From positions 1 to 35,907 of the forward strand of contig CANRME010000003.1 of the NCBI GenBank assembly GCA_947631655.1: 35,907 bases of DNA, read 5' to 3'. The DNA comes from an uncultured Bacilli bacterium. GTDB taxonomy: Bacteria > Bacillota_I > Bacilli_A > RF39 > UBA660. Positions 1-35,907 of this stretch are shown in pieces (within the stretch, counting starts at the first letter, position 1; every line of letters begins with the position of its first letter). The notes below the pieces were generated by a model that saw nothing but the letters and a program-made list of their open reading frames with translations, did not search any database and was not told where the DNA came from. Made by a program: the position numbers and the translations under genes.

Positions 1-351
1 AAAATAAAAGAGTTAGAATCAAAAGAAAAAGAATATCTTAATAAATTAGATACACTTTATGAAGATAAATTTAAAGGATTAGTATCAGAAGAAATGTATA
101 AAAGAATTGCTAATGATACTGAAATTTTACTAACTAAATTAAGAAAAGAAATAAATAAATTGAAAAATGATAACAAGATTATAAATAATAAAACTGATGA
201 TTTAAAACATTATGAAGAAAAGATTAAATCTTTAATTAATATTGAAAATCCTACAAGAGAATTAATGCAAACTATCATTGATAAAATAATTATAGACAAA
301 GATAAAAATATAGAAATAATTTACAAATTTAGCATATTAAATAATATTTAA
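1..351 (+). CDS. Large serine recombinase (TnpX/resolvase-like), C-terminal part; 5' end lies outside the window
   Basis: The frame is open from base 1 (KIKELESKEKEYLNKLDTLYEDKFKGLVSEEMY...). It shows the coiled coil with LYEDKxxGxxSxExY and the terminal LxxxIIDKIII...IEIIYKF typical of LSR C-termini. The ATG at 94 is internal. Confidence 0.8.
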   Translation, partial: KIKELESKEKEYLNKLDTLYEDKFKGLVSEEMYKRIANDTEILLTKLRKEINKLKNDNKIINNKTDDLKHYEEKIKSLINIENPTRELMQTIIDKIIIDKDKNIEIIYKFSILNNI

Positions 352-356
352 ATTAA

Positions 357-379
357 CTTTGCTCTAATTTGGAGCAAAG
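357..379. terminator. Hairpin downstream of the recombinase
   Basis: CTTTGCTC-N7-GAGCAAAG; no clear U-tract. Confidence 0.4.
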
Positions 380-429
380 AATACATAGCAAAAGATAAAC
401 TACTTATATAAAACAATAAAGGAGTATGA

Positions 430-1488
430 ATGGAAAAGGTTGATGGTTATATTACAATAAAGAATGATAAACATTTTTCGATAGATGATTTACATCAATA
501 TCTTATAGATAGTGATAAAATAGGAAAAATCGATGCATTACATAAACTTTTAATAAAAAGTCTAAATCTTGCTTCAAATACAATATTAACATCAGAAAGT
601 GCAAGTAAATATTTAAATAGTATTTTGAAGAATGAAGAATGGATTGATAAATATTATAATAAAAATTTGAATATATACAATAGTTTCTATAATGCTGTTC
701 ATAAAGGAATAGATAACTTATCGTATTCAGAGGCAATTACAAATATAACTAAATCGTTATCAACTTTATCATCGACATTAGTTAATATTGTAAAAATATC
801 TTATGAAAATATTATAAATAACGAATCGCTAAATTCATTACGAAAATTAGCTCAAACTTTAGCTTCTATCCATTATGATTCTGAAGAAATAAAATTAGTT
901 GATAAAAATGTTGAAAAATTGATTGAATATGGTTGGCCCGTATCTTTTGAATTAGAAGATTATGTTTTTGAAAAAATACCTGGAAAAGCAAAAACAAATG
1001 AAATAGTAAAAAAATACTATACTAAACAAAGGATTAGTAAAATAGAAAGAACTATACGAGATTATTTAAAATTTGATAAGTATTTAATGAAGTATTTTAA
1101 AGAAGCAAAGAAAGATTTTTTAAATTGTTCCTATTATAGTTGTGCAGTAATGCTTTTTGCAATAATTGATAGATTAATATCTATGAATTTTAGTAATGAA
1201 ATAGGTATTAAAGGAATATTACTTTTAAAGAAAAAATTAAAAGATGTTGAATTTTATAACGGATATGTTAATTATTCAACTGTAAAAGTATTGTTTAAAT
1301 TATATGCAGATACTAATAATTTTACATTAGATAAGTCTCAACTTAATAGAAATATGATAGATCATGGATGGGCAAAGAGAAATATTAATCCATATGAATG
1401 TTTACAGTTATTGTTAATAATAAACAATATATTATTTATATTAAATAACGAAACTAATATAATGTCAGAAACATTAAAAATTGCATAA
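430..1488 (+). CDS. Hypothetical protein with a C-terminal HEPN-like domain (possible RNase toxin/defence effector)
   Basis: SD AAGGAG upstream. The C-terminal helical region YYSCAVMLFAIIDR...LNRNMIDHG contains an RxxxxH motif. Confidence 0.55.
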   Translation: MEKVDGYITIKNDKHFSIDDLHQYLIDSDKIGKIDALHKLLIKSLNLASNTILTSESASKYLNSILKNEEWIDKYYNKNLNIYNSFYNAVHKGIDNLSYSEAITNITKSLSTLSSTLVNIVKISYENIINNESLNSLRKLAQTLASIHYDSEEIKLVDKNVEKLIEYGWPVSFELEDYVFEKIPGKAKTNEIVKKYYTKQRISKIERTIRDYLKFDKYLMKYFKEAKKDFLNCSYYSCAVMLFAIIDRLISMNFSNEIGIKGILLLKKKLKDVEFYNGYVNYSTVKVLFKLYADTNNFTLDKSQLNRNMIDHGWAKRNINPYECLQLLLIINNILFILNNETNIMSETLKIA

Positions 1489-1521
1489 TATTGAATTAAA
1501 ACTACACATTGACTATCGCCA

Positions 1522-2694
1522 GGTGGCGAAGGCGCCGAAGTCGTCTATCCTCTAAGAAGTACAGATACACTAGCAAAGGCAATATTAGAAGAAATTGGCT
1601 CTGAAGGACAAATTACACGAAAATATTACCAAAGACGTTTACCAGAAGACCCATCAAAAGATTATTACTATATTATGAGAGAAACCCCAGATACCACGTC
1701 CCTTTTAATAGAATACGGATTTATTGATAATCCAAATGATGTGGAAAAGTTGCAAAACAATTTAACTGACTATGCCGAAGCGGTAGTAAGAGCAGTTTCG
1801 CGATACATTGGTGTTCCTTACACAAGTCCTGAAGGAGTGACAGACAATACATATATTGTGCAAAAAGGAGATAGTTTATACTCGATTGCACGAAAATTCA
1901 ATACAACAGTTGATGCCTTACGTGATTTAAACAATTTAACAAGTGATACTCTATCTATCGGACAATTACTTATTATTTCAGGTGATATGGGACCAGAACC
2001 ATCTGAACCAGAAGAACCAAGTAACGACTATACCTTATACACAGTAAAAAATGGAGACAGTTTATACAAAATTGCCAACCAATTTGGAACTACTGTAGGC
2101 GAATTAATTAGAATCAATAACCTAGGAACTACAGTTTTATCAATCGGACAGCAATTAAGAATTCCAAACAGTCAACAAACGGGAATCCAATATACTGTGC
2201 AAAAGGGTGATAGTCTATGGAAAATCGCCAATCAATATGGTGTCAGTGTCGACGACATTATAGAAATCAATAATCTTTCAGGAACAACTTTATCCATTGG
2301 ACAACAATTAATCATTCCAACGAAAAATCAAATTAAACCACCAAACAATCCAATCGAGCCACCAGTCGATGAAGAAAATACCACACAATTATATGTAGTA
2401 AAAAGTGGAGATAGTTTATACTCCATTGCAAGAGCCTTTGGAACCACAGTGGCTGAATTGAGAGAAATAAACAACTTAACAACAGATACCCTACAGATTG
2501 GGCAACTTTTAAGAATCCCAGGTAACTCGAGTAATACAGAAACCATCTATTACGTAAAAAGCGGAGATAGTCTTTGGAAAATAGCTAATCAATTTGGTAC
2601 AACGGTAGATGCCATCATAAATCGGAATAATTTAGCAACTAATTTACTTCAAATCGGACAACAACTAATTATTCCAAACGAAAATCGGATTTAA
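1522..2694 (+). pseudogene. 3' half of an N-acetylmuramoyl-L-alanine amidase (Amidase_3) with 5 LysM domains; split by the upstream element
   Basis: The frame extends upstream of the called ATG (1675, no SD) as GGEGAEVVYPLRSTDTLAKAILEEIG...DYYYIMRET...IEYGFIDN, up to a stop at 1510. Five YxVxxGDSL LysM repeats follow. The Zn-binding N-terminal half is missing. Confidence 0.8.
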
Positions 2695-2709
2695 GTATCC
2701 GATTTTTTT
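2681..2709. terminator. Bidirectional intrinsic terminator between the convergent LysM gene and cwlJ
   Basis: AAAATCGGAT-ttaagt-ATCCGATTTT followed by a T-run. Confidence 0.8.
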
Positions 2710-3133
2710 AGTGAATCTGTTTACAAACTCCTTCATAAGGTTCATAAAAACAATGACTTTTATATCTGCCAGATAATCTTTGCTCATACCATAAAGGAAC
2801 ACAACTTTCATTTCCTCTCGGAGCATAGAACCATAATGCGTTAGTTGCTGGATAATAGTACTCTCCTTGTAAAACTCTTCTCGCGAGCTCTTTTTCTAAG
2901 GTAGTCGCTGTGGAGAAAAACAAATTACTATTCACACCAGCAAAGCCTCCAGGAGATTGGTAGATAACTTGTGTAATAGTTTGAATATCACGGAAAGTAA
3001 GACAATCCGCAATCGCTCGATTTACCGCCACATTACCAACCATCAACATTCCTAAACTTCCTTCACCAATTGCCTCGGCACGCATTAATCTAGCAAGTAA
3101 GTCCAACTCTTTAGAAGTATAAGAAACTAACAT
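2708..3133 (-). CDS. cwlJ: Spore cortex-lytic enzyme CwlJ (Hydrolase_2/SleB family)
   Basis: LLARLMRAEAxGEGxxGMLxVGNV..NR..DC..F...YQ...WY..R.KSHCFY closely follows B. subtilis CwlJ and has a similar length. The start is placed at ATG 3133 behind SD AGGTG. Confidence 0.88.
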   Translation of the reverse strand: MLVSYTSKELDLLARLMRAEAIGEGSLGMLMVGNVAVNRAIADCLTFRDIQTITQVIYQSPGGFAGVNSNLFFSTATTLEKELARRVLQGEYYYPATNALWFYAPRGNESCVPLWYEQRLSGRYKSHCFYEPYEGVCKQIH

Positions 3134-3148
3134 GAATATCACCTATAA

Positions 3149-3176
3149 TAAATTATGAAAAAAAATAAAATGTGTT
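3149..3176 (-). promoter_or_regulatory. Candidate mother-cell (SigE/SigK-type) promoter of cwlJ
   Basis: Minus-strand -10 CATAATTT matches CATAnnnT. The -35 (AACA/CACA) is a weak match. Confidence 0.45.
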
Positions 3177-3177
3177 A

Positions 3178-3206
3178 TTGTGCAATACAAACGAATATGC
3201 TATAAT
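3178..3206 (+). promoter_or_regulatory. SigA promoter for tRNA-Trp
   Basis: TTGTGC-17-TATAAT with an extended TG. Confidence 0.6.
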
Positions 3207-3288
3207 ACAAGACATGGGAAGTGATATTAAAATCTAATTTAAGAATTAGTGAAATGGTAGGATTTCATTGCAAGTCAATATGTAACCT

Positions 3289-3362
3289 AGGGGATTAGTT
3301 AAATGGTATAATAATGGTCTCCAAAACCACTGTTGGGAGTTCGATTCTCTCATCCCCTGCCA
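3289..3362 (+). tRNA. trnW: tRNA-Trp (CCA)
   Basis: Acceptor stem AGGGGAT/ATCCCCT, D-arm with TGGTA, anticodon loop CTCCAAA, T-loop GTTCGATT and an encoded 3' GCCA; 74 nt. Confidence 0.95.
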
Positions 3363-3382
3363 TGTGTTCATTACACGAACTC
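3337..3382. other. attL at the tRNA-Trp 3' end
   Basis: GAGTTCG-N13-CTGCCA-N13-CGAACTC, a symmetric dyad around the tRNA end. Confidence 0.75.
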
Positions 3383-3424
3383 GATTGCCATATTTAGATA
3401 TGGATTCGCAGTAAGTGTTCATAT

Positions 3425-3451
3425 AAAAAGGACTAGAAAATAGTCTTTTTT
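3425..3451 (+). terminator. Intrinsic terminator
   Basis: AAAAAGGACTA-gaaaa-TAGTCTTTTTT. Confidence 0.75.
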
Positions 3452-3826
3452 GTTTTAGTTTTTTATAGGAGATGATTAGTTCTAAATAACGATAAATAAT
3501 AAATAAAACTTTATATTTTTAGTCTTTGATTTGCTCGTCAATTTATAAGTATATATTTATAGTTATTATTATTTGGTTATTAGTCTTTTATTTATTAATA
3601 AAAGCTAATATATGGGGATATTTTACAAATTTTACAATATTATTGTTATATATTTTCTCAAAGCACTTAATAATCGGTGCCATTTTATAATAATTTTATT
3701 TAGTAAATCAAAGAATATTTGGCAATAACATAAAAGCACTAAACAAAAGGGACGTTTATATGAATTGATTATGATTTATTAGTAAAAAATAAATTATACA
3801 GAAAATAAAAAGATACATACGCACCT

Positions 3827-4060
3827 TTAATCAACATTATCAAATAATTGTCTTATATCTATTTCTAAAGCATCGGCAATTCTAGTTAGAGATACAATAG
3901 TAAAGCCTCTTTGCATTTTTTTACTCTCTATTTTAGAGATAAAATTCATTGTTAATCCAGCCCTATCGGCTAATTGTTGTTGAGTGAAATTCCTATCTTT
4001 TCTATATTTCTTTATATTATATCTAATAACATCAAAATAATAATTATCACTATGTTTCAT
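3827..4060 (-). CDS. XRE-family HTH regulator (C-protein-like size)
   Basis: IKKYRKDRNFTQQQLADRAGLTMNFISKIES...LTRIADALEI; SD AGGTGG. Confidence 0.9.
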   Translation of the reverse strand: MKHSDNYYFDVIRYNIKKYRKDRNFTQQQLADRAGLTMNFISKIESKKMQRGFTIVSLTRIADALEIDIRQLFDNVD

Positions 4061-4072
4061 ATTAGTACCACC

Positions 4073-4156
4073 TGTCCATAGTATTATTATCTTAAAAGTT
4101 TTTATACGGATATATGGACACGTTGTCCGTATTGTGATATAATCTTGATATGGACA
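4073..4156. promoter_or_regulatory. Divergent promoter region with five TAYGGAYA half-sites (putative XRE operators)
   Basis: Half-sites lie at 4073(-), 4105(+), 4113(+), 4124(-) and 4149(+). A TGGACA-17-TATAAT promoter spans 4115-4143. Confidence 0.65.
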
Positions 4157-4183
4157 AAGAGGTAATAGTGAGGTGAAAGAGGT

Positions 4184-4501
4184 ATGATGAATATGATATT
4201 ATCTATATTAGTAGTGGTTATTATAGCCATTGTTGCTATTGTATTTGCTGTTAAAAAGACGATACTTTATGTTGATAAAGAATACCGTAGTGCTGCTATA
4301 ATATCGTTCATATTCCCTATTGTAGGGTTGATAATCTATGCTGTTAATATAGGTTCCAACAAGAAATTAGCAAGAAGTTGTATAGCACCAGTTATAGCAG
4401 GCATGATAATTAGTGCAATAATAATCATAATGGTATTACTGATTCTTGGTGGCGTATATACCGGTGGCTCAGTACATACCAAAAATATTCCAATGAAATA
4501 A
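4184..4501 (+). CDS. Small membrane protein (about 3 TM helices)
   Basis: Three hydrophobic stretches, including SFIFPIVGLIIY; SD GAGGT. Confidence 0.75.
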   Translation: MMNMILSILVVVIIAIVAIVFAVKKTILYVDKEYRSAAIISFIFPIVGLIIYAVNIGSNKKLARSCIAPVIAGMIISAIIIIMVLLILGGVYTGGSVHTKNIPMK

Positions 4502-4525
4502 AAAAAGGCAAGAAATGTCTTTTTT
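4501..4525. terminator. Bidirectional terminator
   Basis: AAAAAAAGGCA-agaaa-TGTCTTTTTTT between convergent genes. Confidence 0.6.
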
Positions 4526-4571
4526 AATTTCTACAAGAAATTTACTTTGCGAATTAAGTTGATAAAGAGAA

Positions 4572-5534
4572 CTATTTTATAGAACTCTTTTTATTTTTGT
4601 TGTTGCGACTTTTTTGCTTTCTTTGATTTTGTCTCGATAAAGTGCATTCATATTCTAAACAATATTTTTGCCTAAATCCATTTCTTTTAAAAATATTATT
4701 ACAAGCTGGATTTTGACAGATTCCTATTGTTTCATCGTTGTTATCTCTTGATAGTTGCATTTTTAGCTCATATATACCTAATAATAGAGCATTATCAAAT
4801 ATCATTTTAGTTTCCCAACATTCATTATCATAATCAAATGTAGTATCAAATGTACAATAACCTTTGGTGCAATTATCAAGAAATTCTAAATTTTCACTTA
4901 TTTTTGTTGGAATATCGTGCTGTTTTGTAGTATCAATTATATATTTATATATTTTAGAGTATTTATTTGTATTATTTGCATATTGTTCTCTTAATAGAAA
5001 AGACTCATAAATTATATAGACAACTGTGAGAAAATATAAAATAATACATTCATTGTCAGATGTGGTATCGTTATCTTCAACAACTGAAACGAATCCATAC
5101 TTTTCAAAGAAACTAATTATTTCTTCTATAAAAATTGATAAATATTTATAATTGTTTCTATATAACAATAATAATATTACATTAAAATATACACTATAAT
5201 TGTCAGATTTAGTGCAATTAGCTGTTATAAAATCATCATCTATAATTTCATCATTTAGTTTTTTCCCCAAATTAAAAATATCTACAAAAACTTCATATGA
5301 ATTAATATTATTTTGTATTTCTTGTTTAGGAGCCATATTTTCATCTTTTTTATATTGATAATTATACTCTCCAATACTTAATATATCACCTTTTTTATGA
5401 TTAGATGTTGGATTAACTAGTGATAAGTCTTTTAAATCATAAGCGCCAATCATTAATAAATCTCGCCAACCTTGATTCATCTTTTTTATAGCGTCTTTAT
5501 CTATATTATTTTTTACTCTTAAATATGCTTTCAT
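4572..5534 (-). CDS. Protein with a C-terminal CGNR-like zinc finger
   Basis: CQNPAC...F......QKYC...C......RKQKSR followed by a basic tail. Confidence 0.65.
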   Translation of the reverse strand: MKAYLRVKNNIDKDAIKKMNQGWRDLLMIGAYDLKDLSLVNPTSNHKKGDILSIGEYNYQYKKDENMAPKQEIQNNINSYEVFVDIFNLGKKLNDEIIDDDFITANCTKSDNYSVYFNVILLLLYRNNYKYLSIFIEEIISFFEKYGFVSVVEDNDTTSDNECIILYFLTVVYIIYESFLLREQYANNTNKYSKIYKYIIDTTKQHDIPTKISENLEFLDNCTKGYCTFDTTFDYDNECWETKMIFDNALLLGIYELKMQLSRDNNDETIGICQNPACNNIFKRNGFRQKYCLEYECTLSRQNQRKQKSRNNKNKKSSIK

Positions 5535-5680
5535 ATATTTACCTTTTTAATGTCACAAGCATTTCACAAGTTATATGTAACATTCCTTTTCTAAATATTA
5601 TATGATGTCATTGTAATTATTTCAAGCGCGCATCTTATAATTACGTAAAATGAATTTAGTAATAATTGACTTGTACAGTA

Positions 5681-5811
5681 GATAAGAAAGGGAAAAACGT
5701 AAAAATCCTTAAAAAAATAAGGGATTTTAGCAATTATTATCGGCAATTATATGTTACCGTTATTAATACTACTTCATTTGCAATTATTACCGATAAGAAA
5801 GGAAAAGTAAA
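5681..5811. repeat. Iteron-like repeats upstream of the Rep-like gene
   Basis: GCAATTAT occurs at 5730, 5743 and 5780, and GATAAGAAAGG at 5681 and 5792. A hairpin lies at 5702-5728. Confidence 0.5.
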
Positions 5812-6315
5812 ATGGCAAAGTATTTAATAGATGATTACGGCGATTTAATAGGTGAATTTAATGATGATGATTCAATTCGTGTCTATAATCCATTGAATAC
5901 TAAAAGAAGACTTATAGAGAATAAATTATTTTATAAATTCTATAAAGATTCAATATTAATATTTGTGAATGGGCTTATTAGTAAACAAGTTACAATAACT
6001 TTGTTTAAATTAATTCGCTTATTAGAATTTGGCACAAATGAATTTGTTAATATTAATGGTTTGCCTGCAAGCTTAAATCAACTTGCTACTTTCTTCCATA
6101 TGAAAACTAAAACTTTCTTTAATCATATAAAAAAGCTTGAAGAACTAGAAATACTAAAGAAAGTAAAAAATGGGAGAAATAGGAATATTTTGATTAATCC
6201 TTATTTTATTGGATATGGCACTAATTGTACGGATGAATCTTTAAAAATTTTTAGCAAGACAATCTGGGCTAAACAATCAAAATATTCTAAAAATAAATTA
6301 AAGATTAAAAGCTAA
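5812..6315 (+). CDS. Winged-helix protein, RepL-like plasmid replication family
   Basis: SLNQLATFFHMKTKTFFNHIKKLEELEILKK...ILINPYFIGYG; SD AAAGGA. Confidence 0.55.
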   Translation: MAKYLIDDYGDLIGEFNDDDSIRVYNPLNTKRRLIENKLFYKFYKDSILIFVNGLISKQVTITLFKLIRLLEFGTNEFVNINGLPASLNQLATFFHMKTKTFFNHIKKLEELEILKKVKNGRNRNILINPYFIGYGTNCTDESLKIFSKTIWAKQSKYSKNKLKIKS

Positions 6316-6350
6316 TTTTTATGATTATTTTAGGGAAAGGAGGAAGTAAA

Positions 6351-6659
6351 ATGAGCAGGGAATACCCTTTTATAATGTTGATGAAAATCATTAGTAGTTT
6401 TAACTATAAAAGTGGTTATATCAAAAATTGGGATGATAACGAAGATATGGTAACAATTAACGAAATATGCCATATTGTAGGTATCAACACCAGCGATATT
6501 AATCATATTTTATCAATCTGGAGTTATTTTGACTTAGCAAGTGAATATAAGCAAAATAACAAAAGATACTTAAAAATATCTGATAAAGTTATTTCCAATA
6601 TTCAAAAAGGAAATATAATTAGATACGAATTAAAAAATACAAAAAGTAGACATTATTAA
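6351..6659 (+). CDS. Hypothetical protein, possibly a diverged winged helix
   Basis: The start is moved to ATG 6351 behind SD AGGAGG. TINEICHIVGINTSDINHIL looks HTH-like. Confidence 0.55.
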   Translation: MSREYPFIMLMKIISSFNYKSGYIKNWDDNEDMVTINEICHIVGINTSDINHILSIWSYFDLASEYKQNNKRYLKISDKVISNIQKGNIIRYELKNTKSRHY

Positions 6660-6735
6660 TTAACAGCATTTGCCATTTAAAATAGACAAAATAATAAAAA
6701 TGTGCTATTATAAATGTGTGAGGTGATAGGTTAAT

Positions 6736-7200
6736 ATGATTACTATAAGTGACAGATTAAAAGACTTAAGAATGAAAAATAAATTAAGTCAGAATGATTT
6801 GGCTTTGTCGCTAGGGATTAAAAGGCATACTATTAGCGCTTATGAAACTGGTAGTATAAAGCCCCCTATTGATAAGTTAATATTAATATCGAATTATTAT
6901 AATGTATCATTAGACTATCTATGTGGGATAACTAATAATCCTATAATTAATAGTTCTAAAATTGATGATTCTTTAGGATTTGATGTCGAAAGTATTGCAA
7001 AAATACAACAATTAAAACTAGCTAATAATATGCAGTTAATAATTAGTTTACTTAAATATGGAAGTATTGATTTGTTTAAATTGGCTAATAAATATTTAAG
7101 TACTAAATATGATAACGATACAAAGAAAAAAACAGATGAGTATGTTGTATTGGAAAAAATTAAGGATACTTTTGATGAATATAAAATAAAAAAAGATTGA
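6736..7200 (+). CDS. XRE-family repressor
   Basis: RLKDLRMKNKLSQNDLA...ISAYETG..KP....L...SNYYNVSLDYLCG; SD GAGGTG. Confidence 0.92.
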   Translation: MITISDRLKDLRMKNKLSQNDLALSLGIKRHTISAYETGSIKPPIDKLILISNYYNVSLDYLCGITNNPIINSSKIDDSLGFDVESIAKIQQLKLANNMQLIISLLKYGSIDLFKLANKYLSTKYDNDTKKKTDEYVVLEKIKDTFDEYKIKKD

Positions 7201-7266
7201 TAGCTACGGCAATAGTTATCAATCAAGAGTACACATAAAACGGTTACCCCACCAATTTATATGTGT
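7188..7266 (-). ncRNA. Candidate ~75-nt antisense RNA upstream of the recombinase operon
   Basis: A minus-strand TTGTCT-17-TATAAT promoter (7301-7273) and a minus-strand terminator (stem 7195-7224, T7 at 7188-7194). Confidence 0.45.
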
Positions 7267-7328
7267 ACTCCTATTATATAATAATTTAATTATTAAGACA
7301 ATTATTTGAAAAAAGGAGTGATAAAAAT

Positions 7329-7514
7329 ATGTTAAATGATATGCAAGTAAATGCGATTTCTAGTGTATTTAGTGCTGGAGATATTAAAGACTATGTAGAA
7401 AGAAATATATATGATTATGTATTATTTGAACAGAAAGATAATAATCCAAATTGTAATATATCAATGAGAATAGGTTTTTTTGGAACACTTTCTTTAATTG
7501 GGGGTGTTAGATAA
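7329..7514 (+). CDS. Small protein translationally coupled to the LSR (candidate directionality factor)
   Basis: Strong SD AAGGAGTG; TAATG stop/start overlap with the LSR. Confidence 0.65.
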   Translation: MLNDMQVNAISSVFSAGDIKDYVERNIYDYVLFEQKDNNPNCNISMRIGFFGTLSLIGGVR

Positions 7515-9058
7515 TGAATGCAGTAATTTATGCAAGATATAGTTCTCATAATCAAACAGAATGCTCTATTGAAGGACAATTAGAGGAATGTAGAAAATAT
7601 GCAGAACAAAATAATATAAATATTATTGGAGAATATATAGATAGGGCAAAATCTGGAACTAAAGATAATAGAGATAACTTTCTTAAAATGATTGAAGATA
7701 GTAAAAGAAAAACATTTGAGGGTGTTTTGGTGTATCAATTAGATAGATTCGCTAGAAATAAATATGATAGTGTAATATACAAAAAACAACTTAAGGACAG
7801 AGGTATAAGGGTATTATCAGCAAGAGAGAATATATCTCAAGATGCAAGTGGTATTCTTATGGAAAGTGTGCTTGAGGGAATGGCGGAATACTTTTCTGTG
7901 GAACTGGGGCAAAAAGTCAGAAGAGGTATGAAGTTAAATGCTGATTGCTGTTACTATAATGGTGGAACAATACCTTTGGGCTATAAATTGGAAGTAGTTA
8001 ATGATGATAGGTTTAATAATGGTATTAAAAAAGCGGTTAAAAAGAGGTATGTAATAGATGAAAATAAAGCACCAATAGTTAAGAAGATATTTGAAATGTA
8101 TGCAAACGACAATAAAATGAGTGAAATTATTAACTATTTAAATGGTTTAGATTTAAGAACAGCTTATAATAAATCATTTAATAAAAGTAGTATTAGAAGA
8201 ATATTAGAAAATAAAAAATATATAGGTATATACACATATCACGGGCAAGAAACAAAAGACTCTATACCTAGAATAATTGATGATGAATTGTTTTACAAAG
8301 TACAACAAGAATTAAGAAAAAATAGTCTTGCTCCAGCTAGAAGAAGAGCTAAGACAGAATATTTATTATCTGGGAAATTATATTGTGGATTGTGTAGAGA
8401 AAAAATGACTGGAAGTTCTGGGACTTCCGAAAATGGAAAGTTATATACTTATTATGCTTGTAAATTAGCTAACAAACATTTATGTGATATGGATTCTGTA
8501 AAGAAAGAGGATATAGAAGATATTGTTTTAAAATCCTGTCAAGATATACTTACAAAAGACAATATTAATTTAATAGCCAAAAAGATTGTTGAGTATGCCA
8601 ATAACGAAAAAAATACTATTGAATATAAACAGTTAAGTAAAGCATTAAAAGATAATGAAAGAAGAAAGATTAACATTGTTAAAGCAATTACAGAATGCGA
8701 AGACAATACTACAAGACAAATTTTATTTGATGAGTTATCTAAAATCCAAAATGCTCTTGATGAAATTAATCAGTCTTTATTAATAGAAAAAGCTAAGCAT
8801 TTAAATCTCGGAATAACAGAAGTAAAGTATTTCTTAAATAATCTAAGAAAAGGAAATATAAATAAGTTTGAGTACCAAAAGATATTGATAAATACATTAG
8901 TAAATAAAGTGTACTTACATAAAGATAAGGCAATTATATTATTCAATATCAATAATCATGTAGAAGAGGTAAAAATATCTCTTCTTAATGATATTGAAAG
9001 TTCGCTTTTTAATGCAGTAGCTCTGCCACTAAGTAATGAAATGGCTTCGAAAAGTTAA
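7514..9058 (+). CDS. Large serine recombinase (resolvase, recombinase, Zn-ribbon and coiled-coil domains)
   Basis: AVIYARYSS (catalytic Ser), LDRFAR, PLGY, YLLSGKLYCGLC...YYAC......C. Confidence 0.95.
   Translation: MNAVIYARYSSHNQTECSIEGQLEECRKYAEQNNINIIGEYIDRAKSGTKDNRDNFLKMIEDSKRKTFEGVLVYQLDRFARNKYDSVIYKKQLKDRGIRVLSARENISQDASGILMESVLEGMAEYFSVELGQKVRRGMKLNADCCYYNGGTIPLGYKLEVVNDDRFNNGIKKAVKKRYVIDENKAPIVKKIFEMYANDNKMSEIINYLNGLDLRTAYNKSFNKSSIRRILENKKYIGIYTYHGQETKDSIPRIIDDELFYKVQQELRKNSLAPARRRAKTEYLLSGKLYCGLCREKMTGSSGTSENGKLYTYYACKLANKHLCDMDSVKKEDIEDIVLKSCQDILTKDNINLIAKKIVEYANNEKNTIEYKQLSKALKDNERRKINIVKAITECEDNTTRQILFDELSKIQNALDEINQSLLIEKAKHLNLGITEVKYFLNNLRKGNINKFEYQKILINTLVNKVYLHKDKAIILFNINNHVEEVKISLLNDIESSLFNAVALPLSNEMASKS
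8999..9053. other. attR of tier 1 / attL of tier 2, inside the LSR 3' end
   Basis: AGTTCG-N18-CTGCCA, then an imperfect CGAAAA 19 nt downstream. It shares AGTTCG and CTGCCA with the tRNA end. Confidence 0.7.
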
Positions 9059-9191
9059 AAAAGAATTTTAGGAGATAATATTCTTTAGCTTGAAAGGAGC
9101 TGTTTTTTAATGATAAATTAAACGATTTTATAAAGAACAATTTTAAGAATAAAAAAGATAATTTATCAAACGAAAACAAGGATGAGTGATT

Positions 9192-10526
9192 TCATCCTTT
9201 ATTTTTTTCGTTAAGTTTACTAAATAAGAAATTTTTATCTAACATAAAGCAAACTTTTGTAACATCATTTTGAAAAAAGTTTGTATAAGCCTCATCGCCT
9301 CTTTTACCCTTAGGAGCAACCTCTAGTATTTGACCATCAAATCTTTTTGGCTGAGGTAGCAATGATATATCATGTTTTTCAATGGCCTTTTTAACTTGAT
9401 TATATGTTCTTCCAAATAATTCAATATCTTCGTCGTTAAATGTTATTTGTCTTATACCCTCTAAAATTCTTTCTCCATTTTTTGAATTTTTACTTCCTTT
9501 ATAACAAATGACAATTAATGTAACTTCTTCAAAATAATTTTTCCAATAAGAGTCTTCCCAAGAATCTTTAAATTCAGTTAATACTAAATTTCTAAAGGAC
9601 ATTCTTTCAAGTGGATAGCCAAAATCGTTTACAGGTAAATTTTTAATAATATAATTAACTTTTTGAAATAATGGATTCTTAGTAGGTAGCTCTTTATCTT
9701 TTCCAATTAACTCATCAGAAATCATTTTACTTAATTGTTTTGGGACTGGTTCTGCTAATTTTTTATGTGTTAGATATTCAAAAATATCATTTTGTTTTTT
9801 TCCAATAAAATTTTGTATTTGAGCGAATACATATTCTTCAATTGTTTTATATTCAATGTTATCTACATCTAAAATTAAATGTGCATTTCTTAAAATACCT
9901 GTCATATAAGAATTTTTTAGTGAGTATGCTCGTGGCATTGCTAATTCAGTAGAAAATGGTTGAGTAGTTCTATCTTTTCCTGTAGATCCTTTGGGACATG
10001 CTCCCAAATAAGAAGTGTCTCCTTCAGATAGCAAATGAGCCTTTCCTTCTATTACTTTTTGTTTGATTAGTTCAAAATCATTTTTAATTATTAAAGAATC
10101 ACCAGTCATATCATAAAGTTGAAAATCAGTAATTACAAAATCCTTATAATCTTTTTCTCTATCATATTCATACCAAATAATTAATATTTTTTTACTTTTA
10201 AATAATAAATGACTAAAATCAAATTCTTCATGAACAATACTATTATAATCAATCTTTCCTAAAACTAATCTTTCTTTAGCAGAAATTGTTCCATTTTTAT
10301 TTTTTATATATCCACTAACTTTTAACTCTACGCCAAGATTAGCAAAATCAGCTTCAGCTTTGTTATTATTAGGATATTTATAAAAACCAGTTTCAATAAT
10401 TTTTCCCAAATTACCCTTATCTTTAGAGTTTGTCGTTAAAGTATTATTTATATCAAAATCTTTAAATGTTTTACCTCTAATTTGTTTGGTATATTCAAGA
10501 AGTTCATCAATTGTTTTGAAATTCAT
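9192..10526 (-). CDS. Sau3AI/MutH-family type II restriction endonuclease
   Basis: KGNLGKIIE...F.Y..NN..EADF...GVELKV...AKERLVL...HLLSEGDTSYLGACPKG...RAYSLKNSYM, followed by a second MutH-like domain. Confidence 0.9.
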   Translation of the reverse strand: MNFKTIDELLEYTKQIRGKTFKDFDINNTLTTNSKDKGNLGKIIETGFYKYPNNNKAEADFANLGVELKVSGYIKNKNGTISAKERLVLGKIDYNSIVHEEFDFSHLLFKSKKILIIWYEYDREKDYKDFVITDFQLYDMTGDSLIIKNDFELIKQKVIEGKAHLLSEGDTSYLGACPKGSTGKDRTTQPFSTELAMPRAYSLKNSYMTGILRNAHLILDVDNIEYKTIEEYVFAQIQNFIGKKQNDIFEYLTHKKLAEPVPKQLSKMISDELIGKDKELPTKNPLFQKVNYIIKNLPVNDFGYPLERMSFRNLVLTEFKDSWEDSYWKNYFEEVTLIVICYKGSKNSKNGERILEGIRQITFNDEDIELFGRTYNQVKKAIEKHDISLLPQPKRFDGQILEVAPKGKRGDEAYTNFFQNDVTKVCFMLDKNFLFSKLNEKNKG

Positions 10527-10536
10527 TTTTTACCTC

Positions 10537-12225
10537 CTAGATTTTGTTAAGCATAATTTTATATTTTTTTGCTACTCTAGCAGAAGTATTAATATTTTCT
10601 TCTATTTTTTCAACTAAATAACTAATTTCTTCTAATGTGGCCAGAGAAAAAATCTCCAATCTTTGCCTTGCTCTTGATGCGGCAACATAAAAATTATTAA
10701 GATATTCTTCTTTCTCAATTTTGAATGGATTGAAATCTACTATAATAATAATATTAGATTCCAAACCTTTAAATTTTTTTGATGTTGTAAATAAAATTTT
10801 GTCTTTTTCAAATTGACTTGATAATGCAATTTTTCTTTTAATATTTTCTATGTTAATTATTGAATTATCTTCGCTTTCCATTGTTAAAATAGTAATATCT
10901 TCATTATCATAACCATCTTTCGTATAACTATTAATTTTTTCAATGATACTTTTTAATAGTTCGTCTTTTCTATTAGAATAATTTAATATTGGCATTATTC
11001 CTGAAATACAAAACTCATTTGATGTACTTTTACTACTAACAATACTGTTCATAGTATTAAGAATTTTTTGAGTATTTCTACAATTCTTTGTTAATTTTAA
11101 TTTGCAATCAAATAATTTTAATATGTTTGGCAAATTTTTATAATATAAAAGTTGGTTTTTATCATAAAATATGAATAATCTAATATTATTTGTTTGGCAA
11201 AATTTTACCAAATGCTCTAGTATTTTATCATAAATATCTTGAGCTTCATCAATAATAATATATTTATATTCCAATTGTTTTAAATCAATTTCTTTAATAG
11301 CAAGTAACAATTGAGAATCAGCTAACAAATTTTTCACAGAATATTTTCCTACAAAAGAGTGTATATTGTAATAATCAATATTTTCATAATTACATTTTTC
11401 AATTAAATGTTTATTAAGAAACTTGTTGAAACATAAAAATAATACTTTTCCGTTTTTTGCAAACCTTTTTGCTTGTTCTACAGCAACGAACGTTTTTCCA
11501 GTTCCAGCTCCGCCTTCAATAGCAACAGAATTTTGATCTTCAATAAAATCTAATACTTTTTTTTGCTCATTGGTAAGTTGTAAAAATACATAGTCAGCTT
11601 CATTTTTTACATTAGACGAAGAGGGAATTAAATCAAAATTTGGCATTAAAATATTTTCTATTACTTTTATTCCATTTTTTTGTAATCTGGTAAAACGTAG
11701 TCCATTATAATAATTAAATACTTTTATTAAGCTTAATTCTGGCGTTTTCAAATCTTCTTCTGATAATATTTGATTAATGCTATAGTTTAACGGTAATGTA
11801 AATTTTTTTATTTCATCTTTTGAAATAGATGGGAACCAGACAGCTTTGTCAATAAAACACCTATCACCATTTAGTAGTTCACCATCAATCTCTTCTATAA
11901 GCTTATATTTGCTTCTATCAGCTTGTTTAAAAGGATCTTTCATTTTATATTCTTCATTTGTGTCTAATCTTTTTTGATACCAATCACCATTTTCACATCT
12001 AATTTCTCCGGATTTAACTTCAATTATTAGAATTCCATAGATTGGATTAAAAATTGCAAAATCAGCTTCTCCCCAAGTAATTCTTCCGTTGTTATTCCTT
12101 TTTTGCCATGTTAATGAATAATAAATATTCCAAGAATTAGACAAGTTTTTTAAAGCCTGAAATATTTTATATTCACCTAAACTATTATGGAAATCATCAG
12201 ATATTTCTGGATAAAAATGTGCCAT
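10537..12225 (-). CDS. NERD nuclease fused to an SF1 (UvrD-like) helicase
   Basis: NERD motifs EADF...IEVKSG...PFKQA; helicase motifs GGAGTGKT, IIDEAQD, NCRNT, KGLE and YVAASRAR. Confidence 0.88.
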   Translation of the reverse strand: MAHFYPEISDDFHNSLGEYKIFQALKNLSNSWNIYYSLTWQKRNNNGRITWGEADFAIFNPIYGILIIEVKSGEIRCENGDWYQKRLDTNEEYKMKDPFKQADRSKYKLIEEIDGELLNGDRCFIDKAVWFPSISKDEIKKFTLPLNYSINQILSEEDLKTPELSLIKVFNYYNGLRFTRLQKNGIKVIENILMPNFDLIPSSSNVKNEADYVFLQLTNEQKKVLDFIEDQNSVAIEGGAGTGKTFVAVEQAKRFAKNGKVLFLCFNKFLNKHLIEKCNYENIDYYNIHSFVGKYSVKNLLADSQLLLAIKEIDLKQLEYKYIIIDEAQDIYDKILEHLVKFCQTNNIRLFIFYDKNQLLYYKNLPNILKLFDCKLKLTKNCRNTQKILNTMNSIVSSKSTSNEFCISGIMPILNYSNRKDELLKSIIEKINSYTKDGYDNEDITILTMESEDNSIINIENIKRKIALSSQFEKDKILFTTSKKFKGLESNIIIIVDFNPFKIEKEEYLNNFYVAASRARQRLEIFSLATLEEISYLVEKIEENINTSARVAKKYKIMLNKI

Positions 12226-12227
12226 AA

Positions 12228-15200
12228 TTACACCTCATTTGGAATCAGTTCTAGATATTTTTCAACTTCATCTATTGCTATTATTTTCCAATCTTTTTCA
12301 GAGCATTTATTTCTTACTTCAAATCCACAGTACTCTGGAGAAATAATTAAATTTTCATTTACATATATAAATAGTGCCTTTATAGTAATACCTGAAATAT
12401 TTATATCAGTATATGCAAAATCAGCTATTTTTTTGTTTTCTCTATCTAGTAAATTACAATAATATTTATACTTTTCTTCTGTAACTAAATTTTCGCTAAT
12501 TCTCTTCCAACTATCATAATCTTCTAAACTATATGTTTCACAAGCATTAACATCAATATATTTTTCTAATTTTTCAGGATGTTTTATTATTTTATTTTCA
12601 ACTGCAGCAATGTTATCTATTTCATTTTCTATATCTTCTCCTAAAAAATACCTTTCAACAAAATTCCATCTTTCGTTATTTTGGCTATTGTTATAATGTC
12701 TAAAAAAATAATCTAATATCTTGACTGATCTATAATGTTTCTCTTTAGCCATTTCAACATAATTATTTTTATAGATAACCCTGTCTTCCACAATATTTTT
12801 AATTTTATCTGGTGCGTTTAAACGAATAAATATTTCTGGACTATCACCGCCCACAATTTCGTATGAAACTAAGTCTAAAATAGATAAAAGTTTTAATGCG
12901 TTAGAATCTGTTACATTGTCAGCATAAAATTGTTCATATTCTGAATTATTTATATACCTTATATTTTTTATTAAAGATGCCTTGCTTAAAATTTGTGTTG
13001 CCAATGTTCTTAATTTTCCATTACTAATTTGATATTTTTCAAATTCATTATCTTCTCTTCTTACAATACATTCATAGTTCAAATCTATGACATCAAAATA
13101 CGAATTTGCAATTATTTCAGCTTTAGAACTCTTATATCTTGAAGATATTTTATTTTTAAACTCTTCTTTGGTGAAAAAATTTCTATCAAACGAAGTTAAT
13201 GTATCAGTTAAATAATTAATCTCATCCATAGCCTTTTGATAAACTTCTGAAAGCAATCCTGATTTCGCTTTCATAGATAGCTTTACTCTATAGAAAATAT
13301 CATTTTTAATATCTCCCATAACATCAACACTATTTTTGTTAAAAAATTTATATTTAAATGATGCAAATGACATTTCTGAACCATATATATTTTCCCAAAT
13401 ACTCTTTAAATCAATTTCATAAATTGGACCCGGATCTGTTACAAGGCATCCACCAACAGCCTCACGGTTTCTTCCTTCTGCAATTTTAGTAAAATATTTT
13501 CCATATTTACTATTTTCAATTTTTAAAACATTTTCTTCTGATACTGAGGCATAAGCTTTTGTAAACATTGTACCTGGTCTAGAAATTAATACATATATTT
13601 TATAAGTTTCATAAAAATCTTTTTCAAGCATTAGTAAAACTATTTTTAATTTGTTTTCCAAATCATCTTGATTGGTTTTTCCAAATACACCATCAAACAT
13701 TTTGGGATTAATCATAAAATTTCGATGCTTTTTATTTAGAAATGTATCATAAATTATAGATAAACATTTCTTTACATGATATTGTTTGATTTGCGACATA
13801 CCAAATAAAGTATTAACATATTTCATGTCACCATTAAAATAGTCAACAATAGCTTTTCCATTAATGCTTTTATCTCTAGCAGCTCTTCCTATTTCTTGAA
13901 CATAATCACTTAGTCCACCAGTTACAGCATAGTGAAAGACATTATGAATATCTGAAATATCTATTCCCATTCCAAAAGCTTTTGTTGCAATCATTACATT
14001 TGCTTTTCCTTCGGTAAAGTCATCCATTGCTTGTACTTTTTCTTCAGCTTCTTCACCACTTCCGGTATATATTCTAATATCATTTTTAAAACATTTAAAA
14101 CTACTAAATTCTTTATCACCATTATAAATTTGGTGTGCAATCGAACTATATGGACAGTAAACTATTGTTTTATCATTTTTATCAATCCACCCATTTATTC
14201 TCTCACCTAGTTTTTGTATTTTCATATCTTTATATTGATCATAAGATTTGTCTGTGTAATTATTTATCTCAAAAGTGATATTTTCTCTTTTTGCTGAACC
14301 TATCTTTTTGATTGGATCATTCATAAACAAACTAATAATTGTTTCTGAAACGGTATCATCTTTTCCACCATTTACCGCAGTAGCTGTACAAGCAAAAATT
14401 GGAAAATCATGATGCCTTTTGCCTTGACCGAATTTATTTTGCATTGTTCTAAGTCTATTTATGTATGTACCTAAATACCAATAATCAGGTCTAAAGCCAA
14501 CGCCCCAAGTTGTAACTATATGAGCTTCATCTATGATTATAAGTCCGATTTCTCTTTCTCCTATTAATGAATCGATTGAATGTGATAGAAGTGTTTCAGG
14601 GCTAACATATAAAATGTCTATTTTTCCTTCTTTGACATTATTAATTATTTCTTCTCTTTGAACAATTGTTGCAATATCAGAATTTAAATATGCATGTTTT
14701 TTATATCCAGATTTGGTTAATATATCATATTGATTTTGCATTAATCCTTTTAAAGGTTCAATAATAATTATTAGTTTGTTATATTTTTCACTTAAATAAA
14801 TTGAAGGCAATTGAAAGATTAATGATTTCCCTGCACCTGTAGACGCAGTCATAAATATATCTCTATATCTTTTTCCCGCATATGCTTTTTCAGATTCACT
14901 AACTATGTATTCCATTATTTCAGCTTGAGAAATATCTTCCATTTCATCTGATAAATCTGGATCTTTATAAAATGATAATTTTCTAAAATTAAAATCTGTT
15001 TTACCAGTAAGTTTTGTACCTATTTTTTTTAGTTCTTCTCTAATAGTACTTGTTATGGGATATTCGCCAGAATATTTGTAAAGGATATTAATATTTAAGG
15101 ACTTCAATAATGCTTTCATTGATTCGAATATCATATTTGATATTTCGGTATTACAAACTTTTTTATAACCAATGGTTTTATAATTATTAGTAATGATATT

Positions 15201-15773
15201 TTGATAGTGTTCTAAATATTTTTCGAGATTATCGTCTATATCAATTAAATATTCACAATTATCTGTTAAATTAATATCGATGTTATTGTCATAAAAATGA
15301 ATAATTCTATCTATATTTGCATTATTTGGAAACTCATAATTGTAATAAGTCACATAATATTGCCCGTTTACCAAATAGATATTTGAATAAATGTTGTCTA
15401 AACTTTGAACTTTTAAATTGACATTCATATTTTCTTCTTCTTTATATTTTAAATACTCTAAGAACGTATTTTCTTCTATTTCACAATATATAGGATATAT
15501 TCCAGGAAAAATATTATTACATACTATTTTTATTCTTATTCTTCCAGTCTTGACAAAAATATAAAGTTGTTCATGAATTAATTCAAATTCTTCATAAGTA
15601 ATCCAAAATTTTTCACCACGTTTATTATAAATATATCCACCTAGTTCAAATGCATAATCATTAGTTAAATTTTTATAGTCGATTTTAAAATCTAAATCTT
15701 TTTCACTTAGTGGCAAATAATCTAATTTTGATAAAAAATCCTTATTAAACCCTTTATAAACATATAAATCCAT
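12228..15773 (-). CDS. Large RecQ-like SF2 (DEAH) helicase with long N- and C-terminal extensions
   Basis: STGAGKS, YVSPE, IDEAH..TTWG..FRPDY, TAT, ATKAFGMGID and YVQEIGRAARD. The start is placed at ATG 15773 behind SD AAGGAAG. Confidence 0.88.
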   Translation of the reverse strand: MDLYVYKGFNKDFLSKLDYLPLSEKDLDFKIDYKNLTNDYAFELGGYIYNKRGEKFWITYEEFELIHEQLYIFVKTGRIRIKIVCNNIFPGIYPIYCEIEENTFLEYLKYKEEENMNVNLKVQSLDNIYSNIYLVNGQYYVTYYNYEFPNNANIDRIIHFYDNNIDINLTDNCEYLIDIDDNLEKYLEHYQNIITNNYKTIGYKKVCNTEISNMIFESMKALLKSLNINILYKYSGEYPITSTIREELKKIGTKLTGKTDFNFRKLSFYKDPDLSDEMEDISQAEIMEYIVSESEKAYAGKRYRDIFMTASTGAGKSLIFQLPSIYLSEKYNKLIIIIEPLKGLMQNQYDILTKSGYKKHAYLNSDIATIVQREEIINNVKEGKIDILYVSPETLLSHSIDSLIGEREIGLIIIDEAHIVTTWGVGFRPDYWYLGTYINRLRTMQNKFGQGKRHHDFPIFACTATAVNGGKDDTVSETIISLFMNDPIKKIGSAKRENITFEINNYTDKSYDQYKDMKIQKLGERINGWIDKNDKTIVYCPYSSIAHQIYNGDKEFSSFKCFKNDIRIYTGSGEEAEEKVQAMDDFTEGKANVMIATKAFGMGIDISDIHNVFHYAVTGGLSDYVQEIGRAARDKSINGKAIVDYFNGDMKYVNTLFGMSQIKQYHVKKCLSIIYDTFLNKKHRNFMINPKMFDGVFGKTNQDDLENKLKIVLLMLEKDFYETYKIYVLISRPGTMFTKAYASVSEENVLKIENSKYGKYFTKIAEGRNREAVGGCLVTDPGPIYEIDLKSIWENIYGSEMSFASFKYKFFNKNSVDVMGDIKNDIFYRVKLSMKAKSGLLSEVYQKAMDEINYLTDTLTSFDRNFFTKEEFKNKISSRYKSSKAEIIANSYFDVIDLNYECIVRREDNEFEKYQISNGKLRTLATQILSKASLIKNIRYINNSEYEQFYADNVTDSNALKLLSILDLVSYEIVGGDSPEIFIRLNAPDKIKNIVEDRVIYKNNYVEMAKEKHYRSVKILDYFFRHYNNSQNNERWNFVERYFLGEDIENEIDNIAAVENKIIKHPEKLEKYIDVNACETYSLEDYDSWKRISENLVTEEKYKYYCNLLDRENKKIADFAYTDINISGITIKALFIYVNENLIISPEYCGFEVRNKCSEKDWKIIAIDEVEKYLELIPNEV

Positions 15774-15881
15774 AAATACACTTCCTTTTTGATCTTGTTT
15801 TTTATTTAAAAATTTTATACAATAATAGTAATGAAGGTTAATCTTTAACATCATTTATTATATAATAAATATCGATAAAAG

Positions 15882-15910
15882 TTGATCTTTTTCTTCAAAT
15901 AAATTATAAT
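15882..15910 (+). promoter_or_regulatory. SigA promoter of the methyltransferase, with GATC in the -35 box
   Basis: TTGATC-17-TATAAT. Confidence 0.7.
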
Positions 15911-15951
15911 ATATTTAGGGAATATAAACAAATAGTCAGGAGGCTTAAGTT

Positions 15952-17190
15952 ATGAAAAAAACTATGGTTGAATTATTTGCTGGTGTTGGTGGTTTCCGTT
16001 GTGGATTAAATCATGTGGAATTAAAAGATGGTAAGACTATAGAAAATGGCAATTGGAAATGTCTTTGGGCAAATCAGTGGGAACCAGCTACTAAGTCGCA
16101 AGAAGCATATGATTGCTATGCTAAGAGATTTGGTGCTGAAGATGTATCAAATGTAGATATATTTGAAGTTGATAAACATGATATACCAGACCATACACTA
16201 TTAGTTGGTGGATTCCCTTGTCAGGACTATTCTGTTGCTCAAACTCTTTCAAATAGTAAAGGAATAGAAGGTAAAAAAGGAGTTCTTTGGTGGGCTATAG
16301 AAGAAACACTAGCTATTAAAAAGCCACCATTTGTACTATTAGAAAATGTTGATAGATTACTATTGTCTCCTGCTAAACAAAGAGGAAGAGATTTTGGAAT
16401 GATTTTAAGAAGTTTCTATGAAAATGGTTATGATGTAGAATGGAGGGTAATCAATGCCGGAGAATATGGTCTCCCACAAAAACGTAGAAGAACTTATATT
16501 TTTGCTTATCATAAATCAACAAAGTATTATAAAAAAATGCAAAAAATTTCTGACTATGATGTGATTTTTTCTGATGGTATGTTTGTACAACAATTTCCTA
16601 TTAAACAAAGTTATGAAGAAATAACTGAATCTAATATTTCAGAATATAAAGATTTAGTAGAAGTAAGCAATTTATTTAAGTGTAATTTTTATAATGCAGG
16701 AATTATGAAAAATGGAGGTATTTATACAGTTAAAGTAAAAGCAGATTATAATTTGGTTTATCCACTAAGAAATATTCGTGAAGAAGAGCCAGTAGATGAA
16801 AAATATTTCTTAAGTAAAGAACAGATAGAGAAATTTGCATTCTTAAAGGGTAGTAAAAAAATCCCTAGAGTTAAGCCAAATGGTGAACCATACTTTTACT
16901 CAGAAGGAGCTATGCCATTCCCTGATAATTTAGATGCACCAGCTAGGACAATGCTTACTAGCGAAAGTGGAATTAGTAGAACAACCCATGTTATTGAGGA
17001 CTTTAAAACAAAAAAAACAAGACTTCTTACTCCAAGAGAATGTGAAAGAATAAATGGGTTCCCAGATGATTGGACTAATACAGGAATGTCTGATAAAAGA
17101 AGATATTTTATGATGGGAAATGCTTTAGTTGTTGGGGTAATTAAAAAAATTGGTGTTGAATTAGAGAAAATAATAGATGATGAAAATTAA
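15952..17190 (+). CDS. DNA (cytosine-5)-methyltransferase, M.Sau3AI-like (probable GATC target)
   Basis: ELFAGVGG, GGFPCQDYS, ENV, QKRRR and MGNAL, plus subfamily-specific WANQWEP and GIEGKKGVLWW; SD AGGAGG. Confidence 0.93.
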   Translation: MKKTMVELFAGVGGFRCGLNHVELKDGKTIENGNWKCLWANQWEPATKSQEAYDCYAKRFGAEDVSNVDIFEVDKHDIPDHTLLVGGFPCQDYSVAQTLSNSKGIEGKKGVLWWAIEETLAIKKPPFVLLENVDRLLLSPAKQRGRDFGMILRSFYENGYDVEWRVINAGEYGLPQKRRRTYIFAYHKSTKYYKKMQKISDYDVIFSDGMFVQQFPIKQSYEEITESNISEYKDLVEVSNLFKCNFYNAGIMKNGGIYTVKVKADYNLVYPLRNIREEEPVDEKYFLSKEQIEKFAFLKGSKKIPRVKPNGEPYFYSEGAMPFPDNLDAPARTMLTSESGISRTTHVIEDFKTKKTRLLTPRECERINGFPDDWTNTGMSDKRRYFMMGNALVVGVIKKIGVELEKIIDDEN

Positions 17191-17215
17191 TTATTATGTT
17201 ATAATTAAAATAACT

Positions 17216-17247
17216 GAGATATCATTAAAATTATGATATCTTTTTTT
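17216..17247 (+). terminator. Intrinsic terminator after the methyltransferase
   Basis: GAGATATCAT-taaaatt-ATGATATCTTTTTTT. Confidence 0.7.
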
Positions 17248-17282
17248 AGTAATACTACTTTTTAAAAGTAATGTTGTCATGA

Positions 17283-18566
17283 ATGAGAGGTTTTTTTATG
17301 AGATTATTTAATGGTAATCAAATTGATGACTATATGAGAGAAATATGGGAGAAAATAAGAGAAGATATTAACAATATACCTGATCAAGATATTTTGTCAC
17401 TCGATATCAACGATTTTGTTTCTTATTATTATGACAAATACCATGTTGAACCAATAACTCTTTTAAAAGAAGAAATTAATTCATCGATTGAAGAAACAAA
17501 AATAAAAAAAGATAATCCATTTTATAGAGATTTTGGTTATGGACTAGAGCAAAAATATTTTCTTGTCGATGGTTATAGAATTTATTATGATATTCCTTTT
17601 AATGGCGAATCCGATTTACTTTTTTTACAACCAACTATGAGGATATTAAAAAAATTTGAAATAGATAATATTAAAAATAGAAATAGTATGGATTATTTGC
17701 CTTTTATTTGCTTTTCAGTAGAAATAGAGGCACAAAAATTAGATGAAAGTGATAATCCACAACAATTAATAGATGATAACTTTAAGAGAGAATTTAGTAG
17801 TTATGAATCAATGATTTCAAATGTTAATGTTTCAATAAATAACTTTAATTCTAACCTAAAAAATAAAGTTAATGAGTTATTAACTGAAAAGTATAATAAA
17901 AGTAGTAAATTTTCTTCTTTAATGAGTAAAATAAATATTCCTTTAAAAAGGAATGATAAAGCTCCAAATGTAACTCCTTTAACATTAAATATAAAGAAAG
18001 AACCTATTAAATATCCAGAAAAAAAGAATGTTAGTATTGACTATTGCGTTTCAGAAGATGACTATATAAACATCAAAGAAATTATCAGTCAATCCTGTAT
18101 TTCTTTTGAAAGCACTTCTCTAACTTTTTGTAAATTAAGTGAAGAAGAACTAAGAGATGTAATTCTTTCTAACTTAAATACTCATTATGATAATAAAGCA
18201 ACTGGAGAAACATTTAGTAAAGTAGGAAAAACTGACATTAGGATTCAGTTTGATAATAAGGCTGCTTATATTGCAGAATGTAAAATATGGCATGGTATTA
18301 GTGAGTTTAAAAAGGCAGTTTCTCAATTATTTAGTTATACTAGGTGGAGAGATGTCAAAACTTCACTAATCATATTCAATAAGGATGTTAAAAACTTTTC
18401 TACAGTTTTATCTAAAATAGATAATGAATTACATACTAACGAACTGTGCATTAATGTTCAAAACATTGAAAAAAATTGTTGGCAATGTACTTTTAAAAAA
18501 TATAGTGATTGTGATGAATTAATTCAATTAAATATTCTTGTATGTGATTTATTTGCTGATAATTGA
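17283..18566 (+). CDS. Hypothetical protein with a C-terminal PD-(D/E)xK-like nuclease domain
   Basis: EEELRD..L..L.......ATGETF...GKTDI.I......IAECKIW. The true start may be ATG 17298 behind GAGG. Confidence 0.6.
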   Translation: MRGFFMRLFNGNQIDDYMREIWEKIREDINNIPDQDILSLDINDFVSYYYDKYHVEPITLLKEEINSSIEETKIKKDNPFYRDFGYGLEQKYFLVDGYRIYYDIPFNGESDLLFLQPTMRILKKFEIDNIKNRNSMDYLPFICFSVEIEAQKLDESDNPQQLIDDNFKREFSSYESMISNVNVSINNFNSNLKNKVNELLTEKYNKSSKFSSLMSKINIPLKRNDKAPNVTPLTLNIKKEPIKYPEKKNVSIDYCVSEDDYINIKEIISQSCISFESTSLTFCKLSEEELRDVILSNLNTHYDNKATGETFSKVGKTDIRIQFDNKAAYIAECKIWHGISEFKKAVSQLFSYTRWRDVKTSLIIFNKDVKNFSTVLSKIDNELHTNELCINVQNIEKNCWQCTFKKYSDCDELIQLNILVCDLFADN

Positions 18567-18579
18567 TTGAAAACAGGAG

Positions 18580-20130
18580 ATGATTAACTTGGACGACAAA
18601 AAATTAGAATTGATTTTAAAACATTTTATAGAGTTTGAAGAATTAGATTTTTCTCCAAAACAAAAATATTTAGATTTGTATAGTGATTATGATGAGAAAT
18701 TAAAAATGATTTTTGTTTACTTTCACCAAAGTTTAAATAGTTTGCTTGAATATATGAATAGCCGTGGTGCAGGTGCTCACTATACAGCAAATGAAAGTCG
18801 TGAACTAATATATTTAATTGATAAAATTAGAGAATTAAAAATGATTTTAGAAAAAACAAATTATTCTTTTGCTATAGATGATACATATGAAGAGTGGATG
18901 AATAACTGCGACAGTTTTTTATCACAATCAGGTGGAAGTGAAATACCTAGTGATTATAAAAGAGTTATTTTGAAAAATTATGATAAGATTTTTATTTTAA
19001 CAAATCAATCAAACACTAGTAATATTTCTAATAAAATAAAGTATACTTTGAAAGGTACAGGTGCTTTTGCAAAGGTATACTCTTATAACGAACCTCTATC
19101 AGGTAAAAAATTTGCTCTAAAAAGATTAAACAAAGACATTATCGGAAAAGAATTAGATAGATTTAAACTAGAATTTGAAAAGATGAATCAAATTAACAAT
19201 CCATATATTTTAAAAGCATATTCTTATGATGATAAAACTAATAGTTACATAATGGAATATTGTGACTGTACATTAAAAAAATTTATAGATGAGAACAACA
19301 ATAAACAATATATGGATGAAAAATATAGAAAAAATATTGCACTTCAATTTTTAAGAGGATTAAAATATTTACATTCCAAGGACTTATTACATAGAGATTT
19401 GAGTTTAAATAACGTTTTAATAAAACAATATGATGATCAATTTATCGTTGTTAAAATAGCAGATTTTGGTTTAATAAAGGATCTTAATTTGGATTTGACA
19501 AGTACTGATTCTGAAATAAGAGGAACAATTATTGATGATACTTTAACAAGTTTTAAAGATTATAATAAAAAAAATGAGATATATGCTATTGGTGTTATTT
19601 TATGGTTCATCTTTACAGGTAAACATAACTTGTCTCAAATAGATAATTCTAAAATAGGTAATATTGTAAAAAAATGTATTGATAGGGATCATAGTAAGAG
19701 ATATGATAACGTTGATGAAATTATAAAAGATGTTATTGATATTAACCATGATATACCTAATCAATTACCAAAAAAAGAATTAGGTTTAAAAACAATTGCT
19801 TCATTTTCGCAAATGACGGGTTTAGAATATGGAATTGATAAATATGGATTTGATTTTATTCGTGCCATGGTGGAAGATACTATTAATAATCAATTAATTT
19901 ATACACATGATTTGGTTGGGGAAAGATTTCAAACAACAGATGGTAAGTTTATTATTGAATTATCAAAAATACCAAATAGAGAAAAAATATATATTAAAGA
20001 TTCCTTTAATAAATTATTGACAGATAAGTATATTAAATCTTTAAATTCAGAAAACTCTCTTTTTGAATTAACAAAAAAAGGATACGAAATTTATGATTTA
20101 TTTAAAAAAAATGGATTTAAGTATTCATAG
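18580..20130 (+). CDS. Hanks-type Ser/Thr kinase with an Abi-associated-type N-terminal domain
   Basis: GTGAFAKV, ALKR, HRDLSLNN and ADFG. The N-terminus reads HYTANESREL...FLSQSGGSEIP. Confidence 0.88.
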   Translation: MINLDDKKLELILKHFIEFEELDFSPKQKYLDLYSDYDEKLKMIFVYFHQSLNSLLEYMNSRGAGAHYTANESRELIYLIDKIRELKMILEKTNYSFAIDDTYEEWMNNCDSFLSQSGGSEIPSDYKRVILKNYDKIFILTNQSNTSNISNKIKYTLKGTGAFAKVYSYNEPLSGKKFALKRLNKDIIGKELDRFKLEFEKMNQINNPYILKAYSYDDKTNSYIMEYCDCTLKKFIDENNNKQYMDEKYRKNIALQFLRGLKYLHSKDLLHRDLSLNNVLIKQYDDQFIVVKIADFGLIKDLNLDLTSTDSEIRGTIIDDTLTSFKDYNKKNEIYAIGVILWFIFTGKHNLSQIDNSKIGNIVKKCIDRDHSKRYDNVDEIIKDVIDINHDIPNQLPKKELGLKTIASFSQMTGLEYGIDKYGFDFIRAMVEDTINNQLIYTHDLVGERFQTTDGKFIIELSKIPNREKIYIKDSFNKLLTDKYIKSLNSENSLFELTKKGYEIYDLFKKNGFKYS

Positions 20131-20210
20131 AACGTCAAGCTTGTATATTTTAAAGATGTATGATACAATGACCTTGCCGTTGGAGTTAATCCAGTTTAAT
20201 TTTAGAAAAT

Positions 20211-20240
20211 GTGTTGTATAATCAAGTCAACACCCTGCCA
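20211..20240. other. Distal attR-like site
   Basis: CCCTGCCA is identical to the last 8 nt of tRNA-Trp and is followed by a hairpin and terminator. Confidence 0.55.
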
Positions 20241-20279
20241 AGACAAGCATTCGCTTATTATAGCGATTTATTATAAAGT

Positions 20280-20305
20280 ATCTAGTATTTTTACTAGATT
20301 TTTTT
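20280..20305 (+). terminator. Intrinsic terminator (possibly the original tRNA-Trp terminator)
   Basis: ATCTAGTA-tttt-TACTAGAT followed by a T-run. Confidence 0.65.
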
Positions 20306-20440
20306 ATTTTCAATATGCGCCATCTAAAACAAAATCACATTCTTTATTGCAATATTTAATCTTAAGTCTTTTAAAATTTTTTGTAACCATTATCGAAAAT
20401 AAAACGTCTATATAATGAGTCGACTTAATGGAGGTAGCAA

Positions 20441-20920
20441 TTGAAAAATAATATTAACTTTAAAATAGAAACAATCATTGATGAATATTCAAATTATATT
20501 TTTAAAATTGTAAACAACATTGTTAGTACTTCTCTACCATATCAAGATAAAGAGGAAATAGTAGCAGATGTATTTTTTCTGTTATGGAAAAATCAAGAAT
20601 ATATTAATAAAGATTTAAAATCATATCTCGCCGCTATTGCTAAAAACTCTGCATATTCCAAACTTCGAAATAAAAAAATCACTCTTGAATTAAAAGATGA
20701 ATTAATTACGGATAATTTAACTTTTGATACAGATAACGTGATTGATGAAATACTTGTAAGACAGAAAATAGAGGAATTAAGTGAAATAGAAAAAACTATT
20801 TTTACTCTTTATTATGTCGATGGATACAAAATAAAAGAAATTGCCAAAAAATTAAAATTAAGTTCTAGTGGAATAAAGATGAAACTCTATCGGATTAGAA
20901 AAAAATTAAAGGAGGAATAG
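20441..20920 (+). CDS. ECF sigma-70 factor
   Basis: TTG start with SD GGAGG; region 2 (EEIVADVFFLLW...KSYLAAIAKN) and region 4 (IKEIAKKL.LS.SGIKMKLYR.RKKL). Confidence 0.9.
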   Translation: MKNNINFKIETIIDEYSNYIFKIVNNIVSTSLPYQDKEEIVADVFFLLWKNQEYINKDLKSYLAAIAKNSAYSKLRNKKITLELKDELITDNLTFDTDNVIDEILVRQKIEELSEIEKTIFTLYYVDGYKIKEIAKKLKLSSSGIKMKLYRIRKKLKEE

Positions 20921-20921
20921 T

Positions 20922-21326
20922 ATGAATCAATTTGATACTCACCAAATAAAAGAGATAACAAATCAATTAATTGGTTATGAAAATTTTAAAAGGGAGGAAA
21001 AAATGAAAAAAAGAAAACTACGAAATATTGTTTTTGTATTTGTAGGAATCATTTTACTAGGTATCAGTACCATGACGGTCAATGCGTTAACAAATAATGC
21101 GGTAGATGAAGCCATTAAAAAAATGATACCATTTAAAATTGTTAGTAAAAACGAGGAAGATATGAAAAATGCAACTTGTACCGAACTAGACAATGGAAAT
21201 GTTTCTTGTACTATTGAGCAAGAATCAGAAAATGGGGATAATAAATTTGAAATAACGGTGGAGTATGATCCAACTTATGATAAAACAAAAGGGGAAACAT
21301 TTTTGTATGAATATAGTGCAAAATAG
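20922..21326 (+). CDS. Putative membrane-anchored anti-sigma factor
   Basis: Starts 1 nt after the sigma gene; basic patch, single TM helix and a small extracellular domain with a Cys pair. Confidence 0.6.
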   Translation: MNQFDTHQIKEITNQLIGYENFKREEKMKKRKLRNIVFVFVGIILLGISTMTVNALTNNAVDEAIKKMIPFKIVSKNEEDMKNATCTELDNGNVSCTIEQESENGDNKFEITVEYDPTYDKTKGETFLYEYSAK

Positions 21327-21518
21327 TATTTGAAATAAACGACTAATTTTAAATAAATCATTAGGCAAGCGGTCAGGAATATATCGTTTGCTCTTTTTGT
21401 GGTATAATTTTAACAAAATGAATAGTATTTTGGAGCGGAAACAACTCTGTATCAGATTTTCTTTTTCGCTAGTATCTTTGGTACAGAAACGATAAAAATT
21501 CTATTGACATAATGTAGA

Positions 21519-21552
21519 TTTTAATATTTCTTTAATTTTTGTGATATATACT
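21519..21552 (+). promoter_or_regulatory. Putative response-regulator box and -10 element
   Basis: TTTTAATATTTCTTTAAT, then TATACT 10 nt later. Confidence 0.6.
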
Positions 21553-21574
21553 TTTAGAAGTTGGAGGTGGTAAG

Positions 21575-22252
21575 ATGAGAATTTTAGTTGTGGAAGATGA
21601 AGAAACAATCGCTGATATTATAGCGACAAAACTACGATGCGAAAAATATGAAGTTGATACAAGTTATGATGGCGAAGAGGGGTTATATAATGCCATCTCA
21701 AACATATATAATCTAATCATTCTTGATATCATGTTACCTAAAATGAATGGTTTAGAAATACTAAAAGAAATAAAAGAAAATGATATAAATGCGAAAGTCA
21801 TCATACTTACTGCCAAATCGGAACTGGATGATAAACTAAAAGGCTTTGATACTGGAGCAGATGATTATGTAACAAAACCTTTTCATATCGAAGAATTAAT
21901 TGCGAGGGTAAATGTTCAATTACGAAATAAAGGAAATCATAAAGTAAAAGATACATTAGAATATAGTGATTTATCCCTAAATATTAGAACTTCTACCCTA
22001 ACTTGTAAAAATACCAATGAGTCAATCAATATTCCTTATCGAGAATTCTTACTACTGGAATATTTTATGAATAATAGAGAACAAATTATATCAAAAGAAC
22101 AAATTTATGATAAAGTTTGGGGAATTGATACAGATTATGAGTCCAATAATTTAGAGGCATACTTATCTTTTTTAAGAAAGAAAATAAAAATTATTGGATC
22201 AAAAGTAGGCATTAAAGCCGTTCGTAATTTAGGTTATAAAATGGAGGAATAA
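21575..22252 (+). CDS. OmpR/PhoB-family response regulator
   Basis: ILVVEDE, LDIMLP, LTAK, GADDYVTKPF and a C-terminal wHTH (VRNLGY). Confidence 0.95.
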   Translation: MRILVVEDEETIADIIATKLRCEKYEVDTSYDGEEGLYNAISNIYNLIILDIMLPKMNGLEILKEIKENDINAKVIILTAKSELDDKLKGFDTGADDYVTKPFHIEELIARVNVQLRNKGNHKVKDTLEYSDLSLNIRTSTLTCKNTNESINIPYREFLLLEYFMNNREQIISKEQIYDKVWGIDTDYESNNLEAYLSFLRKKIKIIGSKVGIKAVRNLGYKMEE

Positions 22253-22258
22253 AGGGAT

Positions 22259-23488
22259 ATGGAAAACTTAAAGAAGAAAACATTTTTTACCATTTTTATT
22301 ATCATCTCTTTATTCGCTATGTTTTTCGCTACTTTCTTTCATATTCAAACCTATCATAGAGAATATATTGGAATCTTAAATAATTTAACAAAGATGAGAA
22401 ATTTAACCAATCAAAGACCTGAACCTTTTGATAAAGAAATGAAACCGATAAATGATGATCTACACAATAGAAAAGTGATGGATTATGAAGTTTATACTTT
22501 TATCTTAAACGATAATAATGATATTGTTGATAAAATAAGTCACAGTGATAATACGATTAGTGAAGAAATCACAACTAAAGCGAAAAATATTATTGATAAT
22601 AATAACAAAAGTAAAGTAAAAATTGGATTTTTATATTGGAATAAATATGCTTACAATTATGAAGAAGGGAAATCTTTAACAATTGTAAATATTTCTAATA
22701 CTAGAAATATGTTACTCACGAACTTACTAATCTCCTTATTATTAGTAGGTATTGGGGAACTAGTTATTTATATCATTTCTAAAAAAATAACAGAATGGAT
22801 TACGAAACCAGTTCTTGAAAGTTTTCATAGAGAAAAAGAATTTGTTGCGAATGCTTCTCATGAACTAAAAACTCCACTTGCTGTTATGATGGCAAATATT
22901 GATTGTTTAGATGTGAATAAGAAAAACGAAAAATGGATTAATAACTTAAAAAGTGAATCGGATCGAATGAGCAATTTAATAACAAGATTACTTGATTTAT
23001 CGAAAACGGAATACTTAAAAAAAGAGAATTTTAGTAAAAATGATATTTCTATGATTATAGAGAAAAGAGCGTTAATATTTGAAAGTTTAGCATACGAAAA
23101 AAATATAACCATAGAAACGAATATTGCTGAAAAAGTAAATCTCTTTTGCCATAAAGAAAGCATCGATGAATTAGCGTCTATTTTAATTGATAATGCGATA
23201 AGTCACGGAAAAGAAAATAGTAAAATTCAAGTGAACCTTACAAGTAATAAATCGGAAATAAAATTAGAAGTAACTAACAAGGGTGACCCTATACCACCTG
23301 ATGAATGTGAAAAAATATTTGAGAGATTTTATCGAAATGATAAAAGTCATAATCGTAAAAGTGGAAGATATGGCTTAGGTCTTGCCATTGCCAAGAATAT
23401 TGTAAAAGCCCATAATGGTAATATTCGAGCTTATTCCAAAGATGGAACTACGACTTTTGAAGTGGATTTTAAAACAAATGAACATTAA
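22259..23488 (+). CDS. Sensor histidine kinase (2 TM)
   Basis: ANASHELKTPL, IDNA, IFERFYR and GLGLAIA. Confidence 0.95.
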   Translation: MENLKKKTFFTIFIIISLFAMFFATFFHIQTYHREYIGILNNLTKMRNLTNQRPEPFDKEMKPINDDLHNRKVMDYEVYTFILNDNNDIVDKISHSDNTISEEITTKAKNIIDNNNKSKVKIGFLYWNKYAYNYEEGKSLTIVNISNTRNMLLTNLLISLLLVGIGELVIYIISKKITEWITKPVLESFHREKEFVANASHELKTPLAVMMANIDCLDVNKKNEKWINNLKSESDRMSNLITRLLDLSKTEYLKKENFSKNDISMIIEKRALIFESLAYEKNITIETNIAEKVNLFCHKESIDELASILIDNAISHGKENSKIQVNLTSNKSEIKLEVTNKGDPIPPDECEKIFERFYRNDKSHNRKSGRYGLGLAIAKNIVKAHNGNIRAYSKDGTTTFEVDFKTNEH

Positions 23489-23510
23489 CGAAAAAAAGTT
23501 AATGTTTTTT
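23481..23510 (+). terminator. Intrinsic terminator after the kinase gene
   Basis: AACATTAAC-N8-GTTAATGTT followed by a T-run. Confidence 0.6.
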
Positions 23511-23540
23511 AATGTTTCTTTAATATTTACATAATAAAAT
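23507..23540 (+). promoter_or_regulatory. Second copy of the response-regulator box and -10 element
   Basis: TTTTAATGTTTCTTTAAT, then TAAAAT 10 nt later. Confidence 0.6.
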
Positions 23541-23565
23541 GATATTGTTTTCAAGGAGGAAGATT

Positions 23566-25032
23566 ATGTTTATATTAAAAAATGCATGGATTTCAATTAA
23601 AAGAAATAAAGGAAGGAATATTTTAATAGGAATCATTATTTTAATAATTGCATGTGCTTGTACGATAACACTAGCGATAAAAAATACAGCTGTAGATTTA
23701 ATAGATTCTTATAAGAATGCTTATGACAAAGAAGTAACCATTAGTTTTGATAGATCGAATATGATGAAAGACTTTGACCCATCCCAATCAGAAGGAAGAG
23801 AAAATGCTAGAGAAAAATTTGATAATATTGCAAGTTACACCATTAGTGATGTTCTATCTTTTGCGGATAGTGAATATATTGAAAGTTATTATTATACTTA
23901 TGGTGTTGGCTTGAATGGAAACAATATTGAAAAGGCTGAAATTGAGTCAAATAATAATATGCCAAACGGATTTGGTCATGGAAAAGAAAACAATATATCA
24001 TCTACTGATTTTACTTTAACTGGTTATAGTTCATTAGATGCTATGAGTGAATTTATAAATGGTACTTATACCATGAATGAAATAACGGAGAATGCATGGG
24101 ACATTGCCTTTGATGGTAACTATGTATTTATCAATCAAGAACTTGCGGATTATAATAATCTAAATTTAAATGACAAAATAGTCCTAGAAGATGAAGAGGG
24201 AAATACTTATGAATTCGAAATCATTGGTATTTTTAAAGAAAACGAAGAAGGAAACGGAGAGCCAATGTCGATGTTTTCCAATTCAGCGAATACTCTGGTA
24301 ACAAATGCCAGTGCGGTAACAAGTATTACTACAAGTAACGAAGATTTACAAGCGACAATTAATCCAACATTTATTATAGATTCTTATGATAACGTAGAAA
24401 AACTACAAGACGAATTTTACGAAAAAGGGTTAGATGAAAATTTTGTTCTTCAAACGAACGAAGAAATAGCATTAAGCGGAGTTTCAAGCATTGAAAATAT
24501 TAACTCTTTTGCAACAACATTTTTAGTTATCACTCTTATTATTGGTGGAATTGTTTTATTTGTAATCAACATGATCAATATTCGTGAAAGAAAATACGAA
24601 ATAGGAGTTTTAAGAACCATCGGTATTAGTAAGGTTAAATTAACGATGCAGTTTGTATCAGAACTTGTGATTGTTTCTGTTGTTGCTCTTGTACTGGGTG
24701 CAGGAATTGGGGCAGTAAGTTCGAAAGGAGTAAGTAATTCTTTACTAGAAAGTGAAATAAATAGTAGTAATGAAAGAACAGAAGAAATTGGTAAAAACTT
24801 TGGTGGACCAAATGGGAATGAAGGAATGCCAGATCGTGGAAATAGAGACGAAATGAGAGGAAAAGGTATGCCCGTGGTTCAAGCATACGATTCGATTGAT
24901 GCAGTCGTAGATATGAAAGTTTTACTAGAATTACTTGGTATTGGACTTTCATTAGTATTGGTAAGTTCCATTGCCTCAATGGTTAGTATTCAAAGATTTT
25001 CACCACTTACAATATTGAAAGAGAGGTCTTAA
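23566..25032 (+). CDS. MacB/FtsX-family ABC permease (YclI-like)
   Basis: One TM, a large extracellular domain, RERKYEIGVLRTIG and 3 TM. The start is at 23566 behind AGGAGG. Confidence 0.9.
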   Translation: MFILKNAWISIKRNKGRNILIGIIILIIACACTITLAIKNTAVDLIDSYKNAYDKEVTISFDRSNMMKDFDPSQSEGRENAREKFDNIASYTISDVLSFADSEYIESYYYTYGVGLNGNNIEKAEIESNNNMPNGFGHGKENNISSTDFTLTGYSSLDAMSEFINGTYTMNEITENAWDIAFDGNYVFINQELADYNNLNLNDKIVLEDEEGNTYEFEIIGIFKENEEGNGEPMSMFSNSANTLVTNASAVTSITTSNEDLQATINPTFIIDSYDNVEKLQDEFYEKGLDENFVLQTNEEIALSGVSSIENINSFATTFLVITLIIGGIVLFVINMINIRERKYEIGVLRTIGISKVKLTMQFVSELVIVSVVALVLGAGIGAVSSKGVSNSLLESEINSSNERTEEIGKNFGGPNGNEGMPDRGNRDEMRGKGMPVVQAYDSIDAVVDMKVLLELLGIGLSLVLVSSIASMVSIQRFSPLTILKERS

Positions 25033-25034
25033 TA

Positions 25035-25829
25035 ATGGCAGATAAGGAAAAGAATAACTATGTTTCAAAAGATAAACTTGGGAAAAATTTTACTCACAAA
25101 AAACAAATAGTTAAAAATAATGAAGTAAAAGATAATAAAGAGATGAAAGAAAAAAATACTTCTTCAAAAGACATTATTTTAAGTATTAAAAATGCAAGTT
25201 ATCGATATAGTGATGCGGAAGAAAATGACTATGCATTAAGAAATGTTAGTTTTGATTTTGAAAGTGGAAAAATATATGCTATCAGAGGTCGAAGTGGTAC
25301 TGGAAAAACAACATTATTATCTTTAATAAGTGGATTGGAAAGATGCACAGAAGGGGAAATTATTTTTGATGGCAAAAGTCTAAAAGATAGGAATTTAGAT
25401 AAGTATCGTAATAGTGATATTGGTATCGTCTTTCAAAGTTATAATTTATTGCCCTTTATGACAGCTAGCGAAAATATCATTCTTTCGATGGACGCAAATG
25501 GCTTAAAACTGAAAAACAAAAAAGAAAAAGCCATCGAGCTTATGGAAAAAGTCGGCTTGAAAGAAACTTATGCAGATCGTAAAGTTTTAAGATTATCAGG
25601 TGGGGAGCAACAAAGAGTGGCTATCGCAAGAAGCCTATCTTATAACCCTAAAATGATAATTGCTGATGAACCAACTGGAAACCTTGATAAGCAGACAGAG
25701 ACTGAAATTCTAGAAATATTTGAAAAGTTAGCCCATGAAGAAAAGAAATGTGTCATTATCGTAACTCATTCTCAAAATGTATGCGACGCTGTTGATGTAA
25801 TATATGACTTGAAGAAAGTGGCAAAGTAA
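25035..25829 (+). CDS. MacB/LolD-type ABC ATPase
   Basis: GRSGTGKT, LSGGEQQR, ADEPTGNLD and VTH. Confidence 0.95.
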   Translation: MADKEKNNYVSKDKLGKNFTHKKQIVKNNEVKDNKEMKEKNTSSKDIILSIKNASYRYSDAEENDYALRNVSFDFESGKIYAIRGRSGTGKTTLLSLISGLERCTEGEIIFDGKSLKDRNLDKYRNSDIGIVFQSYNLLPFMTASENIILSMDANGLKLKNKKEKAIELMEKVGLKETYADRKVLRLSGGEQQRVAIARSLSYNPKMIIADEPTGNLDKQTETEILEIFEKLAHEEKKCVIIVTHSQNVCDAVDVIYDLKKVAK

Positions 25830-26128
25830 GTAAATATAGATATTAGCAAACTCTATTGGGAGATTTTCTTTTTTGACATTCTAAGATATAATATCGAATG
25901 AACAAAATTACAAGTTGATTTTAAAGAAAACTATCAAGTAAAATTTTGGGATTGTGGAATCAAATATCGTCTAAGCAAATGCCAGAATTTTATAAAAACA
26001 GTAGTTTCTGAAATAGAGAAGGTTAGTGCTATAATGATATTACCTGAAAAGAAAGAGGATAACGTCAATACCATAATACGAGGTTTGGTTATAATTGTTC
26101 GTTTCAAACATAATGGAGTGAATGGAAT

Positions 26129-26815
26129 ATGAGGAAAAGTAATTTGTTCAAGGCAACGATTTCTTTTGAAAATAATCATTACATGAATATAACTTTATAT
26201 TTAGTTTATAATGGGAACGAAAAATTAAAGAATGAAATTCCCCAAATAAAATTTAAAAAATGGGGAGATAAACATTTTTTAACGGTTGATATAAAAGATA
26301 TTAAAATTTTGGAAAAATTAAAGAATATCAGTGAATCCGACAAACGATATATAAACGATGTATTTGAATACGTAAAAACACATCAACAGCTCCTATTAGA
26401 TTATTGGAATGCTGATATACCAGAGTTTGAAGCAAAACAAATATTTTTTGATGAAACAAATAATCATTTTGGATGTACGAATTTAAGTAAGAGAAAAACC
26501 GGTTTACCGATGAATTTAGTTGTTTATTGTAACTATACACTGGATAGAGATAATATATTATTTTTTCAAAATGATTACGAAAAATTAAACTATCATAATA
26601 TGATAATGATGAGTATTGATAAAGATCATCCACAAGTATTAGTAAACAGAAAAATAAATATAAAAGAAGAGAATATGGAGTTATTAAAAAATTTTATAAA
26701 AAAGTATTATAAAATATTAACAGAATATAACGATGATCAATTACATGATAGTGAGATATTTAGTTTCATCGACGAAAGTGTAAAAGAAGCGAAAAAAGAG
26801 AGTAATGATGAATGA
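26129..26815 (+). CDS. Hypothetical protein with two internally similar domains
   Basis: 228-aa ORF. The halves end in similar helices (FEYVKTHQQLLLDYWN and KNFIKKYYKILTEYND). Confidence 0.6.
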   Translation: MRKSNLFKATISFENNHYMNITLYLVYNGNEKLKNEIPQIKFKKWGDKHFLTVDIKDIKILEKLKNISESDKRYINDVFEYVKTHQQLLLDYWNADIPEFEAKQIFFDETNNHFGCTNLSKRKTGLPMNLVVYCNYTLDRDNILFFQNDYEKLNYHNMIMMSIDKDHPQVLVNRKINIKEENMELLKNFIKKYYKILTEYNDDQLHDSEIFSFIDESVKEAKKESNDE

Positions 26816-26947
26816 AGGCTAATAATGTCCCAGTCATTATACTCTCTTTTTCTATTGTTTTGATTTTGAAGATACTATTTTTAAGGGAAAGAATACTATG
26901 AAAAAAGAACGAAAAACTTTTAACAGTAAATAGTGACAAGAAAACAC

Positions 26948-26976
26948 TTTACTTTACAGTAAAAATGATGTATAAT
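26948..26976 (+). promoter_or_regulatory. SigA promoter with a palindrome over the -35 box
   Basis: TTTACT-17-TATAAT; dyad TTTACT-ttac-AGTAAA. Confidence 0.5.
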
Positions 26977-27044
26977 ATTGCCAACAACAGGGGGGAATCC
27001 TTTCCCATCATTGTATATAATATATAATAGAGGAGGAATAAATT

Positions 27045-28265
27045 ATGAAAAAGCTCATGACAAAATCAATTATGACAAAAGCAATTATATCGGTAATGAT
27101 AACTACTACTGTCATAGCCGGTGTAATCGTTACATCAAAAGTAATGGACAATAAAAACTTTGCTAATAAGATCAGCAATCAAAAAGCAGAAAGTTATACG
27201 GAAAAGAAAAATACAGAAGGGGAAACTGCAACCACTGCTATTAAAACAGAAACAAAACAAAATGAGACAGATGAAAAAATAGGAGATGCACAATCAAAAA
27301 CCAAAAGTACTGAAACTACGACGGAACTAGAATTACAAAAAGAAATTGAGAATGCGAAAAAAGCAGTAACCGAAGCAGAAAAAGAATTAGAAACTGCTAA
27401 AACAGAACAAGAAAAAACACAGGCAAAAGCGAAAGTAGAAGCAGCCAAAGAAGAACAAAGAAAAGCAGAGCAAGCAAAAGAAGAGGCAGAAGAAAAAGCA
27501 AAACAAGCAGGAGAAACTACTACAAAAGTGGAAGAAGAAAAACCAAAAACAAGTAGTGAAAGTCAACCTACTGCTACACCTAATACAGTAGAAACTCCAG
27601 CTCCAAAGGCAAATGATTTGGAGACAGTGAAAAAGGCAATAGAAAATACAAGAAATGCAAACACCATGACAGTCACGAATTATATAGAAAATTCAACCAA
27701 ACAATTCAATAAGGCAACAGGCGAAGAACATGCCGTTTATCGTAGCGCTCTAAGCCTTACTGAAAAGGCTGGTACTCTATATTCCTATAAAACCAATAAC
27801 AGCAAAACGCTTTCTTTATTCAAAGAAAATGGTGGTAGTGAATGGAAAATGGTCTTTAGTGGTAAGAGAACCATGGGTGTCATTGAATTAGAATTAATAA
27901 AGAATGCTTATAGTGTAGAAGCAACCGGTGATGGTAACTACAATGTAAAAATTTCTCATAGTGATGCCAAAAGCTGGCTTATGAATTACTATGGAAGTTC
28001 ATCAGTATCTGGTGAAGTAACGATTACTATTAAAACAAATGGTACTTACGTACAGTTAATAAAAGGTACAGTTGGAACGAGAGAAATTAATTTGGCTCTA
28101 AGCGATATTGGTTCTACAACGGTTCCTTCAAGAAGCCAACTTGGTATTGATGAAGGAACAATTAATGCATTAGAAGAAGAATATAAAGCGCATTATGACT
28201 GTGAACGTGAAAACGATTACTGGGTTTGCGGACCACATAAACATGTAAATCAATATAATTTTTAA
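27045..28265 (+). CDS. Membrane-anchored or secreted protein with a charged coiled-coil stalk and a globular C-terminal domain
   Basis: SD AGGAGG, N-terminal hydrophobic helix, K/E/A-rich stalk, P/T linker and a beta-rich C-terminus. Confidence 0.75.
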   Translation: MKKLMTKSIMTKAIISVMITTTVIAGVIVTSKVMDNKNFANKISNQKAESYTEKKNTEGETATTAIKTETKQNETDEKIGDAQSKTKSTETTTELELQKEIENAKKAVTEAEKELETAKTEQEKTQAKAKVEAAKEEQRKAEQAKEEAEEKAKQAGETTTKVEEEKPKTSSESQPTATPNTVETPAPKANDLETVKKAIENTRNANTMTVTNYIENSTKQFNKATGEEHAVYRSALSLTEKAGTLYSYKTNNSKTLSLFKENGGSEWKMVFSGKRTMGVIELELIKNAYSVEATGDGNYNVKISHSDAKSWLMNYYGSSSVSGEVTITIKTNGTYVQLIKGTVGTREINLALSDIGSTTVPSRSQLGIDEGTINALEEEYKAHYDCERENDYWVCGPHKHVNQYNF

Positions 28266-28296
28266 TAAATAGGAATGCAACGAAAATAATAAAAAG

Positions 28297-28332
28297 AAAA
28301 GCCTATACCTTCGAAAGGGTATGGGCTTTTTT
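28297..28332 (+). terminator. Intrinsic terminator
   Basis: AAAAGCCTATACCT-tcgaa-AGGGTATGGGCTTTTTT. Confidence 0.8.
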
Positions 28333-28630
28333 GTGGAAAAAACTTTTTCTTCCCCCAAAAAAATTCAAAATCAAAGTTTGTAACCAGAACCAAATCATGA
28401 AATGAAAAATTCATATCGAAAACAGGACTACGAAAAATCAAAAAGTACCAGAAAATTCATTAGGAAAAAGAATGGATATCAAACAGGAAATCAAAGAGTA
28501 AGAAATGAAATAAGTAAAATCAGATTTTCCTAGAAGAATATAATTTTGAAATCATGACATTTTTAACTGACCGAATAAGTCATAGTATTTTTTTAAAACT
28601 TTGGATATACTTTTCTCATGAGGTGAAACC

Positions 28631-29593
28631 ATGAATCAAGAAAAAATGGGAAAATTTATCGCGGAACTACGCACAGAATGTGGTTATACACAAAAAGAGA
28701 TCGGCAATATGTTAGGTATCACAGACAATTCCGTATCCAAATGGGAAAGAGGAATCAACGCTCCAGATATCTCGATTTTGACGACTCTTTCGGAAATATT
28801 TCATGTGACAGTTCAAGAATTATTAAATGGCGAAAGAAATTTCAAAAAGAAAGAAATTGATAAAACGCATCACCAAAAGGTATTAGAGGTAAAGAATTTA
28901 TCGAAATCCTTTGGTAAAAGAAAAATCCTAAAAAACATTACCTTTGATATTTATGAAGGGGACATTGTCGGTTTGATAGGTCCGAATGGTGCCGGGAAGA
29001 CAACTCTAATAAAAACAATTTTAAGTTTATATCATATGGATAGTGGTAGTGTCAAAATAGGTGGATATGACATTAAAAAAGAATTAGAAAAAGCGTTATC
29101 ACAAACTGGTTCAATTATTGAAAATCCGGATATGTATCAAAATATCAGTGGAAGAAAGAATCTAAAGATTACCTCACTCATCAATGACATTAAGGATAAA
29201 GACTATATCGAAAAGATCATTCGCTTCGTCAAATTAGAAGACCGTATCGATGACAAAGTAAAAAAATATTCTCTAGGAATGAAACAACGACTAGGTTTAG
29301 CAAACGCCTTAATCAAAAGACCCAAACTTTTAATTTTAGATGAACCAACCAACGGATTAGATCCCGCGGGAATAAAAGAATTAAGAGAAATTCTAAAGAA
29401 AATCAACCACGAAGAAAATATGAGTATTTTAATTAGTAGCCACATCTTATCCGAAGTAGAAAATATCTGTGATCGTATTTTGATTATCGATGAAGGAAAA
29501 ATAAATAGCGACTTCGGTATTGAAGAAGTAAAATATAAAAATATCAGCCTAGAAGATGAGTTTTTCTCAAAAATAAAAAAAGAGAAAGAATAG
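28631..29593 (+). CDS. XRE-HTH fused to a BcrA-like ABC ATPase
   Basis: N-terminal HTH (TQKEIGNMLGITDNSVSKWERG..PD), then GPNGAGKT, YSLGMKQR, LDEPTNGLDP and SSH. Confidence 0.9.
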   Translation: MNQEKMGKFIAELRTECGYTQKEIGNMLGITDNSVSKWERGINAPDISILTTLSEIFHVTVQELLNGERNFKKKEIDKTHHQKVLEVKNLSKSFGKRKILKNITFDIYEGDIVGLIGPNGAGKTTLIKTILSLYHMDSGSVKIGGYDIKKELEKALSQTGSIIENPDMYQNISGRKNLKITSLINDIKDKDYIEKIIRFVKLEDRIDDKVKKYSLGMKQRLGLANALIKRPKLLILDEPTNGLDPAGIKELREILKKINHEENMSILISSHILSEVENICDRILIIDEGKINSDFGIEEVKYKNISLEDEFFSKIKKEKE

Positions 29594-29612
29594 AAAAAGG
29601 AGTGAACGATAA

Positions 29613-31232
29613 GTGAAAATAATCAAATTAATTCAAAGTGAATTTATCAAAAACTATACCCTAAAAAAGATCATAGGAATCATCCTTATTGTTTCTCTTT
29701 TTAGTATCGGGTTGGTAGAATTTATGAACCTGTTTTACTTTCAAAAAGGACAAGAAATCGAACTCATAGATAACCAGATGGAAATTCGTAATCAGGAATT
29801 AGCGCAAAAAGAAAATCGAACACTAGAAGAAGATTATGAATTATATCTAAATCGAATCAAAAAAGAAGCGTATCAATATTTAACCGAAAAGAAAATAACA
29901 ACCTTAACAGATTGGCATACCAGTATCGTTTTCGATTTACGCGCCGATTTACAAGAAAATTATTTATATAAATTGATTCGAGATAAAATAGAGGATTCCT
30001 TTATTTCAGGAATTTGTTCCAATGAAAACTATAAGCCAACGGAGTACGGGGATGGATATGCCGCTACCTTTGTGGGCACTCTTTCTACTGATTGTGCTTA
30101 TTATTACGACGGTACTTTAGAAGAAAAAATAGAGTATTTAGAAAAAGAAATCGAAGCATATGAAAAACTTTTAAAAGAAGATAAATTTTATCTTTACTTA
30201 CAATATCTAATTGATACAGAACAAATCTTTGATGATGATATTGAGATTGCCCAACTCATCATTGATAAAAAAATTGAAAATATGTGGGATGCCCGAGCCC
30301 TCAATTACATAAAATATTCTTTCTATCAAACTGAATCCATCCTCAGTGAAGAGAAATTTCGAAAGATGCAAGAATTTTATCATTTTCCTTCCTATCAAGA
30401 TTATGTAAGATTTACGAAATACAATAATGAAGAAGCAAAAAAATCCAAAGCAATTCTCCGCTATAGCATAGAAAATAACATAGAAAATGATTTACCATCA
30501 AACAATACACATAATTATGGAATTTGGAGTATGATGAATAGTTCCTACAATGTTGTAACAAGTAAGAAAATGGTAAATGAGGTGTTTCACCTAACTATCA
30601 TTGTTCTTATATTAGTGTGTATCACAAGTAGCGGAATCGTAAGCGGAGAACATAGTAAAGGAACAATCAAAAATATGATTACTACCCCAGTAAAAAGATA
30701 TAAAATTTTACTTAGTAAGTTTATTTATTTGATTCTTCATACTTATATTATTTGGTTCATTGGATTAGTGGCTTTAAGTATTTATTCAGGTATTCGATTT
30801 GGTTTTAGTGATTTGTTTACTCCTAAATTAATTGATTCTGGTGGAAAAGTAATCGAAGTAAATTATTATTTATACTTATTGAAAGATATGTTTTTTGCCG
30901 GTATTCCTGTCATTGCCTTTTTAAGTATCTTATTTTTCTTATCAACTGTGACACTCAATACGGCAGTTACGACCAGTGTTATGACTATTTTAGCAATTAT
31001 CCCATCCATTTTATACTACGCTTGTGCCCATTTAAATTTGAATTTTCTTGTTTATACCCCTCTCTTATACTTTGACTGTGGTTATCTATTTGATAAACAG
31101 GAATTTTATATAGATATTTTAAAGAAAGTAGATATGAATTTAGGTTTAGGTATCCTCGTCTCTCTAATCACAATCGTTATTCTATACACAATAACCAATG
31201 TAGTTTATATCAAACGAGATATTAAAAATTAA
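29613..31232 (+). CDS. ABC-2-type permease with a large extracellular domain
   Basis: GTG start with SD AAGGAG; GIVSGEHSKGTIK...PVKR.KILLSK; terminal KRDI. Confidence 0.88.
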   Translation: MKIIKLIQSEFIKNYTLKKIIGIILIVSLFSIGLVEFMNLFYFQKGQEIELIDNQMEIRNQELAQKENRTLEEDYELYLNRIKKEAYQYLTEKKITTLTDWHTSIVFDLRADLQENYLYKLIRDKIEDSFISGICSNENYKPTEYGDGYAATFVGTLSTDCAYYYDGTLEEKIEYLEKEIEAYEKLLKEDKFYLYLQYLIDTEQIFDDDIEIAQLIIDKKIENMWDARALNYIKYSFYQTESILSEEKFRKMQEFYHFPSYQDYVRFTKYNNEEAKKSKAILRYSIENNIENDLPSNNTHNYGIWSMMNSSYNVVTSKKMVNEVFHLTIIVLILVCITSSGIVSGEHSKGTIKNMITTPVKRYKILLSKFIYLILHTYIIWFIGLVALSIYSGIRFGFSDLFTPKLIDSGGKVIEVNYYLYLLKDMFFAGIPVIAFLSILFFLSTVTLNTAVTTSVMTILAIIPSILYYACAHLNLNFLVYTPLLYFDCGYLFDKQEFYIDILKKVDMNLGLGILVSLITIVILYTITNVVYIKRDIKN

Positions 31233-31517
31233 AAAATTACGAATCCTTACTTTCAAAAAAAGATAATAAGAGATTTAAAAAAATTCCGCAAAAAAATAAT
31301 GATGCCAAAAGAAGCGAAAGAAGAAACATAATTAACAAAAAAGGTTCCACAAAAAGAAACAGAACGATGCAAAAAGAACGACAAAAAAGAAAATAAAGAG
31401 AAATCAAAAAATAAAAAAAGGGACCAAAAAATCAAAAAGAGGTTACATCGAAGTGAACCCAAATCGTTCACATCAGCCTCTTTTCATTTTGCGACATCTC
31501 TACATAAGGAACAAGAG

Positions 31518-32456
31518 TTATTCTTTTACCGCAAACAAAACAATTTCTGTAGGAAAAACCGCATTTCCATAGTATCTTAGATCAAAAAAATATCCATCCC
31601 ACATTTCGTAAATCAGTTTTGGTATCTTCCACAAATCTTCATGATTATGGTAAACAGAAATAGCTAACTTCGGATGTTCTTCCGTAATATGACGTTTCGC
31701 ACCAAGAAGTGCTTTGGTCTCTGACCCTTCAATATCCATTTTTAGAAAGGTAATAGGTTCTTTTATATCCTCATCCAAAGTAACAGTTTCAATGGCGTTT
31801 TCCTCTTTCCCTTCCTTCCATACAATATTGGCAGAAGCATCTACTGCATTTTTTTCAATATAAAGAATCCCACTTTCATCCGAAACCGCTTTCTTTTGAC
31901 AAAGAATATTAGGATAATAAGAAAGAGATTTCTTTAAAGAAGTAAAACTTTCTTCCGTCACTTCATAACCATAAATTTTTTGATAACAATGACTCCCATA
32001 CTGTGTGAGATAATCCATAATAGTATCTCCAACATAAGCACCTAAATCCACAAAAACTTCTTTTTCATCACAAGAAATCAAATCGAAATCAAAATAATGA
32101 GAATAATTTTTTTCACCACACGTACCTAATGTTTCAAAATCGAAACGATACCAATTACTTAAAATCGCGTATAATACTTTTTTAGAACGATAATCACCAA
32201 GTTTTTGGTAAAGCCAAGCGTAATCTTCTATATGTTCTTTCAATGAAATACTTCGTAAATACAATTCGTCATAAATTCCTTCTGAACGTTTTAATTTTCC
32301 CCAATAAGGAAAAGTCTGAAAATAATTTTCCAAAGAATCTTGTGTTTGTTTGGGAATATGAAAATACTGTTGATAAATAGAAGTATAAATTTCCTGTAGA
32401 CTTTTCGACCGAATTTCATTTACTAATGAAAAAAAAGATTGATCAATTTGATTCAT
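31518..32456 (-). CDS. FkbM-family methyltransferase
   Basis: FVDLGAYVGDT, KMDIEGSE..AL.GA and PKLAISVYH. Confidence 0.9.
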   Translation of the reverse strand: MNQIDQSFFSLVNEIRSKSLQEIYTSIYQQYFHIPKQTQDSLENYFQTFPYWGKLKRSEGIYDELYLRSISLKEHIEDYAWLYQKLGDYRSKKVLYAILSNWYRFDFETLGTCGEKNYSHYFDFDLISCDEKEVFVDLGAYVGDTIMDYLTQYGSHCYQKIYGYEVTEESFTSLKKSLSYYPNILCQKKAVSDESGILYIEKNAVDASANIVWKEGKEENAIETVTLDEDIKEPITFLKMDIEGSETKALLGAKRHITEEHPKLAISVYHNHEDLWKIPKLIYEMWDGYFFDLRYYGNAVFPTEIVLFAVKE

Positions 32457-32474
32457 AAATTTCTCCTCAATATA

Positions 32475-32503
32475 ACTCTATGAAAAGAAAGAAAACTTCA
32501 TGC
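32475..32503 (-). promoter_or_regulatory. Candidate sporulation-sigma (SigE-like) promoter of the FkbM gene
   Basis: Minus-strand GCATG-16-CATAGAGT, just upstream of SD GAGGAG. Confidence 0.4.
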
Positions 32504-32716
32504 CGATTATGTAGATAAAAAATACCATTTCATTTCAATTTATGGAAATATGGAAAATAAGAAAAACAATAGGAAAAAGCAATCCTTAGACAATGATATA
32601 TTGAAAATGCAACCTCAATTCCACATCGAAAGCCTAACATCACTTCCTTCATTTACGAATGGATGGATCTGTGATATACTAAAAAAGAAAACAGAATTAA
32701 ATAAAAATAGGAGGCT

Positions 32717-33718
32717 ATGATGGATTTTATTGAACAAATAAAAAACCAAGTAAAAGATAAAAAAAAGACGATTGTTTTAGCAGAGACAGAGGATATCAGA
32801 ACATTAAAAGCCGCTGCGATTGTAAAAAAAGAAGATTTTGCCAATACAATATTAGTAGGGGATGAGAATGAGATTCAAAAATTAGCTTTGGAGAATCAAG
32901 TAGATATTGAAGGAATACGAATCATCAATCCAAAAACATTCTCTGACTTTGCGAAATTAAAATCTACTTTTTATGAATTGAGAAAGGCAAAGGGATTAAC
33001 GGAAGAAGAAGCCGAGAGACTTTTACTAGAAGACAAATTATATTTTGGAAATTTATTAGTAAAATGCGGTTATGCGGATGGACTAGTAGCAGGAGCAGTA
33101 AATAGTAGTGCCAATGTATTAAGACCAGCACTACAAATTATTAAAACAGCAAGCGATAGCAAAATGGTTTCTTCCTTTTTCTTGATGGATGTACCAAACT
33201 GTGAATATGGTTCAAAGGGAGTCTTTGTTTATTCTGATTGTGGAATGGTTCAAAATCCGACGAGTGAAGAATTGGTAGAAATTGCGGCAACGAGTGCCAA
33301 GACATTTGAACGATTAGTTGGAGAGAAGGCAAAAATAGCAATGTTATCTCATTCTACTTTAGGTTCTGCCAAACACCCAGATGTGGATAAAGTGAGAACA
33401 GCCGTAGAATTGGCACATCGCACTTATCCAGAGTTAGATATTGATGGAGAGTTTCAATTGGATGCCGCCATTGTTCCTAGCGTAGCAGAAAGAAAGGCAC
33501 CAAATAGTAAAGTAGCAGGTCATGCCAACGTATTGATTTTTCCAGATTTAGACGCCGGAAACATTGCTTATAAATTAACAGAACGACTTGCCCATGCCAA
33601 AGCGTATGGACCAATTACGCAAGGTCTAGCCAAACCAGTGAATGATCTATCGAGAGGATGTAACGAACAAGACATTGCAGGAGTCGTTGCCATTACCGCT
33701 TTCCAATGCGAAGAATAA
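32717..33718 (+). CDS. pta: Phosphate acetyltransferase
   Basis: DGEFQLDAA, ANVLIFPDLDAGNIAYK and GPITQGLAKPVNDLSRGC. Confidence 0.97.
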   Translation: MMDFIEQIKNQVKDKKKTIVLAETEDIRTLKAAAIVKKEDFANTILVGDENEIQKLALENQVDIEGIRIINPKTFSDFAKLKSTFYELRKAKGLTEEEAERLLLEDKLYFGNLLVKCGYADGLVAGAVNSSANVLRPALQIIKTASDSKMVSSFFLMDVPNCEYGSKGVFVYSDCGMVQNPTSEELVEIAATSAKTFERLVGEKAKIAMLSHSTLGSAKHPDVDKVRTAVELAHRTYPELDIDGEFQLDAAIVPSVAERKAPNSKVAGHANVLIFPDLDAGNIAYKLTERLAHAKAYGPITQGLAKPVNDLSRGCNEQDIAGVVAITAFQCEE

Positions 33719-33723
33719 AAAAT

Positions 33724-33754
33724 AAGGAAAGAGAAAAGAAGTCTTTCCTTTTTT
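33724..33754 (+). terminator. Intrinsic terminator after pta
   Basis: AAGGAAAGA-N9-TCTTTCCTT followed by a T-run. Confidence 0.75.
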
Positions 33755-33781
33755 GTTTCAAAAAAAAACGATAAGTCAAAG

Positions 33782-33881
33782 GAGAAAAAATCATAAATAA
33801 AAGAGAAAAAATCATAAATAAAAGAGAAAGAATCATAAATAAGAGAGAAAAAAACAATAAATAAAGGAAAAAATCATAAAT
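33782..33881. repeat. 21-bp tandem repeat, about 4.5 copies, decaying to the right
   Basis: The unit GAGAAAAAATCATAAATAAAA occurs at 33782 and 33803, with variants at 33824, 33845 and ~33867. Confidence 0.8.
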
Positions 33882-33987
33882 TTTCTTTCAAAGAAGAAAA
33901 AAGAAAAGATCGATATTCACACAAAAGTGGATAAAATAACATAATTCAACCACAAATTTATGATAATATAACAAATAGGAGGAGAGA

Positions 33988-35583
33988 ATGTTGAAAAAAA
34001 ATATCATTCACTTATTGGTAACCGCTTTTGTTGGTGCCATCATGTACTATATTAGTTTGCCAGCCTTAAATATACAAAGTATGGGATTTTGGATGTTTTT
34101 ATCTTTCTTGATAATACTCTATGCGACCTTAGATTTCTTTTTCTCTTTTTTCGAACGAAGAAGTAGAAATTCACCGAAAGTACCCATCGTTTTAGGACTA
34201 GTTGTAGGATCTATTTTTGTTCTCATCCCGGTTGTAAATTTTTTTCTATCTCCCTTATTTCATGCTAATGAATACGGAAATAGAATTCAAATCAATGAAG
34301 AAAAAGAATTCACAAAAGAAATCGAACCAGTGGATTTTAATTCCATCCCATTACTAGATAAAGCATCTAGTCAAAAATTGGGAGATCGTGTGATGGGTCA
34401 AATGCCAGAATTAGTATCACAATTCTATGTATCAGATCTATACACACAAATCAATTATAATGATAGTATTGTCCGAGTAACCCCTTTAGAATATAATGGA
34501 CTATTCAAATATTTTTCTAATCGCAAGGGAGGAGTCAAAGGATATATTATCGTTGACTCTGTGACTGGAAAGTCGAGTTTGAAAAAACTTACGAAAGGAA
34601 TGAAATATGTTGATTCCGCTTACTTTAACGATAATCTAGCAAGACATCTAAGATTTTCTTATCCAACTAAAATATTTGGTGAAAAGACATTTGAAATTGA
34701 TAATCAGGGAAATCCATACTGGATTGTGCCAACGATGAAATATAAGGGGATTGGTCAGAAAGCAGAAATTGCCAGTATCATTATTATGGACCCAATTGAT
34801 GGAAGTTCAAAAGAATACAAAGTAGAAGATGTACCTGTATGGGTAGATCATGTATACTCTGCTTCATTAATTCTGGAACAAGTGGATGACTGGGGAAGAT
34901 ACCAACAAGGATTCTGGAATTCGATGATTGGTCAAAAGAATGTTGTTCAGACTACGCGCGGATACAATTACATGACGATGAACGATGATGTTTACCTATA
35001 TACAGGAATTACATCCGTGTCAACCGATGAATCAAATATTGGATTCATTTTAACGAATATGCGAACCAAAGAAACAAATTTCTATGTCGTTCCTGGAGCT
35101 GAGGAATATTCCGCCATGGATAGCGCAAGAGGACAAGTACAACAAATGAATTATGATGCTAGTTTTCCACTACTCATTAATTTAAACAATCGACCAACTT
35201 ATTTATTAAGCTTAAAAGATGCGGCAGGATTAGTAAAAATGTATGCCTTTGTCGATGTAGAAGATTATCAAAAAGTAGAGATAACGGATGCATCCGAAGG
35301 AATCGAAAAAGCAGCGCAAAATTATTTAAATAAAGTAAATTTTACAACAACGGAAAAATCAGAAAATGATATAGAAAAAGAAATCACCATTCAGAGAATC
35401 ACGACATCAGTAATAGATGGAATAAGTTATTATTACTTTGTAGATGAAAATGGTCAAAAATATAGAGCAAACATCCATATCGAAGAGAAGTTACTTCCAT
35501 TTTTAACAAGTGGAGATCAAGTAAAAGTTCGTTATGAAAAAGAAAACGACGTGATTGAATTAAAAGAAATCAAAGAGATTTAG
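33988..35583 (+). CDS. Conserved membrane protein (3 N-terminal TM, large extracellular domain), function unknown
   Basis: SD AGGAGG; 531 aa; hydrophobic N-terminus; conserved-looking motifs GAEEYSAMDSA and LKDAAGLVK. Confidence 0.75.
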   Translation: MLKKNIIHLLVTAFVGAIMYYISLPALNIQSMGFWMFLSFLIILYATLDFFFSFFERRSRNSPKVPIVLGLVVGSIFVLIPVVNFFLSPLFHANEYGNRIQINEEKEFTKEIEPVDFNSIPLLDKASSQKLGDRVMGQMPELVSQFYVSDLYTQINYNDSIVRVTPLEYNGLFKYFSNRKGGVKGYIIVDSVTGKSSLKKLTKGMKYVDSAYFNDNLARHLRFSYPTKIFGEKTFEIDNQGNPYWIVPTMKYKGIGQKAEIASIIIMDPIDGSSKEYKVEDVPVWVDHVYSASLILEQVDDWGRYQQGFWNSMIGQKNVVQTTRGYNYMTMNDDVYLYTGITSVSTDESNIGFILTNMRTKETNFYVVPGAEEYSAMDSARGQVQQMNYDASFPLLINLNNRPTYLLSLKDAAGLVKMYAFVDVEDYQKVEITDASEGIEKAAQNYLNKVNFTTTEKSENDIEKEITIQRITTSVIDGISYYYFVDENGQKYRANIHIEEKLLPFLTSGDQVKVRYEKENDVIELKEIKEI

Positions 35584-35636
35584 AAAATAGATTTAATTCA
35601 ATCGATTTCGTTAAATGATAAGAATCCGAATAATAT

Positions 35637-35672
35637 GAACCCCATTTCTTGGACAAAGAAATGAGGTTTTTT
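35637..35672 (+). terminator. Intrinsic terminator
   Basis: AACCCCATTTCTT-ggaca-AAGAAATGAGGTTTTTT. Confidence 0.75.
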
Positions 35673-35819
35673 ATATGAGTAAATTAAGTTGTGAAGAAAA
35701 GAAGTGCAAAGGAGAACAAAAGAAGAGAAAATACCATATGATAACAATAAAAGGAAACAAAAAGAGCAATTTATGTAAAAAATTATGTAGAAAAAGGTAA
35801 AAAAAAGTAAAAAAGGGAG

Positions 35820-35848
35820 TTGACGGGTGGAAAAAGAAATGATATATT
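35820..35848 (+). promoter_or_regulatory. Strong SigA promoter reading out of the window
   Basis: TTGACG-17-TATATT with an extended TG and upstream A-tracts. Confidence 0.55.
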
Positions 35849-35907
35849 AAATGGGCATTCCAAGGAAAAAGGGATGAAAGAAGGGTATGTCAAACGGAAA
35901 AAAGGAA

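What the first reader, a model, noticed from the sequence alone, without database searches (positions are those of the whole stretch)
1500..2694. Amidase-LysM gene split by a recombinase element next to cwlJ: possible skin-like developmental rearrangement
Seen: the amidase frame begins abruptly at GGEGAEV (1522) behind an in-frame stop, with no start or SD. The retained 3' half is undamaged (catalytic IEYGF, five LysM repeats). An LSR element lies directly upstream and cwlJ directly downstream. Known: Amidase_3 has its Zn ligands upstream of this point (the S.H.NA motif immediately precedes it). LSR elements interrupt sigK, spsM and gerE and excise in the mother cell. Inference: this cell-wall amidase may be a new target gene that is rebuilt by excision during sporulation.
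Basis: partly seen in the sequence, partly recalled or inferred. Interest (0 to 1): 0.75.

Follow-up and report, generated by a model that had tools for sequence, protein, structure and literature searches.

The report
Recombinase island splitting a sporulation amidase gene
A cell-wall amidase gene that looks like a late spore-mother-cell gene is cut in two by a mobile defence island carrying its own recombinase; nearly half of the related gut species share the same cut, so the gene is probably rebuilt by DNA excision during spore formation, although excision itself was not seen.

Summary
Window 1522-2694 is the intact 3' part of an Amidase_3 + 5xLysM gene. Homology stops exactly at a large-serine-recombinase (LSR) attR junction. 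The LSR tail (1-351) and one cargo ORF lie upstream, and a cwlJ-like gene lies downstream.

The window starts at a contig end in a 64%-complete assembly, so this copy's 5' part could not be found. A second contig of the same assembly (C36) holds a complete parallel locus: 5' part, 9.2-kb island, 3' part, cwlJ-like gene. Its core is shared and the join is in frame.

The same codon is cut in 6 of 19 relatives' loci. About 69 of 149 listed family matches also look cut. Intact and split alleles that are 375/376 identical coexist.

Three results point to mother-cell control:
- The gene and cwlJ carry a sigmaK-type promoter (AC-N16-CATAnnnTA).
- All 15 complete islands carry a ~30-codon ORF behind a CATA-type -10 box, just upstream of the LSR, as in skinCd and SPbeta.
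- Related LSRs split spoIVA in the same family.

Excision was not observed, and the islands move horizontally. I read this as a new target gene and element family of the known skin-like class. This scan had noted the same theme on other DNA.

The parts
1..351 (+). C-terminal 116 codons of the island's large serine recombinase, cut off by the contig start
   Evidence: 84% identical over 116 aa to residues 414-529 of the L048 LSR, 76% to the L043 LSR and 73% to the C36 LSR. No Pfam hit on the fragment alone.
430..1488 (+). Cargo ORF of 352 aa between the LSR and attR, function unknown
   Evidence: No hit in Pfam, PADLOC or NCBIfam. The protein Atlas returned only 'hypothetical protein' clusters. 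It clustered with no ORF of the 15 other islands.
1501..1521 (+). Element-side arm of attR (ACTACACATTGACTATCGCCA), arm type A
   Evidence: Homologous to the attR arms of L035rc, L042, L043, L048, L049, L054 and L059. In those loci the arm is the inverted repeat of the attL element arm (..GGTCATTGTGTAAC..).
1522..1529 (+). Core GGTGGCGA, the stretch that attL and attR share in complete loci and where crossover must lie
   Evidence: On C36, GGTGGGGAAG is present at both attL and attR. On G012 the shared stretch is GGTGGTGA. The window holds attR only.
1522..2694 (+). 3' part of the Amidase_3-LysM gene: 390 codons plus stop, with the catalytic IEYGF motif and five LysM repeats
   Evidence: It aligns from GGEGAE onward with the intact 462-aa relative P0011 (71% over 396 aa by tblastn).
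2708..3133 (-). cwlJ-like cell-wall hydrolase (141 aa from the ATG), convergent with the amidase gene
   Evidence: Pfam Hydrolase_2, E 2.8e-15. NCBIfam SleB hit is weak and below cut-off. The same neighbour follows the amidase gene on C36, G004, G021 and L085.
3149..3175 (-). SigmaK-type promoter-like motif of cwlJ (ACACATTTTATTTTTTTTCATAATTTA)
   Evidence: One of only 10 sites in the 1.23-Mb assembly where AC-N16-CATAnnnT[AT] is followed by a ribosome-binding site and an ORF.

Best explanation
SHOWN. Window 1522-2694 is the distal part of a host Amidase_3-LysM gene. An integrative island inserted by a large serine recombinase has cut the gene at one conserved codon stretch (..SNH(I/L)NAGG|GxGAEV..). 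The island belongs to a large family with a fixed layout. After attL comes variable anti-phage cargo: restriction-modification systems, Abi-type ATPases, Fic, reverse transcriptase and others. Then come a 25-35-codon ORF, the LSR on the same strand as the amidase gene, 0.1-3 kb of further cargo, and attR. Joining attL and attR restores the frame exactly. Neither half can be active alone, because the zinc ligands lie in the 5' part and the catalytic Glu lies in the 3' part.

INFERRED.
(1) The amidase is a late mother-cell enzyme comparable to CwlC. It has a sigmaK-type promoter and no signal peptide, and it sits next to a cwlJ-like gene with the same promoter type.
(2) The LSR is made constitutively; 8 of 15 islands have a sigmaA-type extended -10 box in front of it. 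The small ORF in front of that, behind a CATA-type (sigmaE/sigmaK) -10 box, would be the recombination directionality factor.
(3) The island would therefore be excised only in the terminally differentiating mother cell. The amidase gene is rebuilt there and expressed from its sigmaK-type promoter, while the spore genome keeps the island.
(4) This would make mother-cell-only genes cost-free parking sites for defence islands.

For this window's own copy, the 5' part and the rest of the island lie outside the assembly.
For: - Junction and domain content.
- Parallel complete locus on C36 with a shared 10-bp core and an in-frame join. Its attL and attR are each bridged by contigs with no mismatch from 4 runs of one sample.
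- Same cut in 6 of 19 relatives' loci, intact in 13.
- 69 of 149 listed family matches to the 5' part have open frames of only 82-149 aa.
- 20 of 20 such loci that I fetched lose homology at the same codons. 13 of those 20 hold the LSR and the 3' part 8.7-19 kb downstream.
- 3' parts are intact ORFs in 14 of 15 loci, and all 15 LSRs are full length (513-556 aa).
- Pairwise dN/dS among split alleles has a median of 0.22.
- Intact P0011 and split P0002 are 375/376 identical.
- Promoter [AT]C-N16-CATAnnnT[AT] lies 38-47 nt before the ATG in 24 of 29 loci. The strict form occurs in 18 of 29, against a genome background of 0.026 per kb per strand.
- The motif matches the published sigmaK form (-35 AC, -10 CATA..), seen in passages of PMC3789822.
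- cwlJ and a CotZ-family gene carry the same motif.
- A small ORF behind a CATA-type box lies upstream of the LSR in 15 of 15 islands.
- The closest LSR clade outside this family (40-41% identical) splits spoIVA in 4 of the 21 family relatives that hold spoIVA, with the same small ORF.
- The organisms carry Spo0A (23 of 24 relatives, and G000) and SpoIVA (21 of 24).
- Published parallels, seen as passages. skinCd has a constitutive LSR and a sigmaE-driven 72-aa directionality factor (PMC5025042). SPbeta has the unit sprB-sprA-attR (PMC6957869). In skin elements the recombinase gene sits at the edge, next to the 3' fragment, and nothing else is shared (bioRxiv 10.1101/2022.02.25.481979).
Against: - No excised or rejoined form was seen. 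The contigs of 4 runs (one sample) show no 305->9513 joint on C36, although contigs drop rare forms.
- LSR similarity does not track host-gene similarity (Spearman -0.10; for example LSR 91% against amidase 55%). One genus can hold two island types, and occupancy varies within genera and within a species. The islands are therefore actively mobile, and many insertions may be recent. This weakens the argument that the halves were kept intact while split.
- The -35 region of the small ORF's promoter could not be resolved in this AT-rich DNA (read by eye).
- Codon changes in the small ORF between close pairs are mostly non-synonymous (for example 5 of 6 and 6 of 7). Its coding status rests on its being open in 15 of 15 islands, its ribosome-binding site and a shared hydrophobic pattern.
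- The 5' part of this window's copy is absent from the assembly. The only extra fragment (C44) has ATA where the start codon should be.
- TnpV is present in some islands. As I recall, TnpX-type LSRs excise without a helper.
Confidence: 0.6

Rival explanations
1. Plain insertion hot spot. The conserved GGTGGnGA(A/T)GG stretch is simply the preferred attB of a successful family of LSR defence islands. Carriers have lost the amidase, which is dispensable or redundant. The island leaves only sporadically when it transfers, with no link to sporulation.
For: - The islands move horizontally: LSR and host similarity are uncorrelated.
- Occupancy varies within genera and species.
- The cargo is anti-phage defence, which can pay for a small cost.
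- No joined form was seen in contigs.
- Mother-cell lysins are redundant in Bacillus (passages of PMC10565116).
Against: - A CATA-type -10 box plus a small ORF lies in front of the LSR in 15 of 15 islands, across at least 5 arm types.
- The sister LSR clade sits in spoIVA, which spore-formers cannot do without.
- In one 96%-complete relative (G012), other LSRs lie directly upstream of the 3' parts of a class-B PBP and an S11 carboxypeptidase.
- Both gene halves and all 15 LSRs are undamaged.
Confidence: 0.3
2. Relic. In this genome the gene is dead. The 5' part is lost, and the 3' part is an undecayed remnant or serves alone as a LysM wall-binding protein made from the internal ATG at 1675.
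For: - No matching 5' part was found in the assembly.
- The C44 fragment has ATA at the start position and no clear ribosome-binding site.
Against: - The assembly is only 64% complete, and the contig ends inside the island.
- The 390-codon 3' part has no defect.
- The attR arm and the LSR tail are intact and of a common type.
- No ribosome-binding site precedes the ATG at 1675.
Confidence: 0.07
3. Assembly artefact or chimeric join at position 1521/1522.
For: The genome is a fragmented metagenome-type assembly of 126 contigs.
Against: - The same junction type, with homologous arms, recurs in independent genomes and public protein sets.
- Both C36 junctions are bridged by per-run contigs without mismatch.
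Confidence: 0.02

Closest known systems
skinCd of Clostridioides difficile (sigK; LSR CD1231 plus directionality factor CD1234)
   Same: An LSR element inside a mother-cell gene. The published logic is a constitutive LSR from a sigmaA promoter and a small factor under a mother-cell sigma, with its transcription start 14 bp before the start codon (passages of PMC5025042). Here a TGnTAnAAT box precedes the LSR in 8 of 15 islands, and a CATA-type box lies 14-20 nt before a small ORF in 15 of 15.
   Different: The target is an amidase gene, not sigK. The candidate factor has 25-35 codons, against 72 aa. The cargo is anti-phage defence rather than prophage remnants. The islands are horizontally mobile and occupy about 4 in 10 species of a family. 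Excision is untested.
SPbeta in spsM of Bacillus subtilis (SprA/SprB)
   Same: The unit attL - rdf - int - attR, with the directionality gene directly upstream of the LSR gene and under sporulation promoters. The target is a sigmaK-dependent late mother-cell gene (passages of PMC6957869 and PMC4191935).
   Different: SPbeta is an active 134-kb phage (size recalled). These islands are 8.7-19 kb, and no phage structural genes were found in the 5 annotated. The best phage LSR match is 35% identical.
gin element in gerE of Bacillus cereus ATCC 10987
   Same: A non-phage intervening element carrying a restriction-modification system and serine recombinase genes. It is rebuilt during sporulation and needs an extra factor, GirX (passages of PMC5595907).
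   Different: gin has three recombinases and is 28.6 kb. The target and host lineage differ. Here there is one LSR at the island's edge.
yin element in yabG of Clostridium botulinum
   Same: A recently added target of the same class. Its LSR has the same three Pfam domains, and it has a putative small directionality factor with a putative SigK promoter (passages of PMC10747680).
   Different: yin is a prophage unique to one strain. Here the elements are a multi-lineage island family across many genera.
CwlC of Bacillus (mother-cell lysis amidase)
   Same: An N-terminal MurNAc-LAA (Amidase_3) domain in a sporulation-phase enzyme, SigK-regulated in B. thuringiensis israelensis (passages of PMC10565116). 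As I recall, it has no signal peptide and carries C-terminal wall-binding repeats.
   Different: The wall-binding part here is made of LysM repeats. No NCBIfam equivalog is reached; the best amidase model is CwlD at 68 bits, against a cut-off of 221. Orthology is not shown.
Tn4451/Tn4453-type mobilizable transposons (TnpX, TnpV)
   Same: A Pfam TnpV protein (E 2.8e-37) lies next to attL in some type-A islands (4 islands in the cluster). The elements are LSR-driven.
   Different: No mobilization gene was seen in the 5 annotated islands. Relatedness of the LSR to TnpX was not tested. The biology of TnpX is recalled, not read here.

Membership tests
Sporulation gene-intervening elements (skin, SPbeta, vfbin, vrin, gin, yin) | The element interrupts the coding sequence of a gene, and its removal restores one open frame. 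| tested here: met
   The C36 join is in frame, as are the 13 complete loci. Intact alleles read ..SNH(I/L)NAGGGxGAEV... For the window's own copy only attR is available.
Sporulation gene-intervening elements (skin, SPbeta, vfbin, vrin, gin, yin) | The target is a sporulation gene expressed in the mother cell. | tested here: inconclusive
   A sigmaK-type motif occurs in 24 of 29 loci at a fixed distance. The N-termini start within about 12 residues of GHGG, so there is no signal peptide. A cwlJ-like neighbour carries the same motif. There are no expression data, and no RNA holder was listed.
Sporulation gene-intervening elements (skin, SPbeta, vfbin, vrin, gin, yin) | The element encodes its own site-specific recombinase, typically at the edge next to the 3' fragment. 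| tested here: met
   An LSR on the gene's strand lies 0.1-3 kb upstream of attR in C36, G012 and 13 further loci. In the window, the LSR tail ends 1.17 kb before attR.
Sporulation gene-intervening elements (skin, SPbeta, vfbin, vrin, gin, yin) | Excision is confined to sporulation and the mother cell. | not testable with these tools
   Only contigs of one sample could be laid, and they showed no joined form.
Sporulation gene-intervening elements (skin, SPbeta, vfbin, vrin, gin, yin) | A directionality factor is under sporulation-specific control (in SPbeta, skinCd, gin). | tested here: inconclusive
   A conserved 25-35-codon ORF with a CATA-type -10 box occurs in 15 of 15 islands. Binding to the LSR could not be modelled because the job was never queued. 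Codon changes are not biased towards synonymous ones.
Large serine recombinase | Resolvase, Recombinase and Zn_ribbon_recom domains with a catalytic Ser in the N-terminal R-x-S motif. | tested here: met
   All three Pfam domains are present in the C36 LSR and in 5 further LSRs. Y-I-R-L-S is invariant in 15 sequences. The window holds only the last 116 residues, which lie outside these domains.
Amidase_3 (MurNAc-LAA) amidase | A complete catalytic domain with zinc ligands and a catalytic Glu. | tested here: not met
   The window's piece covers profile positions 85-173 of 174 only. The GHGG, E and SNHxNA part lies in the missing 5' piece. The rebuilt gene, as in the intact relative P0011, has the whole domain.
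CwlD (germination-specific amidase) | Reaches the NCBIfam equivalog TIGR02883. | tested here: not met
   The intact relative P0011 scores 68.5 bits against a cut-off of 221.55. A separate full Amidase_3 gene without LysM lies on C26.

The most novel reading that the evidence does not exclude
A whole family of small-genome (0.8-1.6 Mb) gut spore-formers may run multi-locus programmed editing of the mother-cell genome. Anti-phage defence islands would park inside several mother-cell-only genes: the CwlC-like amidase, spoIVA, a SpoVD-like PBP, an S11 carboxypeptidase and LysM repeats. All would be cut out on cue by LSRs, each paired with an unusually small (about 30 aa) directionality peptide under sigmaE/sigmaK control. 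The spore line would then carry a large, exchangeable defence arsenal at no cost to growth or sporulation.
Probability: 0.35. Interest if true: 0.8.

Novelty: new member of a known kind. Interest (0 to 1): 0.62.

Why it matters
The published list of sporulation genes rebuilt by excision is short. The papers I read name sigK, spoVFB, spoVR, spsM, gerE and yabG, mostly from cultured Bacillus and Clostridium.

This case would add a peptidoglycan amidase as a target. It would show the theme at very high frequency, about 4 in 10 species, in an uncultured, genome-reduced gut lineage. It would also link the theme to the traffic of defence islands: genes needed only in the mother cell would act as safe harbours for anti-phage cargo.

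The many LSR lineages share one attB but have different attP arms, and each may have a possible 30-aa helper. That makes them a natural test set for how serine integrases evolve site recognition and directionality. There is also a practical point: gene callers annotate the two halves as separate genes. Of the best 120 homologue clusters, 41 are 3'-half-only calls.

Tried and rejected
- Reads. One search found 4 runs of one sample and one study, labelled rabbit gut metagenome and kept as contigs. No RNA holder was listed. Laid on C36, they bridged attL and attR but showed no joint across the island. Contigs cannot show rare forms, so this says little.
- Complex prediction (LSR residues 170-529 with the small ORF, alignments A1 and A2). 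I handed it in 17 times. The queue was always full, the job never ran, and there is no verdict.
- Co-divergence of LSR and host gene, as a way to date the split: rejected (Spearman -0.10).
- IMG/VR scan for free circular forms. The two contigs where the LSR is followed by an amidase 3' part (L084, L085) are integrated copies with the 3' part and, in L085, cwlJ. L086 (52%) is a different context. No circle was recognised.
- Phage collection. The best LSR match is 35% identical, which gives no sign of a phage origin.
- ORF 430-1488. Nothing was found in Pfam, PADLOC, NCBIfam or the Atlas.
- The -35 box of the small ORF's promoter. ATA at N16 occurs in only some islands and is not informative in AT-rich DNA (read by eye).
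- Paper searches. (vfbin, vrin) was swamped by unrelated words. One search failed on term syntax and was re-sent.
- The search of earlier findings by place returned nothing for this genome.
- Whether contigs C3 and C36 are paralogues in one organism or two organisms in one bin was not resolved.
Full report
**1. What is in the window**

The frame that encodes the amidase piece opens at 1513, behind a TGA. It reads LSPGGEGAEVVYPLRS.. and runs 393 codons to the stop at 2692-2694. It has no start codon or ribosome-binding site; the first ATG is at 1675.

Pfam matches Amidase_3 profile positions 85-173 of 174 only, plus five LysM repeats. Published work on a related amidase names two catalytic glutamates, E26 and E151 (passages of PMC10565116). 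In the intact relative P0011, GHGG, the first Glu and SNHIN lie before the break, and LIEYGF lies after it. Neither piece can therefore be active alone.

Other features around the piece:
- Downstream and convergent lies a Hydrolase_2 (CwlJ/SleB-type) gene, followed by tRNA-Trp.
- Upstream lies an unknown 352-aa ORF.
- At 1-351 lie the last 116 codons of a large serine recombinase (LSR). They are 84% identical to the C-terminus of a full-length LSR in a relative.

The window is the first 35.9 kb of contig C3. The assembly has 1.23 Mb in 126 contigs, 64% completeness and 27.8% G+C. The island is therefore cut off by the contig end.

**2. The other half**

A family search of the whole assembly found five Amidase_3 matches:
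- a complete LysM-less gene on C26;
- the window's piece;
- a 16-position fragment on C44;
- two pieces on contig C36: profile positions 5-84 at 64-312 and positions 84-173 at 9520-9795.

C36 (11.4 kb) carries, in order:
- the 5' part, ending ..SNHINAGGGE and then reading into foreign sequence;
- a type I restriction-modification system (hsdR, hsdM, hsdS);
- a 520-aa LSR with the Resolvase, Recombinase and Zn_ribbon_recom domains;
- a nucleotidyltransferase and an HNH protein on the other strand;
- the 3' part (LSRGGEGAEVIY..);
- a cwlJ-like gene.

GGTGGGGAAG stands at both junctions, and the two frames are in register, so removing the 9.2 kb gives ..SNHINAGGGEGAEVIY... The window's junction (ACACATTGACTATCGCCA|GGTGGCGAAGG) is homologous to C36's attR (ACACATTGATTATCACGA|GGTGGGGAAGG).

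C36 is a parallel locus, not the window's partner. Its 3' part is 65% identical to the window's over the first ~104 residues.

The window copy's own 5' part is not in the assembly. A search with the first 90 residues of the intact relative P0011 found only C36 (51%), C26, and a 17-codon fragment on C44. The C44 fragment reads NYKIVIDPGHGGEDPG and is then followed by foreign genes. It has ATA where the start codon should be. It may be the first piece of a gene cut at more than one site, or a relic. I could not decide.

**3. Not an artefact**

Four runs of one sample, kept as contigs, bridge C36's attL (for example 218-1140 and 287-1869) and attR (8613-9705 and 8090-9608) without a mismatch. They show no joint across the island.

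**4. Relatives**

With the first 106 residues of the window's piece, 19 of 40 relatives gave a match.
- In 13 loci the 5' part is contiguous and the gene reads ..SNH(I/L)NAGGG(E/D/T)GAEV...
- In 6 loci (G012, G010, G015, G016, G021, G004) homology stops at the same codons as in the window.
- G012 has the whole arrangement on one contig: 5' part, 12.7 kb, a 524-aa LSR on the gene's strand, 3' part.
- G010 and G016 have their 5' parts on other contigs, and so does G004.

Across 300 sampled genomes of the family plus G000, the 5' part matched in 214 of 301. Of the 149 listed matches outside G000, 69 have open frames of only 82-149 aa that end just after the break point. At least 9 of these lie within about 170 nt of a contig end and are ambiguous. 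The other 80 have 219 aa or more. This is my count from the table; a further 96 matches were not listed.

I fetched 20 short-frame loci, chosen because they lie deep in long contigs. Results:
- All 20 lose homology at the same place.
- 13 hold an LSR (51-78% identical to C36's, same strand) and the 3' part 8.7-19 kb downstream.
- One (G296) has an orphan 5' piece and an intact copy 11.5 kb downstream, with no related LSR.
- One has the LSR inverted next to attL.
- One shows nothing within 19 kb.
- The rest end at contig ends.

In the public protein collection, the best 120 homologue clusters split as follows: 41 begin fewer than 40 residues before GGxGAE, at least 71 are intact across the site, and 8 are unclear. 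The intact 462-aa P0011 and the 378-aa half-gene P0002 are 375/376 identical. Occupied and empty sites therefore coexist at or near species level.

**5. What the islands are**

The element-side arms of attL and attR are inverted repeats of each other. They fall into at least five types, and the window has the commonest, type A.

The only genes shared widely are:
- the LSR, in 15 of 15 islands;
- an HTH_36 protein, in 11 of 15;
- a Fic protein, in 7;
- TnpV, in 4;
- one small unknown ORF.

The rest is anti-phage cargo: restriction-modification types I, II and III, an AbiEii-type ATPase, a reverse transcriptase with a Schlafen-type helicase, HipA, GmrSD, and an AAA ATPase with a subtilase. No phage structural or conjugation genes were found in the 5 islands annotated. 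The best phage LSR is 35% identical.

LSR similarity does not follow host-gene similarity (Spearman -0.10). One pair has LSRs 91% identical in hosts whose amidase parts are 55% identical, and one genus holds two island types. The islands therefore move between lineages and are not old vertically inherited inserts.

**6. State of the split gene**

- The 3' parts are open for 304-390 codons in 14 of 15 loci.
- The exception (G141) stops inside its first LysM repeat, has foreign sequence in all frames after that, and has a second LSR 2.6 kb further on. I read this as a second insertion.
- Only 1 of the 149 listed 5' matches has an internal stop.
- Pairwise dN/dS over the first 100 codons of 15 split alleles has a median of 0.22, with dS saturated.

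Because the islands are mobile, this shows that the gene is under selection in these lineages. It does not show that it stayed under selection while split.

**7. Is it a mother-cell gene?**

I lined up the 100 nt before the start codon. The motif [AT]C-N16-CATAnnnT[AT] lies 38-47 nt before the ATG in 24 of 29 loci, just ahead of the ribosome-binding site. The strict form AC-N16-CATAnnnTA occurs in 18 of 29. In the whole assembly the strict form occurs 64 times on both strands, or 0.026 per kb per strand.

Published promoter mapping in C. difficile describes sigmaE and sigmaK promoters as sharing the -10 box. They differ at -35, with ATA for sigmaE and AC for sigmaK; one sigmaK example given is CATATAAT with AC (passages of PMC3789822).

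In this assembly only 10 sites combine AC-N16-CATAnnnT[AT] with a ribosome-binding site and an ORF. One is the window's cwlJ-like gene (motif at 3149-3175). Another is a CotZ-family spore-coat gene. The other eight are a UPF0029 protein, a phosphorylase, an ORF6N protein, a YolD-like protein, an HTH protein, and three without a significant family.

The proteins begin within about 12 residues of GHGG, so they have no signal peptide. The lineage has Spo0A (23 of 24 family relatives, and G000) and SpoIVA (21 of 24).

Together this fits a CwlC-like or spore-associated amidase made late in the mother cell. This is an inference from motifs and not from expression data.

**8. A recombination unit of the skinCd/SPbeta type**

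In 15 of 15 complete islands, a 25-35-codon ORF lies just upstream of the LSR gene. Its stop lies from 80 nt upstream of the LSR start to a short overlap with it. It has its own ribosome-binding site and a CATAnnnT. box 14-20 nt before its start. The peptides share the core F-K-x-L-(I/L)-x-x-Y-(I/L) across all arm types.

Between this ORF and the LSR, 8 of 15 islands have a TGnTAnAAT extended -10 box, against a background of 0.37 per kb per strand.

This is the published layout of SPbeta (attL-sprB-sprA-attR) and the published logic of skinCd. In skinCd the LSR is read from a sigmaA promoter in all cells. The 72-aa factor CD1234 is read from a sigmaE promoter, with a transcription start 14 bp before the start codon, and this confines excision to the mother cell (passages of PMC6957869 and PMC5025042).

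Caveats:
- The -35 region is unresolved.
- Codon changes between close pairs are mostly non-synonymous.
- The binding model could not be run.
- The window itself does not reach this part of its island.

**9. Support from other genes of the same family (outside the finding)**

SpoIVA is in two pieces, breaking at profile positions ~120-124 (..TPW|Y..), in 4 of the 21 family relatives that have it. In G007 and G013 an LSR of 534 or 528 aa lies directly upstream of the 3' piece. It is preceded by a small ORF of the same pattern. These LSRs are 40-41% identical to the amidase-island LSRs, which makes them their nearest outgroup here.

In G012 (1.3 Mb, 96% complete), other LSRs (~25% identical) lie directly upstream of three further pieces:
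- the 3' part of a class-B PBP with a PASTA domain (Transpeptidase profile 103-298); its 5' part (profile 2-104) is on another contig;
- the 3' part of an S11 D-Ala-D-Ala carboxypeptidase (profile 105-237);
- a five-LysM protein.

A gene that sporulation cannot do without being split in 4 genomes is hard to reconcile with insertions that are never reversed.

**10. Literature and earlier notes**

The papers I read, as passages found by term, list these targets:
- sigK, spoVFB and spoVR;
- spsM (PMC4191935 and PMC6957869);
- gerE (PMC5595907);
- yabG (PMC10747680).

A survey preprint notes that in skin elements the recombinase gene sits at the edge next to the 3' fragment, and that no other gene is shared (10.1101/2022.02.25.481979).

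Searches combining intervening element or gene rearrangement, sporulation, recombinase or prophage, and amidase listed no paper whose title or abstract describes an amidase target. The same holds for spoIVA. I did not read every listed paper: PMC8951512, for example, holds both words and was not opened. Subscription journals are not covered.

This scan's own earlier notes, which are unchecked AI notes on other genomes, describe the same amidase theme and the spoIVA theme. My counts were made independently, before I saw them, and they agree.

**11. Verdict**

The element is a member of a large and, as far as these searches show, undescribed family of LSR defence islands. They use one codon stretch of a sigmaK-type amidase gene as attB. 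The layout matches the known sporulation gene-intervening elements closely. Sporulation-coupled excision is the best-supported mechanism (about 0.6) but is untested. A plain, reversible insertion hot spot remains a serious rival (about 0.3).

Noticed in passing
G007:C22:15271-15633 with C1:67654-68013; G013:C25:257-619 with C12:19523-19876; G011 C8/C15; G012 C3/C10 (loci L063-L070): spoIVA is in two pieces at ..TPW|Y.. in 4 of the 21 family relatives that hold it. In G007 and G013 an LSR preceded by a small ORF lies directly upstream of the 3' piece. These LSRs are 40-41% identical to the amidase-island LSRs.
   Followed up: partly
G012: L081:5019-7650(-), L082:1395-2459(+), L083:5232-7656(+), L080:3492-7248(-): In one 1.3-Mb relative, further LSRs lie directly upstream of three pieces: the 3' part of a class-B PBP with PASTA (its 5' part is on another contig), the 3' part of an S11 D-Ala-D-Ala carboxypeptidase, and a five-LysM protein. 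Several envelope or sporulation-type genes appear to be split in one genome.
   Followed up: partly
window 3400-17200: A second, unrelated LSR gene (7514-9058, ~24% identical to the amidase-island LSRs) lies beyond tRNA-Trp, among HTH genes and defence-type genes. These include a type II restriction enzyme (9192-10526), a NERD/UvrD helicase (10537-12225), a DpdF/Cas3-like helicase (12228-15854) and a C5 methylase (15952-17190). Its ends and target were not determined.
   Followed up: partly
G000 contig C44:5754-5804(-): A 17-codon N-terminal amidase fragment (..IVIDPGHGGEDPG) is followed by foreign genes. ATA stands at the start position, and there is no clear ribosome-binding site. It may be a third cut site right after the GHGG zinc-ligand motif, or a relic.
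   Followed up: partly
L053 (G141:C1) 14066-18268: The 3' part stops inside its first LysM repeat (..VVQKGDT|), and a second LSR (37% identical) follows 2.6 kb further on. The gene seems to be cut at two sites by two islands.
   Followed up: partly
L062 (G296:C2) 601-879 and 12346-12888: An orphan 5' piece is followed 11.5 kb later by an intact copy of the gene, with no related LSR between them. This may be an element that brings its own 5' part, or a tandem paralogue.
   Followed up: no
G081:C12, G279:C6, G153:C29: Some genomes carry two intact tandem copies of the amidase gene. The two loci of G000 (C3 and C36) may therefore be paralogues and not a mixed bin.
   Followed up: no
L042 (C36) 6461-7600: Summed contig depth over the LSR gene is 2-4 times that of the rest of the island, with many variant letters. 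Several related LSR genes are present in the same sample.
   Followed up: no
L084 and L085 (IMG/VR contigs): Two contigs filed as viral hold integrated copies of such islands, with the amidase 3' part and, in L085, the cwlJ-like gene. They are host fragments, not phages.
   Followed up: partly

Follow-up and report, generated by a model that had tools for sequence, protein, structure and literature searches.

Comparative analysis of a 35,907-nucleotide stretch of DNA from an uncultured Bacilli bacterium (the window) indicates that a small integrative element encodes two C-terminal versions of its large serine recombinase (LSR) depending on its state: a conserved tail if the element ends are joined, and LSNEMASKS if the element is integrated. 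We draw this conclusion because the crossover could be placed, the tail read in the joined frame is conserved, its substitutions follow a coding pattern and natural open reading frames (ORFs) exist that contain both LSR and tail. Our favoured reading, to which we assign a probability of about 0.7, is that the LSR gene of this element (3363–9028) spans its own attP and that the tail is translated and contributes to the function of the enzyme. The coordinates are collected in Table 1. A preliminary description of this DNA had proposed that the circle and the integrated form encode different LSR C-termini, which the conserved tail, the coding pattern and the contiguous ORFs bear out, and the sequences and positions it gave were all correct.

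Table 1. Features of the element and its attachment sites in the window (att arms are putative).
Feature	Position	Strand	Basis or remark
tRNA-Trp(cca), CCA encoded	3289–3362	+	ARAGORN; Rfam tRNA model, 61 bits
attL copy of CTGCCA identity block	3357–3362	+	only repeat in common with 9023–9028
Integrated element	3363–9028	+	5,666 bp; ends from tRNA end and LSR homology break
P' arm of attP, element left end	3363–3381	+	GAACT 15 to 19 nt after CCA
Tail-coding segment, 26 codons + TAG	3363–3443	+	LSR C-terminus only if 9028 is joined to 3363
Terminator-like hairpin and T-run, 13-bp stem	3423–3453	+	dG −12.2 kcal/mol, z = −4.2
Xre/Cro-type HTH regulator, 77 aa	3827–4060	−	Pfam HTH_19, HTH_3; PHROGs transcriptional regulator families
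Hydrophobic 105-aa ORF, cargo	4184–4501	+	ORF list; no PHROGs family
320-aa ORF	4572–5534	−	ORF list; no Pfam or PHROGs family
Two ORFs, 167 aa and 112 aa	5812–6659	+	ORF list, Pfam and PHROGs searches
Xre-type HTH regulator, 154 aa, 5' of LSR	6736–7200	+	Pfam HTH_3, E 2.8e-15; PHROGs phrog_8
61-aa ORF, abuts LSR start codon	7329–7514	+	ORF list; no Pfam or PHROGs match
LSR, integrated-state isoform, 514 aa	7514–9058	+	Pfam PF00239, PF07508, PF13408; PHROGs phrog_95
P arm of attP, inside LSR coding sequence	8999–9028	+	encodes ...SSLFNAVALP
Integrated-state tail LSNEMASKS + TAA	9029–9058	+	read from DNA beyond the element
B' side, former tRNA-Trp trailer	9029–9062	+	X7 contig match from 9037

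The LSR matches the Pfam families Resolvase, Recombinase and Zn_ribbon_recom and the PHROGs integrase family (E 1.9e-105), and in the window its C-terminus reads ...NAVALP-LSNEMASKS*, with ctg cca at 9023–9028. Its homologues are conserved as far as ...ALP (GCTCTGCCA) and are followed by unrelated sequence; most of the 120 homologues listed align up to ..ALP, ..APP or similar and then continue for 0 to ~50 unrelated residues. In all nine homologous LSR ends compared, homology breaks exactly at the equivalent of 9028 and gives way to unrelated flanks, as illustrated by G305 and G087, whose identity drops from 100% in the 300 nt leading up to CCA to 31% in the 300 nt that follow. Because LSR homologues diverge right after CTGCCA, we place attR inside the LSR ORF, at 9028/9029, where the preliminary description had proposed the crossover. 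A contig from run X7 (another sample) resembles an empty site, carrying the tRNA-Trp 3' end, 8 other letters and then 26 nt that match the window from 9037, and supports element ends at 3363 and 9028.

Both element ends lie on a single contig in the window and in G052, G154, L070, L073 and L087, and the LSR gene forms the element end in every complete example. The element has a GC content of 23–30%, compared with 33–37% in the flank 1501–3500, and leaves intact the tRNA-Trp(cca) gene, which supplies the B arm of the attachment site. Homologues of the 77-aa Xre/Cro-type regulator are present in the G052, G154 and G182 elements, and the 167-aa ORF has a weak winged-helix (MarR-like) match under the Pfam cut-off. 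The 61-aa ORF is, from its position alone, a candidate accessory or directionality factor.

The two element ends in the window share a single repeat, the 6-nt CTGCCA, which contains the crossover dinucleotide; arm symmetry, judged from the positions of AGTTC and GAACT, suggests CT at 3357–3358. The offset of GAACT in the P' arm is constant in the listed tRNA-Trp sites except G006, G206, G117 and G082, in which TGAACT, CAAACT or a 1-nt shift replaces the standard GAACT, and the contiguous attP of L127 has GAACT at the same offset as the window. On the other side, the P arm has AGTTCG 30 to 25 nt before the CCA end and then GCTCTGCCA, an arrangement ([A/T]GTTC-N16-GCTCTGCCA) found in 9/9 LSR ends examined. 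The last ~10 LSR codons before the junction (...SS....ALP) thus double as the P arm and resemble the tRNA-Trp 3' end, where AGTTC occupies 3338–3342, 25 to 21 nt before the CCA end. AGTTC is therefore 5 bp further out in the P arm than in the tRNA arm, and a DBD2 motif shifted 5 bp inward in attB is a published hallmark of LSR sites (PMC11722253). Comparison of the LSR ends found no motif common to the B' arms, so that the att model is half supported.

When 9028 is joined to 3363 in silico, the LSR reads ...ALP-CVHYTNSIAIFRYGFAVSVHIKRTRK* and stops at an in-frame TAG (3441–3443). The preliminary description had taken the 26-codon open run as a sign of a complete gene; an open run of this length has a chance probability of ~0.07 at the base composition of the window, so the run alone does not carry that argument, which stands on the conservation of the tail elsewhere. 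The window by itself provides weak evidence, and it is comparison with other genomes that lifts the observation above chance. The TAG was also said to fall inside a terminator hairpin, and folding confirmed this: it sits in the 3' arm of the hairpin at 3423–3453, which none of 200 shuffled sequences matched in folding energy. With under 3 G-C pairs in its stem, this hairpin escaped a simple terminator scanner. Counterparts of it lie downstream of the tails in G016, G087, G052, G154 and L127. In the window the hairpin would terminate the tRNA-Trp transcript when the element is integrated and the LSR mRNA when its ends are joined.

We searched 301 genomes of the family with a tail pattern (CCTGCCA-N30-45-GGNTTYGYNRT), using the reversed pattern as a control. 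The pattern matched 14/301 genomes and the control 0/301; 12 of the matches were tRNA-Trp 3' ends and 2 were chance. Of the 12 tRNA-Trp sites, 11 had frame 0, joined to CCA, open over 17 to 30 codons, the two shortest runs leaving their contigs, while the other frames closed early and the stop always fell at the terminator. A conserved joined-frame tail at tRNA sites, the check suggested by the preliminary description, was thus recovered. At the twelfth site, in G006, the tail frame is shifted by 1 nt relative to CCA, and that genome yielded no LSR. An LSR was also present in 7/12 tail-site genomes as against 16/289 others, counts that come from related genomes rather than independent samples; the remaining 5 of the 12 gave no LSR match at E <= 1e-30.

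The tail consensus is hydrophobic (xExxTNFYYFVGGFAVxIxL), and the window version, TNSIAIFRYGFAVSVHIK, is among the most divergent, with FRYGFAV in place of the FVGGFAV of most. The extreme C-termini vary (..KND, ..KAL, ..LKN, ..TRK, ..LKR and ..IKL), and two tail classes differ in length by one codon, a 3-nt indel. Eight tails were compared over nt 22–51 after CCA, a segment chosen to lie outside the att arm. Codon positions 1, 2 and 3 had 3, 2 and 8 variable columns there, and 27, 19 and 85 pairwise differences. This substitution pattern is that of a coding sequence and indicates purifying selection on the tail as protein. No Rfam RNA family was found in the DNA after tRNA-Trp.

LSR and tail occur in one ORF in 6 of the 120 homologues listed (P0019, P0043, P0063, P0081, P0088 and P0115). 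In L127, a 5.9-kb contig, LSR, tail and terminator are contiguous and flanked left and right by element genes, and a tRNA is absent; in the tandem array of L087, the LSR of one element runs into the tail-coding DNA of the next. The 9028–3363 circle junction was not seen in the assembled contigs, whose low depth cannot show rare forms, and terminal repeats were found in 0/14 small contigs checked, hence no contig is shown to be circular. Tandem arrays, not circles, may be the source of the tail-bearing ORFs. The tail also follows tmRNA or tRNA-Ala ends (G285, G082 and L073), and sister LSRs at these targets terminate in ..APP or ..FPP, the encoding 3' end finishing in CCACCA.

An AlphaFold2 model of P0043, which contains the tail, had a mean pLDDT of 81.8, with a low-confidence linker (residues 492–508) across the junction followed by a hairpin (509–526). 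The pLDDT of the tail was ~40–54 in this monomer and 36–50 in a complex model in which body (280–490) and tail (491–527), really parts of one polypeptide, were treated as two chains. The complex model gave ipSAE values of 0.26, 0.62 and 0.63 (median 0.62) against 0.00 for the best of three controls, and its runs shared at least 45% of contacts; the ipSAE mark is reached by 58/80 solved complexes and 2/110 mismatched pairs, a calibration that applies only roughly here because we used our own alignments. In the model, tail strand 519–525 pairs with strand 472–477 and touches residues 341–365 and 432. We know of no solved structure that contains this LSR tail. The prediction gives modest support to a tail that forms a beta-hairpin on the zinc-ribbon domain, against its last beta-sheet and next to the coiled-coil base, where a helix acts as a directionality element in LSRs (PMC11722253).

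With its ends joined, in an excised circle or with a tandem neighbour, the element encodes a full-length LSR with the conserved hydrophobic tail, and integration swaps the encoded tail for whatever the host DNA specifies. In the mechanism we prefer, the tail-bearing LSR would be the integration-proficient enzyme of an incoming or excised element and the tail-less integrated LSR would be altered in activity, stability or access for a directionality factor, in which case the element would influence its recombinase through its own state, much like Mx8 with IntP/IntX. We offer this specific division of roles tentatively, at well below even odds. Since the majority of integrated LSR genes stay intact despite lacking the tail, it cannot be needed for every function if these copies are still used. 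The tail might instead act at the protein level only, through folding, solubility or a degradation signal, with integration turning the LSR down or up and its sites unchanged. A hydrophobic peptide predicted to cover part of the zinc-ribbon sheet could destabilise the enzyme on its loss, and state-dependent stability has a precedent in integration-dependent immunity; the unconserved extreme C-termini argue against an ssrA-like C-terminal tag, however, and the predicted contacts include the helix at the coiled-coil base implicated in directionality (PMC11722253). We think this version unlikely.

Less likely again is that the overlap is incidental, the functional LSR ending at about ..ALP and the post-tRNA DNA being kept for the P' arm, tRNA 3' processing and the terminator. 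An att half-site with the conserved GAACT plausibly occupies the first 19 nt after CCA, a terminator for the tRNA closes the stretch, the open run could have arisen by chance, integrated LSR genes remain intact without the tail, and McMurdie et al. considered a function for the overlapping stretch of dsiB unlikely (PMC3146451). Conservation nevertheless runs at least 30 nt beyond the usual half-site length, and the excess of third-position changes in the joined frame, the open frame 0 at 11/12 sites with other frames closing early, the 3-nt indel, the constant position of the stop at the terminator and the failure of Rfam to find an RNA family in the stretch are all at odds with a purely DNA- or RNA-level role, as is the recurrence of the same peptide motif after tmRNA and tRNA-Ala ends despite their differing att cores. 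The boundaries themselves could also be wrong, the mobile unit being an entire island at 3363–20241, from the tRNA to a tRNA-end remnant, with no junction at 9028. The sequence at 20232–20241 (caccctgcca) does resemble the tRNA 3' end, a hairpin that follows it at 20280–20310 shows 100% identity with the G004 terminator downstream of tRNA-Trp, and 9192–20130 look like accessory, defence-type genes. This is very improbable given the homology break at 9028 in all nine LSR ends, the X7 contig, which puts tRNA-Trp directly beside the window from 9037 onward, and the position of the LSR at the element end; the island would be compatible with an LSR gene spanning its own attP if the LSR element inserted beside an older island.

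In the integration-dependent immunity of mycobacteriophages, attP lies inside the repressor gene and integration alters the C-terminus and behaviour of the product; the part of the repressor that is removed is a degradation tag, and the integrase is a tyrosine recombinase. That system concerns the repressor and not the integrase, and the LSR tails described here have no conserved extreme C-terminus. The preliminary description overrated novelty in this respect, as integrase genes spanning attP are already known from Mx8, SSV-type elements and the LSR DsiB. A state-dependent recombinase end is not a first case, the same idea having been proposed in 2011 for DsiB of the Dehalococcoides ssrA-specific islands (McMurdie et al. 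2011, PMC3146451), where alignments diverge in the overlapping part and the gene is perhaps fully functional only on a circle or beside an adjacent island that supplies the 3' fragment. Like the window LSR, DsiB is a large serine recombinase at the margin of an island that targets the 3' end of a gene for a small RNA; its ORF runs antisense into ssrA (as also in one metagenome relative, L139), whereas that of the window LSR runs sense up to CCA. DsiB has a small serine recombinase, DsiA, as its companion, of which a Pfam search found no counterpart in the window element. The excerpts of that study report no conserved circle-encoded tail and consider the overlapping part unlikely to be functional (PMC3146451), whereas in the window LSR family the missing part is a conserved tail of 20–34 aa with a coding signature.

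In the myxophage Mx8, as in the window LSR, attP lies within the integrase coding sequence, and on integration the gene becomes a recombinant with its 3' end replaced, the altered integrase remaining active with changed properties (reviewed in PMC6070905, which cites Tojo 1996 and Magrini 1999 for IntP/IntX). Mx8 Int is a tyrosine recombinase, however, with other chemistry and another control of directionality, and its exchanged segment and the role of that segment are unrelated in sequence to the LSR tail. SSV-type 'suicidal' tyrosine integrases, stated to be restricted to archaea, share with the window LSR an att site inside the integrase gene, a compact module and an integration-dependent gene state, and each of their genes is broken into an inactive Int(N) and an inactive Int(C) part (PMC8371274); the window LSR exchanges no more than its final 26 codons and keeps all its catalytic and DNA-binding domains together in one ORF. 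Finally, extra polypeptide on an LSR C-terminus can set the direction of recombination via DBD2 and the coiled-coil hinge (PMC5737554, PMC11722253). Such integrase–RDF fusions act on the region that the tail is predicted to touch, but they are engineered with a separate RDF protein and favour excision, whereas the tail described here is natural, short and present in the state that should integrate.

The element occupies positions 3363-9028, directly 3' of a tRNA-Trp gene, and carries at its right-hand end the gene for a large serine recombinase (LSR; see table). Two Xre-type HTH genes (3827-4060 and 6736-7200), both entirely within the element, lie between tRNA and LSR together with five ORFs without an above-cut-off family match in Pfam or PHROGs, and the same two collections revealed no second resolvase-family ORF in the element. 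One of the five, a 61-aa ORF at 7329-7514, is a candidate directionality factor on account of its position. The LSR has an N-terminal resolvase-type catalytic domain with a serine nucleophile (PF00239, E = 6.1e-29, residues 3-142), followed by the Recombinase and zinc-ribbon domains, DBD1 and DBD2 (PF07508, E = 1.4e-22; PF13408, E = 1.8e-11); R8, S10 and S11, as well as four cysteines, are invariant in an alignment of 70 LSR sequences (A1). The coiled-coil insertion in DBD2 was judged on P0043, an LSR homologue listed as 56% identical to the window LSR, whose AlphaFold2 model has long helices (348-428) between the zinc ribbon and the last β-strands. By domain content the window protein is a large serine recombinase, its attP × attB catalysis being putative.

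Positions of the tRNA gene, the recombinase gene and the downstream gene block
Feature	Position	Strand	Remarks
tRNA-Trp(cca)	3289-3362	+	CCA encoded
LSR ORF, 514 aa	7514-9058		Pfam Resolvase, Recombinase, Zn_ribbon_recom; PHROGs integrase family, E = 1.9e-105
Defence-type block	9192-20310		MutH-like endonuclease (444 aa), NERD + UvrD-like helicase (562 aa), 1208-aa DEAD-box helicase
Defence-type block, further genes	9192-20310		C5 cytosine methyltransferase, 427-aa ORF without family, Ser/Thr kinase

The element is followed by a block of defence-type genes, at whose end ‘caccctgcca’ (20232-20241) resembles a tRNA-Trp 3' end and a hairpin (20280-20310) is 100% identical to the terminator after tRNA-Trp in a genome of another genus (G004); the block may represent an island that entered at this tRNA earlier and no longer has an integrase. 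The window starts (1-1500) with the last 116 codons of another LSR-like ORF, which has a weak DUF4368 match, resembles a complete LSR of 519 aa encoded elsewhere in this genome (contig C36) and is followed by a 352-aa ORF without a family. GC content is 19-23% up to ~1500 and then jumps to 35-37%, so that this second element probably ends near 1500.

In its integrated state the LSR has the C-terminus ...NAVALP-LSNEMASKS*, its LP codons (ctg cca) occupying 9023-9028. An in silico joint between 9028 and 3363 carries the frame on into a 26-codon tail (3363-3443), giving ...ALP-CVHYTNSIAIFRYGFAVSVHIKRTRK*, and the in-frame TAG (3441-3443) falls inside a 13-bp hairpin (3423-3453) with a T-run after it (ΔG -12.2 kcal/mol, z -4.2). 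This hairpin is absent from the list of a simple terminator scanner, and the folding result is used in its place; a search of 3200-3600 against Rfam at E <= 1 returned the tRNA alone and no RNA family in the tail stretch. The coordinates, ORF ends, joined frame and position of the TAG within the hairpin had all been given correctly in the preliminary description. CTGCCA is the only sequence common to both element ends, and the chance probability of a 26-codon open run is ~0.07 at this base composition; the evidence of the window by itself is thin.

Relatives of the LSR (E <= 1e-30) are present in 23 of 301 same-family genomes. In the closer ones (53-66% identity) conservation of the protein ends with ..ALP, encoded by GCTCTGCCA, and nothing is shared beyond, the tails after ALP being LSNEMASKS, YVNILQLLELEHRLNL, VVIVRLMSVNKTWYKYVSSF, KQLIALCDFDIKV, NC or an immediate stop. 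A comparison of G305 and G087 gave 100% identity across the 300 nt 5' of the CCA end versus 31% across the 300 nt 3' of it, and most of the best 120 protein-collection matches align to ..ALP, ..APP or similar and then continue with 0 to ~50 unrelated residues. The LSR of genome G192 is followed by a stretch resembling the first 13 nt of a tail, with a 2-nt deletion. A contig from sequencing run X7, which belongs to a different study, has the tRNA-Trp 3' end, 8 other letters and then 26 nt matching the window from 9037; it looks like an empty site without 3363-9028, albeit one that we count as supporting evidence only, given the shortness of the matching side and the 90% threshold for a match. 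Since homology breaks after CTGCCA and the joined frame yields a tail, the crossover lies inside the integrase ORF, with integration giving the gene a new 3' end.

Translating the DNA that follows the tRNA in the joined frame, as had been proposed, gave a conserved tail in other genomes. Where tRNA and LSR share one contig the joined tails are YDTQANFYFFLGGFAVIYNLEKAL (G052) and YENKANFYYFIGGFAVIYNLEETLKN (G154); in G016 and G087 the tRNA-Trp is on a separate contig from the LSR and is followed by CEHNTNFYYFVGGFAVNIKLEKSSKND and FGLKTNFYYFVGGFAINIKLDNSSKND, respectively. All 301 genomes were searched for a tRNA end with GGNTTYGYNRT 30-45 nt downstream, which matched in 14 and, with the pattern reversed as a control, in none (0/301). 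Two of the 14 are chance matches inside genes and 12 are tRNA-Trp ends; at 11 of these 12 the frame directly after CCA is open for 17-30 codons, the two shortest running off contigs, and the other two frames close after 0-18 codons. The exception is G006, in which the peptide recurs with a 1-nt shift out of frame; the genome gave no LSR match at E <= 1e-30, and the presence of the stretch without an LSR gave rise to the idea that it is a host trailer. We rejected this idea because the same tail follows very different tRNA-Trp genes and tmRNA: the tRNA genes at tail-bearing sites vary widely between genera while the tails are alike, which assigns the tail to the element. An LSR is present in 7 of the 12 tail-site genomes versus 16 of the 289 others, a comparison in which related genomes are non-independent and many contigs end at these sites. 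The tRNA-Trp of G192, 16 kb upstream of its LSR, was considered as attL and left uncounted, its trailer looking native.

Several individual loci deserve description. The tRNA-Trp at the G006 site (contig C32; L003/L058) is identical to that of the window and is followed by ~100 nt that are 86% identical to window 3363-3465 and encode the out-of-frame peptide, LEFYLNSIAIFRYGFAVRISINRT*; further 3' come a terminator with compensatory changes and a nitroreductase-like gene. This site could be what is left of an attL, or it could belong to an element whose LSR is missing from the assembly. On contig C23 of G087 (L051/L054) a complete tRNA-Trp, a 1.1-kb insert and a second copy of the tRNA's last 54 nt precede the tail of the LSR element, a long direct repeat suggesting that another kind of integrase also uses this tRNA. 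The closest listed relatives of the window LSR, P0002-P0004 (91-92% identical) and P0011 (73%), have a 35-aa tail, LENDTNFYSSFFIFLVLSPFLFFIYEYYIKRGMIE, whose start resembles the conserved tail before diverging from it and which may reflect a decayed neighbouring element.

Related LSRs are associated with other RNA genes. Sister-branch LSRs end ..APP or ..FPP, their coding 3' end terminating in CCACCA, and in genomes G285 and G082 and at locus L073 a tmRNA or tRNA-Ala 3' end precedes CENKTNFFYFVGGFAI.., DDAQANYFYYFRGGFAV.. or LFPYMNTIYFVGGFAVNIRL*; L070 is a further complete tRNA-Trp example. Two contigs of G285, C15 and C19 (L151, L152), have the same tail-coding sequence after a tmRNA 3' end (contig start) and a tRNA-Ala(tgc) 3' end (contig end), and both RNA genes end in CTCCACCA; the explanation is either use of the two sites by the element or an assembly break at a repeat. 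More distant LSRs (L139, L109, L126, L137, L120 and others) end in peptides like ..VEAGGVEP-PSENxSTGTSPGADG. At L139 (10001-11819) the LSR gene and a tmRNA gene on the other strand overlap at the LSR 3' end, as is known from Dehalococcoides dsiB. This antisense overlap was seen in L139 only; elsewhere the antisense-tmRNA reading draws on the shared peptide, and ARAGORN found no tmRNA at the LSR end in any of the four loci scanned.

The pattern of change within the tail points to translation. The first 19 nt after CCA are probably the P' half-site, with GAACT at 15 to 19. Across nt 22-51 after CCA of the eight common-length tails, the variable columns at codon positions 1, 2 and 3 number 3, 2 and 8, and the pairwise differences 27, 19 and 85. 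Moreover, the two tail length classes differ by exactly one codon and every complete tail stops at or just 5' of a hairpin. Codon-position bias, the one-codon length difference and stops at hairpins together form the signature of sequence translated in the joined frame. The lack of conservation at the extreme C-termini speaks against a C-terminal degradation tag.

LSR and tail also occur in one uninterrupted ORF, in 6 of the best 120 homologues (for example P0043, ..ALP-YENNTNFYYFVGGFAINIKLKR) and on metagenome contigs. In L127 (5.9 kb, no tRNA) the LSR reads through ..GLP into NQYYTNFYYFKGGFAATFRL*, followed by a terminator; element-type genes flank the LSR-tail gene on both sides and the AGTTC/GAACT spacing is unchanged. 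L087, the end of a 172-kb contig, starts with a tRNA-Trp end and then the tail; the LSR of its first element reads ..ALP-LENNTNFYYFIGGFAVNIKLVNSSKND* into the next element, and a further partial LSR also reads into a tail. In L087, at least two LSR elements are thus arrayed in tandem at a single tRNA-Trp. Building such arrays by an LSR would seem to need attP × attL recombination or multimer integration. The contiguous ORFs in homologues, L127 and L087 demonstrate that a full-length LSR-tail gene exists in nature, and these genes may derive from tandem arrays as well as from circles. The element boundaries put forward in the preliminary description agree with the break in LSR homology after CTGCCA, the unrelated flanks and the post-CCA tail in other genomes, and its proposal that the element encodes two C-terminal versions of the LSR is upheld by the coding signature of the joined-frame tail and by the contiguous ORFs of relatives.

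Searches for circles and for further tail-bearing proteins were negative within their scope. None of 14 small contigs tested had terminal repeats, so no contig could be called circular. For window 3000-9400, no 9028-3363 back-joint was listed in runs X1, X5, X6 and X7, a comparison of assembled contigs at a depth of ~3-7 that is blind to a rare circle; X1 has a second joint, from 5009 to 7169 (side 21). The C-terminal 88 residues of P0043 retrieved five matches, among them no further protein with the tail, and viral contigs scanned with the LSR gave seven pattern matches and no relatives. The best matches to P0043 in phage and plasmid collections were 41-44% identical, among them MT837660.1, which lacks a tRNA and continues after ..GAP with an unrelated tail.

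The organization of the attachment sites was compared with that of serine integrases. The P arm (8999-9028, inside the LSR gene) reads [A/T]GTTC-N16-GCTCTGCCA in 9 of 9 LSR ends compared. AGTTC starts 30 nt before the CCA end in this arm and 25 nt before it in the tRNA, that is 5 bp nearer CTGCCA, and its mirror, GAACT, is found 15 to 19 nt after CCA in P' (3363-3381), the two motifs being symmetric about the CT of CTGCCA. As a rule for serine integrases (PMC11722253), the DBD2 motif of attB sits ~5 bp closer to the centre than that of attP. No common motif was found in B', the side from 9029, across nine attR flanks, and a serine-integrase att model is consistent with the sequences of the left arms only. 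The ~50-bp att site encodes LSR residues ~496-511, and residues 492-508 of P0043 form a low-confidence linker in the AlphaFold2 model (mean pLDDT 81.8), in keeping with a segment in which the DNA site dictates the sequence.

We used P0043 to model the tail structurally. In the AlphaFold2 monomer the tail is a β-hairpin (509-516 and 519-526), albeit with a pLDDT of only ~40-54. With body (280-490) and tail (491-527) as separate chains, complex scores were 0.26, 0.62 and 0.63 (median 0.62) and the best of three controls scored 0.00; 58 of 80 solved complexes reach the tool's mark, as do 2 of 110 mismatched pairs, counts that are only rough here, where our own alignments were used. The runs share at least 45% of contacts, with a partner pLDDT of 36-50. 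In the complex model, the last sheet of the zinc-ribbon domain pairs through its strand 472-477 with tail strand 519-525, which also contacts 341-365 and 432, the helices into and out of the coiled coil. The directionality factor of SPbeta integrase binds DBD2 and coiled-coil hinge segments (PMC11722253), and engineered C-terminal fusions of directionality factors set reaction direction (PMC5737554). From the model and by analogy with these systems, we infer that the tail may modulate either the coiled-coil hinge itself or how accessible it is. With its tail, the enzyme of the joined state could then be tuned for integration, and that of the integrated state, having lost the tail, tuned otherwise: attenuated, open to an excision factor, or less stable.

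One form of this proposal, to which we give a probability of roughly 20%, is that the tail is a built-in directionality switch set by the topology of the element. With the ends joined, the hairpin would sit on the DBD2/coiled-coil-hinge surface where directionality factors act in other LSRs, locking the enzyme into integration and making it insensitive to an excision factor; integration would physically take the hairpin out of the gene and free this surface, so that the resident enzyme could turn to excision. Were this so, the LSR would read the integration state of its own gene without a separate sensor. Serine integrases are valued for their one-way action, and the means by which natural elements set direction are under active study. 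Should the tail change activity, it would be a compact, protein-encoded record of integration state and a handle for integrase engineering, through adding or removing a hairpin. LSR genes mined or annotated from integrated copies may be without their true C-terminus, and att prediction could use the point where homology between such LSR genes ends as a marker of the crossover.

The elements seem to form a family in which the enzyme has a conserved tail of 20-34 residues when the element ends are joined and lacks it when they are apart, and several known systems invite comparison. The myxophage Mx8 integrase (IntP/IntX) likewise has its crossover within the integrase ORF and swaps its C-terminus on integration; according to PMC6070905, attP lies inside the integrase gene, integration gives a new 3' end and the enzyme is still active with changed properties. 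Mx8 Int is a tyrosine recombinase, however, whereas the window enzyme has serine recombinase domains, making it an analogue rather than a member. Archaeal SSV-type integrases also have the att site in their own gene, which is split by integration (PMC8371274), but these suicidal integrases are divided into inactive N- and C-terminal parts, whereas the window LSR keeps all its Pfam domains in one 514-aa ORF and exchanges 26 codons. In integration-dependent immunity attP lies in the repressor gene and a C-terminal degradation tag is removed; in the window, by contrast, both HTH genes lie entirely within the element and the tail ends are not conserved.

The closest known case is DsiB, the LSR of Dehalococcoides ssrA islands, whose gene also stands at the island edge, with its 3' end overlapping att and its stop codon outside the island (PMC3146451). 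The target of DsiB is ssrA, with the ORF antisense, whereas the window LSR targets tRNA-Trp and runs in the direction of the tRNA; its sister LSRs do target tmRNA, but in the sense direction, unlike DsiB. The DsiB module also has a small serine recombinase, DsiA (PMC3146451), and none was found in the window element. The authors of PMC3146451 suggested that the LSR may need the circle, or a neighbouring island, for full function, and considered the overlapping part unlikely to encode anything functional. A search of the open-access literature (main text, with supplements outside its scope) found no report of a conserved circle-only LSR tail. From comparative sequence analysis and modelling, what appears to be new here is the sense orientation ending at CCA, a conserved, predicted-hairpin tail with a coding signature at no fewer than two RNA targets (at least two), and a predicted docking site for this tail beside the directionality machinery. 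For Dehalococcoides ssrA islands a ‘3' gene fragment’ was no more than a conjecture in 2011; a conserved one is supplied here.

Follow-up and report, generated by a model that had tools for sequence, protein, structure and literature searches.

A close described counterpart of the locus is the Sau3AI restriction-modification (R-M) system, a type II system with GATC specificity and m5C methylation. We collected 28 control loci with a Sau3AI-type endonuclease gene (R) from genomes of the same class, with stretches of up to ~10 kb on each side, and the methyltransferase gene (M) adjoins R in all of them (28/28). Nuclease and helicase are also found together elsewhere. Nhi and AbiO carry a nuclease and an SF1 helicase in one polypeptide, and in Hachiman (HamAB), Gabija (GajAB) and type III Druantia (DruHE) a helicase and a nuclease are encoded together and act on DNA, as stated in parts of their descriptions. 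A second defence gene lodged in an R-M operon is known from the EcoprrI locus, where the gene in question, PrrC, codes for an anticodon nuclease and no helicase.

Two protein families come closest to the helicases described below. The RT-associated NERD-helicase (RTasNERD-Hel) is, in the relevant part of PMC9226505, cluster 485, found beside UG34 reverse transcriptases. The second, C3a193, is presented in a portion of PMC6546367 as a type III CRISPR accessory candidate (Thebr_0949), with “possible alternative Cas3” as a guess of its authors. Finally, according to a section of a Listeria study (PMC10059834), type II R-M flanks unnamed “DNA helicase” genes in 20 of 30 cases.

The window analysed here is the whole stretch of 35,907 nucleotides from an uncultured Bacilli bacterium. 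Its R and M are ~5.4 kb apart, with two helicase genes, helA and helB (together helAB), in between (Table 1). ORF calls bear out the arrangement given in a preliminary description of this DNA, with helA, helB and R following one another at gaps of 2 nt (helA-helB) and 10 nt (helB-R), Shine-Dalgarno motifs (GAGGTG and GGAGG) overlapping the 3' ends of the preceding genes, and a divergent C5 M. Between 8800 and 17500 no terminator-like hairpin was found except the one at the end of R. In contrast to Sau3AI, the R-M genes are thus split by the helicase genes, and R, third in the helicase operon, appears to have no promoter of its own in the 10-nt gap, so its expression would depend on that operon. 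The cluster is probably carried by a serine-recombinase mobile element.

Table 1. Features of the locus, in coordinates of the window.
Feature	Position	Strand	Remarks
helA (SF2 helicase, RecQ-like core)	15854..12228	-	1208 aa as first-called ORF
helB (NERD + SF1/UvrD-like helicase)	12225..10537	-	562 aa
R (Sau3AI-family type II restriction endonuclease)	10526..9192	-	444 aa, closes the operon
M (C5 cytosine DNA methyltransferase)	15952..17190	+	412 aa, divergent from helA
Divergent control region helA/M	15774..15951		R-M spacer homology; promoter-like sites for M and helA
Bidirectional terminator-like hairpin	9178..9199		overlaps R stop codon; precedes convergent recombinase gene
Large serine recombinase (integrase)	7514..9058	+	Pfam Resolvase, Recombinase, Zn_ribbon_recom; phrog_95 integrase 1.9e-105
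Second candidate defence pair (PDC-S54-like 17283-18566 and Ser/Thr kinase 18580-20130)	17283..20130	+	PADLOC

The R-M part of the locus is routine. R scores 335.9 bits against NCBIfam NF040973 (restrict_Sau3AI, cut-off 300), with residues 5-437 on positions 3-473 of 475, and it matches Pfam MutH (2.4e-30) and the solved Sau3AI structure PDB 4pxg (4.7e-40). Its MutH-like catalytic residues D60/E67/K69 (D...E-x-K, N-terminal domain) are invariant in a 26-sequence alignment, and the motif aligns with those of MutH and Sau3AI 4pxg. M matches Pfam DNA_methylase (C-5, 3e-63) and PADLOC MTase_II PDLC03329 (1.7e-163), and is of the C5 family found beside R in the control loci, with 39-74% identity to the R-adjacent M in 28/28. 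The window thus has a methyltransferase of the expected family, but not directly beside R. The two enzymes presumably recognise GATC, where M would methylate the cytosine and R would cut unmethylated sites. Genome-wide, none of the 16 palindromic tetramers is as depleted as GATC (964 observed vs 2863 expected, O/E 0.34).

The true start of helA is most likely M28 (window 15773), not 15854. Aligned homologues start with MxLxVYKGF at M28, the motif AAGGAAG lies ~8 nt upstream of it, and a promoter-like site (15841..15812) falls downstream of the 15854 ATG. With this start helA has ~1181 aa and the helA-M spacer measures 178 nt, with GATC at 15791 and 15884.

Pfam assigns DEAD and Helicase_C to helA, whose RecQ-like core lies at residues about 330-690; Walker A and DEAH are invariant among the aligned homologues. 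A housekeeping RecQ was considered and rejected, since TIGR01389 (recQ) matches the core only, at 179.2 bits against an equivalog cut-off of 640.2, and the gene is sporadic, being present in 7/401 genomes of the family (E<=1e-100). Around the core, helA has an N-terminal alpha/beta region and a C-terminal region with a winged-helix-like fold; AlphaFold2 models reach pLDDT 88 and 87.5. Foldseek against the PDB returned nothing at E<=0.001 for helA 1-325 or helA 690-1208. In a broader structural comparison, the former resembled nothing more specific than a generic P-loop-kinase-like alpha/beta fold (best Z 7.4). The latter matched winged-helix folds (best Z 8.7) as well as RecQL4 (Z 7.3); a nuclease fold was not among these matches for either region. 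A protein atlas yielded “helicase-related protein” clusters only. C3a193 is matched over almost its whole length (2.1e-155, helA residues 84-1074 on model positions 55-982 of 983). The locus differs from the CRISPR setting of that family in that no Cas model matches in the 7 ORFs around it, and the kinase of Table 1 weakly matches C3a189, another type III accessory candidate.

For helB, Pfam reports NERD (6.2e-12), AAA_19 and UvrD_C_2. Its best full-length profile match is PADLOC RTasNERD-Hel (8.3e-55, helB residues 1-527 on profile positions 1-511 of 519), which has the same build of NERD and C-terminal helicase. The difference lies in the company, as no reverse-transcriptase domain was found by Pfam in the ORFs scanned between 4572 and 25829, and the conserved partner of helB is helA. 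An alignment of 21 homologues shows no variation at E53/D55/E69/K71, in Walker A (G241-T245) or in D326-E327-x-Q329. PADLOC matches to Nhi (6e-14) and AbiO (3.2e-16) are limited to residues 217-525 and leave the NERD part unmatched; unlike these proteins, helB has a conserved, translationally coupled partner. Two fused forms were also seen and were left out of the argument. P0121, a singleton, fuses helA 28-955 to a helB-like part without its N-terminal quarter and could stem from a deletion or from misassembly; in P0124 the helB-like part is attached to an SF2 helicase of another kind, unrelated to helA.

The preliminary description did not recognise DISARM, BREX, Druantia, Gabija or Hachiman in this locus, and the PADLOC models agree. 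For Gabija there is no GajA match, and GajB models cover parts of helB only (best 4.1e-17, residues 314-441). For Hachiman neither a Ham model (PADLOC, E<=0.01) nor DUF1837 (Pfam) was found. Among DISARM, Druantia, BREX and Dpd components, DpdF (1.7e-57), BrxHI (3.5e-8) and DruE (1.6e-5) match the helicase core of helA only, and none of the other components was found. Furthermore, whereas HamAB, GajAB and DruHE each pair a helicase with a nuclease, both genes of the window pair encode helicases. As a combination, helA and helB match no described system in PADLOC (7 ORFs around the locus, E<=0.01), and the literature searched gave no paper describing a pair of RecQ-like helicase and NERD-helicase, or of sigma-like protein and helicase.

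In terms of occurrence, at least 2320 helA relatives were scored; a first contig scan with one protein query had given a single distant locus only. The helA neighbours are defence or mobile-element genes. Among 86 helA loci, whose contexts leave out the ~34 closest relatives (P0001-P0034), helB directly follows helA in 24, on the same strand and with a gap of -8 to +15 nt in 20 of these. The same succession is seen in 3/5 full-length helA relatives on viral contigs. Other helA relatives are partnered by a sigma-70-like protein or AIPR, or lie inside Type I R-M operons, and a Csx1/Csm6-like gene is found near the sigma-type relatives. Besides the window there are 23 helAB loci, 16 of them with flanks that add up to 4 kb or more; a Sau3AI-type R is present in 2 of the 16 and absent from 14.

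In the nearest helA clade, the members whose flanks can be read (window, L020, L021 and L023) all have a Sau3AI-type R-M beside helA (4/4), at helA identities of 54-61% and in three gene orders. In L020 and L021, R lies outside the helicase operon, with M convergent on helB and R divergent from M. L092, with a distant helA of the sigma type, has helA followed by a Sau3AI-type R and M, all on one strand. Adjacency of helAB and R-M in one small clade could reflect selection for linkage.

Each module also occurs independently of the other. helA is found in 0/28 control R loci (up to ~10 kb each side), and a helicase-only helB-like match lies ~8 kb off in 1/28. One M/R unit is common to L020 and L163, with 87% nucleotide identity over 2799 bp and homology stopping at both gene ends; helAB stands beside it in L020 and not in L163. 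The helA-M spacer of the window aligns with the R-M spacer of L163 at 124/171 positions (73%), through the ribosome-binding site, with a score of 70 against a mean of -11.8 (sd 6.3, max 10) for 500 shuffles. From this homology to a plain R-M spacer, helAB occupies the start position of R, and R lies behind helAB. The window R is 65% identical to that of L174, a plain divergent M/R pair, and 32-36% identical to the R of the helAB loci L020, L021 and L023 and of L092. The window M shares 71-74% identity with its counterparts in L020, L021 and L163, and R and M have different nearest relatives.

The most probable reading, which we hold with some reserve, is that two autonomous modules, a Sau3AI-type R-M and a helA-helB cassette, share one serine-recombinase mobile-element locus. 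As far as genomic comparison goes, it favours separable modules over one four-gene system. Of the two proposals first made for this DNA, a RecQ and NERD pair nested in an R-M locus is upheld by the pair without R-M, by R-M without the pair (28/28), by the common unit with and without it, and by the spacer homology. The other, a single ATP-dependent system in which the helicases serve a MutH-fold nuclease, received no positive support; it keeps some weight because R appears to be co-transcribed with the helicases and because R-M and helicases have stayed neighbours throughout the nearest clade.

By itself, helA-helB is probably an undescribed nuclease-helicase anti-phage module that occurs alone in many other bacteria, and the nuclease-helicase systems known so far would gain one with two helicases. 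We infer a defence system whose two proteins act together, in which the NERD nuclease of helB would be the effector and both motors would find or process foreign DNA. The cassette lies exactly at the start position of R, so that the promoter, leader and ribosome-binding site from which R is expressed in plain systems now precede helA; R would accordingly be transcribed third, after helA and helB, in one operon. A role of helAB as a substitute for a missing AddAB was rejected, as the genome has an AddA-like gene.

Functional coupling between helAB and the Sau3AI-type R-M is, on the whole, rather doubtful. A broader version, which we consider unlikely, sees helA-family helicase modules as an undescribed modular defence class that plugs into R-M operons, the partner being a NERD-helicase, a sigma-70-like protein or AIPR. 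Here, behind the Sau3AI-type R promoter, restriction at GATC would form one machine with ATP-driven unwinding and degradation, or the helicases would guard the R-M. The helA cassette belongs to a large family with three interchangeable partners, unnamed in the defence catalogues and literature searched. Its position precisely behind the R promoter, and that of a relative lodged between hsdS and hsdR, make it possible to ask on a concrete example whether defence genes nested in R-M operons merely hitch-hike or are functionally coupled to restriction.

It is quite improbable that helA, helB and R are one machine in this clade, where R would cut or nick unmethylated GATC, the helicases would load and NERD would degrade processively, or where the helicases would deliver or activate R. 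MutH followed by UvrD in mismatch repair, and the motor subunits of Type I/III enzymes, are parallels. Such a machine is consistent with the tight operon and its one terminator-like site, with the kept promoter and leader of R that would drive the whole operon, with the R-M adjacency across three gene orders in the nearest clade, and with the single-strand arrangement of L092. However, the nearest relative of the window R belongs to a plain M/R pair and thus gives no hint of co-adaptation, and R stays out of the helicase operon in L020 and L021. The absence of helA from the control loci, the 14/16 helAB loci without a Sau3AI-type R, and the unit shared by L020 and L163 argue against it as well.

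A guard or back-up role is very unlikely. PrrC, inside the Type I locus EcoprrI, fires when a phage disables R-M; by analogy, helA modules inside R-M operons might do the same, or might be co-selected for layered defence. Several helA relatives directly adjoin R-M genes that point the same way. In L066 the order is WYL regulator, hsdM, hsdS, helA and hsdR, so that helA is lodged in an R-M operon as PrrC is, and as helAB is in the window between the control region and R. In L058 helA comes directly after hsdR, in L075 directly before hsdM and in L097 after hsdM, and on E. faecium pW142 a relative follows hsdR. Against this role, most helA loci have no adjoining R-M, and in any defence island R-M genes are the neighbours met most often. 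Nor was a domain recognised that could sense R-M status, the fold matches of helA being the generic alpha/beta (Z 7.4) and winged-helix (Z 8.7) ones.

The least probable reading, that helA-helB serve the mobile element (replication, recombination, transfer) or DNA repair, could draw on large serine recombinases near helAB in the window, L023, L030, L038, L104 and L106, on helA relatives on contigs filed as viral and on PHROG matches to a generic “DNA helicase”, but the partners of helA are typical of defence (AIPR, R-M genes, Csx1/Csm6 neighbours), its distribution is sporadic, no replication-initiator or transfer genes were seen next to the pair, and the family it matches was first flagged beside type III CRISPR loci, according to a part of PMC6546367.

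Lastly, the genes downstream of M form a second candidate defence pair. The first protein matches PADLOC PDC-S54 (1.3e-104), and the kinase matches mad6 (1.2e-37) and Stk2 (8.4e-29).

The preliminary description of the locus is borne out by the ORF coordinates and the sequence. A helicase with a RecQ-like core (helA), a NERD-helicase (helB) and a Sau3AI-family endonuclease (R) follow one another with gaps of 2 nt and 10 nt, and the Shine-Dalgarno motifs of helB and R overlap the ends of the preceding genes. A C5 methyltransferase (M) lies on the opposite strand. The hairpin at the end of R is the only terminator-like one in 8800-17500. The true start of helA is probably M28 (15773), 27 codons downstream of the listed start, because homologues start at this residue, M28 follows a ribosome-binding site, and the 15854 ATG is upstream of a promoter-like site.

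Features of the window and of the comparison loci (L-numbers, or plasmid name)
Feature	Position	Strand	Remarks
helA	15854..12228	-	ORF, 1208 aa
helB	12225..10537	-	ORF, 562 aa
R	10526..9192	-	ORF, 444 aa
M	15952..17190	+	ORF, 412 aa
Terminator-like hairpin	9178-9199		overlaps R stop codon
Large serine recombinase	7514-9058		phrog_95 integrase, 1.9e-105
CI-like HTH repressor	6736-7200
tRNA-Trp	3289-3362
Candidate PDC-S54 protein and Ser/Thr kinase	17283-20130		adjoins M; PADLOC PDC-S54 1.3e-104; mad6-/Stk2-like kinase domain
Sigma-like partner of helA	L074:3859-4893
Sigma-like partner of helA	L092:3253-4398
Further alternative partner of helA	L073:4594-7389
Type I locus L066	12-11592		WYL regulator, hsdM, hsdS, helA, hsdR; 13-nt gap before hsdR
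Type I locus L058			hsdM, hsdS, hsdR, helA
Type I locus L075			sigma-like protein, helA, hsdM, hsdS, hsdR
E. faecium plasmid pW142			hsdS, hsdR, sigma-like protein, helA

The core of helA consists of DEAD and Helicase_C domains, and its score against the RecQ equivalog (179 bits) is far under the cut-off of 640. Its match to PADLOC model C3a193 spans almost the full length (2.1e-155). For helB, composed of a NERD domain and an SF1 helicase, the top PADLOC match is RTasNERD-Hel, over the full length (8.3e-55), whereas the Nhi and GajB models cover only part of its helicase region. The catalytic motifs of both helicases and of the NERD domain are intact and conserved. AlphaFold2 models of helA 1-325 (pLDDT 88) and 690-1208 (pLDDT 87.5) are confident; in fold searches they matched only winged-helix folds and an alpha/beta fold of generic type, and the matches listed for either region include no nuclease fold. 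The NERD domain is the only recognised nuclease in the helicase pair. R scores 335.9 against the curated Sau3AI family profile (cut-off 300), aligns with Sau3AI of known structure (chain 4pxg; 4.7e-40) and retains D60, E67 and K69. Profile matches identify M as a C5 methyltransferase.

Sau3AI-family genes are common in the class: of 400 genomes, 49 have one at E<=1e-20 and 27 have one above the cut-off. We compared 28 control Sau3AI-type loci, read up to ~10 kb on each side. A C5 methylase adjoins R in all 28 and helA is present in none; one has a helB-like match, to the helicase part only, ~8 kb off. L020, which carries helA, helB, M and R, can be set against L163, a plain M/R pair whose genome belongs to the same family as the window. 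Over 2799 bp, their M/R units are 87% identical in nucleotide sequence; this homology ends at both gene ends, and the helicase pair adjoins the unit in L020 only. Judging by these comparisons, the restriction-modification (R-M) pair stands as an independent unit. In the whole genome of the window, GATC shows the strongest depletion among palindromic tetramers (964 observed vs 2863 expected, O/E 0.34), followed by CATG (O/E 0.61). The depletion of GATC fits a long exposure to GATC restriction. In sequencing run X9, a 15.9-kb contig matches M and the spacer only (window 15787-17195; 59 differences in 1409 nt), and the rest of it is unlike the compared stretch 9100-17300. Apparently, the M module moves without the window's helA.

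The helA family is large: of 7997 proteins scored, at least 2320 match at E<=0.001, and about 34 clusters (P0001-P0034) do so at 51-88% identity. Its presence is sporadic: 5 of 61 related genomes carry a member at E<=1e-20, and within the window's family, 7 of 401 do so at E<=1e-100. We assembled 86 helA loci (80 metagenome contigs, five genome loci and the window), called their ORFs with a simple caller of our own and clustered them by blastp. In 24 of the 86, helB lies directly 3' of helA, with a gap of -8 to +15 nt in 20 of the 24. The same order is seen in three of five full-length relatives on viral contigs. In a FastTree phylogeny of the helA proteins that reach 900 aa (76 in all; the other ten, among which is L023, are shorter and were excluded), the helB-linked proteins mostly form one clade, where 19 of 22 rows have helB; four more lie elsewhere. 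Beyond helB itself, the clustering of the 86 loci yielded no conserved gene 3' of helB. Of 69 proteins neighbouring the pair in other loci, we scanned 62, excluding seven from L020 and L021, and found a mixture of defence and mobile-element genes. These include DpnII cassettes (L027, L031), Eco47II with a C5 methylase (L026, by local clustering), helicase-type restriction-like genes (ResIII, PsyrT and type IV REase models), integrase-core and plasmid-recombination (Mob_Pre) proteins, and TnpV. On this distribution, the helicase pair likewise forms a separate unit.

Some rarer arrangements were found. A Cro/C1-type HTH protein of 172 aa is encoded 11 nt 5' of helA in L020 (80-598), and one lies 5' of helA in L037 too. 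Where no R promoter precedes the cassette, this protein may regulate it. One singleton (P0121, 1359 aa) fuses helA 28-955 to a helB-like part without its N-terminal quarter, and in another protein (P0124, 1735 aa) the N-terminal part is helB-like and is joined to an unrelated SF2 helicase.

How the two units came together in the window is indicated by the spacer between helA (15773) and M. Its 178 nt can be aligned throughout with the spacers between R and M in L163 and L020 (124/171 and 121/171 identical), at a score of 70 against a mean of -11.8 for shuffled sequences (sd 6.3, maximum 10 in 500). The aligned part takes in the ribosome-binding-site stretch of R in plain systems and two GATC-bearing boxes. 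Thus, helA appears to start where R starts in plain systems, with R displaced behind helB. Moreover, the nearest relatives of R and M differ: the identity of M to its counterparts in L020, L021 and L163 is 71-74%, and R is only 31-34% identical to the R genes of those loci, and 65% to that of L174, where M and R stand as a plain divergent pair in a further genome of the same family. Together, spacer homology and differing relatives argue that the locus most likely arose by recombination as a mosaic, and is no co-evolved four-gene unit. The four genes had been proposed as a candidate undescribed defence system or, alternatively, as a RecQ and NERD pair nested in an R-M locus. The nested pair agrees with the mosaic, and the coupling of helA to helB recurs; the single system is less likely, its modules looking separable and helA being absent from the 28 control R loci.

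The divergent control region (15774-15951) contains conserved, repeated GATC-bearing boxes. The promoter-like site of M at 15882 has TTGATC as its -35, and a further GATC (15791) lies within the helA leader. A third box, found in L163 and L020, is mutated in the window. Methylation-sensitive control of the R-M unit is possible.

In the nearest helA clade, helA of the four readable members (window, L020, L021 and L023) is 54-61% identical, and in each of them a Sau3AI-type R-M adjoins helA, with three gene orders among the four. This could be common descent of one element family, and a serine recombinase does lie beside the cluster in both the window and L023; selection for linkage could also account for it. 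Outside this clade, a distant, sigma-type helA in L092 is followed by Sau3AI-type R and M. Relatives of helA are also repeatedly contiguous with Type I R-M genes (L066, L058, L075 and pW142), and in L097, too, helA lies within a Type I operon. In L066, helA occupies the place of prrC in the classic prr locus.

Partners other than helB were also found. In 24 of the 86 loci, a sigma-70-like protein (344-380 aa, with sigma-70 regions 2, 3 and 4) is directly 5' of helA, in place of helB. This combination is also present on E. faecium and L. plantarum plasmids (L100, L102). In five loci, an AIPR protein lies 5' of helA. On gene order, helA looks like one helicase with interchangeable partners.

In terms of mechanism, helA and helB would form a nuclease-helicase module of the general Hachiman, Gabija or type III Druantia kind. 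The abstracts on such systems report protein-protein complexes for tested nuclease-NTPase systems, and forked DNA as the trigger of type III Druantia. R is on the predicted same transcript as the helicases, and both layers would at least be switched on together. Among the PADLOC models, none for a named multi-gene system fits. C3a193 is named as a “possible alternative Cas3” in a survey of genes beside type III CRISPR loci (PMC6546367). The literature searched, with the supplements of PMC6546367 and of a Listeria study (PMC10059834) outside it, holds no description of the helA-helB or sigma-like/helA pair. The R-M is of an already known type, and the helicase cassette is a new form within the nuclease-helicase kind.

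Finally, the flanks point the same way as the mosaic. The recombinase, CI-like repressor, tRNA-Trp and PDC-S54/kinase pair point to a mobile element with defence cargo, and 3289-9058 suggests the edge of such an integrated element. The kinase gene begins 13 nt after that of the PDC-S54 protein, and the two would be a second candidate pair of defence genes, adjoining M.
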